From positions 284-64,283 of the forward strand of contig JAJDYY010000008.1 in assembly GCA_022824965.1 (NCBI GenBank): a stretch of 64,000 nt of DNA, written 5' to 3'. Under the pieces are notes generated by a model. It was given only the letters and a program-made list of their open reading frames with translations, was not told where the DNA came from and made no database searches. This document shows positions 1-64,000 of this stretch, in pieces. This DNA is from Gammaproteobacteria bacterium (lineage in GTDB: Bacteria; Pseudomonadota; Gammaproteobacteria; UBA4575). Numbering within the stretch: position 1 is the first letter of the stretch; every line of letters begins with the position of its first letter. The position numbers were made by a program, and so were the translations under genes.

Positions 1-180
1 ATGTTATCAGGAGTAAAAATCGCGCGGACCGGTCAGGCTGTCTGCCGGCCTATCCCAACGCGAGTGGATTCGCCCCATTTTACTTCTATGGATTCAGGGG
101 GTTATCATTGGATCGTATGAGGTGCCGGCAGGCTGCGATGGAAGCCCTGCTGGAAAAGCAATTCTGCTTTACAAATTAAA

Positions 181-204
181 TCCCGATAGTTATAGCTATC
201 GGGA
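181..204. other. Stem-loop (9 bp stem tcccgatag/ctatcggga, 6 nt loop) in low-GC non-coding region
   Basis: Inverted repeat read directly: positions 181-189 pair with 196-204. Read on the minus strand it is followed by a T-rich stretch (atttaatttgtaaa). Confidence 0.35.
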
Positions 205-605
205 GTAAAACCTTCTCTCCAGCAAGCCCCGAACAGGCTTAGAACTGCCTGTTTTGCCTACTGTTATGACTGCAAACCGCGAAGAATGTTCCCGCAGATG
301 GCAGACCTTATTCCCACACAGCGCAGAGCCGTGGGCATGAGCCAGTCTCTTGATACGTTTGCGCTTAAATTACAAGCTATCCTCACACAAGGTATCACCC
401 TGAAGAATCCCTCAACTGATGGAGGGCATGTGCATGAGGACGCGTTGCATCACCCCTGTCTCGTTGTCCAGAACGACGTTGAACATGAATTCACTGGAGC
501 CGCAAGGACCTGTTGGGAAACAAACTGGGAAAGATCACGACGCACTACTCGGAGGGCGACCGAAGACCACATATGGGGAAACCGTTTGGTTCAAAAAAGA
601 ATCGG

Positions 606-682
606 TGGCGCGCCCGGAGAGATTCGAACTCCCGACCACCTGGTTCGAAGCCAGGTACTCTATCCAGCTGAGCTACGGGCGC
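606..682 (-). tRNA. tRNA-Arg, anticodon TCG (77 nt)
   Basis: Reverse complement reads GCGCCCGTAGCTCAGCTGGATAGAGTACCTGGCTTCGAACCAGGTGGTCGGGAGTTCGAATCTCTCCGGGCGCGCCA. Canonical cloverleaf; anticodon loop CTTCGAA gives anticodon TCG; 3' CCA encoded. Confidence 0.85.
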
Positions 683-736
683 ATGATCAATCGATTGGGG
701 ATTGAACGAGGATTCGAATTAGAACACTATTCACCG

Positions 737-1213
737 ATGGTTGCCACGCATGAACACTACCCAATGCTGCTGGCCTTCCTGCAGCTATTCTACCCTGCCC
801 TGTATGAACGGCTCGGCCCTTACTCGGAGAAGGCCGATATCGTCGGGGCCAACCTCATCAGCTCCAACAACACCAGTGCCTATCAGGCGGTCGTGTTCAG
901 TGAAGGCGTCATGAAGGACGGTGAGTCCTTTGAAATCTACGCGGGAAACGCTGCACTGACCATATACTCCTGGGACTGGCGCTGGGTGTTTGCCGTCAAG
1001 ATCCTGTTCCGCGGGGATACCATCTTTCCATTGAGATTCCAGCAAAAGGTCATTGCCCTGCCTACGGGAAAACGCCCGCTCACCGAGATCTTTTTCAAGA
1101 TCATCCAGCGCGAGTTCGAGGTGGTGCTTGAGAACATCCTGAAAACCTCCGTAGATGAACACACCTCCCTGCGGGAAAGCTATTCCCGGTACCTGGTGTC
1201 CGTGCACCTCTAG
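737..1213 (+). CDS. Hypothetical protein (~158 aa)
   Basis: ORF with strong GC3 bias (about 75% G/C at third positions) in the + frame. The opposite-strand ORF 785..1384 has a Gly/Arg/His-rich composition typical of antisense ORFs. Start uncertain (ATG 737, or ATG 683 abutting the tRNA). No recognisable family. Confidence 0.5.
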   Translation: MVATHEHYPMLLAFLQLFYPALYERLGPYSEKADIVGANLISSNNTSAYQAVVFSEGVMKDGESFEIYAGNAALTIYSWDWRWVFAVKILFRGDTIFPLRFQQKVIALPTGKRPLTEIFFKIIQREFEVVLENILKTSVDEHTSLRESYSRYLVSVHL

Positions 1214-1797
1214 GCTGCGGGCCGCAATTTCCTCTTCAGGTAGAACGTTAGCCTGAATCCGAGAAGAACGGCCAAGATGGCCGCATAGATGGCAGGCTCT
1301 CTGGTGTCGATCTTGACCATCCACCAGAAATGCAAGACCCCCAGCATGGCCACCACGTAGACCAGGCGATGCAGTTGTATCCATCGGTGCTGCAACACCT
1401 CGACCATCCTGTCGGTCGAAGTCGCTGCCAGCGGCAGCAGCAGGACAAAGGCGGTGAACCCCACGGTGATGAAGGGCCGGTCGATGACGTCCTCGATGAT
1501 CTCGGCGAGGTCAAAAAACTTGTCCAGGGTGACATACAGCGACAGGTGTACGCACACGTAAAAGAAGGTGAACAGGCCCAGCATCCTTCTGTAGCGTGCA
1601 AGCGCGTGCCAGCCCGTCAGTTTTCTGAGCGGCGAGATCGCAAGAGTGATCAGCAAAAACCGCAGTGCCCAGTCACCGGCCCTTCGGGTGACGGCCTCGA
1701 TGGGGTTCGCCCCCAGTGAATCCGTAAAAAACCAGTAGCCGTAGCACACCAGCGGCACCAGGCAAGCGGCAAACACCAGGGGCTTGCCAAGGCGCAT
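1210..1797 (-). CDS. msrQ: Protein-methionine-sulfoxide reductase heme-binding subunit MsrQ (YedZ)
   Basis: Six-TM ferric-reductase-like protein with conserved His. Lies immediately downstream of msrP. Start chosen at MRLGKPLVF (ATG 1797), just after the msrP stop at 1811. Confidence 0.85.
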   Translation of the reverse strand: MRLGKPLVFAACLVPLVCYGYWFFTDSLGANPIEAVTRRAGDWALRFLLITLAISPLRKLTGWHALARYRRMLGLFTFFYVCVHLSLYVTLDKFFDLAEIIEDVIDRPFITVGFTAFVLLLPLAATSTDRMVEVLQHRWIQLHRLVYVVAMLGVLHFWWMVKIDTREPAIYAAILAVLLGFRLTFYLKRKLRPAA

Positions 1798-1810
1798 GAG
1801 AAGGTCCTGC

Positions 1811-2776
1811 TCAGAAATGCTTTTTGAGGTCCATGCCTGCATACAGACCGGCCACCTGCTCCGCATAGCCGTTGAACGGTAGGGTCTTTCTTTTCAGGAT
1901 CTCCCCGATCCTGCGCTCCCTTTTCTGGCTCCAGCGCGGGTGGTTCACCGCAGGATTGACGTTCGAGTAGAAACCGTACTCCCGTGGAGCCGACTGATTC
2001 CAGCTGGTCGCAGGCTCCGATTGTGTGAAGCGTATGCGAACGATCGACTTGATGCTCTTGAAACCGTATTTCCAAGGCACGACCAGGCGCAGCGGCGCAC
2101 CGTTTTGATTCGGCAACTCTTTGCCGTACAGCCCCACGGCCAATATGGTCAGGGGATGCATGGCCTCATCCATTCTCAGGCCTTCACGGTACGGCCAGTC
2201 CAGGACCGAGCGCCTCTGGCCCGGCAGGTTCTTCGGATCGTACAGGGTGAAGAACTGCACGTACTTGGCCTTGGACGTGGGCTCGAAACGTTTCAGCACC
2301 GGTCCCAGTTCAACGCCGACCCACGGGATGACCATCGACCAGGCCTCCACACAGCGCAGGCGGTAGATCCGCTCTTCGAGCCTCGGGGCAGGAATGAAGT
2401 CTTCCAGGTCATAGTCGCCCGGCTTGTCGCATTCGCCTTCCACCCGGATGCTCCACGGTTCGGTAACGAGGCGGTCCGCATTACGCTTCGGGTCGCCTTT
2501 TTTCAGGCCGAGCTCATAGAAGTTGTTGTAGCTCGTGATGTCCTCGAACGAGTTGAGTTCCTCGGCCGTCGAAAATACGCTTTTTTCGACATCCCCGATG
2601 CTGATGGCAGCACCTGCAGGTTGTGGCCACAGGGAGGATGCCGGAAGCATGGAAGCCCCTGCCAGGGCGGCAGTGCCCTGCATGAACTTTCGTCGTGCGA
2701 TGTAAAGCGATTCATCGGTGACCTGGGATTCGCGAACATCGCAAGCCCGGGTGGTTTTCAGCAACATACTCGGCAA
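1811..2776 (-). CDS. msrP: Protein-methionine-sulfoxide reductase catalytic subunit MsrP (YedY), TAT-exported molybdoenzyme
   Basis: Near full-length similarity to E. coli MsrP ([21 protein letters not shown] motifs). Twin-arginine signal [14 protein letters not shown]. Confidence 0.92.
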
Positions 2777-2991
2777 ATCCTTTCAGAGTTTCCGGTCAAC
2801 GGGGTACGAGGGATATCATTCACGCAATCCTTGCTTCTACAGCGGATGCAAGTCGATTGCAAGCCAGCCGGTTTTGCAGTGCAAATACCTGTGCACCGGA
2901 TCCCGGGTACTCCATGCTCTATCAGACAGCGGTGCGGCTACCGGAGTTCAGTCCAAATAATGCTATGATTGGACATGCACAACTATTCGGG

Positions 2992-3312
2992 ATGGTGATG
3001 CAACAACAAAGATCGCCGTTAATCGCTTTTTTACTGGCCGTCTTGCTTGGACCACTGGGGTTCACCTACACGAACCTGATCGGTGGACTGCTTGCGATCA
3101 TCCTTGCCGTGGCCACCCTCTGGACCATCTTTGTTCCGATCGTCATCTGGATACTCTGTGCCCTGTTTGCACCGCTGATCGTGATGTCCTATAACAAGTC
3201 CGTGCGCACCCAGAAAAAGTACGTAGACAGCAAGCACGAGGAAATCATCAAGGCGATCCGCTCGGTGAATCTCCAGGCCGAAAACGAGGCCGACAAAAGC
3301 AAGCCTCTCTGA
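2992..3312 (+). CDS. Small inner-membrane protein, two predicted TM helices and a charged C-terminus
   Basis: ORF 2857..3312. Hydrophobic segments LIAFLLAVLLGPLGF and LLAIILAVATLWTIFVPIVIWILCALFAPLIV. Start ambiguous between ATG 2965, 2992 and 2998. Confidence 0.5.
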   Translation: MVMQQQRSPLIAFLLAVLLGPLGFTYTNLIGGLLAIILAVATLWTIFVPIVIWILCALFAPLIVMSYNKSVRTQKKYVDSKHEEIIKAIRSVNLQAENEADKSKPL

Positions 3313-3438
3313 GTCCCCTTCCTCCTGGCAAGACGTTGCTCCCGGACTGTCCCGTCCAGGATGACGGCGATGTGCTTACATCGTCAAGGGGATACCGGAT
3401 ATCGCCAGTGGCCTGGCTCCCAGGCACACCCAACGCAT

Positions 3439-3927
3439 TCAGTGTCCGTTCAGTTCGCCAGCGGAAATGCCTACCTGCACGATTCGCGCCTGGTCCACAC
3501 CTGCCACCCCGACATACTTGAACGGTGCGCCATCGAGTTCACGTTTTTCCAGGGCCTGGATAACCACGGATTCGCCGCCATGCAAAAGTGCGGCAAAGGG
3601 AGCCGCCTGCGTTCCACTGTTCGGATCGGTCGGAAAACTGAAGGATGTTCCGGGGATATTGGTGAATGCAATCTGGCCGTGCTCGTCACTGATCCAGAAT
3701 TCAGTAATCACCGAATGCTGTGCCACATCGGCCAGTACGGAATTGATGGCCTCCGCACTCATTCCTGCCTTGATGGCAGCATCGATGAAGTGGGCTGTCA
3801 GCTTGGCCTCTGCCACCATGTGCTTTGAGGCAGCGTCCTCTGCTGTCCCGGTGCTCTCGGCCATGAGTCCTCCATGCAGCATGAAGAGTATGCAAATACT
3901 CGAAATCGCCAGTATCTTACGCATCAC
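3439..3927 (-). CDS. Secreted/periplasmic hypothetical protein (162 aa) with N-terminal signal peptide
   Basis: N-terminus MMRKILAISSICILFMLHGGLMA is a typical Sec signal. No recognisable catalytic motif. Confidence 0.55.
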   Translation of the reverse strand: MMRKILAISSICILFMLHGGLMAESTGTAEDAASKHMVAEAKLTAHFIDAAIKAGMSAEAINSVLADVAQHSVITEFWISDEHGQIAFTNIPGTSFSFPTDPNSGTQAAPFAALLHGGESVVIQALEKRELDGAPFKYVGVAGVDQARIVQVGISAGELNGH

Positions 3928-4148
3928 GTATCTCCCAGATTTGCTTTTAAATCACTCCCTGCAGACTTGTCCCTGACAGACCGTATGATTTCGTTTCCAA
4001 ACCCTTCGAGAGGTAACTCTGCAGGCTGGCACAACTCTAGCACAGTCGTGTTTGCTGGCAACCCAATGAACACCTGACATATCACAAATTCTCTACACGC
4101 TGTTACACTTTGATACCGTTGCCCACGCAGACACTATGGTATGATTCT

Positions 4149-4205
4149 CCATAGGTCTCTCGCGTGAGCGGGGATTAGGTCTGGATAGGTCTGGATTAGT
4201 TAGTC
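4149..4205 (+). promoter_or_regulatory. Four phased direct repeats of GGAT(T)AGGTCT (10-11 bp periodicity), 25-80 bp upstream of the Cys-rich peptide gene
   Basis: Read directly: ccATAGGTCTct (4149-4160), GGATTAGGTCT (4172-4182), GGATAGGTCT (4183-4192), GGATTAGttagTC (4193-4205). The 11-mer GATAGGTCTGG (4184-4194) recurs on the minus strand at 9816-9826. Confidence 0.5.
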
Positions 4206-4230
4206 GTCCACTTACAGGAGGAAACTGATT

Positions 4231-4563
4231 ATGACTAAAGCCACACCTTCCAAGTTCGCCCGGGTCCTTTGTCATGCGGCAATTGTGGGCATCCTGTCCA
4301 TGTTGCTGGCGAGTACGGGATTTGCGACCTCAACCGTAGACAGCTGTACGACCGCATACAACAATAACGCCCCCGCAAGACACACTTGCACGCTTTATGA
4401 CGTCTCGGTCACCGGTTCAGGGAATTGCTTCATTCGTGCGACCTGCAACGGTGGAAGTTCTGGTAGTCCCAATACCAGCACCTCCATCGCCGAGAGCAGT
4501 ATGTCCTCCCTGAGAAATTGTAATGGTCGCTTGTCTACTTCCAACCCGTGCCCCGTCAACTGA
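4231..4563 (+). CDS. Small secreted cysteine-rich protein (110 aa precursor; ~78 aa mature with 6 Cys, Ser/Thr/Asn/Gly-rich)
   Basis: Good RBS (caggaggaaactgattATG). N-terminal Sec signal MTKATPSKFARVLCHAAIVGILSMLLASTGFA. Mature part has Cys at 7, 21, 34, 40, 65, 76. GC3 is lower (about 60%) than neighbouring core genes. Convergent with the ABC permease gene, stop-to-stop 6 bp. Confidence 0.65.
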   Translation: MTKATPSKFARVLCHAAIVGILSMLLASTGFATSTVDSCTTAYNNNAPARHTCTLYDVSVTGSGNCFIRATCNGGSSGSPNTSTSIAESSMSSLRNCNGRLSTSNPCPVN

Positions 4564-4568
4564 CCGGG

Positions 4569-5744
4569 CTAGTCTGATCTCAGGGCAGTGACCGGGTCGA
4601 GTTGTGCTGCCCGAACAGCGGGATGAAGCCCGAAGAACACACCGACGCAGCAGGCTACGACAAAGCCCATCAGCGCAGCGGCCAGGTTGACCAGGAACGT
4701 CCAGCCTGTAAACCAGCAGAACAGCCAGGTGCTCACGATGCCGAGCAGGATGCCGAATACACCGCCGAGCAGTGACAAGACAATGGATTCGGTCAGAAAC
4801 TGGCTCTGAATATCGACACGGCGGGCTCCCAGGGCCCGCCGTATCCCGATCTCCTTGCGCCGCTCGTTCACGGAGACCAGCATGATGTTCATTACGCCGA
4901 CCCCGCCGACAATCAGCGATATGCTGCCCACCGCAGCCAGCAACAGAGCGAATGTTTGCATCTGGCGTTCCATCTGTTCAATCAACTTCTGGGCGCTGCC
5001 CACACTGACCTCCAGGTTCGGCATCTTGCGGCGAAAGTAGTTCTTCACTTCCGACGCCACCACCGTGTGATGCACATCCGGCCTCATGCGGGCGGCTACC
5101 ATCCGCACGCCCTGGCGATGAAACATGCGCTGCGCCGTGGTGAGAGGAACCAGAATGGATCGGTTGGCCTCAAAATCCAGTCCAGATCCCGCTACCGGAA
5201 TGTCACGCAGCACGCCCACGATGGTGAAAATGTATCGATTCAGCCTGAGTGATTCACCCACCAGTCGTTCTGCGCCGGCATTTTGCAAAGCCGAGGCGAT
5301 CTCGGCTCCAATCACACAGTAGTAGTGGCGAAAATCCAGGTCCGAGATGGCCCGGCCCTGCTCCATCTGCAGCTTGTTGACTCTGGAAAACGATCCGGTC
5401 ACCCCCAGCGTGCTGGCGTGAGTGATGTTCTTACCGCCATAGATGACCTCGTTGTCGCCTTCGACCCAGGGGGCGACCGCCACGATGGAGGTGATCTCCT
5501 TTGGCAATTCCAGCGCTTCGACCACGGGGATCCGCTCATTTAAACCGACGGGCTTGATGGCGAGATAGTCGGTACCGAGTTCCTTGAACTGTTCCCGGGC
5601 CTGATGCTTGGCGATCGTTCCTACCGAGACCATGGCGATGACCGAGCCGATGCCGATGATGATGCCTAGCAACGCCAGCAGGCTGCGCTGCTTGGTCACG
5701 TACAGGCTGACAACCGCCTCCTTCAGGTTGACTTTCAGGCTCAA
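4569..5744 (-). CDS. ABC transporter permease, MacB/FtsX-type (DevC/LolC-like), 391 aa
   Basis: N-terminal TM helix, large periplasmic domain and C-terminal FtsX-type TM bundle. Overlaps the upstream ATPase gene by 4 nt. Confidence 0.85.
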   Translation of the reverse strand: MSLKVNLKEAVVSLYVTKQRSLLALLGIIIGIGSVIAMVSVGTIAKHQAREQFKELGTDYLAIKPVGLNERIPVVEALELPKEITSIVAVAPWVEGDNEVIYGGKNITHASTLGVTGSFSRVNKLQMEQGRAISDLDFRHYYCVIGAEIASALQNAGAERLVGESLRLNRYIFTIVGVLRDIPVAGSGLDFEANRSILVPLTTAQRMFHRQGVRMVAARMRPDVHHTVVASEVKNYFRRKMPNLEVSVGSAQKLIEQMERQMQTFALLLAAVGSISLIVGGVGVMNIMLVSVNERRKEIGIRRALGARRVDIQSQFLTESIVLSLLGGVFGILLGIVSTWLFCWFTGWTFLVNLAAALMGFVVACCVGVFFGLHPAVRAAQLDPVTALRSD

Positions 5745-6418
5745 CTTGCCCCCTCCTCATGCAGCAGACCGTTCTCGATACGGGTGCGCCGCCCGCACCG
5801 TTGAGCGATCTTTGCATCGTGGGTGATGACGATGAAGGTCGTCCCCTGATCCTGGTTCAGGCGCACGAACAGGTCCATGATGCCGTTGCCGGTATCCTGG
5901 TCAAGGGCACCGGTCGGCTCGTCCGCCAGCACGATGACCGGTCTTCCGACCAGCGCGCGGGCAATCGCAACCCGCTGTTGCTGTCCGCCGCTCATTTCGC
6001 CCGGCTTGTGGTCGAGATGACTCCCCATGCCCACCCGGTCCAGCGCTGCACCGGCCTGGTCTTTGATCTGCGCGTCTTCCATACCGCGGTACACCAGGGG
6101 AATACCCACGTTCTCCAAAGCTGTCAGGCGGGGCAGCAGGTGGAAGGACTGGAACACGAAGCCGATGCTGGCATTACGAATGGCTGAACGCCGGTCGTCC
6201 GACAGGGTCGAGATTTCGCGCTCCTCCAGTACGTACGAGCCGCTGCTGGGTGTATCGAGAAGGCCGATGATGTTCATCAGCGTGGATTTGCCGGACCCCG
6301 ATGCGCCCATGATCGAGACCAGGTCACCCTGATTCACTTCCAAGTCGACGCCGCGCAAGATCTGCACGGGCGTCGGGCCGACAACATAGGTTTTGTTTAT
6401 GTCCGTCAATCGAAGCAT
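5741..6418 (-). CDS. ABC transporter ATP-binding protein (MacB/LolD/DevA-type ATPase)
   Basis: Walker A GASGSGKST, signature LSGGQQQRVAIARAL, Walker B VLADEPTGALD, H-loop ITHD. Confidence 0.93.
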   Translation of the reverse strand: MLRLTDINKTYVVGPTPVQILRGVDLEVNQGDLVSIMGASGSGKSTLMNIIGLLDTPSSGSYVLEEREISTLSDDRRSAIRNASIGFVFQSFHLLPRLTALENVGIPLVYRGMEDAQIKDQAGAALDRVGMGSHLDHKPGEMSGGQQQRVAIARALVGRPVIVLADEPTGALDQDTGNGIMDLFVRLNQDQGTTFIVITHDAKIAQRCGRRTRIENGLLHEEGAS

Positions 6419-6448
6419 CTCATTCGCGGCCGTAGTTCACCTTCGTCA

Positions 6449-8275
6449 TCAGGTGCCGGGGACCATCACTTCGTCGCCGGCGCCGATACCGCGCACGATC
6501 TCCGCCTCATTCAATGTCGTCGCACCCACCTCCACCGGTACTTGCTGCATATCGCCCTGTTGTGTGCGAACGTGTAACCAGTATTGCCCGGGTTCGCCGT
6601 GCACCGCGGCTAGCGGCACGAGCAGAGCCGCGGGCTCATCCCGCACCACCACATCCACCTGGACGGACATGCCCAATCGCAGCCGTTGACGCTGTGCATC
6701 CGTGAGCCGGTCGAGCTCCGCTGTCACGTGGAACATGGGTACGCTGTCGGTATCAGCACGTTGCGACTGCGACGAGACCCACGTGATTTTTCCGTGCAGC
6801 TCGAGATCGGGAAAGGCATCGCCTCGTGCGGTGACCGGCTGTCCCGGTTGCAGCTTCACAATATCCACCTCGTCGACCAGACCGGCTACCGACAGACCGT
6901 CGATATCCCCGACGCTCAGCAGGTAATCCCCTTCGCTCACCGATTGCCCCGTTGCCAGCAGCTCGGCACTGCTTCCTTCCTGGTCGTCATTTCCGTTGCC
7001 GATTTCGGGTTGCAGAACGATCCCGAATACCGGCGCATGAACCACGGAGTCTGCCAGCGTCTTCTTCAGTTCCTGAATGCGCGAGGTTGCATTTTCCAGC
7101 TTGAGCCGGGCGACCTGCATCGTGTCCGTACCGGCCTTGGCCTGCACCGACTCCAGGTCCTGCAACGCCGCCTCGTAGTTCAGCCGTTGAGCTCCGTACT
7201 GACGTTTGGCGGCATCATGTTCCTGAGCGGAAATTATCCCCTGCTCAAGCAGCAGGGAGGTTTCTGACAGTTTGTCCTTGCGCACGTCTAGCTCCAGCTT
7301 GGCGCTTGCCACCGCACGCCGGACGCGACTCACCTCCAGGCTGTTTTCCCAGTCCTCGAGTTCCCTGACCCGCTCGCGTGCCTCAAGGAACTTGGCCTGC
7401 GCCTCCCGGTACTCGCGTTCGACTCCGGCAGTGTCCAGTTCAACCAGCGCCTGACCCGCCGCGACCTGCCCGCCGTACTCGAAAAGCCGCCGGGCCACCT
7501 TGCCGGTGGTCGGGCTGGTGATCCGTACTTCCTGGCGCGGTGCGAGCCTTCCGATAAAGGAAAGCGTTACGGTAAGCTTGCGGGGCGCGACGGTCAGGGT
7601 GGTCACCGTTTCTGCCATGCCCGAGTGCGTACCGGGCGTTACCGCAATTTCTTCTGTGAGTGCGGATCCCGTCTCATTCCAGACATACCCGGCAGCGCCC
7701 AGAAAAAGGAGGATGACGAAGGTACTGGCAACCAGCCGTACCGTCTGCACCTTCTTCAGGGCCGAATCCAGGGCCTCGTTCTTCTCCTCGATCTCGCGAT
7801 AGGCCTCGCGCAGCCTGGCATTCTGCTCTTTGGTCGACTCCACCAGCTGCTGTTCCGCCTTGCGCAGTGCCGCCACTTCAGTGATGTCGCGGAACACGGC
7901 GACGATGCCGATTTTCCGGGGCTCCCCGTCCTTGTAGTCGGCCAGGTACGATGTCGTCACGGCGAGAGACCGTTCCGTGCCGTCTTCAAGCTGCACCCCA
8001 ATCGTCGACTGGGAGCCGACAGCATCATCGTAGACGGCCGCCAGTACGGTGTCGTTGAAGTCTTCCAGACCCTTGATATTCAGAAAAACCTCGGCAAACA
8101 ACTTGCCCCGGATTTCAGCACGGGCCAGCCCCAGCAGCTTCGCGGCCGCAGGATTGAAGATGCCGATACGGGCGTCGGAGTCGACGGTCATGACTCCTTC
8201 ACTCATGCTGTCGAGCACGTTAAGGCGGAGCAGGGAATCCCGGTCCACGGAAGGAGAAGGAGAGGCACCGGTCAT
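6449..8275 (-). CDS. HlyD-family membrane fusion protein (periplasmic adaptor) with an N-terminal cytoplasmic PAS domain, 608 aa
   Basis: Residues ~15-135 have PAS hallmarks (GVMTVDSDARIGIFNPAAAKLLGLARAEIRGK ... IVAVFRDITEVAALRKAEQQL). These are followed by a coiled-coil, one TM helix (LVASTFVILLFLGAAGYVW), then a long HlyD-type domain with barrel-sandwich and beta-barrel regions. The stop overlaps the TolC-like gene start region by 4 nt. Confidence 0.8.
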   Translation of the reverse strand: MTGASPSPSVDRDSLLRLNVLDSMSEGVMTVDSDARIGIFNPAAAKLLGLARAEIRGKLFAEVFLNIKGLEDFNDTVLAAVYDDAVGSQSTIGVQLEDGTERSLAVTTSYLADYKDGEPRKIGIVAVFRDITEVAALRKAEQQLVESTKEQNARLREAYREIEEKNEALDSALKKVQTVRLVASTFVILLFLGAAGYVWNETGSALTEEIAVTPGTHSGMAETVTTLTVAPRKLTVTLSFIGRLAPRQEVRITSPTTGKVARRLFEYGGQVAAGQALVELDTAGVEREYREAQAKFLEARERVRELEDWENSLEVSRVRRAVASAKLELDVRKDKLSETSLLLEQGIISAQEHDAAKRQYGAQRLNYEAALQDLESVQAKAGTDTMQVARLKLENATSRIQELKKTLADSVVHAPVFGIVLQPEIGNGNDDQEGSSAELLATGQSVSEGDYLLSVGDIDGLSVAGLVDEVDIVKLQPGQPVTARGDAFPDLELHGKITWVSSQSQRADTDSVPMFHVTAELDRLTDAQRQRLRLGMSVQVDVVVRDEPAALLVPLAAVHGEPGQYWLHVRTQQGDMQQVPVEVGATTLNEAEIVRGIGAGDEVMVPGT

Positions 8276-9858
8276 CGTTCGCCCCCCCTGACATCATGCG
8301 GCAGGTCGATCCCGATATTCCAGGTATTCAGCGTTGTCCCCTGTATCCGGTCCAGTGCGGTCAGCGCATTAAGGTACGCGACGACCGCGTCGTTTTCATT
8401 GTTCTGGCTTCTGACCAGGTCATCCTCAAACTCAACCAGCCGGAAGTTTGTGGTCAGGCCTGCGCTCAGTCTTATCTGCTCGATCTCGAGCTTTCGCTCG
8501 GCAAGTGCCCTCGCCTGTCGGGCCAGTTCGACGCGCCGATACCGGACCCCGACATCACGCACTGCGGCCCGAACCTCGATATCGATCGACTGGCGAAGCT
8601 CCGCCAGGCGAATCCGCGACTTCTGCAAGGAGAACCTTGCCCTGCGCTGGTCGCGCCGCAAGCTGTCCGCGTTCACTCCCAAAGGGATGTTCAAGCTGAG
8701 CCCGACGCGGTAATCGTCATTAAACCGGCTGTAAGCATCCGACAGCGAACGGCCACTGTTCATCAGGTTTGCCGAGGAGGTGAGGTTCAGCTCCCACCAA
8801 CGCGCATTGTCGGCAACCAGCAGGGCAGTATCCGCGTTTTCGATGATTAACCGCGACTGCAGGTAGTCCGGGCGGTGTTCAAGCGCCAACTCCACCGCGT
8901 GGTCCGCGTTGTGCGTTGCCGGGTCGACGTGCAGCGTCTCCGTTGGCTGGATCAGAGTCTGGCTGTCGATCTCCAGGATATCGATCAGGGCAAGGCGGGC
9001 ATCGTCCAGCGCATCGTAGGCTTCCGTCAGGCTCAACTCCCGTTCTGCGATATTCGCCTCGGTCTGCAAGATATCGTGCTTGGCCATCCTGCCGGTATCG
9101 ATCAGGACCCGGTTCACTTCCAGCTGGTCTCGGGCCCGTTGCAGCGAGCGTTCGCTGATCTCCACCGCACGCATGGACCGGATCACGTGGCGGTACGCAT
9201 AGATGGTCTGGGTCACGATCCCGATGACCGCCGACTTGAAGCCGAGGACGCCGATCTGTTCCTCGCGCCGGGCGGTCACGAGGTCGGCGGTACCGACCGC
9301 GGTGCCGCCACCCTTCAGCAACGGCTGGGCGAACTCCAGCGTAACGAACTGATCTGCACTGTCCTGGTTGGTCACCCGGTTGTTTGCACTCAGGCTCAGT
9401 GTCCCTCCGGTGGGGATCCGCAGGGTAATTTTGGGCGAGATACCCAGCGAGACTTCATCCCAGTCGAGCGGGGAATCGGTCGAGTCGTTGTCAAAGGACA
9501 TCTCGAGCGATGGCGTGAGCCTGAACTCGTCTTCGGAGTCCTGCAGGAAAAGTTTCTGCGAGAGCCGGTCGAGGCGACCCGTGGCAAGGTCCCGGTTGTT
9601 CTGAACGGCCAGCAGGATGGATTCGGCCAGGGTCAGGTCCCGTTTCAGCGAGGTGCCTGGAGCCCGCTCTGCAGCGACGGGTAAGCCCGCCAGAAATGCC
9701 GTCAGGACGAGGAAGATGCACAGTTTCCATGTGATGAGACGACCCGCTCCCGACCAGCCATACGCCCCTCGCTTTCTCGTGCGACGAGGCCCGTGGTTGA
9801 TCGCTGCGGAGAGAACCAGACCTATCAGCTTTGGGATGACAGCTCTGCGCACGTTCAA
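8272..9858 (-). CDS. TolC-like outer membrane efflux protein (OEP family)
   Basis: Two repeats of the TolC-type helical/beta organisation. Signal-peptide-like segment KLCIFLVLTAFLAGLPVAA. The annotated start is TTG at 9858, giving a ~45 aa extension before the signal peptide, so the true start is uncertain. Confidence 0.8.
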   Translation of the reverse strand: MNVRRAVIPKLIGLVLSAAINHGPRRTRKRGAYGWSGAGRLITWKLCIFLVLTAFLAGLPVAAERAPGTSLKRDLTLAESILLAVQNNRDLATGRLDRLSQKLFLQDSEDEFRLTPSLEMSFDNDSTDSPLDWDEVSLGISPKITLRIPTGGTLSLSANNRVTNQDSADQFVTLEFAQPLLKGGGTAVGTADLVTARREEQIGVLGFKSAVIGIVTQTIYAYRHVIRSMRAVEISERSLQRARDQLEVNRVLIDTGRMAKHDILQTEANIAERELSLTEAYDALDDARLALIDILEIDSQTLIQPTETLHVDPATHNADHAVELALEHRPDYLQSRLIIENADTALLVADNARWWELNLTSSANLMNSGRSLSDAYSRFNDDYRVGLSLNIPLGVNADSLRRDQRRARFSLQKSRIRLAELRQSIDIEVRAAVRDVGVRYRRVELARQARALAERKLEIEQIRLSAGLTTNFRLVEFEDDLVRSQNNENDAVVAYLNALTALDRIQGTTLNTWNIGIDLPHDVRGGER

Positions 9859-10123
9859 TGAGTTACAAGATATTTATAAGAACTATCTGCTGCAGTACCT
9901 CTGATTCATCTTCTGACCAGGCGTAATGCCCGTGAGACCCATGGATGGACTGTGTGAATTGCTGATAGTACCCCAATTCAGGGCATGGAGTCCTGTGTAC
10001 GATCAGGAGGAGAAAACCGGGGTTGGAGTCATAAATATGAACCAAGAGCCGCCCTACCGGATACGCCATGTCCTGTCACCCGATGAGTACGGGGGATTTA
10101 TAGACCGCAGGACCCGCAACAGG

Positions 10124-12127
10124 CTACAGCGCCAGATTGATCCCCACATAGGCCTGGAGTGGCATGGCCGGAAAGTAGCGGTCGGTGCCGAAGGCATAGT
10201 CGGCGCGATCGGCGTAGCGCTCATCGAACAGATTGATGACCCGGGCAAACAGGTCGATATGCTCGGTCAGCCTGTAGCCGCCCCGCCAGTTGAGCACGAC
10301 GTGACCCTCGTACTTGGCCGTGTTGGCAGCGTTGGTGTAGTACTCACCCACCCTGTTCAGTTCAAACTCGGAATACCAGCGCTCACCTGGCTCGTAGCGC
10401 CAGCGGGCATGGGTGAGCCAGCGCGGTGCCGAATCCATCAGGTTGCCTTTTTCGATCCGCTCGCCGCGCCCGGCATCACGGGTGAAATCGTACTTGTGTA
10501 CGGCATAGCCGATGGCAAGGCCCAGGGCATGGTCGCCCAGATGCCAGTCGCCGGAAAACTCGAGCCCGGTGGAACGGGTCTTGCCGTCGCTGACGTTGAA
10601 ACCACTGGCGTCACGGAAAATGAAGTCGCGGGTCCACTGGCCGAATGCCGACACCGACCAGGCGCCGCTTCGAAAGCCAGCCTCCACCGACACCAGGCGT
10701 TCGCTGTCCAGGTCCGCCACGGTTTGCCCCTGCTGCAGGCGGTAGAGTTCGGTGGCTTGCGGCGGTCTAAATCCGCTGCTGAGCATCACATAGCTGGAGC
10801 GGTGAGCACCAAAATCGCGCTCAACCCCTAAGCGCCCGGCCACTTCAGTGAACCGGTCTTCCCGGGAGGCCGGACGGGTGTACAGGCAGCCGCCGAAGCC
10901 GCAGGGCGTGCCGTCGTCGCGGCTGTTGCCCGTCAGGTGGCGGTTTTCATAATCGTAGCGCAGGTGCTCAAGGCGCAGGCTGTGCAACAGGCGCAGCTCC
11001 CCGCCCAAGGCTCGGCTCAGATCGTAAAAGCCTGCAGCCATGACCGAATCGACGTCGTAGTCGTAGTGGCGCCCGGCAGGGCGAGTGGCCACTAGGAAGG
11101 CCGACCCGCTCGTCGGTCGATCCTGAATCTCGAGCAGACTGCCCTGCATCGCCTCAGCTTGCGCACCGAATTGTCCGGCCCAGGCCCCGGCTTCAAACTC
11201 CTGGCGGACCAGCATGCCTCCGCTGGTCTGCTCATTGGTCTCGGTCGGCTGTCCAGGCAGGAAGTGCTGCAGAAACTCCATGTGCGAGCGGCGCAGGTAA
11301 GCAGAAACTTGAGTTGGCCCGCGCTGCCAGTGGCTGGCTGCGCGCAAGGACCACGCGTCCCGATAGGCCTCCGGGTAGGGGTTGGAGCGGCGCAGTTCAC
11401 GGTCCTTGTAGGCTTCAAAGCCCTGCACGTAGCCGCCGGTCTCCTGGTTGAGGTGGGTGGCGCTCAGGGTATTGCGTACCCGCCAGGCGCCGAGGTCGGT
11501 AGCATGGACCAGGGAGAACTTCTGCTGGTCATACCCCGTGGCATCCCGGTAACCGTCGGTCTGGCTTGCGTAGGCACTCAGGCCGACGTAGTGCCTGCCA
11601 GCGTGCCCGCCGGATGTGACTCGGACCTGGTGGTAGCCGTAGGAGCCGCTCTCCAGGCTCAGGCCGGCACCTTCAGGATTGGCCGTGAGCACATTGATCG
11701 CCCCGTGCATTGCATTGCCGCCCAGCACGGCACTTGAGGGTCCACGCCAGACCTCGATGCCCCCTGCCTGCTCGCCATTGACCTCGAAGAGGTTGTTGAT
11801 GTTGCAAAACCCCGCGGGGCGAATGGGCACACCGTCCTCAAGGTACAGAAATTTTCCACAGGCTCCGGGTCCGGTAAAGACCGCCGAGCGGATGGCGGTC
11901 AGATGCTCCTGGCCGGACCCCCGGGTCACCCAGACGCTTGGCGCCCGGCTCAGGGCTTCGTGAATATGGTTGTAACGGATCTCCGCCAGTACATCCCCAT
12001 CGATGCGGCTGGCACTGCCTGCAGTGCCGAGGCGCTCGCCGATGGTTCCTGTGACCACGATCTCCCCAATGGGATCCGCGGCGGATAGACTCGCCGGGAT
12101 CACCGCCAGCAGCAACAACCCCGCCAA
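10124..12127 (-). CDS. TonB-dependent outer membrane receptor
   Basis: N-terminal signal, TonB-box-like EIVVTGT, plug-domain motifs (IRYNHIHEALSRAPSVWV, LYLEDGVPIRPAGFCN), and a long beta-barrel region. Start is TTG at 12127. The C-terminus ends ...AYVGINLAL rather than with the usual terminal aromatic residue. Confidence 0.8.
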   Translation of the reverse strand: MAGLLLLAVIPASLSAADPIGEIVVTGTIGERLGTAGSASRIDGDVLAEIRYNHIHEALSRAPSVWVTRGSGQEHLTAIRSAVFTGPGACGKFLYLEDGVPIRPAGFCNINNLFEVNGEQAGGIEVWRGPSSAVLGGNAMHGAINVLTANPEGAGLSLESGSYGYHQVRVTSGGHAGRHYVGLSAYASQTDGYRDATGYDQQKFSLVHATDLGAWRVRNTLSATHLNQETGGYVQGFEAYKDRELRRSNPYPEAYRDAWSLRAASHWQRGPTQVSAYLRRSHMEFLQHFLPGQPTETNEQTSGGMLVRQEFEAGAWAGQFGAQAEAMQGSLLEIQDRPTSGSAFLVATRPAGRHYDYDVDSVMAAGFYDLSRALGGELRLLHSLRLEHLRYDYENRHLTGNSRDDGTPCGFGGCLYTRPASREDRFTEVAGRLGVERDFGAHRSSYVMLSSGFRPPQATELYRLQQGQTVADLDSERLVSVEAGFRSGAWSVSAFGQWTRDFIFRDASGFNVSDGKTRSTGLEFSGDWHLGDHALGLAIGYAVHKYDFTRDAGRGERIEKGNLMDSAPRWLTHARWRYEPGERWYSEFELNRVGEYYTNAANTAKYEGHVVLNWRGGYRLTEHIDLFARVINLFDERYADRADYAFGTDRYFPAMPLQAYVGINLAL

Positions 12128-12250
12128 CCTCCGTGGCTCGCCCTGGAGGCAACGGCTTATCGCCAGAAAAAGGGAAACCAGAATCAGTTGGACAATCCGC
12201 CTTCCGTAGGACAGTCGCTCACTCGCAGTGGCGACAAGTCAGTGAAAAAA

Positions 12251-12327
12251 TGGCGCGCCCGGAGAGATTCGAACTCCCGACCGCCTGGTTCGTAGCCAGG
12301 TACTCTATCCAACTGAGCTACGGGCGC
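12251..12327 (-). tRNA. tRNA-Arg, anticodon ACG (77 nt)
   Basis: Reverse complement reads GCGCCCGTAGCTCAGTTGGATAGAGTACCTGGCTACGAACCAGGCGGTCGGGAGTTCGAATCTCTCCGGGCGCGCCA. Differs from the 606-682 copy at 3 positions, including anticodon position 34. Confidence 0.9.
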
Positions 12328-12486
12328 GTACAGCATCAAATAGCAGCGCAGTATAACTTATTCCATGATCAAATTACTTCGTACGAAAAAGCCAGTTCCT
12401 AATCATGAAAACGGGGAATACAGCCGATGGGTTGATACAAGTTACACCGATTAGCAGGTATTCTATATACTCTGCTTGTTCTGTGC

Positions 12487-12579
12487 GGAGAGGTGCCAGA
12501 GTGGTCGAATGGGGCTCCCTGCTAAGGAGTTGTCTGAGTAATCCTTGGACCGTGGGTTCGAATCCCACTCTCTCCGCCA
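12487..12579 (+). tRNA. tRNA-Ser, anticodon GCT (93 nt, long variable arm)
   Basis: GGAGAGGTGCCAGAGTGGTCGAATGG...CTGCTAA anticodon loop...long variable arm...GGTTCGAATCC...CTCTCCGCCA. Confidence 0.9.
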
Positions 12580-12725
12580 ACAAGCCAATTTAGGCGATCA
12601 AATTCACCGAAAGCCGAACACTACTTGCAATCGAGAACCCGCCGGATGCGAAACGTATCTGCCCGCATGGCACCCGCCATGACGGCGAGCGCACCCGGGG
12701 AAGGAAATCCTGCTTCAGCAGGCAG

Positions 12726-14144
12726 TCACTCGTCTCTTTCCGGCATGACGACGAATTCAGGGTAGGCCTCGATGCCAAGTTCGGCGACATCCTGACCCAG
12801 GTCTTCCACCGCGGGGGACACACGTGCGCCGATCGTCTTGTCGATCACCAGCCAGGTGATCAGGGATACCGTGAACACGAAGGCTCCGACTGCCACGATG
12901 CCCGTCACTTGCACCAGCAGGTTGCCTCCTGCGGCAATGCACACCGCGAGCGTTCCCCAGATGCCTGCGAACAGGTGCGCCGGAACGGCACCGACCACAT
13001 CGTCGATCTTCAGGCTCTCCATGACCTTCAGCCCAAATACGATCACCAGGCCGCCCACCGCACCGATAAACACGGCCCAGTGGTGATGGACGATGTCGGG
13101 TCCTGCCGTGATGGCCACGAGCCCGCCGATGGCGCCGTTGAGTGCGGCGAGAAGATCCACCCGCCCGAGTATCGGCCGGGACAGCGCAATCGCCGTCATG
13201 ACACCCGCGGCAGCAGCGAGATTGGTGTTCGCCAGGATGTTGCTGAGCGCTATGGCATCGACGGCACCGCCCAGGGCCAGTTGCGATCCGCCGTTAAAAC
13301 CGAACCAGCCGAGCCAGAGGATAAAAACCCCGAGAGTGACGACCGGCACATTCGATGGAGGAGTCACCTTGACACTGCCATCGGCACGAAATTTCCCTGT
13401 GCGGGCACCCACGACCAGTGCCCCAGCCAGCGCCGCCCAGCCGCCGGTCGAGTGCACGATCGTCGAACCCGCAAAATCCTGAAAGCCCATTTCGGAAAGC
13501 CAGCCTCCGCCCCAGGTCCAGGAACCGATGATCGGATACAGGACCGCGGTCAGGATCAGGATGAACAGGAAAAACGACCACAGTTTCACACGCTCGGCCA
13601 GTGTCCCGGATACGATCGAGGCCGTGGTCGCCACGAACACCATCTGGAAGAACCAGTCCGACATGGTGGAGTAACCGTTGCTGATGACCGCAGGGGCCAC
13701 CGCTTCATCACCGCCCAGCAGTGCGATCTCATCCCCGGTCGTGCCGTACATAAACTGGAGCGAGCCGGACCAGCCGCCGGGTTCGACTCCGACATACATG
13801 AGGTTGTAGCCGACGAAGAAGAAGGCCAGGCCGGCAATGGAATAAAGCCCGATGTTCTTCAGGCAGATCACCGAGGCATTCTTGGTACGCACCGAGCCCG
13901 ACTCGAGCATCGTGAAGCCCGCGCACATCCACATCACCAGTGCACCCCAGATCAAAAACGAGAAGCTGTTCAGTACGAATTGCTGTTCCTCGCCAAGGGC
14001 TGCGTAAGCGCTGGATGAGCACAGGATCAGCAACAGGGCCAGGACTGCAAGGACGGGCTTGCGCGTAAACCCCTTGCTCCCGCTAGCAATGATCCGACAG
14101 GACGGGACTGGGGTCTGCTTGGCAATCTTGGGAAGTGCGTACAT
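12726..14144 (-). CDS. amt: Ammonium transporter (Amt family)
   Basis: 11-TM Amt/MEP signature throughout (e.g. GGWLSEMGFQDFAGSTIVH, LGWFGFNGGS). Start chosen at MYALPK, giving a signal peptide. The long ORF extends to 14264. Confidence 0.88.
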   Translation of the reverse strand: MYALPKIAKQTPVPSCRIIASGSKGFTRKPVLAVLALLLILCSSSAYAALGEEQQFVLNSFSFLIWGALVMWMCAGFTMLESGSVRTKNASVICLKNIGLYSIAGLAFFFVGYNLMYVGVEPGGWSGSLQFMYGTTGDEIALLGGDEAVAPAVISNGYSTMSDWFFQMVFVATTASIVSGTLAERVKLWSFFLFILILTAVLYPIIGSWTWGGGWLSEMGFQDFAGSTIVHSTGGWAALAGALVVGARTGKFRADGSVKVTPPSNVPVVTLGVFILWLGWFGFNGGSQLALGGAVDAIALSNILANTNLAAAAGVMTAIALSRPILGRVDLLAALNGAIGGLVAITAGPDIVHHHWAVFIGAVGGLVIVFGLKVMESLKIDDVVGAVPAHLFAGIWGTLAVCIAAGGNLLVQVTGIVAVGAFVFTVSLITWLVIDKTIGARVSPAVEDLGQDVAELGIEAYPEFVVMPERDE

Positions 14145-14368
14145 GCCGGGCTCCTGCAGTTCGGGGTGTTGCGGTGCAGAATAGCATGCCGGGCAGGCTA
14201 TGAGAATTGCAGACCGGCACAGACTCGCCCGGCCAAATGGGCTGTGCGCATGCTCGAATCGCAAGCCTGAAGGCGCGGTAACGCCTTTAAAATCGTGGTG
14301 TTCGCAGTGAATCAGAGGGTGTGTAGACCCATCGGTGTGTGGGACCCCGTCAGGTCCCGGGTCCGTTA

Positions 14369-14560
14369 CTAGTCCGCTGAATCGCCTGCCTGTGTTTTTT
14401 CGTGCCGGATCCTCTCGTAAATTTCCTCACGGTGCACTGCGACATCTCGGGGTGCATTGACACCTATTCGAACCTGGTTGCCTTTCACGCCCAACACAGT
14501 GACTGTGACATCATCTCCGATCATCAGCGTCTCGCCGACTCTCCTGGTCAAAATCAGCAT
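14369..14560 (-). CDS. csrA: Carbon storage regulator CsrA/RsmA
   Basis: [51 protein letters not shown] is near-identical to canonical CsrA. Confidence 0.97.
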
Positions 14561-14712
14561 TCCCGTGTCTCCTTAATAGTCCATTTTGTTATTTGCCCGC
14601 TCCCTGCGAATCACGACATCTCCCTTGCTGCGATCTCCCGGGGCGGCTACTCCGGTTATTTCCCTACCAAAGCCGTTATGGTGTTTGCATTATGCGCTAT
14701 TGATGTTCTCCT

Positions 14713-15936
14713 CTATTTTTCCTGATCCAGTTCAAATGCTTCATGCAATACGCGTACTCCAAGCTCCAGATATTTCTCATCGACCACGACGGAGATCTTG
14801 ATCTCCGAAGTGGAAATCATCCGGATATTGATCTTCTCCTGCGCCAACGCTGTAAACATTCTACTCGCAATTCCCGCATGGGACCTCATCCCGACGCCCA
14901 CGAGCGACAGCTTCACGATGTGCGGATCGCCACCGACTTCACCGCCTCCCAGTTCAACCACTGTATTTTCAAGAACTTCCATGCCTCTCTCATAGTCATT
15001 TCTATGCACGGTGAAAGTGAAATCCGTGGTCCCGTCCGAACCCACGTTCTGTACGATCATGTCCACTTCGATGTTCTTGTCGGCGATCGGCCCCAGGATA
15101 TGGGCGGCCACACCCGGTCGGTCCGGCACCCCCTTGACCGTCAACTGCGCCTCGTCTCGATTGAAGGCTATGCCTGATACAAGCGGGTCTTCCATGCTCT
15201 CGTCCTCCAGGGTTATCAGGGTACCCGGCCCCTCTGAAAAAGTGGAAAGTACACGCAGTGGGACATCATACTTGCCGGCAAATTCCACTGCACGAATCTG
15301 CAGCACCTTGGAACCGAGGCTGGCCATCTCCAGCATCTCTTCGAAGGTCACGCTGTCGAGGCGCCTCGCATTGGGCTCGACCCGCGGGTCGGTCGTGTAG
15401 ACCCCGTTCACATCGGTGTAGATCTGGCATTCATCGGCCTTGATCGCCGCAGCCACCGCCACGGCCGTGGTGTCCGAGCCCCCGCGTCCCAGCGTGGTGA
15501 TGTTGCCCTCGTCGTCCACGCCCTGAAAGCCTGCGACCACCACCACTTTCCCTGCATCCAGCGAACGGTGCAGAAGCCCGGCGTCGATATTCTGGATCCG
15601 CGCCTTGTTGAACTTGTTGTCGGTGCGGATATTGAGCTGTGCACCCGTGGTAGAAATTGCGGCACAGTTGCGCCGCTGCAGGGCCATCGCCAGCAGCGCG
15701 ATGGTCACCTGCTCCCCGGTAGAAAGCAGTACATCAAGCTCACGCCCGTGGGCCACCTGACCCTGCACCTCGTTGGCCAGCCCCATCAGGCGGTTGGTTT
15801 CGCCGCTCATGGCCGAGACGACCACGACCACCTTGTGTCCCTGGTTCTTGCTCGCAATGACCTTCTCGGCCACGGCCTCGATGCGTTCGATCGAGCCGAC
15901 CGAGGTGCCGCCATACTTTTGTACTATCAGGGCCAT
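14713..15936 (-). CDS. lysC: Aspartate kinase
   Basis: [14 protein letters not shown] kinase motif and C-terminal ACT domains. Confidence 0.93.
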
Positions 15937-16066
15937 GGGCTTAATTTCCGTTCGCTCGTGGTGGAGGGATCCTGATGAATCTTAGCACGGGCGGCTGCAT
16001 ATCCCCTGTACAGAGGCAGGATCACTGTCCGCCCCAAAGTTCCGGGGCGCACCGCGTTGTGAACCA

Positions 16067-18673
16067 TTACTGCAGGGATTCCCGCACCCAGTCCGGCACG
16101 GTCCTAAGTGCTGCCGCAAGCTGATCCGGCTGGTTGCCGCCGGCCTGGGCCATGTCATCACGACCACCGCCCTTGCCTCCCACCTGCCGGGCGACCGCGT
16201 TGACCAGATCGCCGGCCTTGATTCGATACACCTGGTCACGGGTAACCCCGGCGACGAGGCTGACTCTCGAATCCTGCGCCGTGCCCAGCACGATCGCCGC
16301 ACTGCCGAGCTTGTCCTTCAGGCGGTCCACCGTCTCACGCAGGGATTTGGGATCGGCCCCTTCCACTACACAGGCCAGCACCTGGAGACCTTCGACCTCC
16401 ACGGCCTGATCGGCGAGATCGCTCCCGGCCTGCGACATGAGCCGTGCCTTGAGCTGTTCCATCTCCTTGTGCAGCGCCCGGTTGCGCTCCAGCAACTGCC
16501 CAACCTTGTCCCGGGTCTCCGCCCTGGAACTCTTCACGATCCCGGCAATATCGGATAGCTGCTTCTGGTCCTCGCGAATCCACTCCAGCGCACCGTCACC
16601 GGTGAGCGCTTCGATGCGCCGCACCCCGGATGCGATGCCGGACTCCGAGATGATCTTGAACACGCCGATGTCCCCGGCCCGGCTCACGTGCGTGCCGCCG
16701 CACAGCTCCATGGAGAAATCACCGATGGTCAGGACGCGCACCTCGTTCGCGTACTTTTCCCCGAACAGGGCCAGGGCTCCCGCACGCAGGGCCTCGTCCT
16801 TGGACATGATTCTTGCACTCGTCTTTGCATTCAAGCGGATCTGGTGGTTGACCAGGTCCTCGATTCGCTGCAACTCGGCCTCATCCAGCGGGGCATCGTG
16901 CGAGAAGTCAAAGCGCAGGCGGTCCGGTGCCACCAGCGAACCCTTTTGCTCGACGTGATCGCCGAGCACTTCGCGCAAGGCGGCATGCATCAGGTGCGTG
17001 GCCGAGTGATTCAGCACGGTCGCCTGCCTGCGCTCCGTGGCAACCTTCGCCTGCACCTTGTGGCCGAGCGCAAGCTGTCCGGATGCAAGGGTGCCGTAAT
17101 GGACATGGGCATCACCTTGCTTCTGGGTATCGGCGACTTCGAACACCGCCTGTTCGCATTCCAGGGTGCCCTGGTCGCCGACCTGTCCGCCGGATTCCGC
17201 ATAAAACGGGGTCTTCTCGAGGATGATGCCCCCGGACTGTCCCTGCAGGATTTCCTTCACGGGTTCGTGGTCAACGAAAATCTCCTGCACGGTGGCCTGC
17301 TCGTGCATGCAGTCATAGCCGGTGAACTCGGTGGCGGTCGATACCGCCAGCGAGGCATCGTATTCAACGTCAAAGCGGCTTGCGAGCCTGCCGCGCTCGC
17401 GCTGGGCCTGCATGTGCTTCTCAAACCCTGCGGTGTCGATCTTCAGCTGTTGCTCGCGGGCGAAATCGGCGGTCAGGTCGCTGGGAAACCCGTAGGTGTC
17501 GTACAGCTTGAACACCGTTTCACCGGGAAGGGTATCCCCCTTGAGCCGTGTGATCTCCTCATGCAGGATCCGCATGCCCTGGGCCAGGGTGTCGCCGAAA
17601 CGCTGCTCCTCACGATGCAGCACGTCCTGCACGCGCTCCTGTGCACCGGCAAGCTCCGGGCAGGCCCCGCCCAGGCTGTCCACGAGCGGAGACACCAGCC
17701 GGTAGAAAAACGGCTCTTCGATGCCGAGCTTGTGGCCGTGGCGTGCACCACGGCGGATGATGCGTCGCAAGACATAGCCCCGGCCCTCGTTCGAGGGCAG
17801 CACCCCGTCGACGATCATGAAGGCGCAGGCGCGGATGTGGTCCGCCACCACGCGAAGCGAGGGCTGGCCGGTATCGGTCACCCTGGCAATGTCTGCCGCG
17901 GCGGCAATGATGCCGGTGAACAGGTCAGTGTCGTAGTTGTTCTTGACCCCCTGCAGGATCGCGCTCAGGCGCTCAAGACCCATGCCGGTATCTACGGAAG
18001 GCTTGGGTAAATCGGTAAGCTTGCCCTGGGCATCGCGCTCATACTGCATGAACACCAGGTTCCATACTTCCACGTACCGGTCGCCGTCCTGGTCCGCAGT
18101 CCCGGGCGGCCCCCCGGCCACGCTTTCGCCGAAATCATAGAAGATCTCCGTGCACGGCCCGCAGGGGCCCGTATCGCCCATGGCCCAGAAGTTGTCGGTC
18201 GCGCCGATGCGTGCGAACCGCTCTGCGCTCACGCCGACATCGTTCAGCCAGATATCGGCCGCCTGCTCATCGTCCTCGTAGACCGTGACCCAAAGGCGTG
18301 TCTCGGGGAGCTCGACGACCCGGGTCAGGAAGTCCCAGGCATAGTGGATCGCCTCGCGCTTGAAGTAATCCCCGAAGCTGAAGTTACCCAGCATCTCGAA
18401 AAACGTGTGATGCCTTGCGGTATAGCCAACGTTCTCGAGGTCGTTGTGCTTGCCCCCGGCCCTGAGACAGCGCTGACTGGTCGCGGCCCGCGTGTAGCCC
18501 GGGGACTCCTTGCCGAGAAAGACATCCTTGAACTGCACCATGCCGGCGTTGGTGAACAGCAGGGAAGGGTCGTTCGCGGGCACCAGCGGGCCGGAGGGCA
18601 CCACGGTATGGCCGTGCTGCTCGAAGAATTGCAAGAATGCGTTGCGAATTTCCGCGCTGTGTTCCATGCCCAC
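16067..18673 (-). CDS. alaS: Alanine--tRNA ligase
   Basis: 868 aa with class II aaRS motifs, the HSATHLMH editing domain and a C-terminal DHHA1. The start may be at Met3 ([11 protein letters not shown]). Confidence 0.95.
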
Positions 18674-18693
18674 CCTGCCTCGTGGAGTCGCTC

Positions 18694-19221
18694 CTATGCT
18701 CCAGCGCCGGACGCTGTTTCAGCCCGCTCAAATCGTACAAAGGTCTGGCGGATTATATCACCGGTAAATCCGCGGTTTTGCAGGTAGCGCATGCGCCGGG
18801 CCCGTTCTTTCGCGCTTGCCACCCGGAGATCCTTGAACTTTTTCGCGTATTCCTGGCAGGCCAGCTGCAGCCACTGCGGATCATTGAAGTCGACGTGGGC
18901 GCTCACCAGGGATTCCGTGACCCCGCGCACCTGCAGCTCCTGGCGGATACGCAGGGGCCCGAAGCCGCGCTGCGTGCGCGAGTAGACGTAGCTTTCGGCA
19001 AAGCGCGCATCACTTTGCAGGCCTTCTCGCTGCAGGTCGTCCAGCAAGGCTTCGATTTCGGTGGCCGGGAATTCCCTTGCTTTGAGTTTGCCGGTCAGCT
19101 CAAGACGCGTGTGCTCACGTCTTGACAGCAGTCCAAGTGCCGTATCGCGTATGGAACGCTCAGGCTTCAGTGGCTTGCGCCTCTTCCGCTTCTTCTGAGT
19201 CCGGATGTACCTTGCCGGCAT
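18694..19221 (-). CDS. recX: Recombination regulator RecX
   Basis: Similarity to RecX three-helix repeats; lies downstream of recA. The ATG at 19221 overlaps recA's last ~20 codons and encodes a highly basic N-terminus, so the true start is uncertain. Confidence 0.75.
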
Positions 19222-20209
19222 GCGGCATCAGTTTTTCACGCAGACGGGCCTCGATCTCGCCCGCCACCTCCGGGTGCTCTTTCAGCCAGGCGCGTGAATT
19301 TTCCTTGCCCTGGCCGATGCGCTCACCGTTGTAGCTGTACCAGGCCCCCGCCTTGTCGACCAGGCCGTTTTGCACGCCCATGTCGATAATCTCCCCCGTG
19401 CGCGAGATGCCCTCGCCGTAGAGGATCTCGAACTCCGCCTTCTTGAACGGGGGGGCGAGCTTGTTTTTGACGACCTTGACCCGGGTATCGTTGCCGAGGA
19501 TCTCGTCGCCCTGCTTGATCGCACCGATGCGGCGGATATCGAGGCGCACCGAGGCATAGAACTTCAGCGCATTGCCACCGGTCGTGGTCTCCGGATTGCC
19601 GAACATGACGCCAAGCTTCATTCGAATCTGGTTGATGAAGATGACCATGGTGTTGGAGCGCTTGATATTGCCGGTCAGCTTGCGCAAGGCCTGCGACATA
19701 AGCCGGGCCTGCAGCCCCATGTGCGAGTCGCCCATATCGCCCTCGATCTCGGCGCGCGGGGTCAGCGCGGCTACCGAATCGACCACGACGATGCTGACGG
19801 CCCCGGAGCGCACCAGCATGTCCGTGATTTCCAGGGCCTGCTCACCGGTATCGGGCTGCGAGATCAGCAGGTCATCGACGTTGACGCCGATTTTTTCCGC
19901 ATACACGGGATCCAGGGCATGCTCGGCATCGACGAAGGCGGCAATGCCGCCCTGTTTCTGGCACTCGGCAACCACCTGCAGCGTCAGGGTCGTCTTGCCA
20001 GAGGACTCCGGTCCATAGATCTCAGTCACCCTGCCCTTGGGCAGGCCCCCAATTCCAAGGGCCACATCCAGGGCCAGTGAGCCAGTGGAGATCACGTCGA
20101 TGTCGCGCGTGGCAGAAGAGTCTCCAAGGCGCATGACCGTGCCCTTGCCGAACTGCCTCTCGATCTGACCTAGTGCTGCATCAAGTGCCTTTTTGCGATT
20201 TTCGTCCAC
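19160..20209 (-). CDS. recA: Recombinase RecA
   Basis: GPESSGKTT Walker A and full-length RecA similarity. Confidence 0.98.
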
Positions 20210-20382
20210 TACTCACCTCTGACTTCAAATAAATGCCTGTAGACCTAGTTTCCTGGAATTGCCTTGCGAAATTTCGGGGTATTTCCCGCGCTGTCCAACC
20301 TGCATCCCTTGCGTTGCAACCTTATCATACCGGGACGCCCGTGCACGCGAAACTTCCCGCACACCCGCCGGTCCGGTTCGCA

Positions 20383-20886
20383 TCATCCGCCGGTGCAGTG
20401 CTCCATCAAGAGGGCAAGTGCGAGGCCCGCACTCTGCTCGCGGATGGCATCGCGATCGCCCTCGAACACCCGGTGCACCGTGACCACGGGCTGCCCACGC
20501 CGGGCCACACCCAGGTAGACCGTGCCCACAGGTTTTTCGCCACTGCCGCCGCCGGGGCCTGCAATTCCGGTCACCGAGACAGCAAGATCCACACCGCCAA
20601 GACCCAGGGCACCGCTTGCCATCTGCTCGGCTACCTGCGGGCTCACGGCACCATGAATCTCCAGGGTTTGCGGAGCGACCTGGAGCAGGTTGACCTTGGC
20701 GGTGTTGCTGTAGGTGACGTAGCCGCACTCAAACCAGTCCGAGCTGCCGGGCAGCGTGGTCATCCACTGGGCAAGCAGCCCGCCGGTGCAGGATTCTGCG
20801 GTGGCCAGGCGCAGTCCGTGTTCTGTCATCTGCTTTGCGAACGCCTGCAACAGGGCCCGGACATCGGATGAGGGTGTTTTGATCAC
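20383..20886 (-). CDS. pncC: NMN amidohydrolase PncC (CinA C-terminal domain protein)
   Basis: LATAESCTGG motif and C-terminal CinA-type domain. Start chosen at GTG 20886 (VIKTPSSD...); ATG 20829 is also possible. The 257 aa ORF to 21156 is an antisense extension. Confidence 0.75.
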   Translation of the reverse strand: MIKTPSSDVRALLQAFAKQMTEHGLRLATAESCTGGLLAQWMTTLPGSSDWFECGYVTYSNTAKVNLLQVAPQTLEIHGAVSPQVAEQMASGALGLGGVDLAVSVTGIAGPGGGSGEKPVGTVYLGVARRGQPVVTVHRVFEGDRDAIREQSAGLALALLMEHCTGG

Positions 20887-20937
20887 GGGGTCAATATATA
20901 TGCTGTCTAAACTTTTATTCTTGGTTAGACTTTTGCC

Positions 20938-23505
<2,568 letters not shown>

Positions 23506-23605
23506 CCGCACGTCCTCATCCTCACCTCCTTCCTGCCCTGCGTATTTTTGAACCGGTTCATTTTTGCTACCATGCCTGCCCCAGCACTCGTTGGTTCCCG
23601 GGCCC

Positions 23606-23929
23606 ATGACATTCGTAGTCACTGAATCCTGCATCAAGTGTAAGTACACGGACTGCGTGGAAGTGTGTCCGGTCGACTGCTTCCATGAAGGGCCGAACAT
23701 GCTGGTCATTGATCCTGAAGACTGCATCGACTGCGCCATGTGCGAGACGGAGTGCCCGGTCAATGCCATCTTCAGCGAAGACGACCTGCCGGAATCCCAG
23801 CAGGAATTCCTCGCCCTCAACGAGCGGCTGTCCCAGAAGTGGCCGGTCCTCGCCACCACCATACCCGCCCCGGAGGATGTCGGTCAGTGGGAGGCGGTGG
23901 AGGGCAAGCGCCAATACCTGGAGGAGTAA
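23606..23929 (+). CDS. fdxA: 7Fe ferredoxin (Azotobacter-type FdxA)
   Basis: MTFVVTESCIKCKYTDCVEVCPVDCF...CIDCAMCETECP cysteine pattern. Lies next to mutS, as in pseudomonads. Confidence 0.9.
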   Translation: MTFVVTESCIKCKYTDCVEVCPVDCFHEGPNMLVIDPEDCIDCAMCETECPVNAIFSEDDLPESQQEFLALNERLSQKWPVLATTIPAPEDVGQWEAVEGKRQYLEE

Positions 23930-23951
23930 CCCCCCGGCACAGGCATCGAAA

Positions 23952-24935
23952 TCAGGCAGGTTTTTCTGCGACGATGCAGGCACGCAGTGGGGCCGGATAC
24001 CCCTCGATGGTCTGCCCGGGATCGTTCGGGTCCAGGGCATGTGCCAGGGAATGCCCGGTCATCCAGTCCGTCGGGCGCTGCTCCTGGGTAGTGGTCGGGC
24101 TCTGGTCCAGCAACCGGACCTGATCAAAGCCGGCTTCCACCAGCCAGGCTTGCAGAAGTGTGTAGCTCGGGATCACCCAGACGTTTTTCATGTTTGCGTA
24201 ACGTCCCACCGGGACCAGTGTCTCGGCAGCCCGGTCCTCGATGATCAGTGTCTCCAGCACAATCCGCCCACCCGCACGCAAGACGTTGAACACCCGGCCC
24301 AGGTGTTCCCGGGGCTGCCTGCTGTGGTACAGCACGCCCATGGAAAACGCCAGGTCGAAGCCGGTCAGTGCCTGCGGCAATTCCTCAAGCCTCAGGGGCA
24401 GAACAAAGATACGCTGCGGTTGCAGCAAGTACCTCTGCAGTGCAGAGAACTGGAACACGTGCACCCACACGGGTTCGAGGCCCAGCACCAGCCGTGCGCC
24501 CAGACCCTGCATGCGCAGTGCGTAATACCCGTTTCCACAACCGACATCCAGTACGTTGCAGTTCTGAAGACTGCCAAGGTGCGCTGCGATGCGCGCCCAT
24601 TTCCAGTCACTGCGCCACTCCGCATCGATGTCGATTCCAAACACACTGAACGGCCCCTTGCGCCAGGGACACAGGGCCTGCAGGCTCTGCACCAGCGAGG
24701 CATGCTGCTCACCTGTGCAATCGGCTGCCCGGCCGATCACGGGGGCTGTGCGATCCAGATCGATGAACGACGGGGCCACCTCCGGCAACGAATCAATGCG
24801 GTGCTGCCAGTCATCGAAGTGGCGGTGCCTGGGGTGTGCGTACCTGTGCTGTGCCAGCTCCAGCAGCGGCGTATTCGCGATTTCAAACCCGGCGCGTTCG
24901 AGTGATGAGGCCAGCAGTGAAAATCTGTCCGTCAC
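23952..24935 (-). CDS. cmoB: tRNA U34 carboxymethyltransferase CmoB
   Basis: SAM-methyltransferase fold (VLDVGCGNGY) and CmoB-type length; translationally coupled to cmoA. Confidence 0.85.
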   Translation of the reverse strand: MTDRFSLLASSLERAGFEIANTPLLELAQHRYAHPRHRHFDDWQHRIDSLPEVAPSFIDLDRTAPVIGRAADCTGEQHASLVQSLQALCPWRKGPFSVFGIDIDAEWRSDWKWARIAAHLGSLQNCNVLDVGCGNGYYALRMQGLGARLVLGLEPVWVHVFQFSALQRYLLQPQRIFVLPLRLEELPQALTGFDLAFSMGVLYHSRQPREHLGRVFNVLRAGGRIVLETLIIEDRAAETLVPVGRYANMKNVWVIPSYTLLQAWLVEAGFDQVRLLDQSPTTTQEQRPTDWMTGHSLAHALDPNDPGQTIEGYPAPLRACIVAEKPA

Positions 24936-25666
24936 TTGATCGCCAGGTAGGTAATGAAATTGAGGTGCTGCATCAAGGCGAAGACCCGGGAGAATCCGGC
25001 ACGGTACAGGCGTGTACGGTGCTGTTCGTGGGTGTCGCGGATCAGGACGTCCTCTAGCGCCTCCCTCTTTCGGGCGATTTCAAGCGCACTGTAGTGCTGC
25101 CCCTGCTTGAATTTCTCATGCAGGCCCTGCATCCGTGCATCCTCGTCGTCGTTTGCGTAACAGATTTTCTCGGACAGCAGCATGGCCGCATCCTGGCGCA
25201 ATCCCGAGTAAATTTTCTGGATGAGAGAATCACGCCGTGGCGGATCGACGAACTGCAAGGTGTAATTGAGAATGACAAGGGAGGCGTTTTCGATCTCGAC
25301 CTCGGTAATGTCTGCACACACCGGCTTGATGCGTGCCTCCGACGGTTGCCCCTCGAGCTTTTGCTGCAGCCGATGAATCATGGCTTCGGAGTTGTCGACG
25401 GCGATCACGCTCACGCTGGCATTCGGGATCGCCTCGCAGACACTGAAGGATGCCGCCCCCAGCGAGCAGCCAAGATCATAGACCGAGCTGTCCTTTTTGA
25501 CGAACTTGCGGGCCACGACCCGCAACAGCCGATGGACCGCCTCATACCCGGGAACGGAACGTGTAATCATGTCCTCGAAGACCCCGGCGACGGCCTCATC
25601 GAAAACGAAATCACCCGGCTGGGTGCGCCTTTGCTGATAGATGCGGTCTTTTCTCGAAGTGGGCAT
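24932..25666 (-). CDS. cmoA: Carboxy-S-adenosyl-L-methionine synthase CmoA
   Basis: DFVFDEAVAGVFEDMITRSVPGY N-terminus and VYDLGCSLG SAM motif. Confidence 0.85.
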   Translation of the reverse strand: MPTSRKDRIYQQRRTQPGDFVFDEAVAGVFEDMITRSVPGYEAVHRLLRVVARKFVKKDSSVYDLGCSLGAASFSVCEAIPNASVSVIAVDNSEAMIHRLQQKLEGQPSEARIKPVCADITEVEIENASLVILNYTLQFVDPPRRDSLIQKIYSGLRQDAAMLLSEKICYANDDEDARMQGLHEKFKQGQHYSALEIARKREALEDVLIRDTHEQHRTRLYRAGFSRVFALMQHLNFITYLAIK

Positions 25667-25704
25667 GGGTGCTGGTTCCAGGGGTTAAAGTGCAGATTGT
25701 GGCA

Positions 25705-27321
25705 TCAGTCCATCGCGCCGGCATGCTCACGCGTTGAACGAAATTCGATATCCGGCCATTTCTCCATGACGATCTGCAGATTGACGCGCGAAGGTGCCAT
25801 GTACACCAGTTCACCGCCATGGTCCACGGCTACGTGGGCGGCCAGCTTGTTCTTGAACTCGAGCAGTGTGTCCGGGTCGTCACATACCACCCAGCGAGCC
25901 GCCTGAATGTTGACCTGGTCAAAGCGACAGTCGACCTTGTATTCATGCCTGAGGCGATGCTGGACCACGTCGAACTGCAGAGCGCCGACGGCACCGAGGA
26001 TCAGCTCGTTGCTGGTCTGCGGTCGAAACAGCTGGGTCGCTCCTTCCTCACAAAGTTGGGTAAGTCCTTTGTTTAACGCCTTGATCTTCAAGGGATCTAT
26101 GAGAAAAGCCCGCCTGAACAGTTCCGGCGCAAAACTCGGAATCCCGCTGAAAGCCAGTTTTTCGCCCTGCGTGAAGGCATCCCCGATCCGGATCGTGCCG
26201 TGGTTATGCAGGCCGATGATATCCCCGGGATAGGCCCGCTCCACCTGTTCGCGGTTCGAGGCCACGAATGCCAGTGCGCCGTTGACCTTGATGTCCCGGT
26301 TCAGGCGTACATGCTGCAGCTTCATGCCCTTGTAGAAGCTGCCCGAACATACCCGCAGAAAGGCCAGCCGGTCGCGGTGATTGGGGTCCATGTTGGCCTG
26401 GATCTTGAAAACAAAGCCTGAGAATTTCTCCTCGCCGGCCTCCAGGTCCCGGGGGGCGCTGCCGGGACGGCTGACACTCCTTGACTGCGGGGCCGGCGCA
26501 TACCTGACAAATCGATCCAGCAGCTCGGCGATGCCGAAATTGTTGATCGCGGATCCGAAAAATACCGGGGTCAGCTCACCATCGAGGTACGCCTGGTGGT
26601 CGAATTCGTGGCTCGCCCCCTGCACCAGCTCAATCTCGTCACGCAGCGGCTGTGCCTGCTCGGCAATCCGCTCATCCAGCAGTGGATTGTGCAGACCTTC
26701 GATCACCTCGCCCTGCAAGACCTTGCCACCGTGCTGTGCATCGTAAAGATGCACCGAGTCATTGAGCAGGTCGAAGACTCCCTTGAAGAGCTTGCCCATG
26801 CCGATGGGCCAGGTCACCGGTGCACACCTGATTTTCAGTACCTGCTCGACCTCATCCAGCAGCTCGATGGGCTCGCGCCCGTTGCGGTCCATCTTGTTGA
26901 TGAACGTCATGATCGGGGTGTTGCGCAACCGGCACACTTCCATGAGCTTGATGGTCCGCTCCTCCACGCCCTTGGCGTTGTCGATTACCATCAGGACGGA
27001 ATCGACCGCAGTCAGCGTCCGGTAGGTGTCCTCTGAAAAGTCGGCATGCCCCGGGGTGTCCAGCAGGTTCACCACGCAGTCCCTGTAGGCGAACTGCATG
27101 ACCGAACTGGTCACCGATATGCCGCGCTGCTTTTCCATTTCCATCCAGTCCGACACCGCGTGACGGGCGGCCTTGCGGCCCTTGACCGTGCCGGCCTGCT
27201 GGATTGCGCCGCCGAACAGCAAGAGCTTTTCGGTGATCGTCGTCTTGCCGGCATCCGGATGGGAGATGATGGCAAAGGTGCGCCTCTTGTCGACCTCGCT
27301 GAGAAAACTGTCATCCTTCAT
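25705..27321 (-). CDS. prfC: Peptide chain release factor 3
   Basis: GTPase motifs [21 protein letters not shown] and full-length RF3 similarity. Start taken at [10 protein letters not shown]. Confidence 0.95.
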
Positions 27322-27415
27322 GATGTCTTTTCCTGGGATGAGGACAGGTCCTGCTGTTTCATGGCGCCTTCCGTTCGTGCAGTGGTTCAAAAGCCCGCCC
27401 AAGTGGGGCGATCTT

Positions 27416-27880
27416 TCAAAGTCTTTTTGCAAGAATTACGGCATCCTCCCGGCCCAGTTGTGCCGGATAGTAGTTTCTGCGCGTGCCGATTTCCCTGAAA
27501 CCTTCCGAAAGGTACAGGGACAGGGCCTGGAAGTTGGAGGTGCGCACCTCGAGAAATGCGGAATCGGCCTCGTTGACACGTGCGATGATCAGCATCTCCT
27601 CGAGCAGCTGCCGGCCCTTGCCCTGCCCCCGGTGGTCCGGATCGATGCACAGGTTCAGGATGTGGCACTCCTGCACGAGCACGGACATCACCCCGTAGCC
27701 AATGATGTCCTGGTCGGTTTCCAAGACCCAGGCAGAATGTCCATGGCGCAGGCAGTCGCGAAAGATATTCCGCGTCCACGGAAACTGGTAGCTGCGCTGC
27801 TCGATGCCTATGACGGCTGGCAAATCCTGTTCGGTCATCCGGCGAAAGCCGCCAGCCGACTGTTTCAGCGCCGCACTCAT
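27416..27880 (-). CDS. rimI: Ribosomal-protein-alanine N-acetyltransferase RimI (GNAT)
   Basis: GNAT motifs ([11 protein letters not shown]). Start taken at MSAALKQ; the ORF extends to 28072. Confidence 0.8.
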
Positions 27881-27944
27881 GATCAGGCGGGCCGCGCGGA
27901 TGGATGCGCCACGCCCGGGTTCCCCACGGCTTCGGTCTTTCGGC

Positions 27945-28688
27945 TCATTCCTGTGACTCCCGGATCCGCACCGCCCGCTGGAGGTCTTCCCAGGCCTTGC
28001 GTTTTTGCTGGGGACTGCGCAGCAGGTAGGCGGGGTGATAGGTGACCACGACAGGGATACGGGTATCTGCAAAGTACTGTTCGGTACCGCGAAGTCGCCC
28101 GATCGCCACGTTCGTATCCAGCAGGGACTGGGCTGCGATCCTGCCCATGGCCAGGATGATTTTCGGCTGGATCAGCTCGATCTGCTGTCTCAGGTAGGAC
28201 AGGCAGTGTCCGATTTCCTGGGGCTGGGGGTCCCGGTTGTCGGGGGGCCTGCACTTCAGGATGTTGGCTATGAACACCTCTTCGCGTTCAAGGTCGATGG
28301 CACGAAGCATTTTGGTCAGAAGCTGTCCCGCACGCCCGACAAACGGCTGCCCCTGGCGATCCTCCTCGAAACCCGGGGCCTCCCCGACGACGAGCCAGTC
28401 GGCCCGGGGGCTGCCCGATCCGAACACGGTCTGCGTGCGGGTGCGGTGCAGGGCGCACAGGGTACAGGCTGCAACCACATTCCTGAGTTCGTCCAGTCCG
28501 GTCGCCGGACCCGCACCTGCCGGCACACTCGAGTGTGCCGGCGGCGCGGCCTGTTCAGCCGGGATATCCGGGTCGTAGCCGGCCGGGATGGCTTCGCTCT
28601 GGGCGGTCCTTGGAACCCAGGCCTGGATGCCCATTTTCTCCAGGTAATACAGCCGCCTTTGTTCCTCCATTACCGCAGGCACCGGCAT
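27945..28688 (-). CDS. Uracil-DNA glycosylase, family 4
   Basis: GEAPGFEEDRQGQPFVGRAGQLL and HPAYLLR motifs typical of family 4 UDG. Confidence 0.85.
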   Translation of the reverse strand: MPVPAVMEEQRRLYYLEKMGIQAWVPRTAQSEAIPAGYDPDIPAEQAAPPAHSSVPAGAGPATGLDELRNVVAACTLCALHRTRTQTVFGSGSPRADWLVVGEAPGFEEDRQGQPFVGRAGQLLTKMLRAIDLEREEVFIANILKCRPPDNRDPQPQEIGHCLSYLRQQIELIQPKIILAMGRIAAQSLLDTNVAIGRLRGTEQYFADTRIPVVVTYHPAYLLRSPQQKRKAWEDLQRAVRIRESQE

Positions 28689-30233
28689 TCATACGTCATG
28701 CTGGGGATGGGCGCGCTGCTCCGGGATGGCAAGCCGGTTCAGCGCATGCAGGTAGGCTTTGGCCGACGCCATGATGATGTCGGTGTCCGCACCGTGCCCG
28801 TTGACGATCCTGCCGGACTTGTGCAGGCGGACCGTGACCTCGCCCTGGGCATCGGTGCCCGTGGTGATGTTGTTCACCGAGTACAGCTGCAGCTGTGCCT
28901 GGCTGTCGACGATTTCCTCGATGGCGCAAAATGTGGCATCGACCGGGCCACCGCCGCTGGCGCTGGCCATTTTTTCCTCGCCATCCACTTGCAGGGTGAC
29001 CTGCGCCCTTGGCGTTTCACCGGTCTCGGAATGTGCCGTCAGCGATACGAGCTTCCAGTACTCGTTGTTGTCATAGCTTGCATCGGAAACCAGCGCATGC
29101 AGGTCCTCATCGTAGATCTCGTGCTTGCGGTCCGCCAGGCCCTTGAAGTTTGCAAAGGCATTGTTGAGCTCATCTTCCGTATCGAAAGTGATTCCGAGCT
29201 CGTCCAGGCGTGTGCGAAATGCATTGCGGCCCGAGTGCTTGCCGAGCACGATCTTGTTCGAGGCCCAGCCGACATCCTCGGCGCGCATGATTTCATACGT
29301 CTCGCGGGCCTTGAGCACGCCATCCTGGTGGATGCCCGCCTCATGCGCGAAGGCATTGGCACCGACGATGGCCTTGTTGGGCTGCACGGGGAAGCCCGTG
29401 ATCGTCGAGACCATGCGCGAGGTCGGCACGATCTGCGTGGTGTCCAGTCCGGTGATGCATGGAAACACGTCCTGGCGTGTATGCACGGTCATGACGATCT
29501 CTTCCAGCGAGGCATTGCCCGCGCGCTCGCCCAGGCCGTTGATCGTACACTCCACCTGGCGTGCGCCGTTGAGCACCGCCGACAGCGAATTGGCCGAGGC
29601 GAGTCCCAGGTCGTTGTGGCAGTGAACGGAAAAAGTCACCTGGTCCGATGTGGGGATATTCTCGATCAGGCGACCGACCAGGTCGCCAAACTGATGCGGG
29701 ATGTTGTAGCCCACCGTATCCGGAATATTGATGGTCCCGGCACCGGCCTCGATCGCCTTCTCGATGACCCGGCACAGGAAATCGAATTCGGAGCGCCCGG
29801 CATCCTCCGGGGAAAACTCGACGTCGTCCGTGTACTGCCTGGCCAGCCTGACGGCCGACACGGCCTGCTCGATGACCTGCTCCTCGGTCATGCGCAGCTT
29901 GCGCTGCATGTGGATCGGCGAAGTCGCGATGAAGGTATGGATCCTGGCGGAGGCCGCAGGCTTCAGGGCTTCGCTGGCACGTTCGATGTCGCCCTTGAGT
30001 GCACGCGCCAGACCACAGATGGTACTGTCCTTGACCACCCTGGCGACCGCCTGCACGGCTTCAAAGTCGCCCACGCTCGCCGTCGGAAAACCGACCTCGA
30101 TGATATCCACGCGCATGCGCTCCAGTGACTTGGCGATGCGTATTTTCTCATCGCGAGTCATCGAGGCACCCGGGCTTTGCTCCCCGTCCCGCAGTGTCGT
30201 ATCAAAAATCTTAAGTTTGTCCCTGTTCACCAT
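28689..30233 (-). CDS. leuA: 2-isopropylmalate synthase
   Basis: [15 protein letters not shown]-terminus, [10 protein letters not shown]-terminal regulatory domain. Confidence 0.96.
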
Positions 30234-30250
30234 ATGTCTCCCGCTGCAAC

Positions 30251-30280
30251 AAAAATCTCACGAGTACGAAGCTCGTATGG
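30251..30280 (-). terminator. Candidate leu attenuator terminator: imperfect hairpin (CATACGAG..CTCGTGAG) followed by T5, ending 18 nt before the leuA ATG
   Basis: Read on the minus strand: catacgagcttcgtactcgtgagatttttgttgcagcgggagacATG. Confidence 0.45.
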
Positions 30281-30339
30281 AAATCTCTGGATAAATGAAT
30301 GGATGATGCGTTTAGCCTCGCCAGGGTCAGGTCGTGCCG

Positions 30340-30435
30340 CTACTGCGGCAGCAGGAGAAGTGAAAGGCAGTACGCACCCGCAGGCCCAGAGACTGGAACT
30401 GCAGCCGTTGCGGTATTCTTGAATGTCGCGTTCAT
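30340..30435 (-). CDS. leuL: Leucine-rich leader peptide (31 aa, MNATFKNTATAAVPVSGPAGAYCLSLLLLPQ) upstream of leuA
   Basis: Minus-strand ATG at 30435; Leu codons ctt tca ctt ctc ctg ctg give LSLLLL; stop TAG at 30342-30340. The stop is embedded in the palindrome TGCCGC-AGTA-GCGGCA. Confidence 0.7.
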   Translation of the reverse strand: MNATFKNTATAAVPVSGPAGAYCLSLLLLPQ

Positions 30436-30529
30436 ATCCGTAAGGTGCCTAATTCCGCGAATTCTCCCAGAAAGTACGGTAACCCGTCAACTGCAATCCA
30501 GCCTGCGAACGCAGGCCCGACCCCACGGG

Positions 30530-31309
30530 TCACGGGCGGTTTTCGATATTCACGGCAGTGCGTGCGCCGCGTTTTCGTTTCAGCCGGACGATGTAGATGA
30601 CGGGTCCGGACAGTGCATACAGGGCGAACACGATGAACACCAGCTTCGGCGGGTCGATCGAGACCAGGATAAAGCCAAGCACCACCGCCAGCATCACGAT
30701 GTAGGGAATCCGGTCCACCAGGCTGATGTCCTTGAAGCTGTGATAGGTAAAATTGCTGACCATGAGTGCGCCGAGGACGATGGTCACCACCAGGGCGGCA
30801 ATGGCCGTGTCCTCGCGCGAGAGCTGCATGTCGTGACAGGCCCAGATGAATCCGACCAGGGCGGCGGCGGCGGCAGGGCTGGGCAGCCCCTGGAAATAGC
30901 GTTTGCTGACCACCGTCACGCGCGCGTTGAACCGTGCCAGGCGCAAGGCCGCGGCCGCGGTATAGAAAAATGCCCCAAGCCATCCCAGTTTCGACCAGAT
31001 CCAGGGATAGCTCGCAAAGTGAATAAGCGCCCATTCATAAACGACAAGCGCGGGTGCCACACCAAAGGACACCATGTCGGACAGGCTGTCGTATTGTGCA
31101 CCAAACTTGCTGGTGGTATGGGTCAGGCGCGCGATTCTTCCGTCAAAGAAATCCAGGAACAGGGCGACAATGATGGCGATGGCCGCCTGGTCGAACAGGT
31201 CTGACGTGGCGGCAACGATTGCATAGAAGCCGGCAAACAGCGAACCCGTGGTAAACAGGTTCGGCAGCAGGTAGATCCCCTTGCGCAATTTTTTTTCTGG
31301 TCTGTTCAT
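30530..31309 (-). CDS. pssA: CDP-diacylglycerol--serine O-phosphatidyltransferase (CDP-alcohol phosphatidyltransferase family)
   Basis: DFFDGRIAR...GAQYDSLSDMVSFG CDP-alcohol transferase motif; multi-TM protein. Confidence 0.85.
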   Translation of the reverse strand: MNRPEKKLRKGIYLLPNLFTTGSLFAGFYAIVAATSDLFDQAAIAIIVALFLDFFDGRIARLTHTTSKFGAQYDSLSDMVSFGVAPALVVYEWALIHFASYPWIWSKLGWLGAFFYTAAAALRLARFNARVTVVSKRYFQGLPSPAAAAALVGFIWACHDMQLSREDTAIAALVVTIVLGALMVSNFTYHSFKDISLVDRIPYIVMLAVVLGFILVSIDPPKLVFIVFALYALSGPVIYIVRLKRKRGARTAVNIENRP

Positions 31310-31941
31310 GGGTCAGCAGATGACGGCTTTGCCTCATGTACGAATTCTGCCAGTTTATCACTGCCGGCGCGAACCGACTGATCCACCCCGACACTGACGC
31401 TGCTCGTTCGGGGCAGGTAGATCACGACTTCACAGGCAAAGGCCATCAACCCGCAGCGCTGTCCCTGTCCCAGTTTCTCGCCCGCACTGATGTGGCAAAT
31501 GGCATGGCGCAGTACGGAACTCAGGTTGGCCACCATCACGACATCGTCAAGTTCGTCCGTTTGCACCCACACCGCAAGCTCGGATTCGGCATGTCTTGCA
31601 GCCGAGCGTACCCAGAGATTCTGCACCTTGCCCTCGATCGGGCTGTGCACATTGAATTCGCCGAGCGAGGACTGGCACAGGGTGACCGACCGGGCCGTAC
31701 GCTTGAGGTACGGGTCGTGAACCGCATCCTTGACATCCGTGATGCGCCCGTCTACCGGACTGACCACGGCCAGGGGGATCGCGGGAATGGTGCGCTTGAA
31801 ATCCCGGAACAGGACCAGCAGGGCTGCAAACATCAGCCAGAACGGCCAGACCGCGGAAAGCCCGAACAGGTGCTGGGCCATGGCCACGGCCATCCCCAGC
31901 ACCAGCAGCACGAGCTGCGCTTCTCTAGCAATGGGGATCAT
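31306..31941 (-). CDS. psd: Phosphatidylserine decarboxylase family protein (short, Asd-type proenzyme)
   Basis: N-terminal TM region, LGEFNVHSPIEG and a GLMAF-type region consistent with small PSD-family proenzymes. Overlaps pssA by 4 nt. Confidence 0.65.
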   Translation of the reverse strand: MIPIAREAQLVLLVLGMAVAMAQHLFGLSAVWPFWLMFAALLVLFRDFKRTIPAIPLAVVSPVDGRITDVKDAVHDPYLKRTARSVTLCQSSLGEFNVHSPIEGKVQNLWVRSAARHAESELAVWVQTDELDDVVMVANLSSVLRHAICHISAGEKLGQGQRCGLMAFACEVVIYLPRTSSVSVGVDQSVRAGSDKLAEFVHEAKPSSADP

Positions 31942-31983
31942 CGGAGTCGGTCATAACATGGGCATGTTATGCAAACCGCAGGC

Positions 31984-33030
<1,047 letters not shown>

Positions 33031-33537
33031 TCATGCAGGCTCTGAATTCAACGCCACATTGCCCCCGCCCCTGGCGATGCCCAGGACACCGGAACGTACC
33101 AGCTCGTGGATGGCTTCATCCGGGACCGACTGGATAGCACGGTCAAGTTTCTCTCCTACCCCCGAGATTTCCACGACCACCAGGTCGCCGGAATCGTCCA
33201 CCACCCTGCCGCCATAGCTCTCGGCAAGATCGTTAAGGACAGACTGGCTGATTTTTGAGCTGCGCAATTTCAGCAGCACCATTTCCCTTTCGATATGCGC
33301 ATCGGCGGTCAGGTCGATGACCTGCACCACGTCGACCAGCTTGTTCAGCTGCTTCTCGATTTGTTCGATGACGTCATCGCTCCCGCCCGTAACCACCGTG
33401 ATGCGCGAAACGGCGGCATCATTGGTCGGGGCAACGGTCAGGGATTCTATATTGTAACCGCGGGCTGAAAACAATCCCGAGACCCTGGACAGTGCGCCCG
33501 CCTCGTTTTCCAGCAATATCGAGATTATATGACGCAT
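33031..33537 (-). CDS. ilvH: Acetolactate synthase small (regulatory) subunit
   Basis: MRHIISILLENEAGALSRVSGLFSARGYNIESLTV ACT domain; full-length small subunit. Confidence 0.93.
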   Translation of the reverse strand: MRHIISILLENEAGALSRVSGLFSARGYNIESLTVAPTNDAAVSRITVVTGGSDDVIEQIEKQLNKLVDVVQVIDLTADAHIEREMVLLKLRSSKISQSVLNDLAESYGGRVVDDSGDLVVVEISGVGEKLDRAIQSVPDEAIHELVRSGVLGIARGGGNVALNSEPA

Positions 33538-33689
33538 CGCCGATGTGAAAGTCCGGGTTCGCGCGTGCAGGCATGCCTGATGTCAGCAACTGTCGGCCTG
33601 CCAGGCGCCGCCCGCACCTGCCGGCACGAAATGTGATTGTGCAAGATTATCCGGCGAGGCAAAAGCCACCGCCGTTATTGTTCCTGTAG

Positions 33690-33920
33690 TTATTTTTTCT
33701 GGATGCGAAAATAAAACTTTTCTCCGTCTTCATTCGAATCCAGAAGTGCGTTGCCCGTCTGCTTGGAAAACGCCTCGAAATCCTTCACCGAGCCTGGGTC
33801 AGTAGCAATGATCTGCAACACTTTACCCGAATCCATACCAGACAATGCTTTCTTTGCACGTAAAATCGGAAGTGGACAGTTCAGCCCACAGGCATCTAAT
33901 TCTTGGTCAAATTCGGCCAT
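33690..33920 (-). CDS. TusA-like sulfurtransferase (SirA/YedF/YeeD family)
   Basis: LDACGLNCPLPIL CPxP motif. Start taken at MAEFDQEL. Confidence 0.8.
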   Translation of the reverse strand: MAEFDQELDACGLNCPLPILRAKKALSGMDSGKVLQIIATDPGSVKDFEAFSKQTGNALLDSNEDGEKFYFRIQKK

Positions 33921-34095
33921 TACAACAACTCCTTGGAAATCCATCATATAAAAGCTTGCAACTGGTGGCCAACACCGGCCTGAACCGCAAGATATATTAT
34001 AATATCATAATACTTTAATAGTGGTGATCGTAACAAACTTTGATGCGCTTTCGGGGTCTGAAGCGTCACAATACTGTACAGTACCGTCATTCCCC

Positions 34096-35574
34096 ATGCT
34101 GTATCCTTTCCGCCGCAAGAGTACGCTTGAGACACGGTCCACGGGCCGGACAGGCCTCGGGTTCTGCCTGCTGTTCTTGCTTCTAGTGCCGCTCTCAGTG
34201 GCCAACGCCCACCTGCCCAACATCGGCGGCCCCGCCAGCACCGAGTTGAGCCCGGCCAAGGAAATCGAACTCGGGCAAGTTCTGCTGACCGAGATTCGAA
34301 GACGCCTGCCGGTCTCTGACGACCCCGAGTTGATCCAGTACGTCCAGGCACTCGGCACCCGCATCACCTCCGGCGGTCTGGACTCGAATTTCCCGTTCAC
34401 GTTCCTGCTGGTGGAAGATCCGAGCATCAACGGATTCGCATTGCCCGGCGGCATCATCGCCATCAACAGCGGCCTGCTGGCCCTGGCCACGCAGGAAAGT
34501 GAACTGGCCAGCGTGTTTGCCCACGAAATCGCGCATGTCTCGCAGCGTCACATCGCGCGAAACTTCGAGAATGCAAAGTCATTCAACGTGGTGTCGGCCC
34601 TGACGTTTCTGGGTGCGCTTTTGGCCACGGTCTACAACGTCGACCTGGGTCAGGCAGCACTCATGACATCCCAGGCCGGACTGCAGCAGGCGCAGTTTGC
34701 CTACTCGCGCAGCTTTGAGCAGGAAGCCGACCGCATTGGCATGCAGCTGATGGTCAGTGCGAACATCGACCCGTACGGGATGCCGCTTTTCTTCAAGCGC
34801 CTGCAAAAGCACACCCAGTTGAATCGCGGCAGGCTTCCCGAATTTTTGAGAACCCATCCACTGACCCTGAAACGCATCAGCGAATCCGAAGCGCGGGCCA
34901 GACAGTACCAGGGCACCTACGCCTTCAACAGCACCGACTTCAACTACATCCGGGCACGCACCCTGGCGCTCAGCAAAAATCCGACGGAGCTGATCGATTA
35001 CTACCGGGAAAAAAGCAGGACACCCCAGGGGCTCAGCGACACGGAGCGCTACACCTATGCCCTGGCCCTGAGCCGCGCCGGCAAACACGAGCAGGGGCTG
35101 TACCATCTGGAGAGAATAACTGTCGGTACGGACAACCGGCTCAAGGTCCGGCTTGCGGATGCCCAAATCCGTCTGTCCATGGGACAAACGGGTGCGGCCA
35201 GGGCAACACTCGAGTCCCTGGACCGCGTGTATCCCGGAAACCTGCCGGTCACCTACTACCTGGCTTCCAGCCTGATCAGGGAAGACCTCGCCCACCAGGC
35301 GCTGGACAAACTGGACCGGCTAAGTCACGGCTACCTGCAACACCCGGTCATCGACAAGATCAAGGCCAGGGCCGCCAGCCGGGCCGGGATGCCCTGGCGC
35401 AGCCACGAATCGCTGGGAAATTTTTACGCAGCCCATGGACAGTACAACCTCGCCATGGAGCAAATTCAACTGGCGCTGCAGTCCCCCGGTATCGACCCGA
35501 TTTCCAAAGCCCGCATCGAGACTCTCAAAATCCGCTTGCGCCTGCTGGAGCAACAGCGCGAACAGTTCCAGTAA
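34096..35574 (+). CDS. bepA: Beta-barrel assembly-enhancing protease BepA-like (M48 peptidase with C-terminal TPR)
   Basis: HEIAHVSQRH zinc motif, signal peptide, C-terminal TPR-like repeats. Start taken at MLYPFRRK. Confidence 0.85.
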   Translation: MLYPFRRKSTLETRSTGRTGLGFCLLFLLLVPLSVANAHLPNIGGPASTELSPAKEIELGQVLLTEIRRRLPVSDDPELIQYVQALGTRITSGGLDSNFPFTFLLVEDPSINGFALPGGIIAINSGLLALATQESELASVFAHEIAHVSQRHIARNFENAKSFNVVSALTFLGALLATVYNVDLGQAALMTSQAGLQQAQFAYSRSFEQEADRIGMQLMVSANIDPYGMPLFFKRLQKHTQLNRGRLPEFLRTHPLTLKRISESEARARQYQGTYAFNSTDFNYIRARTLALSKNPTELIDYYREKSRTPQGLSDTERYTYALALSRAGKHEQGLYHLERITVGTDNRLKVRLADAQIRLSMGQTGAARATLESLDRVYPGNLPVTYYLASSLIREDLAHQALDKLDRLSHGYLQHPVIDKIKARAASRAGMPWRSHESLGNFYAAHGQYNLAMEQIQLALQSPGIDPISKARIETLKIRLRLLEQQREQFQ

Positions 35575-35599
35575 TCGCCGGGCAACAGGCCACGTCCTT

Positions 35600-36139
35600 T
35601 CACAGCAACTCGCCTGCATCGACGACGTTGGCATAGGCAAAGTCCAGTGCCGACATGGCGGTGCGATGGACATCCGCCGCGGTCACGGTCTTGCCCTGGA
35701 ATTCGATGTCCCGAGTCGCACAGGCATCCTGCACGACGGTGCACTTGAAGCCGTAGTCGGCCGCCGCGCGTGTCGTGGCCTCAACGCACATGTGGCTCAT
35801 GGCACCGCAGATCACCAGGGACTTGATTTCCTTTTGCTGCAGTTGCCCGAGCAGGTCCGTCTTGTGGAAACCGTTCGGGGAGTGCTTGTGAATGACGGTC
35901 TCCCCGGGTAACAGGCCCACACTTTCATGAATCTCGGCACCCGGGGTGTCGGGCAGGAAAAATCCGGGCCCGCGGTGCAGGAAAGTGTGCTGGATGTGAA
36001 ACGTCGGCAGGCCCTGGTAGCGGAACCGGTCGAGGAGCTTCCTGGCATTGGCCCCGGCCGCCTTCATGTTGGCCAGTTCCATGTTCCCGCCCGGGAAATA
36101 GTCGTTCTGGATGTCCACGAGCAGCAGGGCCGGCTTCAT
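35600..36139 (-). CDS. Isochorismatase-family cysteine hydrolase
   Basis: ALLLVDIQNDYF start of the isochorismatase fold and catalytic Cys region VICGAMSHMCV. Confidence 0.8.
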   Translation of the reverse strand: MKPALLLVDIQNDYFPGGNMELANMKAAGANARKLLDRFRYQGLPTFHIQHTFLHRGPGFFLPDTPGAEIHESVGLLPGETVIHKHSPNGFHKTDLLGQLQQKEIKSLVICGAMSHMCVEATTRAAADYGFKCTVVQDACATRDIEFQGKTVTAADVHRTAMSALDFAYANVVDAGELL

Positions 36140-36184
36140 GGCCATCCCCTCAGGATGCGCGAGTGCAGGACATGGACGCAGCGC

Positions 36185-38122
36185 TCAGGTGCCTTCCCGG
36201 TTTTCAATCAGGTTCTCGATCACCGAGGGGTCCGCCAGGGTCGTGGTATCGCCCAGATCGCCGACCTCGTTTTCTGCAATTTTTCGAAGGATGCGCCGCA
36301 TGATCTTGCCCGAGCGTGTTTTGGGCAGCCCGGGCGCCCACTGGATGATGTCGGGTTTTGCAAAGGCCCCGATTTCCTTGCGCACCAGCTGTACGAGTTC
36401 GTCTTTCAGTGCATCGCTGGTCGGGGTGTTGAGCATCGGCGTGACATAGGCGTAGATGCCCTGTCCCTTGATCGCGTGCGGGTACCCCACCACGGCCGCT
36501 TCCGCCACCGACGGGTGCAGCACCAGGGCACTTTCCACTTCCGCCGTTCCCAGCCGGTGGCCGGACACGTTCAGAACGTCATCGACACGGCCGGTGATCC
36601 AGTAATATCCCTGCGCATCGCGCCTGCAGCCGTCGCCGCTGAAATACTTGCCGGGATACTGTGAGAAGTAGGTCTCGATAAACCGCGGGTGATCCCCGTA
36701 CACGGTGCGCATCTGTCCCGGCCAGGGGTGCTTGATCACCAGGTTGCCCTGGCACTCGCCTTCCAGTTCCTCGCCGTTTTCATCGACGATGGCCGGCTGG
36801 ACCCCGAGAAAAGGTTTCGTTGCCGAACCCGGTTTCAGTGGCGTCGCTCCCGGCAGCGGGGTGATCATGAAGCCCCCGGTCTCGGTCTGCCACCAGGTGT
36901 CGATCACCGGACAACGGCCCTCTCCCACCACGTGGTAGTACCACTCCCACACCTCGGGGTTGATCGGTTCCCCGACCGAGCCCAGCAGGCGCAGGCTTTT
37001 GCGCGACGTGGCCTTGACCGGCTCGTCGCCCATGCTGATCAGGGTGCGCAGGGCCGTCGGGGCGGTATAGAAGCTGGCGACATCGTACTTGTCGCAGACC
37101 TGCCAGAAGCGGCTGGCATCCGGATAGGTGGGAACGCCCTCGAACATCAGCGTGGTCGCCGCATTGCACAGCGGGCCGTAAACGATATAGGAATGTCCGG
37201 TCACCCAGCCAATATCCGCGCTGCACCAGTAGACTTCGCCTGGGCGGTAGTCAAACGCATACCGGTGGGTGATGGCGGTATACAGCAGGTAGCCTCCGGT
37301 CGTATGCAGCACGCCTTTCGGCTTGCCGGTCGAGCCCGAGGTGTACAGGATGAACAGCGGGTCCTCGGCGCCCATGGGCTCGGGCGCACAGACGTCGCTG
37401 GCACCCGCTTTCAGCTCGTGGTACCAGCAGTCGCGCAACGGGTGCCAGTCTACCTCGCCGCCGGTTCGCCGGACGACCAGCACGGTGCTGACGTTCGGAC
37501 AGTTCTGCAGGGCCGCATCCGTGTTGGCCTTCAGGGGGACCTTTCTCCCGCCGCGCACCCCTTCGTCTGCCGTGATCACGGTACGGCAGTCGGAATCCAG
37601 GATCCGTTCGGTCAGGGAGTCCGGTGAGAAGCCGCCGAATACGACGGAATGCACGGCGCCGATCCGCGCACACGCCAGCATGGCAAACGCGGCTTCGGGA
37701 ATCATGGGCATGTAGATGCAGACGCGGTCCCCTTTTTTCACCCCGCGGGATTTCAGGATGTTCGAGAATATGCAGACTTCCCGGTGCAGTTCTGCGTAGC
37801 TGATCGCCTGGTCCTCGCCGGGAGTGTCGCCTTCCCAGAGAATCGCGGTCCGGGACCCGTGGGCTTCGAGATGCCGGTCCACGCAGTTGTAACAGGCATT
37901 GAGCGTGGCCCCTTCGAACCACCGGATGTGGCCGCGGTGATAGTCCCAGTCCAGAACCGTGTCCCATTCTTTGAACCAGCTGACAAATTGGCCTGCCTGC
38001 TCGGCCCAGAATCCGGCAGGATCGTCCACCGACTGCCGGTACAGGCGCTCGTATTCCGCCTGATCGATATGAGCTGCATCGGCAACCGGATCAGGAACTG
38101 GGTAGATTTTTTCTTCAGGCAT
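36185..38122 (-). CDS. acs: Acetyl-CoA synthetase
   Basis: 645 aa; AMP-binding motif [12 protein letters not shown]; full-length Acs similarity. Confidence 0.96.
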
Positions 38123-38483
38123 GACGGGCGTGGACTCGACCCCTTATGGTTTTGCCCCCGATTCTACTATTTATTCTGCCGGGAAACGAAAACAACCTAT
38201 TCACGGAACAAGTCCTCACGGCTGAATTGCCGGCCCCCTGAATTTAAAACAGTTGACACTCACCCGGGCCGCTTCCGTATTTTCAGGAGGTGTCTAGAAA
38301 CGGATGGTGGATTGTATGGCTATCGGAGACAAGCGTTTACCACGACATGACCATTTTTTGCCCATCTGGCTGGCTGCCCCGATCAACTCATCCCATGTAT
38401 ACATTGCTTCCCATGGTAATTAATATGAAGTTGGCATAAGTAAACTGGTTTCAAGTACATAAGCAATTGAGTAATTTAGCTGA

Positions 38484-38711
38484 ATGAACACTCCCGCACT
38501 TGTCAAAATCTTTGAATCCGAACTGACTTGCCCGGCCTGCGGCACAAAAAAAGTAGAAACCATGCCCGGCGATACCTGTGTATGGTTCTACGAATGTACG
38601 CAATGTCACACGATGCTGAAGCCTCAACCTGGTGACTGCTGCGTGTTCTGTTCATATGGTTCTGTCCCGTGTCCTCCGATGCAGGACAAAAACATGGAAG
38701 CAGGCGGCTGA
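38484..38711 (+). CDS. Small cysteine-rich putative metal-binding protein (GDCCVxC-type C-terminal motif)
   Basis: 75 aa with 9 Cys: CPACG...CTQCH...GDCCVFCSYGSVPCPP. Confidence 0.6.
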   Translation: MNTPALVKIFESELTCPACGTKKVETMPGDTCVWFYECTQCHTMLKPQPGDCCVFCSYGSVPCPPMQDKNMEAGG

Positions 38712-38885
38712 TTGTATAATTTGAGGAGCCCGTCCAGACTGAAGGACGCAGGATTTCAGTGTGATCGAGACCGGCCAGGGAAGGATAAGGTCAGGCCTGC
38801 CGGGCGTTTCCATTGATGACGCACTCGCGGCCATGCCCGGCGTGCTTTTTTGAAGCCGGTCGCAAAAACCGGCAGATCAAATCCT

Positions 38886-39365
38886 TCAGCGCGTATCCAG
38901 TCGTTCGGCTTCGGTTCTCGAGGCCTGCAGTTTGCGCACACGTTCCGACCAGGTCGACTTGATGAATGCCAGGATGTCCCAGATCTCCTGGTCGCTCAGG
39001 GTTTCGCTGAAGCCCGGCATGTTGCTTTTTACGCCCTCGATTCCCTTGGCAGCAAATATTGCCTCACCTCCAAACTTGGTGTACGCAAACAGCAACCTGT
39101 CGCCATGGTGCCAGGTATGGCCGGTTTCATCGTGCGGAGGTGCCGGGAATACCCCGCTTTCACTCTCCTGCCGCCAGTCCTTTTGGCCTTCAAGCAGAAC
39201 CCCGTGACAGGAGGCACAGGCCTTGGCATAAAGAACCTCGCCATTCCCGATATCCACATCTTGCGGTTGCACCATGGTGCTTTGCTGTGCGAACAGCAGA
39301 CCGCAGAAAGTTAAATTGATGCCGACCAAGACCGTAACGCCGATGCAATAAATTACGCTTCTCAT
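38886..39365 (-). CDS. Membrane-anchored class I c-type cytochrome
   Basis: N-terminal hydrophobic anchor or signal; single CASCHG heme-binding motif. Its start overlaps the upstream multicopper oxidase stop (ATGA). Confidence 0.8.
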   Translation of the reverse strand: MRSVIYCIGVTVLVGINLTFCGLLFAQQSTMVQPQDVDIGNGEVLYAKACASCHGVLLEGQKDWRQESESGVFPAPPHDETGHTWHHGDRLLFAYTKFGGEAIFAAKGIEGVKSNMPGFSETLSDQEIWDILAFIKSTWSERVRKLQASRTEAERLDTR

Positions 39366-40759
39366 GCCCTCACCTTAATCCATGTCTTCATGCCCGAGTC
39401 TTGATGCGACAAAGTGTGGCAGTGAAACAGCCACTTCCCAGGGTTTCCTGCAACAAACGCAATTTCACGGGTCTCGCCTCGGAATACGAGAATCGTGTCG
39501 CGCATGGGTCCCAGCGTACCATTTTTGTCAATTTCACAGAAATGCTGGCCGTGAAGATGCATCCCATGCGGGAATGCCGTGTTGTTCTCGATGGCAAGCC
39601 GCACGGTCTGGCCACGGTCCACCTGCAGCAGTGGTTCACTCGTCATCCCAACCACTCCGTTAAACGCCCAGAACTGGTTGGCGCCTACCAGCTGACGGAA
39701 TGATTTTCGGTCCCCGTCCAGGATCGCATTTTGCATACCACCCATTGCGCCGCCCTCCATGACCAAACGGGCCTCGGCGGCTTCGGAAAGGTTGCGTGGA
39801 ACAGGCTGCGGGTTCGGAGGAAGGGCTTGGGGGTCGGGCCGCGTGACTGTACTGGCGATGCCGTTCACCAGCACCTTGACCTGTGCTTGGGCGGATTCGT
39901 CTTCGAGACGTTCGATATAGGCCGTGCCACCGGACTGTTCGGTGACATCCGCGACCAGGTCCACACGCTGCCCTGGCGCGAGAAAGAACATATCCTCAAC
40001 CCGCCTGGGCGCATCCAACGGCATTCCATCAAGTGCCATCACCCAGCCCCGAAGACCACGCAGTGCCAGCGGGAAAATCCGCGCGTTTGCTGCGTTGATC
40101 AGACGGAGCCGGAGGCGTTCACGCGCTCGGGCCGGCATAGTGAAAGCATACTGGCTGTTGGTGGTGATCAAATTTCCGTAGCGTCCGGAATGCGCGCGGT
40201 CATGCCTGCGCATGAAGTCAGGAAAAATTTGCCCGCTTTCCTGCATTCTCCAATCATCAAGAAGAAGGACTACCTCGCGGTCAATATCCAATGCTGAGGG
40301 CTCCTCGACAATCAGTGCCCCATAGAGGCCACGTGCCACCTGTTCGGTGGAGCGTTCATGGGAGTGGTACCAGTAGGTACCTGCATCGGGTGCTGCAAAG
40401 GCATGATCGAATTTCCCTCCAGGTGCAACTGCACTTTGTGTGAGTCCGGTTACGCCATCCATCTCGTTGTCGATGTGGATTCCATGCCAATGGATGGAAG
40501 TTGGCTGCTCCAAGTCATTTACCAGCCGCCGATGTACACGGGCGCCTTGTGCAATCCGGATTTCGGGACCCGGGACTGCGCCTCCATAGCCCCAGATGTC
40601 AGTCTCGGGATAGGACTCAGGCAATAAACGCGCCTTACCAGGCATAGCTCTGAGAATCTCCGGACTGCTGTTTGCGGAATTGAATTCAGGAAGCGTAGGA
40701 AGAGATAGGGCTGCGAGCGATGCAACTCCTTTCAGCACATTCCGCCTGGTCACGAGCAT
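39362..40759 (-). CDS. Multicopper oxidase (CopA/CueO-like), TAT-exported
   Basis: Twin-arginine signal MLVTRRNVLKGVASLAALSL. Copper-binding motifs HWHGIH, WYHSH, HCH and HLHG. Start chosen at ATG 40759; the longer ORF to 40819 would abut tRNA-Lys. Confidence 0.88.
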   Translation of the reverse strand: MLVTRRNVLKGVASLAALSLPTLPEFNSANSSPEILRAMPGKARLLPESYPETDIWGYGGAVPGPEIRIAQGARVHRRLVNDLEQPTSIHWHGIHIDNEMDGVTGLTQSAVAPGGKFDHAFAAPDAGTYWYHSHERSTEQVARGLYGALIVEEPSALDIDREVVLLLDDWRMQESGQIFPDFMRRHDRAHSGRYGNLITTNSQYAFTMPARARERLRLRLINAANARIFPLALRGLRGWVMALDGMPLDAPRRVEDMFFLAPGQRVDLVADVTEQSGGTAYIERLEDESAQAQVKVLVNGIASTVTRPDPQALPPNPQPVPRNLSEAAEARLVMEGGAMGGMQNAILDGDRKSFRQLVGANQFWAFNGVVGMTSEPLLQVDRGQTVRLAIENNTAFPHGMHLHGQHFCEIDKNGTLGPMRDTILVFRGETREIAFVAGNPGKWLFHCHTLSHQDSGMKTWIKVRA

Positions 40760-40826
40760 TTGACGAAGCCGGGGTGTATTGAGATTTTCCGGAACAGCCG
40801 TCCCGGGATGGCCTGGCATGTAGATC

Positions 40827-40902
40827 TGGTGGGTCGTATAGGATTCGAACCTATGACCATCGGGTTAAAAGCCCGGTGCTCTACCAACTGAGCTAACGAC
40901 CC
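40827..40902 (-). tRNA. tRNA-Lys, anticodon TTT (76 nt)
   Basis: Reverse complement reads GGGTCGTTAGCTCAGTTGGTAGAGCACCGGGCTTTTAACCCGATGGTCATAGGTTCGAATCCTATACGACCCACCA. Confidence 0.92.
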
Positions 40903-40969
40903 ACAAGGCGCGCTATCGTACATCAAATTCCGGTCCGGCTCTACGTTCATGGCCGCCTGCGCCCGTCCT

Positions 40970-41659
40970 TCAGCCGTACCGCGTCGGGTCGTCAAACCCC
41001 GCTTCGACAAACCCCTGTTTCCGAAACCGGCACGCATCGCATTCCCCGCAGGCCCGTCCCTGTGCATCGGCCGAATAACAGGAAACCGTCAGGGAATAAT
41101 CCACGCCCAGCCCATGGCCAAGGCGGATGATTTCAGACTTCGACAAGGATACCAGCGGGGCATGGATGTTCAGTTCATGCCCTTCCACGGCATCTTTGGT
41201 CGCCAGGTTCGCCATGCTCTGGTAGGCCTCGACATATTCCGGCCTGCAGTCGGGATAGCCGGAATAATCCACGGCATTGACCCCGATGAAGATGTCCCGG
41301 GCATGGATGACCTCGGCCCAGGCCAGGGCAACGGAGAGAAACACCGTGTTTCGTGCAGGCACGTAGGTCGCAGGTATGCCCTCGCCAGGCTGGCCGGGAA
41401 CCGGGACTGCAGGATCGGTCAGTGCAGAGCCACCGAACATGGAGAGATCGATCTCGAAGGTCCTGTGCTCGGTGACGTTGAGCTGTCGTGCAATTCGTTT
41501 TGCGGCTTCCACTTCCGCGCTGTGGCGCTGCCCGTAACGGACGCTCAAGGCGTAACAGTCATATCCCCGGGACTGTGCCAAGGCAAGCGTGGTCGTGGAG
41601 TCGAGTCCTCCCGAGAAAAGGACGATGGCTTTACGGTTTGGTTGCAATGAATCTTGCAA
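40970..41659 (-). CDS. queC: 7-cyano-7-deazaguanine synthase
   Basis: [15 protein letters not shown]-loop and C-terminal Cys cluster CGECDAC. Confidence 0.93.
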
Positions 41660-41665
41660 AGCCCG

Positions 41666-42406
41666 TCAATGACCCCGTTCTTCTCCCCAAAGCAGCTTGT
41701 GCAGCTGCAACTGGAAGCGTACCGGCAGGCGGTCTTCCAGGATCCATTCTGCGAGCTGGCGAAACTCGAGATCTCCGTATGCAGGAGAAAACAGAACCTC
41801 GCAGCGATGCTCCAGCTCGTGCTCCAGCAGGACTGATCTGGCCCATTCGTAGTCCTTGCGATCGCAAAGCACGAACTTGACCTGGTCCTGCTTGCGCAGG
41901 TACGGGATGTTTTCCCAGCGGTTTTTCCCGGATTCGCCCGATGCCGGCGTCTTGAGATCCATGACCTTGGTTACCCTCGGGTCGACCTGGCTGACATCCA
42001 GTGCCCCACTGGTCTCCAGCGAGACAACGTAATCCTGCTCGCAAAGGTTTCTCAACAGCTCCAGGCAGTTTTTTTGCGCAAGGGGCTCGCCTCCGGTGAC
42101 CGTGACGTGCCTGAAGCCAAGGTCTGCAACCCGGGCCTCGATCTGGTCCAGGCTCATCCACCGGCCTTCGGTGAATGCATAGGCCGTGTCGCAATACTGG
42201 CAACGGAGCGGGCAGCCGGTGAGCCGCACGAAGGTGGTCGGGATGCCCGTGCTGGTCGACTCGCCCTGGATCGAGTAGAAAATTTCGTTAACGCGCAGTC
42301 TCAGTGGCTGGGGCCCTGCACGCAGTGGCGTTACAGACTCCGCCACCGGGTCAGTTGCCCTCTCGCGACATTCTCTCGAGGCGCTTTTGCGCCAGGCTTG
42401 CGACAC
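41666..42406 (-). CDS. queE: 7-carboxy-7-deazaguanine synthase (radical SAM)
   Basis: CPLRCQYCDT radical-SAM motif and NEIFYSIQGE N-terminal region. The ATG at 42406 overlaps cpoB by ~56 nt and no in-frame ATG/GTG/TTG lies downstream, so the start is uncertain. Confidence 0.85.
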   Translation of the reverse strand: MSQAWRKSASRECRERATDPVAESVTPLRAGPQPLRLRVNEIFYSIQGESTSTGIPTTFVRLTGCPLRCQYCDTAYAFTEGRWMSLDQIEARVADLGFRHVTVTGGEPLAQKNCLELLRNLCEQDYVVSLETSGALDVSQVDPRVTKVMDLKTPASGESGKNRWENIPYLRKQDQVKFVLCDRKDYEWARSVLLEHELEHRCEVLFSPAYGDLEFRQLAEWILEDRLPVRFQLQLHKLLWGEERGH

Positions 42407-43202
42407 TTGAGTTCGGGAACTGTGCGCGCAGGCGGGTCAGTTCGGCTCGCGCCTCCTCGAACTGGCCCAGTTCGTAGTGGGTAAACGCCAGTTTCAGGCG
42501 TGCATCGGCCAGCTTCGAACTCGCCGGATATTTGCTGACGACCACGGAAAATTCGACCAGGGCCTGCGGGTATCTTCGGGTAACGTAGTTGGCCTCGGCC
42601 AGCCAGTACTGTGCATTGGCTGCAAACTTGCTGTCCGGGTGCTTGCGCAGGAAAGATTCGAAAGCGGCGATGGAATCATCGTACTTCCCGCTCTTGAGCA
42701 GGGTGAAGGCATTTTTGTAATCCTCGGCCACCTCGCTTGCCGTCTCGGCAGAAACCACCTGTCCGGAGAGTGGCTCAGCCGCAGGCTCGGTCGGAATGGC
42801 GACCAGCGAGGCCTCGGTCCCGGGGGCTCCCGGGATGGCACTATCGCCAAGCTGCCCGGGCACGGCTCCATCCGGGCTTGCTGCAACCCCGGCAGTGCCT
42901 GTCGGGGCGGGTCCGGATTGCAGGCGGCGCTCAAGGGCCAGGTACTGCTCACGCTGCAGGGTCTTGATACTGTTCAGTTCGTATAGCAGCCTCTCGTTCT
43001 CGCCGCGCAGTTCCCGGACTTCACGCTGCAAGGTGGCAACACGCTGGGCCATGTCCAGCAGGGCCTGGTTGTTCAGGGCCTGCTCGATTTTCTGCATCCG
43101 GGCAGAAAGCGCATCGACTTTTGCATCGGTGGCATCCTGGGCTGGCGCTGTGGCGGCTGCTGAAAACAGCAGGCTCGCCATCAAAATTCTGACTGTACGC
43201 AT
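42351..43202 (-). CDS. cpoB: Tol-Pal system protein CpoB (YbgF)
   Basis: Signal peptide, coiled-coil region, C-terminal TPR; lies downstream of pal. Confidence 0.85.
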   Translation of the reverse strand: MRTVRILMASLLFSAAATAPAQDATDAKVDALSARMQKIEQALNNQALLDMAQRVATLQREVRELRGENERLLYELNSIKTLQREQYLALERRLQSGPAPTGTAGVAASPDGAVPGQLGDSAIPGAPGTEASLVAIPTEPAAEPLSGQVVSAETASEVAEDYKNAFTLLKSGKYDDSIAAFESFLRKHPDSKFAANAQYWLAEANYVTRRYPQALVEFSVVVSKYPASSKLADARLKLAFTHYELGQFEEARAELTRLRAQFPNSSVASLAQKRLERMSREGN

Positions 43203-43233
43203 CTTTGTATCCGGTTACGGGCTGCGCCCTTTC

Positions 43234-43800
43234 CTAGTAAACCAGTTCGACCCTTCGGTTGAGTTCCCAGGAGGCCTCTCCACTGCCTGGCATGGCGGGC
43301 TTCTCCTCGCCATAGCTGATGACATCCAACTGGCCTTCTCCCACGCCCTGCAGCAGCACCAGGTTGCGCACTTCCTGTGCGCGGCGTTCCCCGAGTGCGA
43401 GGTTGTACTCCCGGGTGCCGCGTTCATCCGCGTGCCCTTCCAGGCGGGCCTGCTTGCCCGGATTGTCCTCCAGGGATTTGGCCATGCGGATGATCAGAGG
43501 CAGAAACTCATCGCGGATTTCGCTGCTGTTGTAATCGAAATAGATGGTGTTGTCCCGGTAGGCCGGTCCCGTAACGACCTCGGTACTCCCTCCTTCATCC
43601 AGGATGTCGATGGACAAATCGCCTTCGGTGCCCAGGCCCGTGGCATCCGGGCCACCCTGTCCTGCCGCACCGGTGGCGCTGCCTGCCTGACCCGTGCCGT
43701 CGGCACTCTCAAGCAATTGTTGCGTGGGGCCCGTCGCACAGGCTCCAAGCGTCACAAGTACACCCGCCATAAGTACATTCAGCAGTCGTTGCTTTACCAT
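43234..43800 (-). CDS. pal: Peptidoglycan-associated lipoprotein Pal
   Basis: Lipobox LGAC; OmpA-like domain (NLALGERRAQEV...NRRVEL). Confidence 0.93.
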   Translation of the reverse strand: MVKQRLLNVLMAGVLVTLGACATGPTQQLLESADGTGQAGSATGAAGQGGPDATGLGTEGDLSIDILDEGGSTEVVTGPAYRDNTIYFDYNSSEIRDEFLPLIIRMAKSLEDNPGKQARLEGHADERGTREYNLALGERRAQEVRNLVLLQGVGEGQLDVISYGEEKPAMPGSGEASWELNRRVELVY

Positions 43801-43830
43801 GATTGCGTATTCCTCTGTATAACCTTGCTG

Positions 43831-45126
43831 TCAATTGCGAAAGGGCGACCAGGTCGGTGCACGTACGTCGCCACCGATCATGCGCAGTTTTTGTTGAGCC
43901 CTGCCATTCGCACTCACTGCAGCCAGTACCCCGCGATCCCGCTCCGAGGCTGCATAGATGATCATCTTCCCGTTCGGGGCATAGCTGGGTCCTTCATCCA
44001 GGTGCCCCTCGGTAAGGATGCGCATGGCTCCGCTGCCGAGATCCATGACTGCGATACGAAAACCAGTGCCGTTGTTATGCACGAAGGCGAGCTGGCGTCC
44101 GTCCGGTGAGACATCGGGGGCTGCGTTATATGCACCTTCATACGTCACACGCCGGGGCTTGCCGCCGCGAACGGACACCCGGTACACCTGGGTCTCATTG
44201 CTGCGATCCGAAGTGAATAATAACGCTTTACTGTCAGGCATCCAACAAGCTTCCGTGTCTATGCTCGAATCCCGGGTCAGGCGCCTGAGCCGCCGGGTTC
44301 GGGTATCCATGAGATAGATATCCGCACTGCCGTCAATGGACAGCGTGAGCGCGAGGTAGCGGCCGTCGGGTGACCAGGCCGGCGCGCTGTTGATGCCGGA
44401 CTGTGCAGAAACCATGAAACGTCTGCCCTCTTTCACGTCCTGGACATAGATTGCCGAATTTCCCTTTTCGAACGATACGTAGGCCAGGCGTGTGCCATCG
44501 GGTGACCAGGCCGGCGACATCAGTTGCTGGCTGGACGAAAATATCGTCCTGGCGTTATGCCCGTCGGCATCCGCGATCTGCAGCTCGTATTTCCTGTTCG
44601 GGGCAGTCCCGCGGGTGCTGACGTAGGCAATCTGCGTGCTGAACGCACCTCGGGTCCCGGTCAGGCTCTCAAAAACGATGTCGCTGATCTTGTGCCCGGC
44701 CTTGCGCATATCCTCGCGGCGCACCGAAGAGATGGCGTGACCCGACAGCCTTTTCTGTCGTACCAGGTCGAACAGGCGGAACTCGATCCGGTACTGGTTT
44801 TCACCGATCTGGATCACCTCGCCGGTCAGCAGGCTTTCGACTCCAGCTTCGCGCCAGAGCGGATAGTGCAGCTGCGAGGTCGCGTCGATCTTCTGCGGGA
44901 AGTGCTGATTCTCAAGCACGTCGAAAATCCCGCTGCGGCGCAAATCGCTGCGCACGATATCCTCGATCGCTTCCGGGGCCGTGTAGCTATCCCCGGTAAA
45001 TGCCGCGATGGCGACCGGCAGTGCGCTCTCGACACCTTCCGTGATCTCGATCTCCAGGACCGCGACGCTGTTTTGCCCCAGCAAGCACATCGCGAGCAGC
45101 GCAAAGATTTTCGAAATACCTCTCAC
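43831..45126 (-). CDS. tolB: Tol-Pal system beta-propeller protein TolB
   Basis: Signal peptide, N-terminal TolB domain, repeated WD-like beta-propeller motifs (PAWSPDG). Confidence 0.95.
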   Translation of the reverse strand: MRGISKIFALLAMCLLGQNSVAVLEIEITEGVESALPVAIAAFTGDSYTAPEAIEDIVRSDLRRSGIFDVLENQHFPQKIDATSQLHYPLWREAGVESLLTGEVIQIGENQYRIEFRLFDLVRQKRLSGHAISSVRREDMRKAGHKISDIVFESLTGTRGAFSTQIAYVSTRGTAPNRKYELQIADADGHNARTIFSSSQQLMSPAWSPDGTRLAYVSFEKGNSAIYVQDVKEGRRFMVSAQSGINSAPAWSPDGRYLALTLSIDGSADIYLMDTRTRRLRRLTRDSSIDTEACWMPDSKALLFTSDRSNETQVYRVSVRGGKPRRVTYEGAYNAAPDVSPDGRQLAFVHNNGTGFRIAVMDLGSGAMRILTEGHLDEGPSYAPNGKMIIYAASERDRGVLAAVSANGRAQQKLRMIGGDVRAPTWSPFRN

Positions 45127-45965
45127 TATGCCCTCGGATCAAACGTGAACCGCAACTCCTGGTGGAACAACTCCGGCGACGGGGGCTGGGGCAAGGGGGC
45201 CGCCTTCCAGACCGCATTTTCCACGGACTTGCGAAAGGCGTCGCTGCCGATGCATTCCTCGACCACTACATTCTTGATTGCACCCCCCGCATCCTGCTGA
45301 ACGAACACCCGGCACCAGGCATTGGACTGGTAGTCCATCGGCCTGCGCCAGTTGCGCTCGATTTTATTGCGGATGGCATCCTGGTATTGCGCGATCAGGC
45401 GTCTCATCTTACGGGCCTTTTGCGCACGGCGCGCATCCAGCTCGGCAGCCCGCATTTCTGCCTCTTCCTTCTCCAGTCGGGCCAGGCGCTGCTTGTCGAT
45501 CGCGGCTTTTTCCTGCTGGCGGCGCTTCTCCTCGGCCAGCTTTCTGGCCTCCGCTTCCTTTTTCGCCTGTGCAGCTTTGCGGGCTTTCTCGGCGCGCTTC
45601 TTTTTCTCCAATGCTGCACGCTTTTTGGCCTTCTCGGCTTCCAGCTTGGCCCGTCGCGCCTTCTCGGCCTCGCGTTTTGCGCGCGCACGCTTCTCTTCCT
45701 CTAGCTGCTTGCGGCGTTTCTCCTCGGCGAGGCGTTGCTTGCGTTTCTGTTCCTGTCGCTGCAACTCCTCTTGCCTGCGGCGCTTGATCTCATCGAGCTC
45801 CTCGGCATCGACCACCTTGGCCTTGACGGTGTTGATGACGACATTGGGCACCGGCAGGATCTTGTGGCTGGCCTGGTAGCCGACGACAAGCAGGCCCAGG
45901 GCCGCGACATGGATCGCGACTGCAATCCCCAGGGAAAGCGGCAAATGGCGATCGGTTTTTTTCAC
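45126..45965 (-). CDS. tolA: Tol-Pal system protein TolA
   Basis: N-terminal TM, long Lys/Ala/Glu/Arg-rich helical domain, C-terminal TolA domain. Confidence 0.88.
   Translation of the reverse strand: MKKTDRHLPLSLGIAVAIHVAALGLLVVGYQASHKILPVPNVVINTVKAKVVDAEELDEIKRRRQEELQRQEQKRKQRLAEEKRRKQLEEEKRARAKREAEKARRAKLEAEKAKKRAALEKKKRAEKARKAAQAKKEAEARKLAEEKRRQQEKAAIDKQRLARLEKEEAEMRAAELDARRAQKARKMRRLIAQYQDAIRNKIERNWRRPMDYQSNAWCRVFVQQDAGGAIKNVVVEECIGSDAFRKSVENAVWKAAPLPQPPSPELFHQELRFTFDPRA
45390..45790 (-). repeat. Low-complexity K/A/E/R-rich coding repeat within tolA
   Basis: Repetitive EEKRRKQ/AKREAEKA units. These generate several spurious overlapping ORFs on both strands in the six-frame track. Confidence 0.8.
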
Positions 45966-45971
45966 AGCCCG

Positions 45972-46385
45972 TCAGCGTTCGGTCTTCTCTGCAGCAGGGT
46001 CCGTGATCAGCCCGACATTTTCCGCCCCTGCATCCTGCAGCATCACCATGACGGAGACCACCCGTCCGTAATCAACATCTTTGTCCCCCCGCACGTAGAC
46101 CAGGTCATCCTGCTTATCAGACAACAGTTCTTTGATCTGGTTTCGAAAGGAGTCGTCGGCCACTGGCCGCTTGGGCGAGTCCGAGCGGTTGACGAATATC
46201 TGCCCAAAGCGATCCACCGACACGATCAGGGGATTCTGGTTCTTCTCGATTTTTTCAAGCTGCTTCGCCGGTGCCTTGGGGAGCTCGACCTCGACGCCTT
46301 CGTGGAACAGGGGCGCGGTGATCATGAAGATCACCAGCAGCACCAATGTCACGTCCACGTACGGGACCACATTGATCTCCGCCAT
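45972..46385 (-). CDS. tolR: Tol-Pal system protein TolR
   Basis: MAEINVVPYVDVTLVLLVIFMITAP ExbD/TolR motif. Confidence 0.92.
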   Translation of the reverse strand: MAEINVVPYVDVTLVLLVIFMITAPLFHEGVEVELPKAPAKQLEKIEKNQNPLIVSVDRFGQIFVNRSDSPKRPVADDSFRNQIKELLSDKQDDLVYVRGDKDVDYGRVVSVMVMLQDAGAENVGLITDPAAEKTER

Positions 46386-46434
46386 GTATTTGCGCCGTCG
46401 GGGTCCTGTGGAAGCCATGATCGTTCAGTCCGCC

Positions 46435-47124
46435 TCAGGATTTCTCCATGTCCTTGGTAATGGCCTGGCGGTGCAGCAGTGCTGTGAACTCCTCGACGAA
46501 GTTGTCGTAGCGAAGCACCAGGCGCTCCACGTCGCTGGAGTAGCGGTTGTAGGCAATCACTGCGGGAATCGCGGCGAACAGTCCCATGGCCGTGGCGATC
46601 AGCGCTTCTGCAATCCCGGGGGCCACCGCCGCCAGGGTGGCCTGCTGCACATCGCTTAAGGCGCGAAATGCGTTCATGATGCCCCACACCGTCCCGAACA
46701 GGCCGACGTACGGGGCCGTGGAGCCGACGGTGGCCAGAAAGGACAGGTAGTGCTCCAGTTCCTCGACCTCGCGCGACATGGCCACCTTCATGGACCGCAG
46801 GGCGGTATCGGTGATGGCAATCGCGGACACCTTCTGGGTCCTGTGCAGGCGCACGTACTCCCTGAAACCGGAAGCGAAGATATGCTCCATGCCCGCCGGG
46901 TCGCCTTTCTGCTTGACGTTTTCGTACAGGGTCGCGAGGTTCGAACCGGACCAGAACTGATCCTCGAACAGGTCCGCCTGGCTGCGTGCGTCCTTGATCG
47001 TTTTCCACTTGCTGACGATCATGGTCCAGGAAACCACGGAAGCGACCAGCAGCAAAAGCATGACCAGCTGCACCAGGATGTTCGCTTCAAGGATCAAGGC
47101 CAGGATACTGGTATCAACACGCAC
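46435..47124 (-). CDS. tolQ: Tol-Pal system protein TolQ
   Basis: MotA/TolQ/ExbB family with three TM helices and PYVGLFGTVWGI. Confidence 0.94.
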   Translation of the reverse strand: MRVDTSILALILEANILVQLVMLLLLVASVVSWTMIVSKWKTIKDARSQADLFEDQFWSGSNLATLYENVKQKGDPAGMEHIFASGFREYVRLHRTQKVSAIAITDTALRSMKVAMSREVEELEHYLSFLATVGSTAPYVGLFGTVWGIMNAFRALSDVQQATLAAVAPGIAEALIATAMGLFAAIPAVIAYNRYSSDVERLVLRYDNFVEEFTALLHRQAITKDMEKS

Positions 47125-47527
47125 TTCTGAGCTCCTTAAACAAGTCCTTGGGGATGGGTTGCGGTGAAAAGCTGTCCGCCTTCAGGCACACGACGTTGAC
47201 ATCGGCACTGGCAAACAGGTGCTGGTCGTCCTGCAGGTCGGTGATGGCCTGGCGGATCGAAAGGCTGGCCGGCTTGATGGCCACCGGCTCGACGCTTACG
47301 CTCAGCGAATCATTGAACCGGATCGGCCGCTTGTACTCGATCCGTACCGAGCGCACCGCAAACAACACGTTCTCGTCCTGCATCAGCCTGTCCTGCTCGA
47401 TTCCCAGTACACGCAACCACTCGGTTCGCGCACGTTCCATGAATTTGAGGTAGTTGGCATAGTACACCACACCCCCTGCATCCGTATCCTCATAGTAAAC
47501 CTGAACTTGCCAGTGGTAGGGCTTCAT
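47114..47527 (-). CDS. ybgC: Tol-Pal-associated acyl-CoA thioesterase YbgC
   Basis: Hotdog-fold 4HBT thioesterase (YYEDTDAGGVVYYANYLKFMERAR). Confidence 0.9.
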   Translation of the reverse strand: MKPYHWQVQVYYEDTDAGGVVYYANYLKFMERARTEWLRVLGIEQDRLMQDENVLFAVRSVRIEYKRPIRFNDSLSVSVEPVAIKPASLSIRQAITDLQDDQHLFASADVNVVCLKADSFSPQPIPKDLFKELRSAC

Positions 47528-47570
47528 GTGTCAGCGACTGGATTCAGCTCTTGACCGGGCGGGAGCGAGG

Positions 47571-48626
47571 TCACTTTGGCGCTTTCGAGAACAGGTCCGG
47601 CGGCGCACCGGAGCTGCTCTCGGGATGCTTGAGGCCGAAATGCCGGTAGGCGTTTTCGGTGGCGATCCGCCCGCGCGGGGTGCGCATGATGAACCCCTGA
47701 AGGATCAGGTACGGCTCGATGACGTCCTCGATCGTGCCGCGCTCCTCGCCGATGGCCGTCGCCAGGCTGTCGATGCCGACCGGGCCGCCGCCGAATTTCT
47801 CGATGATGGCCTGCAGCAACCGCCGGTCCATGTGGTCGAAGCCGTGCGCATCCACGCTCAGCATGTCCAGCGCCGCATTGGCGTTCTCGCGGTTGATCAC
47901 CCCGTCGGACTTGACCTGCACGTAATCGCGCACCCGTCTCAGCAGGCGGTTGGCGATCCTGGGGGTGCCGCGCGAACGGCTCGCGATCTGCTCGGCGCCC
48001 TCGGCATCGATCTCGACCTTGAGGATGTCTGCTGAACGACGGACGATGACGGCCAGCTCCTGCATGCTGTAGAACTCCAGGCGCTGCACGATGCCGAAAC
48101 GATCGCGCAGGGGCGAGGTCAGCAGACCCGCCCGGGTGGTCGCCCCGACCAGCGTGAACGGCGGCAGGTCCAGCTTGATGGACCGGGCCGCAGGACCCTC
48201 GCCGATCATGATGTTCAGCTGGAAGTCCTCGAGTGCCGGATACAGCACCTCTTCGGTGACCGGGCTCAGGCGATGGATTTCGTCGATGAACAGTACGTCC
48301 TTGGGCTCCAGGTTCGTCAGGATGGCGGCCAGGTCGCCCGGCTTTTCGAGGATCGGCCCGGAGGTGTGGCGCAGGTTGACCTGCATCTCGTTGGCCACGA
48401 TGCGCGACAACGTGGTTTTGCCGAGTCCCGGGGGACCGAAAATCAACACGTGATCGAGCGCCTGCTTGCGCTGCTTGGCCGCGGTAATGAAAATCTCCAT
48501 CTGCTCGCGCACCTGGGCCTGCCCGACGTATTCATTCAGATACTGCGGGCGGATCACACTCTCGATCGCCGCCTCATCCTCCTCCCTGCGGGTGTCCACC
48601 AGCCGGGTTACTTCGGTCTCGCTCAT
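47571..48626 (-). CDS. ruvB: Holliday junction branch migration ATPase RuvB
   Basis: AAA+ motifs GPPGLGKTT and DEIHRL. Confidence 0.97.
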
Positions 48627-48648
48627 GGTATCTGCATCGCTCCAGCCA

Positions 48649-49248
48649 TCAGGACAGGCAGGTCTTGAGGGCCAGGCGGATCAGGTCCTCGCTGTTTTGG
48701 TCTTGCGTATCCAGTTCCCCGACCATGCGCCGGGCATCCTTCAGGCCGTAGCCGAGCGCAACCAGCGCAGAGACGGCATCCTGGACCGGGTTCCCGGTCC
48801 CCTGTACGCCCTGCCTCTCCCCGCCCGAATCGGGCTGCTCGGTGATCTGCTGGAGCCGGTCGCGCATCTCGACCACCAGGCGCTCTGCGGTCCTGCGCCC
48901 CACTCCGGGCAGGCGCATCAGGGCGTCGCTGTCCGCGCGGTGGATACAGTCGGTGAATGCCCGGACATCCATCCCGGAAAGGATGGCCAGGGCAATCTTG
49001 GCGCCGACGCCGTTGACCTTCAGCAGGTCCCTGAACAGTGCACGGTCCTGCAGGTGCTTGAAGGCGTACAGGGTCTGGGCATCTTCGCGCACCAGCAGGT
49101 GGGTGTACAGCACGACGCTTCCTCCCGCATCGGGCAACTCGTAAAATGTCGACATCGGGGCTTCAAGCTCATAGCCCACGCCCTGCACGTCCAGCAGGAG
49201 ATACGGAGGCTGTTTTTCAATGACGTCGCCTCGCAGGCGCCCGATCAT
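48649..49248 (-). CDS. ruvA: Holliday junction DNA helicase RuvA
   Basis: [29 protein letters not shown]-terminus and HhH motifs. Confidence 0.95.
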
Positions 49249-49784
49249 GGGTAACTCCCGGAGTGCGATCCCAGGCCGTTGCCGGCCTGTATGGCTGTGT
49301 GCGCATGGCACAGGGACACGGCCAGGGCATCCGCTTCATCCTCCTGCAACTTGCCGTGCAGGGCGAGCAGGCGCAAGACCATGTGCTGGACCTGTTCCTT
49401 GCTGGCCGCACCGTTCCCTACGACGGCCTGCTTGACATAGCGGGCACTGTATTCGCGTACCGGAACCTGAGACTGCACGGCCGCGCTGATGGCCGCACCG
49501 CGGGCATGACCGAGTTTCAGCGCCGAGGCCATGTTGCGCGAGACGAACACTTCCTCAACGGCCACTTCCACGGGCCGGTACTCGGATATGACCTCGGTCA
49601 ACTCCCTGAATATCTTGCCAAGGCGCGGGGCCATGCCCGTTTCCCCGGCGGAGCCGCGAATGCGAATGTTGCCGCTGTGCACGTAACGGCTGTGGTGCCC
49701 GTCGCTGTCGATCACCCCGAACCCCGTGACATTCAGCCCCGGGTCAATGCCGAGGATCCGCTGCTGTTGCCTTGCTGCTGCCAT
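49245..49784 (-). CDS. ruvC: Crossover junction endodeoxyribonuclease RuvC
   Basis: ILGIDPGLNVTGFGVI RNaseH-like catalytic N-terminus. Start taken at MAAARQQQRIL. Confidence 0.93.
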   Translation of the reverse strand: MAAARQQQRILGIDPGLNVTGFGVIDSDGHHSRYVHSGNIRIRGSAGETGMAPRLGKIFRELTEVISEYRPVEVAVEEVFVSRNMASALKLGHARGAAISAAVQSQVPVREYSARYVKQAVVGNGAASKEQVQHMVLRLLALHGKLQEDEADALAVSLCHAHTAIQAGNGLGSHSGSYP

Positions 49785-49800
49785 ACGGCCCCTGCCCGTG

Positions 49801-50544
49801 TCAGGCCAGCGCCTCGAACACCGCCTCGGGGATGTCGGCATTGGAATACACGTTCTGTACATCGTCGAGGGCATCCAGTGCATTCAGCAGGCGCAGCATG
49901 ACCTCGCCCTCGTGATCGGAAAGCATCACCTCGGAGCTCGCACGCATGGTGACTTCGGCATGTTCAGGTGCCAGGCCCTGATCCTCCAGGGCCTGCTTCG
50001 TGCCCAGGAATCCCTCCACCTCGGTGATCACTTCCAGGCCCCCGTCCTCGGTATCGACCACGTCCTCGGCGCCGGAATCCAGGGCGATTTCCATCACCCG
50101 GTCGGGGTCCACCCCCAGTGAAAACCGGATCACCCCGGCCGCTGAAAAAAGATAGGCGACCGAACCCGATGTGCCGAGGTTGCCGTTGTACTTTGAAAAG
50201 GTGTGGCGAATCTCCGACACCGTGCGGTTGCGGTTATCGGTCATGCAGTCAATCAGGACCGCGGCCCCGCCGGGGCCGTAGCCTTCGTAGCGCACCTCCA
50301 TGTAGGCCTCTCCGTCAAGTTCACCCGCGCCACGTTTGATGGCACGCTCGATGGTGTCCTTGGGCATGTTGGCGGACAGGGCCTTGTCCACGGCGGAGCG
50401 AAGGCGCGCATTGGCGTCGGGATCGCCTCCCTCACGGGCCGCGACTGTGATCTCTCGGATTAATTTGGTGAATAATTTTCCGCGCTTGGCATCTTGAGCT
50501 TTTTTGTGGTGCTGGATATTGGCCCATTTGCTATGACCAGCCAT
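49801..50544 (-). CDS. yebC: YebC/PmpR family DNA-binding transcriptional regulator
   Basis: MAGHSKWANIQHHK conserved N-terminus. Confidence 0.93.
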   Translation of the reverse strand: MAGHSKWANIQHHKKAQDAKRGKLFTKLIREITVAAREGGDPDANARLRSAVDKALSANMPKDTIERAIKRGAGELDGEAYMEVRYEGYGPGGAAVLIDCMTDNRNRTVSEIRHTFSKYNGNLGTSGSVAYLFSAAGVIRFSLGVDPDRVMEIALDSGAEDVVDTEDGGLEVITEVEGFLGTKQALEDQGLAPEHAEVTMRASSEVMLSDHEGEVMLRLLNALDALDDVQNVYSNADIPEAVFEALA

Positions 50545-50592
50545 TGAACCCCCTCTCCTCAATCAGTGGCGTTATCTTAGCACTTCCTGATT

Positions 50593-51216
50593 TCAAGTGA
50601 TATTTCCGGTCCGCAAAAACTCATCGACCATGGCGGCCACCGGCTTGACCAGCAGCATCTCGGTATGGCTGTACGGAACCAGCCTGTGGACGGTGCAGGA
50701 CTTCATCTTGGTTTCGGCCACGGCCACCGCACCGTCGTTGGGCTGGTCCAGCGGCACCCCCAGCATCTGCCGGATCCCCAGGCCCCGGGTCCCCGCCAGC
50801 ACGGCCAGAGGCCGCGTTCCGTTCCAGGCCGGTACGTTTCCGAACAACGAGCTGGAACTTGCCCCCAGCAGTACGTCCCTGAAGAACCGGTTTCTGGACA
50901 TGTAGCGTGCGACACTGCTCCCTTTCAGGGGCGGGCCCAGCATGACCACCCGCCCGGGCCGGGCCGTGTCAAACATCTGGAAGTAATGCAGCAGGACGAT
51001 GCCGCCCAGGCTGTGGGCCACGAAGTGAATGACGTCCGCATCCAGGCGGTCGGTATACGCGCCGAGCAGCTGCGCATTGAGCTGGGGCGAATACCTCAGG
51101 CTCGGGTAGGAAAACCGTTTGCACTCATGCCCGAAGCTGCCCAGGTGACGGGCCATCGGTCGCATCAGCCAGCCCTTCATCCAGAGTCCGTGCAGGCAAA
51201 CGACGATCTCGCGCAT
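50593..51216 (-). CDS. Alpha/beta-fold hydrolase
   Basis: HGLWMKG and nucleophile-elbow AHSLGG motifs. Confidence 0.65.
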   Translation of the reverse strand: MREIVVCLHGLWMKGWLMRPMARHLGSFGHECKRFSYPSLRYSPQLNAQLLGAYTDRLDADVIHFVAHSLGGIVLLHYFQMFDTARPGRVVMLGPPLKGSSVARYMSRNRFFRDVLLGASSSSLFGNVPAWNGTRPLAVLAGTRGLGIRQMLGVPLDQPNDGAVAVAETKMKSCTVHRLVPYSHTEMLLVKPVAAMVDEFLRTGNIT

Positions 51217-51228
51217 GCAGGCTCCGGT

Positions 51229-51657
51229 TTATTCCGGCACCCAGCGCAGGATCGCGGCCTGGTTGGTGTGCGAGGTGGCGAGGTCGGCGGCATGCTGGCG
51301 GGGCAGCCACTGGAACTCCTCATGCTCGTTCGGGTCGAGGCGAATCTCCACCCGGTCGGGAAGCTGCAACCGGTACACATGCTCCTGGTTCATGACCACG
51401 CCCGGCGCATAGCGCTTGCGCCAGATCGAGTAGATCTCGAAGCTCTGCACGCAGTGGCAATCGCAGACCGCCTGGTCGACGAGGCCGGTCTCCTCGCGCA
51501 ACTCGCGCACCGCGGCATCGCCCGGCTGCTCCCCCCACTCCAGGCTGCCGGTCACCGACTGCCAGAAATCACTCGGGTACCTGCGCCGCAGCAGCAGCAC
51601 CTCACCTTGTCGTGTGTACACGACAATCAGGACCGACTCGGGACGTTTATGATCCAT
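51229..51657 (-). CDS. nudB: Nudix hydrolase, dihydroneopterin triphosphate diphosphatase-like
   Basis: Nudix box GSLEWGEQPGDAAVRELREETG; position next to aspS as in E. coli. Start taken at MDHKRPESV. Confidence 0.8.
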   Translation of the reverse strand: MDHKRPESVLIVVYTRQGEVLLLRRRYPSDFWQSVTGSLEWGEQPGDAAVRELREETGLVDQAVCDCHCVQSFEIYSIWRKRYAPGVVMNQEHVYRLQLPDRVEIRLDPNEHEEFQWLPRQHAADLATSHTNQAAILRWVPE

Positions 51658-51796
51658 GCGATGACACCCTAAAGTGCGAACAGGAAGCCACAGACCTCCG
51701 ACCCATTCATTGTAATGCAAATGGGCAAGGGTGTTTGCTTAAAGCGGGTGACTTTCCCTTCCGGCATCACGGGGCATGCCCCGGGGTCCCGGGCGG

Positions 51797-53569
51797 CTAT
51801 TGCGTGCCGGGGCGCAGGCGGATATGCAGTTCCTTGAGTTGCTTTTCGTCTGCCGGGGAAGGGGCATCCGTGAGCGGGCAGGTGGCGTTTTGCGTTTTCG
51901 GAAACGGGATGACATCGCGGATGGACTGGCTTTCTGTCATCAGCATGACCAGGCGGTCCAGGCCGAAGGCGATGCCGCCATGCGGGGGCATGCCGCAATC
52001 CAGTGCCCGCATCAGAAAGCCGAATTTCTCTTGTGCCTCCTGCGGGCCGATCTGCAATACCTCGAAGATGGCCGCCTGCATCCCGGCCTTGTGGATACGC
52101 ACGGAACCTCCACCCACCTCGGTGCCGTTGAGGACCAGGTCGTAGGCGCGCGAGGAGACCGTGCCGGGATTCTCGAGCAGCTCCTTGGGATCGCTGCAGG
52201 TCGGCGCCGTGAAGGGATGGTGCAGCGCGGACCAGTTCTTCGCCTCGGTGTCCCACTCGAACATCGGGAACTCGACCACCCAGAGCGGGCGCCAGCCCGG
52301 GTTCACGAGACCGAGGTCATGACCCACCTTGACCCTCAACGCTCCCAGGGCTGCATTCACGGTCTGTTTCCTGTCCGCACCGAAAAACAGCAGGTCCCCG
52401 TCCCGGGCACCGGTTCGCTCCAGCAGCCCGGCGATGACCTCCTCGGGCAGGAATTTCAGGATCGGGGACTGCAGGCCGGACGCGCCGGCCGCCGTGTCGA
52501 CACACTTGATGTAGGCCAGTCCCCTGGCCCCGTACTGGCCGACAAACTCGGTGTACTCATCGATCTGCTTGCGGGTCAGCGCAGCGCCCTGGGGCACCTT
52601 CAGCACGGCAACACGCCCGTCGGGGTCGCAGGCCGGTTCACGGAAGACCTTGAACTCGACTTCTTTCATCAGCCCGGTCAGGTCGACCAGCTCAAGCGGG
52701 ATGCGAAGGTCCGGTTTGTCGCTCCCAAAGCGGTGCAGGGCATCCGCATAACTCATGCGCGGGAACGGTTTTTCCGGCATGACGTCCAGTACCTGTACAA
52801 ACAGGTCGCAGATCATGTCCTCCATCAGGGACATGATCTCGTCTTCGTTCATGAAGGACGTCTCGATGTCCAGCTGCGTGAATTCAGGCTGGCGGTCGGC
52901 ACGCAGGTCCTCGTCCCGAAAGCAGCGGACGATCTGGTAGTAGCGGTCAAAGCCGCTGGCCATCAGCAACTGCTTGAAGAGCTGCGGGGACTGCGGCAGC
53001 GCAAAGAACGAGCCCGCCTGGGTGCGGCTGGGCACCAGGTAGTCCCTCGCCCCTTCCGGGGTCGCGCGTGTCAGGATCGGGGTTTCGATGTCGAGAAATC
53101 CATGGCTGTCCAGAAAATTCCTCAACACCCGGCCCACGGTCGCCTTGGTGCGGATACGCTCCTGCATGAAGGGACGGCGCAGGTCGATATAACGGTGGCG
53201 CAAGCGGGTTTCCTCGTGCACGTCCTCGTCATCGAGCTGAAACGGCGGGGTCTGCGATTCGTTCAGCACCTGCAATGCCGTGGCCAGGATCTCGACCTGG
53301 CCGGTCGGCAGGTCCGGGTTGACGGTCCCCTCGGGGCGCGGGCGCACCCGCCCGGTGACATGCAGCACGTATTCATTGCGAATCTGCTCGGCGGTTTCGA
53401 AGATGTCGGACTGCTCCGGGTCAAACACGACCTGGACGATCCCGTCGCGATCCCGCAGGTCCACGAAGATGATGCCGCCGTGGTCGCGCCTTCGGTTGAC
53501 CCAGCCACATACCGCAACTTCCCGCTCGATGAGCGACTCGGTGACCTGACCGCAGTAGTGAGTTCTCAT
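51797..53569 (-). CDS. aspS: Aspartate--tRNA ligase
   Basis: 590 aa; OB-fold N-terminus, class II motifs, full-length AspRS similarity. Confidence 0.97.
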
Positions 53570-53707
53570 GAGGAGTGTGTAATCGGTACCGGCCAGTCCT
53601 GGATGCAGCAGCCTGGAAAAGGCGCCCGGCGTTCAGGCCAACCTGAAACCGGCTCCCTCAGGCACGGGGAACCGAAAGGTTGTCAAGCCCAGCCAACGGC
53701 GCGTCGC

Positions 53708-54037
53708 TCAAGATGCTCTCCTGCCCTGCTGCGAACCGGAGCTCCCGGCCTTGGCCTTGGCCGGCTGGCCGGATGCGTCTTTTTTCTTGCCTTGCGACTT
53801 GGAGGAACCGTCGCTTTTTTTCTGGGAATCCGCCGAGGCCAGATTGCGTTTGTTGTCCGATTTGAAATCCGTCTCGTACCAGCCCGAGCCGCTGAGCCTG
53901 AACCCGGCCGCGGACACCAGCTTCCTCAGGGAAGCATGGGTGCACTGCGGGCAGTCCGTCAACACCGGATCGCCGGCCTTTTGCAGGATATCGAAACGAT
54001 AGCCGCAGGCATCGCATTGGTACTCGTAAATCGGCAT
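53708..54037 (-). CDS. FmdB-family zinc-ribbon protein
   Basis: MPIYEYQCDACGYRF...CPQC CxxC pairs and a Ser/Lys-rich tail. Confidence 0.8.
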   Translation of the reverse strand: MPIYEYQCDACGYRFDILQKAGDPVLTDCPQCTHASLRKLVSAAGFRLSGSGWYETDFKSDNKRNLASADSQKKSDGSSKSQGKKKDASGQPAKAKAGSSGSQQGRRAS

Positions 54038-54039
54038 CT

Positions 54040-54324
54040 CTACAGTATTTGAAAATCCGTAAATTGTTTCATGGCCACCGGCTCACAGTGGACGGTGCGC
54101 ACCCGCGCGAGTTCCGGGCCGGTGTGCAGCCAGTCCCGCAGCTCGTTCAAGGCCGCAACTTTACCACAGGCGATGACTTCCACACTTCCATTTGCCAAAT
54201 TTTTTGCATGGCCCGCGATGCCAAGCCGTCGCGCCTCATCTCTGGTGGATACACGGAAGAAAACGCCCTGCACGGTTCCCGAAACGATGCAGCGCAGGCA
54301 GGCATGGTCAGGCGCATCAGTCAT
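54040..54324 (-). CDS. acyP: Acylphosphatase
   Basis: VSGTVQGVFFR and GHAKNLANGSVEV motifs. Confidence 0.85.
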   Translation of the reverse strand: MTDAPDHACLRCIVSGTVQGVFFRVSTRDEARRLGIAGHAKNLANGSVEVIACGKVAALNELRDWLHTGPELARVRTVHCEPVAMKQFTDFQIL

Positions 54325-54437
54325 TGCAGGCAACAGGTAGCGTATCGGTCAAGCGGCGCGGTGGACGGGTCAATCATCCACGGGTACCCTAGGGTCGGTC
54401 ACAAATATAACCGGAAAATGCATGGAGAAAAAGAGAG

Positions 54438-54791
54438 ATGGATGATCCCAAAACCGTAATTTACTACAACCCCCGGTGCTCAAAATGCCGCATGACGCTG
54501 AAGCTTCTGCAAGAGCGCGGAGAAGAGCCCGAGATCATAGAATACCTCCAGACCACCCCGTCCCGCGCCGAGCTCAGGGAAGTGCTGTCGCTGCTGGGAA
54601 TGCATGCCGGCCAGCTGCTGCGCAAGAAGGAATCCGCCTACCGGGACGCCGGGCTCGACGACGCTTCAAGCGAAGACGAGATACTCGATGCGATGATGGA
54701 ACACCCCGTGCTCATTGAGCGCCCGATCGTAGTCCGCGACGGCAAGGCCGCGATCGGCCGACCTCCGGAGAATGTCCTCGACATCCTCTAG
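54438..54791 (+). CDS. ArsC/Spx-family protein (YffB-like)
   Basis: VIYYNPRCSKCR CxxC thioredoxin-like N-terminus; 117 aa. Confidence 0.8.
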   Translation: MDDPKTVIYYNPRCSKCRMTLKLLQERGEEPEIIEYLQTTPSRAELREVLSLLGMHAGQLLRKKESAYRDAGLDDASSEDEILDAMMEHPVLIERPIVVRDGKAAIGRPPENVLDIL

Positions 54792-54840
54792 TCTGTGAAG
54801 GTGATGACAGGACCCCCGCGTGCGCCCTGCAGCCCTGCCC

Positions 54841-55557
54841 CTAGGTGCCTGCCAGCACGGACCGCACGAATGGAACCGTGATTTTCCTTTGCAGGGCCAG
54901 GGAATAATTATCAAGCTTATCAATAATTTCCACGAGCTTTTTCAGCTCCCTGGGATACCGCCTGAGCAGATAGCTGCACACTTCGGGTGAAACCTCCAGG
55001 CCCCGTGCCTGGGCATGCAGGCGGATCGCCAGCTTTTTCTGTTCGTCCGTCAGGCTGGACAGCCGGTACACGAGTCCGCCGGCGAGGCGCGAGGCCAGGT
55101 CCGCCAGGCCGATGTCCAGGTCGCCCGGCTTGCAGGATGCCGACACCACCAGGGCCTTGTTTCCCAGCCACATGTCGTTGACGATCCGGAACAGGGCGCG
55201 TTCCCAGCCCCCTTGGCCCAGTACGCAATCGATATCGTCCATGCACACGACATCGAGGTGTTGCAGGTCATTCAGCAGGTTCGGATCCGCTGCGGCAAAC
55301 TCGCGCATGGGCAAAAAGACGGTTCGCAGTCCGGTGCGGGCCAGATGATTGCAGACCGCCTGCAGCAGGTGCGACTTGCCGCTTTGCGTGCGGCCCCACA
55401 GGAAATAGTGCCTGGGCTCCCCGGTCGCGCGTGCCAAGCCTTTCAGCGAATGCACCAGCTCGTGGTCTTCGGGGCTGACAAAGGTGTCGAACGTGGCATG
55501 CGGTCGCAGCACGATGTCCAGCGGGCGCTGGGCGGAATCTAGCGGGGAGGAATTCAC
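54841..55557 (-). CDS. hda: DnaA regulatory inactivator Hda
   Basis: DnaA domain III-like AAA+ (WGRTQSGKSHLLQAVC) with a short N-terminus. Confidence 0.85.
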   Translation of the reverse strand: MNSSPLDSAQRPLDIVLRPHATFDTFVSPEDHELVHSLKGLARATGEPRHYFLWGRTQSGKSHLLQAVCNHLARTGLRTVFLPMREFAAADPNLLNDLQHLDVVCMDDIDCVLGQGGWERALFRIVNDMWLGNKALVVSASCKPGDLDIGLADLASRLAGGLVYRLSSLTDEQKKLAIRLHAQARGLEVSPEVCSYLLRRYPRELKKLVEIIDKLDNYSLALQRKITVPFVRSVLAGT

Positions 55558-55589
55558 ACGTGCTTTCCGGTGGCAGGCAGCGGATGGGG

Positions 55590-56150
55590 TCAGACCGGCT
55601 TTTCGGGATGCCGGGCGCCCCGCTTGAACTTTTCCTCCATCAGGTAGTCGAGGCCACTGGCGATCGTGGTCACGAGTGTCAAACCGATCAAAGTCTGGAT
55701 AAACAGTTCAGGAACGACCTCTAACTGGTTGTAAATTATGGAAACAACCAGGACGATCTGAACCACGGTATTGAACTTGCTGATCAAGGTTGGCTGGATT
55801 TCCAGGCGCCTCGTCGCAAAATTGTAGGTCAGCGTTCCGGCAAGGATCGCGACATCCCGCAGGATCACGACGAACACCAGCCAGTGCGGCAACAGGTGCA
55901 GCGCCCCCAGGGTCACGTAGGCGCCGATCAGCATCGTCTTGTCGGCCGCCGGGTCCATGTAGGCACCCAGTGCCGTCCTCCACTGGAAACTCTTGGCCAG
56001 GTATCCGTCCAGCGCATCCGACAATCCCATCAGGACAAAGAGCCACAGGGCGTTGTTGAACTGCCCGTCGAACAGCCACCACAGGAGCAGCGGAACCGCG
56101 GCAAGCCGTGCAGCCGTGATAAGATTCGGAATGTATCTCCAGTTAGACAT
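55590..56150 (-). CDS. CDP-alcohol phosphatidyltransferase family protein
   Basis: DALDGYLAK...GAYMDPAADK motif; 5-6 TM helices. Confidence 0.8.
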   Translation of the reverse strand: MSNWRYIPNLITAARLAAVPLLLWWLFDGQFNNALWLFVLMGLSDALDGYLAKSFQWRTALGAYMDPAADKTMLIGAYVTLGALHLLPHWLVFVVILRDVAILAGTLTYNFATRRLEIQPTLISKFNTVVQIVLVVSIIYNQLEVVPELFIQTLIGLTLVTTIASGLDYLMEEKFKRGARHPEKPV

Positions 56151-56339
56151 GATATAGCTGACCGCTTCTTAGTATATAATCCGCAAGCCGTATCGTGTAA
56201 AAATCTACTGCTCCCATCCTGATGGTATAAGCAAGCCGGTAGCGAAGCAACGAGCAATCCAGATGGCACCTTGGGCAATATCTGCAATATCCCGTTATTA
56301 CAGTCCTTTATGAAGTCTATCTAATAGCCATTAGAAGAG

Positions 56340-57365
56340 ATGAGCCTCACATACAAGAAAGCCGGTGTGGACATTGACGCCGGAAAAAGGCTTGTAGACC
56401 GGATCGCACCGGTCGTGCGTGACACCCACCGCCCCGAGGTCATCCCCAACCCCGGTGGATTCGGCGGTCTTTTTGCACCGCGCCTGGACTGCTACACGAA
56501 TCCCGTACTGGTTGCAGGTGCCGACGGCGTCGGCACGAAACTGTCCCTGGCGCAGCAACTGGGCGACCACTCGACCATCGGCGTCGACCTCGTGGCCATG
56601 TGCGCCAACGATGTCGTCGTCCAGGGGGCGGAGCCGCTTTTTTTCCTGGACTACTTTGCCACGGGCGTGCTCTCCGTTGAGCAGGCCCAGGAAGTCATCA
56701 CGGGTATTGCGCATGGCTGCAAGCTGGCGGGCGCCGCATTGATCGGAGGAGAGACCGCGGAGATGCCGGGCATGTACCCGCCCGGAGAGTACGATCTTGC
56801 GGGGTTTTGTGTAGGTCTGGTGGAGCGTGACCGGCTGATTGACGGGCACAGGATCACCGAGGGCGACCGGGTGCTGGGCCTGGCCTCGAGCGGCATTCAT
56901 TCGAACGGCTATTCCCTGGTCAACCGGATCATCGAGACAAGCCGGACCTCGCTCGACGAAAAGCTGGCAGGCCAGACCCTGGGGACACTCCTGCTGACCC
57001 CGACAAGAATCTACACCCAGGTCGTGCTGCAGCTTGTGCAGACCCTGCAAGTGCATGGCCTGTGTCACATCACGGGGGGTGGACTGGTCGAGAACGTACC
57101 GCGTATGATTCCGGATGGTCTGTTAGCGCAGATCGACACCCGGACCTGGGAGCGCCCGGAAGTATTTGACTGGATACAACAGGCGGGTGCCATCGAGGAC
57201 AGGGAAATGCACCGGGTATTCAATTGCGGGATGGGCATGCTGGTGGTCGTGCCTGAAGATCAGGTCGATGCCGGAATGGATCTCTGCCGTCAATCCGGCC
57301 AGTCGGCGGAAATCGTTGGTGAAATCATGTGCTCGGACACGGAAGAAAAAGTTCGTTTGATCTGA
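56340..57365 (+). CDS. purM: Phosphoribosylformylglycinamidine cyclo-ligase
   Basis: YKKAGVDIDAG N-terminus; full-length AIR synthase. Confidence 0.96.
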   Translation: MSLTYKKAGVDIDAGKRLVDRIAPVVRDTHRPEVIPNPGGFGGLFAPRLDCYTNPVLVAGADGVGTKLSLAQQLGDHSTIGVDLVAMCANDVVVQGAEPLFFLDYFATGVLSVEQAQEVITGIAHGCKLAGAALIGGETAEMPGMYPPGEYDLAGFCVGLVERDRLIDGHRITEGDRVLGLASSGIHSNGYSLVNRIIETSRTSLDEKLAGQTLGTLLLTPTRIYTQVVLQLVQTLQVHGLCHITGGGLVENVPRMIPDGLLAQIDTRTWERPEVFDWIQQAGAIEDREMHRVFNCGMGMLVVVPEDQVDAGMDLCRQSGQSAEIVGEIMCSDTEEKVRLI

Positions 57366-57367
57366 CC

Positions 57368-58039
57368 ATGCCGGATAACCAGACATCCATCGCCGTCCTG
57401 TTTTCCGGAAACGGAACAAACATGCAGTCCGTCATCAAGCATGTCCGGCAGGGGCGGATCCATGCCCGAATCGCGTGTGCAATCAGCAACCGGTCCGACG
57501 CCTATGGCCTGACACGCGCCAAACAGGCGGGGATTCCAGCCTACGTCGTCGAGCATGGCCAGTATCCGTCGCGACAGTCGTTTGAAGAGGAACTCATCCG
57601 GATTCTCGAAAGCCACGACGTCGAGACCGTCGTGCTGGCCGGTTTCATGCGTGTGTTCAGTGAGGTCTTCGTCCAACGGTATGCCAACAGGATTCTGAAC
57701 ATCCACCCTTCCCTGCTGCCCAAATACCCCGGTCTTGAAACCCACCACAGGGTGCTGGCTGCAAAGGATTCACAGCACGGATGCAGCGTGCATTTCGTCA
57801 CGGAGGAACTGGACGAGGGGCCCCTGGTGCTTCAGGCCAAGGTGCCGGTGTTCGAAACGGACGACGTTCACAGCCTGATCCGCCGTGTACTGGAAAAGGA
57901 ACACATGGTGTTCCCGCTCGCCATTCGCTGGTTTTGTGAAGGCAAGCTGCAATGCAATGACGGCACGGTATATTTCAACAGCAAAGTCCTGGAGAGACCT
58001 CTGCAGCTCACCATCGCGCACAAATCCGAGCTGGTATGA
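57368..58039 (+). CDS. purN: Phosphoribosylglycinamide formyltransferase
   Basis: IAVLFSGNGTNMQ and NIHPSLLP motifs. Start taken at MPDNQT. Confidence 0.93.
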   Translation: MPDNQTSIAVLFSGNGTNMQSVIKHVRQGRIHARIACAISNRSDAYGLTRAKQAGIPAYVVEHGQYPSRQSFEEELIRILESHDVETVVLAGFMRVFSEVFVQRYANRILNIHPSLLPKYPGLETHHRVLAAKDSQHGCSVHFVTEELDEGPLVLQAKVPVFETDDVHSLIRRVLEKEHMVFPLAIRWFCEGKLQCNDGTVYFNSKVLERPLQLTIAHKSELV

Positions 58040-58773
58040 GCAAATTCCCGGTCATGCTGGCCACCTGCCTTGTGCTGGCCGGGCCGATCACCTCCGCCCA
58101 TGCCGCGACGCTGGAATCCGAGAAACTTCCGCCTGAATTCGAGGCCATTTACGAGGTCAGAAAAGGAGAGGTCACGGTCGGTGAGATGCGCCTCAGCCTG
58201 AGGAAGCAGGATGGCAAACTGGTGTACGAGTCTCAAACCTACCCGGTCGGGATCGCCGCATTTTTCCTGGGCTCGCAGGTCGCCACCTACCGCACCGTGC
58301 TTGAGAGGACCGAAGACCGTTATCGCGTGGTCGAGTTCGAATACGAGGTCCAGGGGGCGGACAAGGACCGCAACGAACAGTACGTCTTCGACTGGACCAG
58401 TCGCACGGCACATTCCACGTACAAGGGCAAAACGCGCACCCTGGCGATCGAGCCCCACACGCTGGACCGGTTCTCCGTCCAGCTCCTGCTGATGCGCGAA
58501 CCGGATGCCGGGATCAACCGCTATGCCTGCCCGGTGGTCTCACGGGGCCGCCTGAAAGAGTATGTATACGAACTTGAGCCCGACCAGCCCGTACAGACCC
58601 GGCTTGGCAGCTTCACCGCGCACAAGTACGTGCGGGAAAAAAATGACAGGAAGGGCACCCGGTATACGGAATGGTATGCCGAGTCCCTGCATTACATCCC
58701 GGTCCGCTCGGACAAGACCCGCAATGGAAAAACCGAAATCTCCGCCCGTATCACAGAGGTCCGCTGGCTGTAG
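58036..58773 (+). CDS. DUF3108-family periplasmic protein
   Basis: Signal peptide; conserved location after purN; beta-rich composition. Confidence 0.65.
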   Translation: MSKFPVMLATCLVLAGPITSAHAATLESEKLPPEFEAIYEVRKGEVTVGEMRLSLRKQDGKLVYESQTYPVGIAAFFLGSQVATYRTVLERTEDRYRVVEFEYEVQGADKDRNEQYVFDWTSRTAHSTYKGKTRTLAIEPHTLDRFSVQLLLMREPDAGINRYACPVVSRGRLKEYVYELEPDQPVQTRLGSFTAHKYVREKNDRKGTRYTEWYAESLHYIPVRSDKTRNGKTEISARITEVRWL

Positions 58774-58788
58774 AAACCGCTGCAGCGC

Positions 58789-60126
58789 TCAGCTTCCCGC
58801 GACCGTCATCCCGTCGATCAGCACGGACGGAGTCACGATGCGGCTGCGTGCATCGGTATCGCTGCCGATGGCCACGATTCTCTGAAAGATATCCTTGAGG
58901 TTGCCGGCAACGGTGATTTCCTCGACGGCATGCTGGATCTCGCCGTTCTCGACCCAGTAGCCCATGGCCCCGCGCGAATAATCGCCGGTCACGCCGTTCA
59001 CCCCGTGACCGATCAGTTCGGTCACCAGCAATCCGCGCTGCATGCCGGACATCAGTTGATCCAGCGTCTGTTCGCCCGGCTGCAAAATCAGGTTATGGAT
59101 GCCGCCTGCATTGCCGGTGGTCTGCATGCCCAGTTTCCGGGCCGAGTAGCTGCTCAGTACGTAGCCCTGCAACACGCCGTCGGCCACCAAGGTACGTGGC
59201 CGCGTCGCCACGCCTTCCATGTCAAACGCGCTGCTGGCAAGCCCGCCCTTGATGTGCGGGTCCTCGGACAGGGTCACCAGATCGGAAAATACCTTCTTGT
59301 TCAGGTGGTCCAGCAAAAACGATGCCTTCCGGTACAGCGCACTGCCGGAAACCGCCGAGACAAAGTGGGACAGCAATGAACGGGCCATGCCCGCTTCAAA
59401 AATGACCGGGGTGGTCTGCGTGGCGATCTTTCTGGCGCCAAGCCGGCGGAGGGTGCGTTGCGCAGCGATTTCCCCGACCTCGGTCGCAGACTGCAGCCTT
59501 GCCGGGTCGCGTGATGTCGTGTACCAGTAGTCGCGCTGCATGCCCCCGTCCTGTTCTGCAATGACGGTGCAGGAAAGGCTGTGCCGGGTGGACAGGTACT
59601 GGCCCATAAAACCGTGTGAATTGCCGTAGATGTGTGTGCCCTGACCGGTACTGACACCGGCGCCCTCCGAGTTTGAGATCTCCTCGGGTTCTCGCGCCTT
59701 GTTCTCGCATTCAATGGCGATCTCCACCGCCTCGTCGGGACTCAGCTGCCAGGGATGGTCCAGTTCCAGGTCCGGCAGCTCGGTGGCAAGCTGATCCGGG
59801 TCCGCCAGTCCGGCACATTCGTCCTGTTCCGTAAATTTTGCGATGTTGCATGCAGACAGGACCGCGTTGCGAACGGCAGGGAGTTCAAAATCCGTAGTAC
59901 TGGAAGTGCCCTTTCGATGATCGACGTAGACGGTCACGCCGAGTCGCCGGGAATTGTGCTTTTCCAGGGTTTCGACCTCGCCGAGTCGCGCGTTGACGGA
60001 CAGCCCGTGTTCGATGCCAATCGAGGCCTCTGCACCTTCAGCCCCCAGCCGTCCGGCCTCGTCCAGACAAAACTGCACCAGCTGCAGCAGCCGGTCTTCG
60101 TGACGGGACAGGCTTTGGGCCTCCAT
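58789..60126 (-). CDS. pmbA: Metalloprotease PmbA (TldE)
   Basis: TldD/PmbA fold (GMQRDYWYT, GAMGYWVENGEI). Translationally coupled to tldD. Confidence 0.9.
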   Translation of the reverse strand: MEAQSLSRHEDRLLQLVQFCLDEAGRLGAEGAEASIGIEHGLSVNARLGEVETLEKHNSRRLGVTVYVDHRKGTSSTTDFELPAVRNAVLSACNIAKFTEQDECAGLADPDQLATELPDLELDHPWQLSPDEAVEIAIECENKAREPEEISNSEGAGVSTGQGTHIYGNSHGFMGQYLSTRHSLSCTVIAEQDGGMQRDYWYTTSRDPARLQSATEVGEIAAQRTLRRLGARKIATQTTPVIFEAGMARSLLSHFVSAVSGSALYRKASFLLDHLNKKVFSDLVTLSEDPHIKGGLASSAFDMEGVATRPRTLVADGVLQGYVLSSYSARKLGMQTTGNAGGIHNLILQPGEQTLDQLMSGMQRGLLVTELIGHGVNGVTGDYSRGAMGYWVENGEIQHAVEEITVAGNLKDIFQRIVAIGSDTDARSRIVTPSVLIDGMTVAGS

Positions 60127-61577
60127 CAGCCTGCCGTGCCGCCCACCGTCAGGCCATCGACCCGCAGCGTGGGCTGGCCCACTCCGACGGGAACACTCTG
60201 TCCCTCCTTGCCGCAGGTCCCGATCCCGTCATCGAGGCGCAGGTCGTTGCCGATCATGCTGACCTTGGTCAGCACATCCGGGCCGTCACCGATCAGGGTC
60301 GCCCCCTTGACCGGCCGGGTGACCTTTCCCTTTTCGATCAGGTAGGCCTCAGAGGCGGAAAACACGAACTTTCCGGAGGTGATGTCCACCTGCCCGCCCC
60401 CGAAATTCACGGCATAAAACCCCGAGTCCACGGAGCGGATGATTTCCTCCGGTTCGTGCTCGCCCGCAAGCATGTAGGTATTGGTCATGCGCGGCATGGG
60501 CAGATGTGCGAAGGACTCGCGCCGGCCGTTTCCCGTGGGTGCCGTTTTGGACAGCTTGGCATTCAGCCGGTCCTGCATGAAACCCTTCAGGATCCCGTCC
60601 TCGATGAGAACGGTGCACTGGGTGGTCGTGCCTTCATCATCGATGTTCAGGGAACCGCGGCGGTTCTCCAGCGTTCCGTCATCCACCACCGTGATGCCGG
60701 GGCTGGCCACACGCTCGCCGATGCGCCCGCTGAAAGCCGAGACGCCCTTGTAGGTAAAGTCTCCTTCCAGGCCATGACCGATGGCCTCGTGCAACAGCAC
60801 GCCGGGCCACCCGGGACCCAGCACGACATCCATCGTTCCTGCCGGCGCATCCACCGCCTCGAGATTGAGCAGTGCCGTTCGCACCGCTTCGCGCACATAG
60901 GAATCGGCGCGGTCTTCCTGGTTGAAGAAATCATAGCCGACACGGCCGCCGCCCCCGGCACTGCCCTGTTCCAGGCGCCCCTTGTGTTCGGCAATGACGG
61001 ACACGTACAGCCGGACCAGCGGGCGGATATCGGCGGCCATCTGGCCGTCACTGTTGGCCACCAGCACCATCTCGTGCGTGCCGGCGAGCGACATCATCAC
61101 CTGCTTGATGCGCGGGTCCTGCTTGCGCGCCAGGCTGTCGAGGCGTCGCAGCAGGTCCACCTTGTCGGATTCGCTGAAGGAGTCGAGCGGATTTTCCGAC
61201 AGGTAGAGATTGTTGCCGGTACAGAACTTCCAGCTCTGCACCGCACCGCCCTGGCCGCCCCGGGCGATCGCACGGGCCGCCTTGCAGGATTCCAGCAGGG
61301 CCGGCAGGACGATTTCATCGGAATAGGCGAAGCCGCTTTTCTCGCCCTTGATGGCCCGGATGCCCACGCCCTGGCTGAGATCGTGGCTCGCCTCCTTGAC
61401 GATTCCGTCTTCCAGGGACCAGGCCTCCTGCTTGCGCAACTGGAAGTAGATATCCCCGCTGTCCGCGGCGGAATCCAGCAGGACGGAAAAAGCCTGCATC
61501 AGGTGGGTTTCATCCAGCCCGGACGGGGCGAGGATGGTTTCTTGTGCCAGTGCCAGTGGGTTTTCCATGGGGTTCAT
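60126..61577 (-). CDS. tldD: Metalloprotease TldD
   Basis: [12 protein letters not shown] zinc-binding motif; full-length TldD. Confidence 0.94.
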
Positions 61578-61604
61578 TCGCCCGTCATGCGGTGTGTTCA
61601 GCGT

Positions 61605-62420
61605 TCATTTCAGTCTTCGATGCTCGATGCAGGGAAAGGTTTTGCGCCGCGACTTGAGATACTCCAGGTTTACGCCGCCGACGGCAATGCCTGCACCCTG
61701 CTTGACACGGTTCAGGATCACGCCCCACGGGTCCACGATCATGCTGTCGCCGTACGTCGTGCGGCCACTGACATGGTAGCCGCCCTGCGCAGAGGCGATC
61801 ACGTACATGACGTTCTCGATCGCGCGTGCACGGATCAGGCTTTCCCAGTGGGCCTGCCCGGTCGCCGCCGTGAAGGCTGCAGGCAGTACGACCACCTGTG
61901 CACCCAGGTCCAGCAGCTCCCTGAACAGTTCCGGGAAACGCAGGTCATAACAGACCGCGAGACCAATCCTCCCAAAGGGCGAGTCCACGACCTGCAGCCC
62001 AGATTTCCCGTACTCGATGGTTTCCGACTCATTGTAGCTTTCACCGGTCTCCACCAGGTTGACATCAAACAAATGAATCTTGTCATAGCGCGCCACGCAA
62101 TTTCCCCGGTCGTCATAGACCAGGCAGGCCGCAAAAATCTTGTCGGGATCATCGCATTCGAGGGGCACCGTGCCTCCCACGATCCAGATGTTGTGATGCC
62201 TGGCCTGCCCGGCCAGGAAGTTCTGTATGGCCCCGCTGCCGGCCGCTTCCCTGACCTCGACCTTGTCTTCCTCCCTCACCCCCATGATGGCAAAGTTTTC
62301 CGGCAGTACCACCAGGCCCGCACCGGCATCCACCGCCTGTCGAATCAGGCGGCCGGCCTCGTGCAGATTGGCATCGACATTGGGCCCGGAGGCCATTTGT
62401 ATGGTAGCGACTTTCTGCAT
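61605..62420 (-). CDS. Carbon-nitrogen hydrolase family protein (nitrilase superfamily)
   Basis: LVVLPENF Glu, RYDKIHLFD Lys, and AVCYDLRFPE catalytic Cys. Confidence 0.88.
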   Translation of the reverse strand: MQKVATIQMASGPNVDANLHEAGRLIRQAVDAGAGLVVLPENFAIMGVREEDKVEVREAAGSGAIQNFLAGQARHHNIWIVGGTVPLECDDPDKIFAACLVYDDRGNCVARYDKIHLFDVNLVETGESYNESETIEYGKSGLQVVDSPFGRIGLAVCYDLRFPELFRELLDLGAQVVVLPAAFTAATGQAHWESLIRARAIENVMYVIASAQGGYHVSGRTTYGDSMIVDPWGVILNRVKQGAGIAVGGVNLEYLKSRRKTFPCIEHRRLK

Positions 62421-62446
62421 TATGGTCTTCAGGGCCTGTCTAGGAA

Positions 62447-64000
62447 CTAAGGGGTTGCCTGGGGCGGTTCGGAATCCGCAATTTTCTGTGCAACGGGCTC
62501 GATCTGCGGATCGTCCCAGCTTCCGGTCATGTGATACTTCACTTCTACTACCTTGTCCACAACCTTGTCTACATCAATCCCGACTTTTTCGCCGACTTTT
62601 CCCAGTATATAGATGCCTCCCACGCCGACCGGCCCTAGACCAATGCCGAGCCACGGTAGCCCGCCGGTGACGTTCGGAGTCATGGTAATGATCTGGTCGT
62701 AATCCCGGGCCATTATCCCTGTTCTCCCGGCAATCTGCATGTCCGCAGAAGGTCCATCGAAGCGCAGGTCCTCGGTGGTCAGGTTACCGTCCTTGAACAC
62801 GAGCGTGCCGCGTATCTTGTCAAACACATAGCCTTCGGAGAAAAAGTCGGAAAAGTCCAGCGTCAGTCTCCGGGAGATTTCAGCCAGATTGAGCAGCCCG
62901 ACCAGGCGCCCGGCGCCCGGGTCGACCGTGGTGATCTCCCCGTCCTTGAGTCTCAGGGTCACGGTACCCGCAAAAGATTCAAGTGCGAACTGATCCGGCA
63001 TCCCGGGCCAGTTGAGCTTCGCGGAGACCACGCCCTTGCCCTTGCCCACGGCGGTCTCTTGCCCGAACTCGGTCAATGTACCGTGCAGGTCCCGCACGGT
63101 CATCTCAAAGGCCATGTCGGTGTGATGCCTTCCGAGCACATCCACATCCCAGGTCCCGTTGGCTTCGAGCTGGTAACTGTCCCCTTCCATCGCCAGCGAA
63201 TCGATGACCATCCCCTGTGCGGACGGTTCGGTCCTCAGGGTGACATTGTTCATGGAAAGGTCATCCAGCTCGAACACACTGACATGAATATCCAGTGCCG
63301 GAAAATCACGGGGATTGACATCGACAATGAATTCCTCGTCGAAATAGTCGATGTGGAGAAAATCGAGCCTGGCGGCAACCCGGCTTTCGGCATCCGGCTC
63401 CAGCGGGTATTCGAACGTCCCCCGGATCGTCTGCGAGTGGACCACCCCGGCCCAGGATTTCGCATCTTTTTCCAGACTCAGGCTCACATCGGTCAGGGTC
63501 AAATCGGACGAGGAAAAGGTGTTCGCCCGGATATCGACTTCACGCAGCTCCAGGGGCCCTTCCGTGTCGGCGGGCCCGAGCAGTTCCTGCCACCGGCTTA
63601 CGTCCAGTTGCTCGAATTTTCCGGACACCCGGATGCCCTCGGCAGGCAGGTCGAAGCGGTCATCGCCTGCCCGGATTTCCAGTGCGCTGAGCCGTGCGGA
63701 CTCCGCATCCAGCCGGGCTTTTGCAAAAACCCGGTTTCCGTAATTGAATGACAGCGTGTTGCGCTCCCCGGGCTGATAGTGCGAATGCATGTTCAGGGTC
63801 AGGGGCACGCCCGTCTCCTTGCCGAAGGGCTCAGGAAGCGCCAGCACCGTGTCCGTCAGATCACTCTCGATGCGGATTTCCAGAGGCTGTCCCGGCCCTG
63901 CAGCACCGGGTGACGAAAGGTCAATGGTCGCAGACACCGGAACCCTGCCCCGTGCGTGAGGGGCCAGCCAATGCTCATAGGCCTTCAGCCAGGCAGCAAG
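62447..64000 (-). CDS. yhdP: YhdP-like (AsmA2/DUF3971 family) large inner-membrane protein, C-terminal part; gene continues beyond the window edge
   Basis: C-terminal region similarity (GDSYQLEANGTW...TGSWDDPQI). Partial at the window boundary. Confidence 0.75.
   Translation of the reverse strand, partial: LAAWLKAYEHWLAPHARGRVPVSATIDLSSPGAAGPGQPLEIRIESDLTDTVLALPEPFGKETGVPLTLNMHSHYQPGERNTLSFNYGNRVFAKARLDAESARLSALEIRAGDDRFDLPAEGIRVSGKFEQLDVSRWQELLGPADTEGPLELREVDIRANTFSSSDLTLTDVSLSLEKDAKSWAGVVHSQTIRGTFEYPLEPDAESRVAARLDFLHIDYFDEEFIVDVNPRDFPALDIHVSVFELDDLSMNNVTLRTEPSAQGMVIDSLAMEGDSYQLEANGTWDVDVLGRHHTDMAFEMTVRDLHGTLTEFGQETAVGKGKGVVSAKLNWPGMPDQFALESFAGTVTLRLKDGEITTVDPGAGRLVGLLNLAEISRRLTLDFSDFFSEGYVFDKIRGTLVFKDGNLTTEDLRFDGPSADMQIAGRTGIMARDYDQIITMTPNVTGGLPWLGIGLGPVGVGGIYILGKVGEKVGIDVDKVVDKVVEVKYHMTGSWDDPQIEPVAQKIADSEPPQATP

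Follow-up and report, generated by a model that had tools for sequence, protein, structure and literature searches.

A secreted six-cysteine mini-protein encoded beside a PAS-adaptor MacB-type pump, a candidate cargo for two-step secretion

In the stretch of gammaproteobacterial DNA analysed here (64,000 nucleotides, hereafter the window), a gene for a small secreted six-cysteine mini-protein converges on a cluster encoding a MacB-type tripartite pump, the periplasmic adaptor of which is fused to a cytoplasmic PAS domain. The association of this peptide family, termed family A, with such pumps is far beyond chance and a functional link between peptide and pump is supported; on balance, we lean towards the reading that a dedicated two-step route secretes the 110-aa protein as its cargo.

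The peptide gene (4231–4563, forward strand) encodes a 110-aa precursor with a predicted signal peptide at residues 1–32 (4231–4326), comprising an n-region with K3, K8 and R11, a single hydrophobic stretch at approximately residues 8–32 and a small-residue cleavage site, placed heuristically between GFA and TS. The predicted mature domain of 78 aa (4327–4560; about 8 kDa) would thus begin TSTVDSC and contains six of the seven cysteines, the remaining one lying in the signal peptide; this agrees with the sequence-only reading that preceded our analysis, the signal itself being judged heuristically. An AGGAGG ribosome-binding site (4216–4221, forward strand) is found 9 nt upstream of the ATG, and the motif GGAG(G/A)AAAC(T/C)GAT..ATG is common to the family A members of two other lineages (L005 and L031). 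Two perfect tandem copies of AGGTCTGGAT (4177–4196, forward strand), 35–54 nt upstream of the start codon, are kept in relatives L001 and L004 and are, speculatively, a putative binding site for a regulator.

The peptide gene is under purifying selection, with pairwise dN/dS values of 0.07–0.47 across five homologues (one pair is undefined, its dS being saturated), and these low values, together with six cysteines invariant across 12 family A sequences and an AF2 model with a pLDDT of 84.9, identify it as a real gene. The invariant cysteines and the confidently predicted compact fold suggest structural disulfides. As anticipated, the peptide belongs to no recognised family, having no match in Pfam, NCBIfam or PHROG. 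No gene of the locus evolves faster: the peptide is 85% identical to its counterpart in the near-identical relative L001, versus 93–98% for the pump genes.

All genes of the cluster are present where the earlier reading had placed them, and the profile searches that it proposed for the MacB periplasmic domain, HlyD and OEP each matched within the pump ORFs. The four pump genes are contiguous on the reverse strand. The TolC-like outer-membrane factor (8272–9858) is 528 aa as a maximal ORF, with no alternative in-frame start before codon 70; it matches Pfam OEP in two stretches (1.9e-26) and falls under the cut-offs of TIGR01844 and TIGR01845. The HlyD/MFP periplasmic adaptor (6449–8275; 608 aa; Pfam PAS, PAS_4, HlyD_3 and HlyD_D23) consists of a cytoplasmic N-terminal PAS domain (residues 19–135), a coiled segment, a single transmembrane (TM) segment at about residues 176–200 and then the HlyD/RND_mfp region, scoring 125.7 bits against TIGR01730, above the cut-off of 94.9. 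The ABC ATPase (5741–6418; 225 aa; Pfam ABC_tran 2.2e-33) is LolD/MacB-NBD-like, its best NCBIfam matches being LolD, YbbA and the MacB NBD, all under their equivalog cut-offs. The MacB-type (Type VII ABC) permease (4569–5744; 391 aa) matches MacB_PCD (7.4e-36; residues 21–235) and FtsX (3.8e-20) in Pfam and has four TM segments at approximately residues 19–46, 261–293, 315–347 and 345–380, the periplasmic core domain spanning approximately residues 47–260. A four-TM permease with a periplasmic core and FtsX domain is therefore encoded with its cognate ATPase, an HlyD/MFP adaptor and an outer-membrane factor, the composition of a MacB-type tripartite pump. The gene content of the proposed overlapping operon thus stands, but overlaps (4 nt each) occur at two of its three junctions, OEP/adaptor and ATPase/permease, and 30 nt separate the adaptor from the ATPase gene; similarly, peptide and permease genes do converge, but with stop codons 5 nt apart (4564–4568) rather than 6. 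Compared with L001, 21 of the 25 substitutions in the permease fall in the periplasmic domain (p = 0.002). This clustering and the rapid evolution of the peptide count for the cargo reading, though stronger constraint on the TM segments would by itself also be expected to produce the clustering.

The description of the whole cluster as unrelated to the core genome proved overstated, as the pump genes have core-like GC3 (0.73–0.77) and lower values (0.61–0.66) are confined to small genes, namely the peptide gene (0.61, close to the approximately 60% first estimated), a 162-aa gene and a 151-aa gene. The cluster sits between tRNA genes, and position 12327, at which the region first described stops, is the end of a tRNA-Arg gene. 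Elsewhere, the pump locus of L021 abuts conjugation genes and, in one relative, a TIR gene is inserted nearby.

Family A is very rare: searches of 5.8 billion protein clusters and 1.84 billion representatives yielded fewer than 15 members. Using a family A HMM built leaving out the test sequences, intact members or decayed remnants were found adjoining PAS-adaptor pumps in 7 of 17 independent lineages, which bears out the proposed link of peptide to pump, the cargo role itself being a further step that we infer. In L021, a 112-aa family A protein is encoded convergently, 5 nt after a permease whose companion adaptor is 71% identical to that of the window, and in L031 three tandem copies lie approximately 0.2–1.6 kb from the pump operon. 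The alphaproteobacterial pumps linked to family A have adaptors just 35–54% identical and other gene orders: in L012, the family A gene directly follows the adaptor gene (E 8.5e-7), while in L018 a 410-aa protein with two copies of the domain (E 6e-11) is encoded 13 nt upstream of the OEP gene, next to an adaptor of 35% identity. In L007 and L020, the family A gene has decayed to a remnant at the same site and the pump is intact, which indicates that the pump is independent of this particular peptide.

These distributions bear directly on whether peptide and pump are functionally linked at all, as a variable region might simply gather small secreted genes, with shared neighbourhood reflecting common descent or co-transfer. 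Such an account would fit the convergent arrangement of peptide and pump genes, the difference in GC3 between the small genes and the pump, the bracketing tRNA genes, the relative with the inserted TIR gene and the two family A members encoded at a distance from any pump (P0124, with 10 kb of flanking sequence, and P0126). We nevertheless consider it decidedly improbable, since a family of fewer than 15 members recurs by the same pump type across Gamma- and Alphaproteobacteria, at 35–77% adaptor identity and through four different gene arrangements, some of which place it within the operon or right against it, and since two unrelated families, B and C, independently behave alike.

At least five unrelated small secreted protein families, the peptide family among them, are in fact encoded beside PAS-adaptor pumps. 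Family B is present as eight tandem copies in each of L009 and L025, as two copies inside the L007 operon and as one copy upstream of the OEP gene of L031; family C forms an array of seven tandem copies in L010, with further copies in L011 and L012; and families D, E and F are further small neighbours with signal peptides. Calx-beta proteins neighbour the L017 pump, and cultured Thioalkalivibrio and Endothiovibrio encode single small secreted proteins by theirs. The small signal-peptide proteins occupying the peptide's positions have no significant Pfam match. By manual tally, about 14 of the 17 pump lineages have a small secreted neighbour, with ORFs in these GC-rich loci called in this analysis and signal peptides judged heuristically. 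Variable neighbours next to a conserved machine are what one would expect if the neighbours were cargo. Counting against a cargo role are the absence of any small secreted protein adjacent to the pump in L013, L014 and L015, the sizes of family B (about 14 kDa) and family C (25–50 kDa) proteins, which are larger than any proven MacB cargo, the intact pumps of L007 and L020 beside decayed peptide genes, the two family A members remote from pumps, and the convergence of peptide and pump genes, which are not co-transcribed.

The same variability weighs on the idea that the peptide is a periplasmic accessory, regulatory or substrate-delivery partner of a pump that really transports a small molecule or lipid. 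Genomic linkage is silent on which kind of link exists, partner proteins of efflux components are known, such as the TolC lipoprotein partner (PMC13082787), and pumps persist after loss of the peptide. A subunit, however, should be conserved with its machine, and instead at least five unrelated families replace one another, often in tandem arrays of up to eight copies, which is typical of cargo or effectors rather than subunits and makes an accessory role distinctly unlikely.

FtsX-type ABC systems serve lactococcin 972 or AS-48 in export or self-protection, and the peptide could by analogy be an antagonistic, bacteriocin-like toxin with the pump as its exporter, its means of self-protection or both. 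The peptide is small, disulfide-rich and Sec-dependent, and evolves fastest in its locus; tandem polymorphic copies occur in L031 and L029, orphan pumps keep decayed peptide genes, and the position of the window cluster between tRNA genes and of the L021 locus against conjugation genes is in keeping with such a role. The ATPase even matches TIGR03608, the lactococcin-972 ABC model, but its score of 192.5 bits is under the cut-off of 254.85 and the peptide has no match to lactococcin-972 or any other bacteriocin family in Pfam or NCBIfam, so that assignment to the lactococcin 972-type systems was set aside. Furthermore, no small immunity-like gene is paired with the peptide, its dN/dS below 0.5 speaks against diversifying selection, and the alternative neighbours (the Calx-beta proteins and families B, C, E and F) resemble beta-sandwich or adhesin-type proteins rather than toxins. 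Overall, we regard a toxin as rather unlikely.

For the cargo reading, we envisage a route beginning with Sec, which would carry the precursor over the inner membrane, where the signal peptide would be removed. The 78-aa domain would then fold in the periplasm, forming three disulfides, and the MacB-type permease would capture it through its periplasmic domain. The separate ATPase would hydrolyse ATP and so drive, through mechanotransmission, expulsion of the peptide via the adaptor and the TolC-like channel, and the adaptor's cytoplasmic PAS domain probably makes the activity of the pump responsive to a signal inside the cell. With its Sec signal, its likely periplasmic disulfides and its mass of about 8 kDa, the peptide resembles known protein cargo of MacB-type pumps. 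MacAB-TolC exports the Sec-delivered, DsbA-oxidised enterotoxin STII (PMC5985334, PMC8277102) and dispersin, of about 10 kDa, is also a MacB-type cargo (PMC5985334); the earlier argument that a Sec signal is what such a substrate should have agrees with both (PMC5985334).

Once outside, the peptide may act in carbohydrate or surface binding, a role for which a weak resemblance of the predicted fold to CVNH lectins is the sole pointer. None of the 12 family A sequences matches the CVNH models in Pfam at E up to 10, alignment of the family with CV-N by hhalign is not significant (E 0.41) and a Foldseek search with the peptide model gave no match. In comparison with these lectins, the peptide would equal only half a CVNH domain and would differ from it in the number of disulfides and in an additional helix at the N-terminus.

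A TonB-dependent receptor gene (10124–12127, reverse strand; Pfam Plug and TonB_dep_Rec barrel) lies 265 nt upstream of the OEP gene in the same orientation, as first described, and had suggested that the peptide is a metal-binding or signalling molecule, exported by the pump and retaken through the receptor. The MacB-type pump PvdRT-OpmQ does export a siderophore (PMC5985334) and six cysteines could in principle bind metal. In tblastn searches, however, a receptor adjoining the pump was confined to the window and L001. The remaining 16 pump lineages lack it, among them L031, which is the next closest (its OEP protein is 80% identical), and the gene tables of L020, L021, L031, L033 and L034 hold no Plug or TonB_dep_Rec gene. 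Hence, of the proposed co-occurrence, that of peptide with pump was recovered (7 of 17 lineages) and that of receptor with pump was not, and the conserved exporter–receptor pairing of a metallophore export-reuptake module is not seen. The receptor also matches no specific receptor family above cut-off in NCBIfam, and the invariant cysteines in a compact predicted fold suggest structural disulfides. With its linkage unconserved, neither the uptake step nor the metallophore is supported, and we give this explanation very little credence.

Taking as a PAS-adaptor pump any MacB-type permease, ATPase and OEP protein encoded together with an adaptor that has a PAS domain at its N-terminus, a single TM segment and a periplasmic HlyD region, we find that the window pump conforms and that the identical four-gene set is present in all 17 lineages examined. 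Elsewhere, 110 full-length PAS-plus-adaptor protein clusters were found, and such pumps were seen in Gamma- and Alphaproteobacteria, Thermodesulfobacteriota, Binatia, Nitrospinota and Spirochaetia MAGs. Our literature search found no publication on PAS-adaptor MacB-type pumps, which make up a widespread, uncharacterised subclass with seemingly variable cargo. A regulatory PAS fusion is plausible given that, for DevB and MacA, the activity of the pump is reported to be under the control of the adaptor's cytoplasmic N-terminus (PMC5985334). More tentatively, and with somewhat less than even confidence, we propose that these pumps form an unrecognised, phylogenetically broad, PAS-gated secretion pathway with interchangeable small-protein cargo cassettes, of which the peptide is one. 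Were this so, folded small proteins delivered by Sec or Tat, from at least five cargo families without a significant Pfam match, some in eight-copy arrays, would be moved from the periplasm to the outside under gating from the cytoplasm by the adaptor's PAS domain, and the peptide would found a new extracellular, possibly glycan-binding, domain family.

Among known systems, Type I secretion (HlyB/HlyD/TolC) was ruled out, the permease being of the FtsX/MacB type rather than ABC_membrane and the peptide having an N-terminal signal. PvdRT-OpmQ/FpvA, the pyoverdine system, likewise combines a MacB-type tripartite exporter, a periplasmic substrate and a TonB-dependent receptor, but here there are no biosynthetic genes, the receptor linkage is unconserved and the candidate substrate is a ribosomal protein product. 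DevBCA-HgdD, which exports heterocyst glycolipid and needs the cytoplasmic N-terminus of its adaptor to do so (PMC5985334), likewise has its MacB-type permease and its ATPase as distinct subunits; DevB lacks a PAS domain, the substrate is a glycolipid, and the DevB and DevC models score far under their cut-offs here (38.5 versus 129 and 18.9 versus 290).

Closer parallels are found in E. coli MacAB-TolC, which expels STII, a small Sec-delivered peptide, from the periplasm after it has gained its disulfides there (PMC5985334), and which has the same MacB-type permease with a periplasmic core, HlyD-type adaptor and TolC-type channel. The window pump is not MacB proper, as its permease and ATPase reach 178 and 229 bits against NF007826 (cut-off 966); the two are separate polypeptides, a cytoplasmic PAS domain is fused to the adaptor, the gene for the channel lies inside the operon and the putative cargo (78 aa, three predicted disulfides) is unrelated to STII and encoded beside the pump. 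The Aat system (AatPABCD) also performs two-step secretion, of the approximately 10 kDa Sec-dependent dispersin/CexE, often encoded within 1 kb (PMC7943197), and its dedicated MacB/Lol-like permease, ATPase, adaptor and TolC-like protein are encoded together. Identity with Aat was ruled out, since no cluster gene has a CN_hydrolase domain in Pfam, and tblastn with Lnt for an AatD-like (Lnt/CN-hydrolase) acyltransferase was negative in the window and the pump loci except those of Thioalkalivibrio (L032/L033). Aat cargo needs glycine as its first mature residue and the peptide would begin with threonine (by heuristic cleavage), showing no similarity to Aap/CexE. Finally, Aat has no PAS-fused adaptor, and the cargo candidates beside PAS-adaptor pumps differ from those of Aat in being variable and often arrayed.

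The gene anatomy described in the sequence-only reading, that of a peptide, an exporter and a TonB-dependent receptor, is borne out by the ORF map and domain scans. The pump is encoded by four contiguous genes on the minus strand, for an OEP/TolC-like channel (8272-9858), a 608-aa adaptor (6449-8275), an ABC ATPase (5741-6418) and a 391-aa permease with MacB_PCD and FtsX domains (4569-5744), and the receptor gene (10124-12127) lies 265 nt upstream of them. The permease has four transmembrane segments, with its periplasmic core domain between TM1 and TM2. The adaptor combines a PAS domain (residues 19-135) with a periplasmic HlyD/RND_mfp part, and as its one transmembrane segment (at about 176-200) separates the two, the PAS domain is cytoplasmic. 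The peptide gene (4231-4563, plus strand), for a precursor with a putative Sec signal and a six-cysteine mature part, is convergent with the permease gene, their stop codons lying 5 nt apart.

The peptide gene is genuine: an AGGAGG lies 9 nt 5' of its ATG, its product starts with what we judge heuristically to be the classic n/h/c layout of a signal peptide, and among homologues, here termed family A, the mature part is conserved (pairwise dN/dS 0.07-0.47) while the signal peptide has diverged. The family is small: a profile search against 1.84 billion representatives, together with two word-indexed searches over 5.8 billion clusters, turned up fewer than 15 relatives, and searching the 5.8-billion-cluster protein collection with a family profile contributed one member. 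Across an alignment of 12 family A sequences, including copies from fetched loci, the six cysteines are invariant, as are L62 and G67, which belong to the C-terminal motif 'L.NC.G.L'. The peptide had been said to resemble no recognised family, and indeed it has no sequence match in Pfam, NCBIfam, PHROG or PDB. In the structure prediction that had been proposed as a check, AlphaFold2 returned a confident alpha+beta model (pLDDT 84.9, pTM 0.69) from only nine sequences. Several identities were considered and rejected: a lipoprotein, as the precursor has no lipobox; a RiPP or otherwise modified peptide, as the cluster contains no modifying enzymes; a phage or defence origin, as there is no PHROG match; and CVNH membership, the resemblance being a weak fold lead only.

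The pump belongs to a subclass that extends well beyond the window. For the PAS-fused adaptor, 110 full-length relatives were recovered after clustering at 90% identity, the most distant being 32% identical to the query; their source names include Gammaproteobacteria, Alphaproteobacteria, Nitrospinota, Endothiovibrio and Thioalkalivibrio. Relatives borne on plasmids were rejected, PLSDB yielding only adaptors that lack the PAS part. Genome and metagenome scans, the latter contributing only two pump loci, together with contig look-ups gave 17 independent pump lineages with usable flanks, all of which have the four pump genes, in varying order, and no further gene in common. A hybrid GAF-PAS-kinase-receiver-OmpR regulator, which is absent from the window, is common to only three gammaproteobacterial lineages (L021, L007 and L020), where it is next to the peptide gene.

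Co-occurrence of the peptide with the pump in other genomes, the comparison that had been called for, was assessed by running a family A HMM, with the test sequences left out, on all stop-to-stop ORFs of the fetched loci. Family A was found at 7 of the 17 pump lineages, counting the window and including remnants, in four different arrangements. Among Gammaproteobacteria, L021 (adaptor 71% identical) has an intact 112-aa gene, again convergent and 5 nt after the permease gene; L031 (72%) has three copies in tandem, roughly 0.2-1.6 kb away from the pump operon; and L007 and L020 (68% and 77%) keep remnants in the corresponding position, cut short or frame-shifted, beside an intact pump. In Alphaproteobacteria, a 139-aa member lies 69 nt after the adaptor gene of L012 (adaptor 54%; E 8.5e-7), and in L018 (35%) the gene that ends 13 nt before the OEP gene encodes a 410-aa secreted, Cys-rich protein whose C-terminal part holds the family A domain twice (E 6e-11). 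Viewed in reverse, 7 of 12 independent family A loci adjoin a pump; three of the others (L005, L023 and L029) are on contigs too short to judge, and two (L024 and L030) show none in the flanking sequence available.

Pumps that lack family A have other small signal-peptide proteins in its place, as revealed by an all-against-all comparison of pump-flanking ORFs and confirmed by tblastn. Family B proteins, of about 160 aa with a twin-arginine-like 'TRRALLAG' signal, occur as eight tandem copies upstream of the OEP gene in both L009 (2738-7664) and L025 (2561-7578), these paralogues sharing the signal 'KTRRALLAGLLGL' and the motif 'DSATDDGGGKIRVSWSL' and having no Pfam match; two further copies lie between the adaptor and ATPase genes of L007, and one directly upstream of the OEP gene of L031. 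Family C, recognised by 'MTxERHR' N-termini and repeated domains, is represented by seven tandem copies preceding the ATPase gene of L010, by two copies in L012 and by a single copy in L011. Further pumps are flanked by families D, E and F or, at L017, by Calx-beta proteins, and in cultured Thioalkalivibrio and Endothiovibrio a lone small secreted protein is encoded upstream of the OEP gene. Small signal-peptide proteins beside the pump are at 5888-6280, 13249-13659 and 13707-14114 in L033 and at 6041-6328 in L034. The Calx-beta proteins excepted, none of the pump neighbours tested has a significant Pfam match. By manual tally, and with gene calls and signal-peptide judgements in these GC-rich MAG loci being heuristic, about 14 of the 17 lineages have a small secreted neighbour, those of L013, L014 and L015 having none adjacent. 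A conserved machine with interchangeable, often multi-copy, signal-peptide neighbours has the look of a variable-cargo secretion system.

The pump loci hold other genes of note. The two Calx-beta proteins of L017 (7396-7923 and 13869-14411), of about 175-180 aa, both end in 'TFGE'; a Calx-beta protein of 1834 aa is encoded near the pump of L031 (13027-18531), and a signal-peptide protein of >2000 aa near that of L014 (6550-12633). The 410-aa neighbour in L018 has roughly 30 cysteines, and a gene for a DsbA/ScsC-like thiol-disulfide oxidoreductase (8824-9573) lies about 0.8 kb downstream of the pump. In the Thioalkalivibrio locus L033, a gene for an Lnt-type apolipoprotein N-acyltransferase (11627-13162, minus strand) converges on the permease gene with an overlap of about 22 nt and is followed by two paralogous small secreted proteins; it recalls AatD of the Aat system, though it may simply be the housekeeping lnt. 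The same locus encodes a 711-aa ribonucleotide reductase large subunit without an intein (2810-4945), that of another Thioalkalivibrio assembly, L032, being 1086 aa with an intein and LAGLIDADG endonuclease (1686-4946). In L021, from MAG COS4_bin_31, the pump-peptide module comes directly after the conjugative-transfer genes DUF1525, TraU and TraG_N, and after the module, divergent from the peptide gene, is the regulator, a single 786-aa polypeptide (GAF-PAS-HisKA-HATPase-receiver-OmpR; the two regions are 3457-8182 and 14374-16734). The labels KELL22-1, ROBB21-1, PANK22-1, LUOR22-1, COS4_bin_31 and jk18x..., which concern L001-L006, L008, L012, L013, L018, L022, L023 and L031, resemble what we take to be those of marine sponge microbiome studies, an origin that a literature search did not confirm.

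Features around the family A genes themselves also deserve mention. Just 5' of the ribosome-binding site of the peptide gene is a perfect tandem 10-bp repeat, AGGTCTGGAT x2 (4177-4196), conserved in L004 and in L001, the window's closest, near-identical relative; at this site L005 has a different tandem repeat, of about 30 nt x2. L005 is a 906-bp contig on which the homologue P0003 sits between two ~60-nt copies (56-120 and 709-771) resembling the 3' end of a MacB-type permease gene ('...ALRSD*'), which suggests either a tandem duplication of the peptide gene and permease tail or an assembly artefact. An N-terminus 'M(M)IKTTLLKPVPVAGLSAGR' and ribosome-binding context 'GGAGAAAACTGATG' are common to family A genes and the L020 remnant, and recur in an ORF preceding a family B gene in L007, the starts being at 345 in L005, 8982, 9545 and 10001 in L031, about 13830 in L020 and 12111 in L007; this gives the impression of a shared 5' cassette attached to differing cargo bodies. 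In the 1110-aa protein P0122, a Cys-containing module that is repeated 15 times ('...CNDGYENPIPARITCQASGKWEEATC...') gave a weak match to the family A profile; the protein resembles those with sushi/CCP-type repeats, and the match probably reflects the cysteine pattern, not homology.

In the window, MsrPQ, a 151-aa membrane protein, a 162-aa secreted protein, the peptide gene, the pump and the receptor fill the segment 683-12250, beyond which are core genes (aspartokinase, alaS, recX, recA and mutS). This 11.6-kb segment is flanked by tRNA-Arg genes (606-682 and 12251-12327) of the same orientation, 96% identical (74/77 nt) with anticodons TCG and ACG, and a tRNA-Ser gene (12487-12579) comes after the second; the segment may be an island or recombination hotspot. 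The 162-aa protein (3439-3927, minus strand; GC3 0.62), which has a signal peptide and is divergent from the peptide gene, has no match in Pfam, NCBIfam or PHROG and gave an unusable single-sequence AF2 model (pLDDT 39). It is 97% conserved in L001-L003 and cut to about 27 codons in L004, and could be a second cargo or unrelated. L001 has AlpA/HTH genes at its left end and a TIR-domain (CAP12-PCTIR_TIR) gene (13494-14318) inserted between the receptor and an ammonium transporter, of which the window ORF list has no counterpart at that position.

The receptor had been read as a matching uptake step for a metallophore-like peptide. By tblastn, however, it occurs only in the window and L001, and the gene tables of L020, L021, L031, L033 and L034 contain no Plug or TonB_dep_Rec gene. 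This distribution marks the receptor as a lineage-specific neighbour and removes the sole support of the metallophore reading, which, as receptor and pump do not co-occur, we reject together with receptor-mediated re-uptake.

We instead favour, at slightly better than even odds, two-step secretion of the peptide, in which Sec would deliver the precursor to the periplasm and the pump would then expel it, with the adaptor PAS domain as a putative regulatory input from the cytoplasm. MacB-type transporters pick up their substrates in the periplasm and lack a transmembrane path for them (PMC5985334); STII, Sec-delivered and DsbA-oxidised, is exported by MacAB-TolC (PMC5985334, PMC8277102), and dispersin, of roughly 10 kDa, by Aat (PMC5985334, PMC7943197). 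This cargo biology fits the secretion reading, and a 78-aa three-disulfide domain is within the size range. The peptide is 85% identical to its L001 copy, against 93-98% for the pump genes, and thus evolves faster, and permease substitutions are concentrated in the periplasmic domain; both observations are consistent with secretion but not diagnostic of it. The cargo reading has its caveats, in that the peptide and permease genes are convergent, the pump outlasts the peptide gene in two lineages, and families B and C are larger than any proven cargo. A regulatory role for the PAS domain is suggested by analogy only, the adaptor's cytoplasmic N-terminus having been reported to control DevBCA and MacAB (PMC5985334).

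Protein export is known for only two or three MacB-type pumps, MacAB (STII) and Aat/Cex (dispersin, CexE), and the size limit and substrate recognition of the class are open questions (PMC5985334). If our reading is correct, a widespread subclass with cargo encoded next door would offer many natural pump-cargo pairs, spanning disulfide-rich mini-proteins, twin-arginine-signal proteins and multi-domain repeat proteins, in which to test how a mechanotransmission ABC transporter recognises and expels folded proteins. Regulation of secretion across the membrane by an adaptor that is periplasmic but carries a PAS domain in the cytoplasm would be new, and the putative cargo families, lacking significant Pfam matches, are candidates for new extracellular functions. 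As the pump is present in cultured strains, among them Thioalkalivibrio sp. GCA_000378305.1 and Endothiovibrio diazotrophicus, the idea is testable.

In the literature library searched, no paper dealt specifically with PAS-fused adaptors or with cargo arrays of MacB-type pumps, and the window pump misses the equivalog cut-offs for MacB, MacA, DevB, DevC and LolCE. Unlike Aat, the window system has no AatD-like acyltransferase, and the peptide's predicted mature N-terminus is not the glycine that Aat requires, so membership of that system is rejected. The proposed system would work like MacAB-TolC with STII and like Aat while being a member of neither, set apart by its PAS-fused adaptor, its peptide family and the apparent variety of its cargo, all of which are new.

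Follow-up and report, generated by a model that had tools for sequence, protein, structure and literature searches.

TorR binds decameric tor boxes, and translation-inhibitory hairpins in the 5' UTR make up the so-called anti-Shine-Dalgarno leaders. In the M. tuberculosis PhoP site, direct repeats of 7 bp are separated by a 4-bp spacer (PMC4832192), while the KdpE site comprises two 6-bp half-sites (PMC3264566). Regarding export, MacAB-TolC secretes the Sec-delivered, disulfide-bonded enterotoxin STII (review PMC5985334). The locus considered here lies in a 64,000-nt stretch of DNA (the window) and combines a gene for a small secreted protein with the components of a tripartite exporter:

4231..4563, + strand: gene for a secreted 110-aa protein containing 6 cysteines, made up of a signal peptide and a mature part of ~77 aa
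8272..9858, − strand: gene for a TolC-like outer-membrane factor, first in the exporter operon (Pfam PF02321)
8275–6449, − strand: PAS+HlyD adaptor (Pfam PF13437, PF16576; PAS PF00989)
6418–5741, − strand: ABC ATPase (Pfam PF00005)
5744–4569, − strand: MacB/FtsX permease (Pfam PF12704, PF02687)

By their Pfam domains, permease, ATPase, HlyD-family adaptor and OEP factor of a MacAB-TolC-type exporter are thus encoded in one operon, the remainder of which spans 4569..8275 (− strand) after the TolC-like gene. The 110-aa protein belongs to a very small family and has no Pfam match. Together with the MacB-type exporter, its gene forms a conserved pair that is syntenic in the related genomes L001, L012, and L006 and persists as remnants in L002, L017, and L022.

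The original prediction was that peptide and exporter are co-regulated by one DNA-binding protein, based on an exact 11-mer shared by the two units. Direct search corroborated this word at both positions, including its minus-strand copy in the orientation of the operon, and also the near-copy:

4184..4194, + strand: GATAGGTCTGG, peptide-side copy, straddling the boundary between repeat units 2 and 3
9816..9826, − strand: GATAGGTCTGG, exporter-side copy, single
10148..10157, + strand: near-copy ATAGGCCTGG, within the last codons of a TonB-dependent receptor gene and in opposite orientation

No further copies of GATAGGTCTGG with up to one mismatch occur on either strand of the window. The near-copy belongs to no element, and TAGGTCTGG is found at 56812 too, within an ordinary coding region. 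The expectation of 0.03 chance matches put forward for the 11-mer applies to one pre-chosen word only: for the 120 11-mers of 4100–4230, ~3.7 matches are expected elsewhere in the window, as compared to one seen. When the peptide upstream region is aligned locally with the TolC 5' region, the best alignment consists of nothing but the 11-mer; 3.4 % of shuffles score at least as high (22), as do 25 of the 836 remaining 300-nt chunks of the window (~3 %). With up to two mismatches, GGATWAGGTCT matches 15 times against 15.2 expected in the window, that is, without enrichment, and tandem repeats of the peptide-side repeat's score occur four times in the 64 kb. The 18-mer AGGTCTGGATAGGTCTGG is contained in 41 metagenome stretches, none of which encodes the peptide or shares the flanking sequence of the window. 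The 11-base word common to the peptide gene and the exporter operon is hence probably no more than chance, and the window statistics reveal neither similarity nor enrichment beyond that level of the kind a shared OmpR/PhoB-type operator would bring.

An operator reading would hold that the TAGGTCT direct repeats are bound by a protein whose gene lies elsewhere, either a repressor or a response regulator of OmpR/NarL type, which co-regulates peptide and exporter. If the 11-mer is treated as a pre-specified test (peptide upstream region versus operon 5' end, same orientation), the nominal region-level p is ~0.01–0.03, and a second weak similarity exists upstream of TolC, namely CGGGGATTAGGTCTGGATAG (4169–4188) versus CGGGCATTACGCCTGGTCAG (9931–9912), with 15/20 identities that 3.8 % of controls reach. 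Both observations speak for an operator, as does the geometry of the peptide-side repeat, which has a 7-nt core, 3–4 nt spacers and a 10–11 nt period; the agreement with window-wide chance and the missing enrichment of the motif speak against it. The repeat itself reads as follows:

4149..4158, + strand: distal copy CCATAGGTCT, partial; the next copy follows 24 nt downstream
4172..4203, + strand: tandem direct repeat in the peptide gene leader, GGATTAGGTCT / GGATAGGTCT / degenerate GGATTAGTTAG (direct reading and Tandem Repeats Finder)
4172–4182, + strand: repeat unit 1, GGATTAGGTCT (direct reading)
4183–4192, + strand: repeat unit 2, GGATAGGTCT (direct reading)
4193–4203, + strand: repeat unit 3, GGATTAGTTAG, degenerate, 8/11 (direct reading)

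Starting positions are 4152, 4176, and 4186 for TAGGTCT and 4197 for TAGTTAG, which gives spacings of 24, 10, and 11, and Tandem Repeats Finder recognises 2.1 copies with a 10-nt period and 100 % match at 4176–4196 only. A repeat with a 10–11 nt period therefore exists as described, although of the four copies claimed only two are exact, a third is degenerate, and the fourth, 24 nt away, is partial. Moreover, only the peptide site has two or more head-to-tail half-sites at a 10–11 bp period (TAGGTCT at 4176 and 4186, with a degenerate unit at 4197). The exporter site, which an OmpR/PhoB-type operator shared by both promoters would likewise equip with at least two, consists of one unit, with no second half-site 10–11 nt to either side (the flanks TCTCTCC and CCCAAAG match at ≤3/7 positions), and this single half-site is a further argument against an operator.

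The position of the repeats relative to the likely promoter and the predicted leader structure bears on the same question:

4027..4061, − strand: sigma70-like promoter TTGCCA-16-TAGAGT with TG extension, for the divergent 162-aa gene
4137..4145, + strand: candidate extended −10 TGGTATGAT, the best for the peptide gene and the same in all strains
4154..4176, + strand: hairpin 1 of the leader RNA, predicted by RNA folding and capped by a GNRA tetraloop (GUGA)
4188..4237, + strand: predicted leader hairpin 2, in which unit 3 (GAUUAGUU) pairs with AACUGAUU just 5' of the AUG
4216..4221, + strand: Shine-Dalgarno AGGAGG, separated from the peptide ATG by 9 nt

From the extended −10 TGGTATGAT, transcription of the peptide gene is predicted to start near 4152. 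A simple sigma70 scan of the peptide-gene strand found no full −35/−10 pair, and an alternative −10, TACACT (4104–4109), has lost its final T in L006 and L012–L014. Just one −10-like element (4137–4145) is invariant, and the repeats lie 27–58 nt 3' of it (the start itself being predicted); the exporter copy is likewise 3' of TTG 9858. As both sites are 3' of the likely promoters, a TAGGTCT-binding protein would have to act as a repressor or roadblock. A sigma54-like element had also been proposed at 4027–4042. The sequence TGGCAC-N5-TAGCA is indeed present, fits TGGCAC-N5-TWGCW exactly and is the sole exact match in the window (with one mismatch, 3 are seen versus 4.1 expected), but on the opposite strand it reads as the extended −10 in the good sigma70-type promoter of the divergent gene.

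In predicted hairpin 1, GGUCUC of the distal copy forms one arm and GGGGAUU of repeat unit 1 the other; CCATAGGTCT thus constitutes the 5' arm and approximately coincides with the predicted transcription start. L012 differs here at four positions (C4161T, T4165C, an added G, and T4176C), and every one of these changes preserves or improves this hairpin, with no pair altered on both sides, that is, no double-sided covariation. In predicted hairpin 2, the Shine-Dalgarno sequence is partly paired, and the region is without sequence variation among the strains. Leader hairpins are predicted for each of the four strain variants, with folding z-scores of −1.7 for the window (marginal against shuffles) and −3.5 for L012, and no Rfam family matches. 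The tandem repeat is kept in close strains except for T4176C in L006 and L012–L014, the sole substitution within the repeats, which spoils the identity of the repeat and turns G-U into G-C in the predicted hairpin. That the only substitution changes a unit is a point against the operator.

On the exporter side, GATAGGTCTGG is situated 32–42 nt into the longest TolC-like ORF (TTG 9858), where it makes up most of codons 11–15 (Lys-Leu-Ile-Gly-Leu-Val) in that reading frame and falls in ~32 extra, lineage-specific N-terminal codons. The true start of this ORF is uncertain, since its first 41 codons are without third-position GC bias, and the copy could for this reason belong to the 5' UTR. The doubt previously cast on the TolC-like start is therefore justified, whereas a location of the motif in the 5' UTR accords less well with the start codons: upstream of the signal peptide, TTG 9858 and GTG 9852 are the sole canonical ones in frame (in-frame stop at 9876–9874), and both lie upstream of the word. 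Most likely, the word is translated, as part of the 5' end of this TolC-like ORF, given this assignment of the start codon; at the least, it is in the mRNA and not in the promoter.

Considering that the 11-mer is at chance level and the repeat lies in a transcribed leader, neither is good evidence for a common operator. We judge it somewhat better than an even bet that the two copies of GATAGGTCTGG are a coincidence and that the peptide side represents a lineage-specific microduplication in the leader. According to this proposal, a 10-nt unit (TAGGTCTGGA twice, plus a decayed third unit) would have been duplicated in this lineage within the transcribed 5' leader, between the predicted start (~4152) and the Shine-Dalgarno sequence, and its bases would be used in the two predicted hairpins, one with the GNRA loop and one pairing unit 3 before the AUG and partly covering the ribosome-binding site. 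Owing to this location, any effect of the repeat would most likely be to adjust how well this single mRNA is translated or how stable it is.

As both copies lie in the sense strand of their mRNAs, a single small RNA or RNA-binding protein might conceivably target the identical 11 nt, for example, a CsrA/RsmA-type protein recognising the GGA of the repeats, and five GGA are indeed found in ~79 nt of the peptide leader, one of them in the Shine-Dalgarno sequence. However, the exporter copy lacks GGA, the GGA motifs are mainly in predicted stems rather than loops, and the TolC 5' region shows no significant RNA structure (z = −0.4). Furthermore, the Rfam search gave no family, the window holds no complementary sequence elsewhere (because there are only two matches on both strands at ≤1 mismatch), and the 190-nt leader of L001 is not enriched in GGA (~5 versus ~3.4 expected from base composition, counted by eye). 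We consider regulation of both mRNAs through this word very improbable.

Comparison with other genomes adds to the case for coincidence and leader microduplication. GATAGGTCTGG is missing at both sites in L001, L002, L016, L017, and L022 and is retained only in strains with ~95 % identical intergenic DNA; orthologous promoters thus have the sites only where the spacer is ~95 % identical throughout, and the absence of the motif from every relative below that identity weighs against an operator. The blocks 4177–4230 and 9775–9866 have zero substitutions relative to L012, which could be taken in favour of an operator, the latter block beginning ~8 nt upstream of TTG 9858 with six substitutions clustered at 9867–9889. 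At 5 % divergence, however, such conservation gaps are not significant, and no excess constraint on GATAGGTCTGG is demonstrable among the ~95 % identical strains.

The relatives themselves do co-regulate cargo and exporter, via a different and much longer promoter module. One module of 60–70 nt is duplicated before the cargo genes and the exporter operon, and these genes adjoin a fused GAF-PAS-HisKA-HATPase-REC-Trans_reg_C (OmpR-type) regulator. The module alignment A2 comprises eight copies from L002, L016, L017, and L022, and a second type stems from L001. The 61-nt A2 module contains a distal CTCACAAT, a proximal CACAATATTCACA and an extended −10 TGnTAnAnT, and the L001-type box is ACGTTCACAAAKATTTTGCTA; the shared boxes follow (A/T)CACA-N6-T(C/T)ACA, 10–12 nt upstream of the extended −10. 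Upstream regions of cargo and TolC share 60–190 nt in the relatives (z = 11.9 in L001 and 6.6 in L017), which served as positive control for the two upstream regions of the window, where no extended similarity was detected (z = −1.2). The module profile gave no nhmmer match in the window at E < 1000, as compared to 5e-17 to 2e-3 for the eight copies of the relatives, and pattern searches for their modules or the L001 box were negative in both upstream regions, so that neither the A2 nor the L001 type precedes the cargo and TolC genes of the window. In tblastn searches with the fused regulators, the window yielded no kinase or response-regulator homologue or remnant, even at E ≤ 1, in line with the earlier statement that the regulator is not encoded in the window. 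Both TAGGTCTGG gains coincide with the loss of the ancestral module and its linked regulator in the lineage of the window, which would fit rewiring.

Co-regulation of peptide and exporter as such hence gains from the shared module and OmpR-type regulator of the relatives, but GATAGGTCTGG and the phased repeats are poor candidates for its operator. The relatives' example also lends something to a TAGGTCT operator, against which stands that the window has neither a regulator nor the relatives' box, and all in all we regard such an operator as unlikely. A similarly doubtful prospect is that a degenerate array of ACAC/TCAC half-sites (~4070–4135 at the peptide, ~9998–9932 at TolC) is the real shared element, bound by an unlinked orthologue of the relatives' GAF-kinase-REC-OmpR regulator. 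In each of the two upstream regions, no other 4-mer class is as over-represented as these words, with five WCAC in 70 nt at the peptide (the + strand maximum, top 0.04 % of windows), four at TolC (top 0.2 %) and TACAC-N5-TACAC at 4094–4108, and the CAC core is invariant in the relatives' modules (CTCACAAT ... CACAATATTCACA; TCAC(G/A)-N6-TCACA in L001). Yet, this is a post hoc analysis of a short word, the half-sites are irregularly spaced (12, 13, 10, 26), no −10 element is found at the relatives' distance, the module profile does not detect the array, and no regulator is known for the organism. In addition, the minus-strand maximum of WCAC lies upstream of an ammonium-transporter gene, so such clusters occur elsewhere.

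Compared with OmpR/PhoB-family boxes such as the pho box, the peptide-side TAGGTCT resembles a 7-nt core arranged head-to-tail with a 10–11 nt period, as in winged-helix dimer geometry. It differs in that only two units are good and the second locus has one, in that the repeats lie 3' of the probable −10, in the leader, where they neither overlap nor replace a −35, and in that the window lacks a cognate regulator and the site is not conserved in relatives, whose boxes differ in sequence. With the module of the relatives (Gammaproteobacteria MAGs), the locus shares the neighbourhood, in which a TolC / PAS-HlyD / ABC / MacB operon adjoins the gene of a small, secreted protein containing Cys, and the idea of a cis-element common to cargo and exporter, but the window is without a detectable copy, extended upstream similarity or an adjacent fused regulator. 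Predicted hairpin 2 is reminiscent of anti-Shine-Dalgarno leaders, as unit 3 pairs before the AUG and AGGAGG is partly covered, although it shows no covariation, is Rfam-negative and has marginal thermodynamic significance in the window sequence. In relation to MacAB-TolC and STII, the adaptor of the window differs by its N-terminal PAS domain and the cargo is unrelated to STII. The same parts are nevertheless present (MacB_PCD+FtsX, ABC ATPase, HlyD-type adaptor, and outer-membrane factor) and, likewise, the adjoining gene encodes a small signal-peptide protein with 6 cysteines, a synteny that makes two-step export of this periplasmic peptide plausible.

The exact 11-mer through which the original prediction linked a cysteine-rich peptide gene to its putative exporter operon is confirmed at 4184-4194 (plus strand), upstream of the peptide gene, and at 9816-9826 (minus strand), at the 5' end of the TolC-like ORF; with one mismatch allowed, the window holds no further copy. 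The peptide gene (plus strand) and the four-gene exporter operon (minus strand) are convergent, arranged as follows:

3927-3439, divergent, upstream of the peptide gene: gene for a 162-aa secreted protein
4231-4563, plus strand: peptide gene, encoding a 110-aa secreted protein with 6 cysteines and no Pfam match
5744-4569, minus strand: MacB_PCD/FtsX permease gene of the exporter operon
6418-5741, minus strand: ABC ATPase gene of the exporter operon
8275-6449, minus strand: adaptor gene (N-terminal PAS domain and HlyD-type body)
9858-8272, minus strand: gene for the TolC-like outer-membrane factor (PF02321) of the four-gene operon
12127-10124, upstream of the exporter operon: TonB-dependent receptor gene

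Four phased copies of the repeat had been counted in front of the peptide gene; two units are indeed exact (TRF scores 4176-4196 as 2.1 copies with a 10-nt period), but the rest are degenerate or partial, namely a third unit reading GGATTAGTTAG and a partial copy 24 nt upstream, and the window contains four tandem repeats of comparable quality. The chance expectation of 0.03 that had been attached to the shared word is valid for one pre-chosen word only, but the upstream region holds 120 different 11-mers, for which about 3.7 matches are expected in 64 kb (both strands) and one was observed. The best local alignment between the peptide upstream region and the TolC 5' region is the 11-mer alone, with no similarity extending beyond the 11 nt in Smith-Waterman comparisons under two scoring schemes, and 3.4% of shuffles reach its score, as do 25 of 836 chunks from elsewhere in the window. 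The degenerate repeat is not enriched in the window (15 observed vs 15.2 expected), and TAGGTCTGG is found also at 56812, within a coding region. The statistics of the 11-mer and the repeat are thus no higher than the yield of a post hoc search.

A second similarity, between 4169-4188 and 9931-9912 (15/20), is reached by 3.8% of controls and was treated as noise. The near-copy ATAGGCCTGG is present at 10148-10157 as described, but lies within the last codons of the receptor gene in the opposite orientation. The exact 18-mer AGGTCTGGATAGGTCTGG occurs in 41 JGI metagenome stretches, none of which encodes the peptide; their flanks are unlike those of the window, and several groups of them have flanks in common with each other, e.g. 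...CACCAGGTCTGGATAGGTCTGGCC....

Related loci from other genomes were gathered in three ways, by looking up exact proteins, by scanning genomes for a protein pattern, and through adaptor homologues; the protein-pattern scan found no additional relatives in the JGI metagenomes. The close strains (L006 and L012-L015), which come from one metagenome series, retain both 11-mer copies; with an overall identity of about 95% in the spacer DNA, however, this retention is uninformative on constraint. The sole substitution within the repeats among these strains, T4176C, alters a repeat unit. In the five distant relatives (adaptor identity 71% in L001, 68% in L002, 77% in L017 and 74% in L022; peptide identity 74% in L016), the 11-mer is absent from both sites. 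The peptide family is itself very small, with three close homologues in 5.8 billion clusters and just six matches (E <= 1e-3) among 1.84 billion representatives, and therefore offers no further upstream regions for comparison. Its distant members, among them one tandem double-domain protein, retain the pattern ARHxC ... SGxC ... C ... NCxGxL ... C.

On the exporter side, the TolC-like ORF has an in-frame stop at 9876-9874 and no ATG, GTG or TTG from 9852 to the signal-peptide core, which leaves TTG 9858 and GTG 9852 as its only canonical starts. Relative to L001, L002, L017 and L022, the ORF is about 32 codons longer at its N-terminus; the 11-mer sits in this extension, spanning most of codons 11-15. 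A substitution-free block (9775-9866) starts 8 nt upstream of TTG 9858, with six substitutions clustered directly upstream of it (9867-9889), a pattern that fits a start at this TTG. Third-position GC bias, however, is missing from the first 41 codons (0.63/0.60/0.62 vs 0.64/0.42/0.78 in the remaining gene), so that a non-canonical start farther downstream, for instance near 9735, is possible, and with it the 5'-UTR location of the 11-mer that had been considered. Whichever start applies, the exporter-side 11-mer is a lone half-site that would lie inside the mRNA, and not a promoter repeat. An operator, with the 11-mer and repeats bound by a regulator, is unlikely in our assessment, the exact match at both sites notwithstanding. 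An ATG near 9761, preceded by a GAGG-like ribosome-binding site, opens a short out-of-frame ORF. The N-terminal extension was also considered as a duplicated signal peptide and this was rejected (p = 0.15 at the protein level, nothing at the DNA level).

Just one -10-like element in front of the peptide gene is invariant across strains, namely the extended -10 TGGTATGAT at 4137-4145. Transcription from it is predicted to start near 4152 and to yield a leader of about 79 nt in which every repeat copy falls. In L006 and L012-L014, the final T that is essential to the alternative -10 TACACT (4104-4109) is lost. A sigma54-like element had been noted at 4027-4042 (TGGCAC-N5-TAGCA); it does fit a relaxed sigma54 pattern exactly, but the match is probably accounted for by a sigma70-type promoter on the opposite strand, whose extended -10, TGCTAGAGT, reads as the reverse complement of the element. 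This good promoter (TTGCCA-16-TAGAGT) is predicted to serve the divergent gene for the 162-aa protein.

Two hairpins are predicted in the peptide leader. In hairpin 1 (4154-4176), which has a GNRA loop, GGUCUC of the distal copy pairs with GGGGAUU of the first unit, and all four differences in L012 preserve or improve the fold (C-G to U-G; loop GUGA to GCGA; an extra G pairing a formerly bulged U; G-U to G-C). In hairpin 2 (4188-4237), the third unit pairs with AACUGAUU directly before the AUG, and AGGAGG is partly covered. The L012 leader folds better than 200 of 200 shuffles (z = -3.5), with z = -1.7 for the window leader. The hairpins are plausible but not proven, because no pair is changed on both sides. 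No known RNA element was matched at 3800-10400 (Rfam, E <= 1). With moderate confidence, we favour the reading that the 11-mer is a coincidence and that a lineage-specific microduplication produced the repeat in the peptide mRNA leader, where it may contribute to the RNA structure.

Every repeat copy would lie in the peptide leader, and the exporter-side copy would be in mRNA as well; a target at the RNA level common to both mRNAs is highly improbable all the same, the TolC 5' region having no significant fold (z = -0.4). CsrA-type GGA sites were rejected as candidates: the exporter copy has none, most of the others fall within predicted stems, and a manual count showed no enrichment in the leader of L001.

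Shared promoter elements of a different order are found in the distant relatives. A 61-nt module with the consensus CCCGAAATACTCACAATTnAAnGCTTTGnCnACACAATATTCACACGATTGTTnTGTTAAAAT, made up of a distal CTCACAAT box, a proximal CACAATATTCACA box and an extended -10, has eight copies across four loci, and a fused regulator is encoded beside the exporter in four relatives:

L002, 8301-8360 and 15549-15489 (minus strand): module copies
L016, 249-309: module copy
L017, 8391-8450, 14498-14438 (minus strand), 17326-17267 (minus strand) and 8303-8244 (minus strand): module copies
L022, 1447-1506: module copy
L001, 14368-16728: fused regulator
L002, 15538-17895: fused regulator
L017, 17315-19663: fused regulator
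L020, 16305-18659: fused regulator

Most module copies precede the TolC operon or a small secreted cargo gene (two L017 copies are orphan). A second module type occurs in L001, where the peptide promoter and the TolC promoter have it in common over more than 70 nt. When upstream pairs within one genome were tested against shuffles, z was 11.9 for L001, 6.6 for L017 and -1.2 for the window; co-regulation of cargo and exporter thus holds for the family, but not as inferred from the 11-mer. The cargo behind the modules is the 6-Cys peptide or a remnant (5'-truncated in L002, mere fragments in L017 and L022), or an unrelated secreted protein of about 165 aa (L017) or 146 aa (L022). Exporter-adjacent cargo genes are interchangeable and in many cases decayed (L002 15463-15350, minus strand; L017 13690-14500, minus strand; L022 1560-2155).

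The module boxes carry (A/T)CACA-N6-T(C/T)ACA and end 10-12 nt upstream of the -10. A pho-box-like layout near the -10 is that of an activator taking the place of the -35. The boxes may bind such a -35-replacing activator. The 11-bp direct repeats of M. tuberculosis PhoP (PMC4832192) provide a further analogy. The fused regulator (782-786 aa, GAF-PAS-HisKA-HATPase-REC-Trans_reg_C) combines a sensor kinase and an OmpR-type regulator in a single polypeptide; a remnant persists in L018 (6497-6706), and none was found near L016. Neither module type has a copy in the window or close strains, nor was a homologue or remnant of the regulator found there (within +-10 kb in the window lineage).

These absences would suit a distinctly improbable scenario in which the ancestral module and linked kinase-regulator were lost and regulation was rewired: leader microduplication would have created a new operator of TAGGTCT direct repeats, one unit would have been gained in the exporter's ~96-nt lineage-specific 5' segment, and an unlinked DNA-binding protein would repress both transcription units from downstream sites. 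Regulation via a degenerate ACAC/TCAC array further upstream is likewise improbable, and is compatible with coincidence plus microduplication. The array is enriched in both upstream regions, with five ACAC/TCAC in 70 nt at 4060-4140 (the plus-strand maximum of the window) and strong over-representation at 9915-10005 (minus strand); however, it is a post hoc lead, and the minus-strand maximum (~14300-14370) lies upstream of an ammonium-transporter gene.

The peptide gene and the permease gene are much more diverged from L012 (87% and 91% nucleotide identity) than the flanking genes (95-98%); the former has 16 nonsynonymous versus 14 synonymous-only codons, and 21 of the 25 amino-acid changes in the permease fall in its periplasmic domain (residues 51-254). 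Either co-variation of cargo and pump or a recombined segment could underlie the difference. The msrPQ-peptide-exporter-receptor block is flanked by tRNA-Arg genes, with tRNA-Ser nearby (606-682, 12251-12327, 12487-12579). In the near-identical strain L006, CBASS genes (E2-CBASS, SMODS, patatin) and an HTH/M78 pair upstream of msrQ (93-3929) suggest that this site holds a variable island.

With a real operator, the MacB-type exporter of this uncultured gammaproteobacterium and a rare, disulfide-rich secreted protein would have formed a small regulon, but the evidence says that the 11-mer is not an operator common to both, and it should not be carried forward. The more useful result lies with the relatives, where the same exporter and interchangeable small secreted cargo genes stand behind a duplicated module, beside a GAF-kinase-receiver-OmpR regulator: a cleaner, testable case of co-regulation, which sets the benchmark for a true common element in this system at at least 60 nt and z > 6.

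The PAS domain at the N-terminus of the HlyD-type adaptor (6449-8275, minus strand) is unusual for MacA-type adaptors. This domain arrangement occurs widely, in 110 database proteins at E <= 1e-60 from several phyla, most with a PAS-family Pfam in the precomputed column. The pairing of the peptide with this exporter is found in synteny in L001, L006 and L012 and as remnants in L002, L017 and L022. It is a reasonable one, since the operon has the same parts list as the MacAB-TolC pump, which exports the Sec-delivered, disulfide-bonded enterotoxin STII out of the periplasm (PMC5985334).

Follow-up and report, generated by a model that had tools for sequence, protein, structure and literature searches.

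Why should the periplasmic adaptor of a tripartite exporter carry a PAS domain ahead of its membrane anchor? The window, that is, the whole 64,000-nt stretch of DNA analysed here, encodes on its minus strand (6449..8275, stop codon included) a 608-aa protein in which a PAS domain (residues 12-131) is followed by a single helix (residues 132-208), which holds a coiled coil and the only transmembrane (TM) segment, and then by a MacA-like periplasmic part. An earlier description made from the nucleotide sequence alone (the sequence-only reading) had taken this for a genuine in-frame fusion with about 175 residues before the TM segment, and had proposed that the pump is gated by redox, oxygen or a ligand. 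The frame is indeed unbroken, with all 608 codons open and free of stops, and by our count 180 residues precede the TM segment. The orthologue search that the same reading had suggested as a check recovered more than 100 full-length homologues of the same architecture (32-99% identity). The PAS-adaptor fusion is a genuine, continuous protein. AlphaFold2 models (mean pLDDT 83.5 for the full-length adaptor and 87.3 for the N-terminal part) showed a canonical PAS fold (12-130) leading into a continuous helix (132-208) and a four-domain adaptor. Foldseek supported both halves, with MacA in MacAB-TolC matched at an E value of 3e-25 and the PAS domains of LOV proteins, FixL and DosP at about 1e-7. 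Neither a second adaptor copy nor a PAS-cyclase gene was found in the window.

The periplasmic body (residues 223-608; 6452..7609, minus strand) was assigned from the NCBIfam profile TIGR01730, Foldseek and sequence matches to MacA. It comprises a membrane-proximal domain, a lipoyl domain, a long alpha-hairpin (residues 283-408) and a beta-barrel, and both this four-domain architecture and the profile scores place it among the periplasmic adaptor or membrane fusion proteins (TIGR01730 RND_mfp, 125.7 bits, cutoff 94.9; Pfam HlyD_3, 44.4 bits, cutoff 22.2; HlyD_D23, 38.2 bits, cutoff 30). The best structural matches were to E. coli MacA (9qgy_G and 5nik_D, TM-scores of 0.67-0.69 normalised to the target), with AcrA and MexA also among the matches, and sequence matches to MacA (3fpp, 5nik) had E values of about 5e-11. 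MacA (PDB 5NIK, 9QGY, 3FPP) shares with the window protein the four-domain fold, the N-terminal membrane anchor, the conserved motif at the hairpin tip (L342, G346, S349, E352) and the partners, namely a MacB-type permease, an ABC ATPase and a TolC-like channel. However, the MacA equivalog model NF008606 scored only 49.4 bits against a cutoff of 342. By these profiles and models, the window adaptor resembles MacA in fold and partners but is not an orthologue of E. coli MacA. Nor does it belong to the DevB family (TIGR02971, 38.5 bits against 129) or to the HlyD family of type I secretion (TIGR01843, 35.8 bits against 208.65), and its partner is of the MacB type, not the HlyB type. A further difference lies in the N-terminus. 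While MacA has no cytoplasmic domain according to a 2026 review (PMC13328181), the window adaptor has 180 residues predicted to be cytoplasmic, made up of the PAS domain and the coiled coil.

The neighbouring genes, all on the minus strand, encode the partners of a tripartite pump, and the tightly coupled operon supplies both the inner-membrane transporter and the outer-membrane factor. The first gene (8272..9858) encodes a TolC-like outer-membrane efflux protein (OEP; PF02321, 93.5 bits in two stretches), the stop codon of which overlaps the adaptor's ATG by 4 nt (ATGA). Alignments of OEP homologues start at about residue 35, and translation probably begins some 35-40 codons after the listed TTG. 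Downstream of the adaptor lie genes for a 225-aa ABC ATPase with a MacB/LolD-type nucleotide-binding domain (5741..6418; ABC_tran, 116 bits; LolD, YbbA and MacB nucleotide-binding domain models, 229-248 bits) and for a 391-aa MacB-type (type VII ABC) permease (4569..5744; MacB_PCD, 124.8 bits; FtsX, 72.6 bits; MacB NF007826, 178 bits over the permease half of the model). These two genes overlap by 4 nt and, in contrast to MacAB, make ATPase and permease as separate polypeptides. The OEP gene lies directly upstream of the adaptor gene in all loci compared. The set of OEP, adaptor, ATPase and MacB permease is conserved at at least 12 loci, among them one whose adaptor has a GAF-PAS N-terminus; it occurs in Gammaproteobacteria, Alphaproteobacteria, Thermodesulfobacteriota and Binatia, in a cluster of metagenome-assembled genomes (MAGs) labelled Nitrospinae/Nitrospinota, and in Thioalkalivibrio and Endothiovibrio. 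Rfam searches and promoter and terminator scans around the operon returned no leader RNA and no convincing promoter or terminator signals.

The PAS domain itself (residues 12-131; 7883..8242, minus strand) is supported by family profiles, structure models, Foldseek and conservation, which agree with the PAS fold and coiled coil that the sequence-only reading had recognised before the TM segment. Pfam PAS (PF00989) matched residues 19-131 with 39.5 bits (cutoff 22.6), PAS_4 (PF08448) scored 37.3 bits (cutoff 23.1) and NCBIfam sensory_box (TIGR00229) 36.5 bits (cutoff 22.9). PAS_9 (PF13426), which like HlyD_D23 had been named in advance as a model to scan for, also passed (27.8 bits, cutoff 27). 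In the AlphaFold2 model this region (pLDDT about 90) forms a five-stranded antiparallel sheet with flanking helices, as expected of a PAS fold (strands 27-32, 36-40, 89-95, 101-115 and 118-130; helices 42-81), and Foldseek aligned it to solved PAS domains, among them those of LOV proteins, FixL, DosP and WalK, with TM-scores of up to 0.72. Across 107 family members the PAS domain is as conserved as the adaptor body (mean column conservation 0.69 versus 0.67), with N41, F73 and D130 invariant and R102, T107-L111 and the DxTE junction at 130-133 conserved. The same PAS subtype is found on class III cyclases (P0111-P0116; 42% identity over 132 aa, E value 4e-25), which have in common with the window domain R102, the TTSYL motif, F73, N41 and a D-I-(T/S)-E junction into a coiled coil.

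Beyond the junction, a cytoplasmic coiled-coil signalling helix (residues 132-180; 7736..7882, minus strand), delimited by the models and by heptads, runs into the single TM segment (residues 181-199, LVASTFVILLFLGAAGYVW; 7679..7735, minus strand). The latter was placed by hydropathy, being the only 19-residue Kyte-Doolittle window above 1.4 (best 2.04), and was oriented N-in by charge bias. Because the net charge across the 107 sequences is +3.0 before the TM segment and -0.9 after it, the PAS domain is predicted to face the cytoplasm, as had been claimed. The link between PAS domain and membrane described earlier was likewise recovered, since helix 132-208 is unbroken in both AlphaFold2 models and the heptad pattern holds family-wide, with hydrophobic fractions of 0.74 and 0.71 at the a and d positions and 0.06-0.41 at the others. 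This coiled coil, predicted to be of the parallel type, passes uninterrupted into the TM helix, which leads to the MacA-like body. Two polar residues of the core, E141 at an a position and Q151 at a d position, are conserved, a feature associated with switchable signalling helices.

The length of this helix varies in steps of a heptad. The spacing from D130 to W199 is 69 residues in 118 sequences, 62 in 43 and 83 in one, so that 162 of 173 fit 69+7n and 11 are off register; common descent accounts for part of this quantisation, the independent indel events being few (at least three). The heptad deletions occurred at two separate sites, and one sequence has a 14-residue duplication. As a control, the adjacent periplasmic linker (residues 200-222; 7610..7678, minus strand), variable by spacing and of low confidence in the models (pLDDT below 50 over 199-222), varies continuously, with W199-to-P246 spacings of 39 to 53. 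A continuous coiled coil with length variation that conserves heptad phase is what characterises S-helix-type linkers, a description that the helix of this family fits, and heptad-quantised length is a property of the linkers of PAS kinases.

The architecture is common in databases, where it is shared by hundreds of uncharacterised bacterial proteins. At E<=1e-30 we counted 526 representatives clustered at 50% identity, distributed across several phyla. The N-termini of the best 150 of these representatives were PAS in 111, GAF in 16 and GAF-PAS in two; rarer types in the same 150 were PAS-GAF (one), GAF-GAF (one) and a short N-terminus (about ten). Adaptors of the GAF form align to the window protein from about residue 131-147 onward. 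As judged from these alignments, sister adaptors place a GAF domain, a GAF-PAS tandem or no domain at all on a common coiled-coil/TM/adaptor chassis. Since sensor domains are swapped on one chassis, the PAS subtype is shared with cyclases and the linker is heptad-quantised, a regulatory or sensory role is the best reading of the N-terminal PAS domain, and this part of the proposed gating stands.

We lean, at slightly better than even confidence, towards an adaptor of a MacB-type tripartite exporter that also serves as a one-component transmembrane signal transducer. The PAS domains would pair, making three dimers in the hexamer that the adaptor is expected to form. A small ligand or metabolite, once bound in the cytoplasm, would shift the register of the coiled coil or rotate it, and the movement would travel along the TM helices until it reached the membrane-proximal domains of the adaptor, which touch the periplasmic domain of MacB. 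The outcome may be control of assembly with the outer-membrane channel, or of coupling to the ATPase cycle, and secretion would be switched post-translationally from the cell interior. More tentatively, the cargo may be a small protein, or several, exported by Sec or Tat and then drawn from the periplasm; in this lineage an adjacent 110-aa Cys-rich peptide is a candidate, for which MacAB-TolC and its substrate, the enterotoxin STII, offer a precedent. Pump regulation is otherwise mainly transcriptional, and such a mechanism, if true, would be the first direct ligand control of a tripartite pump via its adaptor. It would also define a new output class for PAS and GAF domains, in which a structural periplasmic machine replaces the enzyme or DNA-binding domain.

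PAS domains can also be purely structural, and a constitutive scaffold is the alternative that survives best, unlikely as we judge it. Here a non-sensing PAS domain and coiled coil would pair protomers or dock on the separate ATPase subunits and so stabilise, on the cytoplasmic side, a 6:2 adaptor:transporter assembly. The PAS domain has no recognisable cofactor-binding residues, dimerisation is common among PAS domains, and a purely structural coiled coil would also require heptad conservation; with the ATPase a separate polypeptide, an extra cytoplasmic organiser is conceivable. However, the slot is filled interchangeably by PAS, GAF and tandem GAF-PAS, all of them ligand-binding sensor folds, and the close relatives with a short N-terminus work without any such domain. 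The same PAS subtype drives cyclases, the five-residue run on strand H-beta and R102 are conserved beyond the needs of a dimer interface, and the core keeps its polar residues E141 and Q151.

Within the efflux literature searched, a one-component transducer of this kind has a single established precedent for inside-to-outside adaptor signalling, HlyD of HlyBD-TolC. HlyD likewise combines a TM helix with an N-terminal cytoplasmic sensing region, a small domain that senses substrate and influences assembly (PMC13328181, PMC8277102) and that neither source describes as PAS or GAF. By analogy, the PAS domain could, in the cytoplasm, bind the substrate itself or a partner loaded with it and thereby recruit the outer-membrane channel, as the HlyD domain does in type I secretion (PMC13328181), and cytoplasmic regions of ABC-type adaptors are said to matter in substrate recognition (PMC8277102). 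We nevertheless find this improbable. HlyD works with HlyB, a different ABC class that takes unfolded cargo from the cytoplasm, whereas the transporter here is MacB-type (MacB_PCD plus FtsX), a class reported to handle periplasmic substrates (PMC8277102), and the adaptor falls far short of TIGR01843. In addition, the candidate cargo genes encode proteins with Sec or Tat signals, and one PAS subtype is kept while the adjoining small ORFs are wholly different among lineages.

The signal might instead run from outside to inside, with the adaptor reporting the state of the pump or envelope and the PAS domain acting as the output, to which a kinase or regulator would bind. At two loci (L001, L002) a gene for a hybrid GAF-PAS-histidine kinase-receiver-DNA-binding protein lies downstream, and kinases lie near two others (L008, L013). 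However, no regulator is conserved beside the operon among the loci compared, and none is adjacent in the window. N-terminal PAS and GAF domains are typically inputs, and in the cyclase relatives this PAS subtype serves as an input, which leaves the outside-in direction with a small probability.

In the favoured inside-to-outside direction, the question remained of what the PAS domain might sense. The sequence-only reading had suggested redox, oxygen, heme or FAD, and the corresponding explanation, a heme- or flavin-based redox or oxygen sensor functionally tied to the methionine-sulfoxide repair genes msrPQ, might be suggested by the presence of LOV, FixL and DosP among the top Foldseek matches. 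These matches reflect the generic PAS fold, at 12-25% identity. The window PAS domain contains no Cys, His or Trp; the alignment of the 107 family members has no conserved Cys, His or Trp column in the PAS core, which is Cys-free in 98 of them, and His is frequent in one column only (position 17, 64% of members), which belongs to the N-cap and not to the core. The adduct-forming Cys of LOV domains (GxNCRFLQ, E-alpha helix) is absent from the window domain, as are the proximal His of heme-PAS domains (F-alpha helix) and a CxxCH motif, and it is therefore neither a LOV nor a heme-PAS domain by these hallmarks. As no such core column is conserved, the LOV Cys, the proximal His of FixL and DosP and CxxCH are excluded family-wide, and we rejected heme, LOV and c-heme cofactors. 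As the signal, a classical redox cofactor of the flavin or heme type is improbable, and the redox, oxygen, heme and FAD part of the proposal is not supported.

The neighbourhood arguments for redox sensing fared no better. The msrPQ genes lie at 1210..2776, 1.8-3.4 kb beyond the downstream end of the operon in the window, and had been taken to fit a redox link. This argument fails because msrP and msrQ are missing from the related loci; tblastn did not find them at five loci (L001-L005), nor are they in the gene tables of the remaining ones. The Cys-rich peptide, also invoked for such a link, is syntenic only in close relatives and is better read as candidate cargo. Taken together, a redox sensor tied to msrPQ seems highly improbable. 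That a sequencing or assembly frameshift fused two genes, one for a separate PAS protein and one for an ordinary adaptor, has nothing for it except its a priori possibility and a likelihood close to nil, since the more than 100 independent full-length homologues, from isolates and MAGs alike, are continuous in all cases and one conserved helix of fixed heptad phase spans the junction.

To return to the transducing exporter, its possible cargo is hinted at by adjacency. By raw tally, small ORFs that encode a signal peptide and have no Pfam match lie beside or inside the operon at all loci examined, one or more at each. These ORFs are often Cys-rich or arranged in tandem arrays, and their families differ between lineages. 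MacB pumps have been reported to export STII, a Sec-delivered, disulfide-bonded protein, from the periplasm, with cargo of up to ~10 kDa (PMC8277102). Because of this precedent and the recurrence of small signal-peptide ORFs, the small secreted neighbours may be exported periplasmic cargo. In the window, the tentative candidate is the 110-aa peptide, identified by synteny and alignment and encoded convergently (4231..4563, plus strand). It has a signal peptide and a mature part of ~78 aa with six Cys that are invariant in a five-sequence alignment, and counterparts occupy the same position at L001 (60% identity) and L002 (E value 3e-11). Its family has only three database relatives. A neighbour at L005 gave a weak motif match (25 C-terminal columns, hhalign probability 64%), and jackhmmer did not connect the peptide to the Cys-rich proteins at L005 and L012. 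We therefore rejected it as a universal partner of the pump and kept it as a lineage-specific candidate. Two further window ORFs, 3439..3927 (162 aa, with a signal peptide) and 2857..3312, were set aside as parts of the system, having no homologues in related loci and no Pfam match.

The layout has counterparts among known systems. Class III cyclases (P0111-P0116) and PAS histidine kinases such as FixL, WalK and YF1-type LOV kinases likewise pass from a PAS domain through a signalling helix to an output. In contrast to these PAS-enzyme proteins, the output here is a TM helix and a periplasmic structural adaptor, and the signal would have to travel outward across the membrane and affect how a machine is assembled or shaped. 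MacB-family exporters of small proteins, namely MacAB-TolC with STII and the Aat system with dispersin, resemble an operon flanked by small Sec/Tat ORFs; they are not known to have a sensor domain on the adaptor, and the cargo of the window pump is a candidate from adjacency. Regulation of such adaptors had been presumed undescribed. Our literature search on PAS/GAF-adaptor fusions agreed, finding no study except a passing remark from 2015 (PMC4452313), and two adaptor reviews (PMC13328181, PMC8277102) do not mention sensor-domain adaptors; the architecture is nonetheless common in databases. The 2015 remark concerns GAF-HlyD/biotin_lipoyl proteins in SecA_DEAD/Peptidase_M50 loci, of unknown function, for which a regulatory or sensory role was suggested, without analysis of linker, topology or distribution (PMC4452313). 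Compared by description only, these proteins share with ours the fusion of a sensor-type domain to an HlyD-family adaptor; they differ in belonging to a secondary SecA and M50 peptidase module and in having GAF, whereas the window protein has PAS and belongs to a MacB-type pump with an OEP.

More broadly, there may be a large, phylogenetically wide and unstudied class of MacB-type exporters in which the adaptor is the sensor and modular PAS or GAF domains act through a register-locked coiled coil to gate, allosterically, the assembly or activity of a machine exporting small Sec/Tat proteins, here the six-Cys peptide. We put this forward tentatively, as a serious possibility that falls somewhat short of even likelihood. 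At least several hundred adaptors with exchangeable sensors and a phase-locked helix would mean fast, direct switching of exporters from the cytoplasm. They would offer a tractable system for studying how conformational signals travel from an adaptor TM helix to a periplasmic assembly, and a natural ligand-gated secretion module of possible use in engineering. Sulfur-oxidising bacteria and others from the environment could, through the small secreted or Cys-rich proteins that recur next to these pumps, prove a source of new exported peptides. In Thioalkalivibrio, a gene for an Lnt-like protein abuts the permease gene, an arrangement reminiscent of AatD.

The adaptor is encoded by one unbroken ORF of 608 amino acids (6449..8275, minus strand), with a reading frame that is continuous through the PAS-adaptor junction, as the sequence-only reading had held. 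It is the second of four minus-strand genes in an operon. The first encodes a TolC-like OEP (8272..9858, minus strand), the stop of which overlaps the adaptor start as ATGA; a G-rich Shine-Dalgarno sequence precedes the overlap. After a gap of 30 nt, the adaptor gene is followed by those for an ABC ATPase (5741..6418, minus strand) and a MacB_PCD/FtsX permease (4569..5744, minus strand), which overlap by 4 nt. The operon encodes a MacB-type (type VII ABC) tripartite pump with ATPase and permease as split subunits. As listed, the OEP gene starts at a TTG, which adds ~40 N-terminal residues before a signal-peptide-like segment (LCIFLVLTAFLAGLPVAA); given that homologue alignments begin at approximately residue 35, the true start probably lies farther downstream.

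Both halves of the adaptor matched Pfam profiles above curated thresholds. The N-terminal part was recognized as PAS (PF00989, 39.5 bits against a cutoff of 22.6, residues 19-131), PAS_4 (37.3 bits) and PAS_9 (27.8 bits), the body as HlyD_3 (44.4 bits) and HlyD_D23 (38.2 bits). Two further profiles agreed: TIGR00229 sensory_box at 36.5 bits, above its curated threshold, and TIGR01730 'efflux RND transporter periplasmic adaptor subunit' at 125.7 bits against a cutoff of 94.9. The full-length AlphaFold2 model (pLDDT 83.5, alignment of 59 family members) comprises a PAS fold (residues 12-130), one unbroken helix (132-208), a disordered stretch (209-222) and, thereafter, a four-domain adaptor body with a long alpha-hairpin (283-408); a separate model of residues 1-201 reached pLDDT 87.3. 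In Foldseek searches of the PDB, the body was nearest to MacA in two cryo-EM structures of MacAB-TolC (9qgy_G, E 3e-25; 5nik_D, E 7e-23; TM 0.67-0.69 on target), and the N-terminal part grouped with the PAS domains of LOV, FixL, DosP and WalK (E ~1e-7, TM <=0.72). Though MacA-like, the adaptor scored below the equivalog/subfamily thresholds for MacA, DevB and type I HlyD. Its profile matches, fold and operon context place it in both the PAS superfamily and the periplasmic adaptor (MFP) family; the domain scan proposed earlier bore out PAS and HlyD alike. Its only hydrophobic segment spans residues 181-199, and among 107 homologues the mean net charge is +3.0 in the 15 residues before this segment versus -0.9 in the 15 after it; the N-terminus is therefore cytoplasmic.

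By word-indexed search, homologues of 575-625 aa (32-99% identity) formed more than 100 clusters, every one of them matching both PAS and adaptor families in Pfam. At E<=1e-30, an exhaustive HMMER search of 1.84 billion representatives at 50% identity retrieved 526 proteins; in most of the best 150, the alignment extends from approximately residue 10-20 to 605. The order OEP, adaptor, ATPase, permease is kept in genome loci of Gammaproteobacteria, Thermodesulfobacteriota, Binatia and Alphaproteobacteria, and, with local rearrangements, in Endothiovibrio, Thioalkalivibrio and most metagenomic contigs examined. A frameshift or assembly artefact is therefore rejected, the fusion is genuine, and resequencing of the junction is unnecessary. 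In one related locus (L011, 8814..9524), an opposite-strand 236-aa call without a Pfam match occupies the position of the ABC ATPase gene and is possibly a miscalled or degraded version of it.

The architecture is present in databases under generic names but appears uncharacterised. In MAGs labelled Gammaproteobacteria, Nitrospinae/Nitrospinota and Alphaproteobacteria, homologues are listed as 'PAS domain S-box protein'; other entries read 'efflux RND transporter periplasmic adaptor subunit [Endothiovibrio diazotrophicus]' or 'HlyD family efflux transporter periplasmic adaptor subunit [Thioalkalivibrio]'. Targeted literature searches found no study of a PAS-adaptor fusion. A 2026 adaptor review mentions neither PAS nor GAF and states that MacA 'lacks a cytoplasmic domain' (PMC13328181), in contrast to the cytoplasmic PAS and coiled coil described here. 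Neither term occurs in the searchable 300,000 characters of a 2021 Chemical Reviews article, the same text describing the cytoplasmic domains of ABC/MFS/T1SS adaptors as structurally almost unknown (PMC8277102). The nearest remark comes from comparative genomics in 2015, where GAF + HlyD/biotin_lipoyl proteins were noted in SecA_DEAD/Peptidase_M50 loci, 'function ... unclear' (PMC4452313).

Four lines of evidence indicate that the PAS domain is a sensor input, the main alternative being that PAS and coiled coil form a purely structural scaffold. Firstly, the PAS is as conserved as the pump component it precedes (mean column conservation 0.69 versus 0.67 in the adaptor body), with N41, F73 and D130 invariant and R102, T107-T108-S109-Y110-L111 of the H-beta strand, G123, V127 and the D130-x-T132-E133 junction conserved at >=85%. 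Secondly, the next-best matches to the PAS alone are ~460-aa proteins in which the same PAS is joined to a class III adenylate/guanylate cyclase domain (PF00211); over 132 residues, the PAS of one of them, P0111, shows 42% identity to that of the adaptor (E 4e-25), and the two have the family-specific motifs R102, VTTSYL, DFN..L.AVYD and D-I-S-E-L in common. One sensor subtype is thus wired to two unrelated outputs. These cyclases, P0111-P0116, all encoded outside the window, form a family with the TTSYL motif, and from this shared subtype they may respond to the same signal as the pump adaptor.

Thirdly, the N-terminal position is modular within one adaptor clade. All nine relatives that align only from residue ~131-147 (P0197, P0203, P0204, P0217, P0233, P0240, P0245, P0256 and P0263) have GAF in place of PAS, and P0212 and P0232 carry GAF-PAS on the same coiled-coil/TM/adaptor chassis. 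The best 150 of the 526 representatives comprise 111 PAS, 16 GAF, two GAF-PAS, one PAS-GAF and one GAF-GAF N-termini, the remainder being ten short conventional N-termini and nine fragments or others. A GAF-PAS adaptor in locus L014 (2546..4831) likewise adjoins an OEP and a MacB-type ATPase and permease.

Fourthly, the helix between PAS and membrane behaves like a signalling helix. Family-wide, its heptad a/d positions are 74%/71% hydrophobic versus 6-41% elsewhere, and the most conserved linker residues (L137, E141, Q151, L155, A158, L169 and A183) all occupy a or d, including the polar core residues E141 (99% conserved) and Q151 (91%). The spacing from invariant D130 to W199, at the end of the TM segment, was 69 in 118, 62 in 43 and 83 in one of 173 sequences, hence 69+7n in 162. 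Since the seven-residue deletions occur at two separate sites, they reflect two events or more; a local duplication accounts for the +14 case. Across the adjoining periplasmic linker, the distance from W199 to invariant P246 in this set varied smoothly from 39 to 53. Retention of heptad phase beside a freely varying linker argues that the angular relation of PAS to TM helix matters.

The analysis establishes domain order and topology, a sensor position that is modular, a helix that runs unbroken in heptad phase, and partners of MacB type. The mechanism can be outlined conditionally. The parallel coiled coil would bring PAS domains together in pairs, three to each adaptor hexamer, and ligand binding would change coiled-coil register or rotation. 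This change could travel through the TM helices to the membrane-proximal domains contacting the MacB periplasmic domain, and thereby govern either recruitment of the channel or coupling to the ATPase cycle. The single established precedent for an adaptor that relays a signal from inside to outside is the small cytoplasmic domain of HlyD (PMC13328181). The same domain suggests a rival reading, HlyD-like recognition of cargo in the cytoplasm, and outside-in signalling is another. A heme or flavin redox sensor fares worst: family-wide (107 members), there is no conserved LOV-type cysteine, no conserved proximal histidine as in FixL/DosP, and no CxxCH.

Accordingly, the redox, oxygen, heme or FAD signal suggested by the sequence-only reading finds no support. 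Cys, His and Trp are all lacking from the window PAS, and no PAS-core column of these residues is conserved among the 107 members, 98 of which lack Cys, 41 His and 93 Trp; the sole frequent His is at position 17, in the N-cap. The proposed redox link through neighbouring msrPQ (1210..2776) also fails, as these genes are absent beside the operon in every other locus compared and the flanks of the tRNA-bounded segment around the window operon do not recur in L001 and L002, the two closest genome relatives (68-71% identical). What survives of that reading is the sensor-regulated adaptor itself, backed by the conserved PAS, its cyclase kin, the modular N-terminus and the heptad-phased helix. The H-beta Arg/Thr/Ser/Tyr cluster would suit a small polar or anionic ligand. 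With a large family, a coherent design and clear tests available, we consider this a lead worth experimental follow-up.

The unshared flanks also place the operon in a variable, possibly island-like region. Three tRNA genes, tRNA-Arg(tcg) (606..682), tRNA-Arg(acg) (12251..12327) and tRNA-Ser(gct) (12487..12579), bracket a ~11.5-kb segment that holds, besides the pump operon, msrQP, a TonB-dependent receptor and small unknown ORFs; G+C is lower (0.53-0.57) in the first 5 kb. ORFs 286..705 and 12133..12402 are spurious, reading through tRNA genes. Two Pfam-less ORFs separate msrP from the Cys-rich gene, of 162 aa with a signal peptide (3439..3927, minus strand) and of 151 aa with hydrophobic segments (2857..3312, plus strand), for which no counterparts were found in related loci. 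Just downstream of the operon and Cys-rich ORF, L001 (14368..16728) and L002 (15538..17895) encode a 786-aa hybrid GAF-PAS-HisKA-HATPase-receiver-Trans_reg_C protein; none was seen adjoining the window operon.

In each locus examined, the operon is accompanied, alongside or within it, by one or more small Pfam-less ORFs bearing a signal peptide of Sec or Tat type. In the window, this ORF, which is convergent to the permease gene, encodes a Cys-rich 110-aa peptide (4231..4563, plus strand; Sec signal peptide, ~78-aa mature part with six invariant Cys). The peptide has counterparts in the same position in L001 (13712..14050, 60% identity) and L002 (15338..15511, E 3e-11) and only three other database relatives; its C-terminal motif SSLRNCNGRLSTSNPCPV resembles two motifs in a 24-Cys protein of L005 (hhalign E 6e-5, 64% probability). 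Cys-rich proteins also abut the operons of L005 (410 aa, the 24-Cys protein), L012 (214 aa, 14 Cys) and L011 (157 aa, 11 Cys), the first two being homologous (E 2e-11).

Elsewhere, small Pfam-less secreted paralogues form tandem arrays directly beside or inside the operon: eight ~160-aa Tat-signal copies upstream in L010 (1..4581; TRRALLAG..., DSATDDGGGKIR motif), two Tat-signal paralogues inside the operon of L002 (12111..13292), ~48% identical to the L010 copies, and, flanking that of L009 (404..4522, 9964..12726), five ORFs of ~150 aa together with four repeat proteins (FxNAGTNPRFT repeats). Three small signal-peptide ORFs flank the L004 operon, one matching Pfam Calx-beta and the other two being its homologues; L003, L007, L008 and L014 have a single small secreted ORF each. 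That these families differ between lineages fits what is often seen of cargo genes beside a conserved transporter. The 2021 article documents that MacB-type pumps expel Sec-delivered, disulfide-bonded enterotoxin II from the periplasm, with cargo up to the ~10-kDa dispersin (PMC8277102). By this analogy, export of the neighbouring small secreted proteins, as candidate cargo, is a reasonable working hypothesis.

In Thioalkalivibrio (L006/L007, 11627..13162, minus strand), a gene for an Lnt-like acyltransferase (LNT_N + CN_hydrolase) overlaps the permease end; after it come two secreted ORFs of 135/136 aa, paralogous to each other, and a second OEP gene. The Aat dispersin exporter has an acyltransferase, AatD, which the Lnt-like gene brings to mind, but it may simply be the housekeeping lnt.
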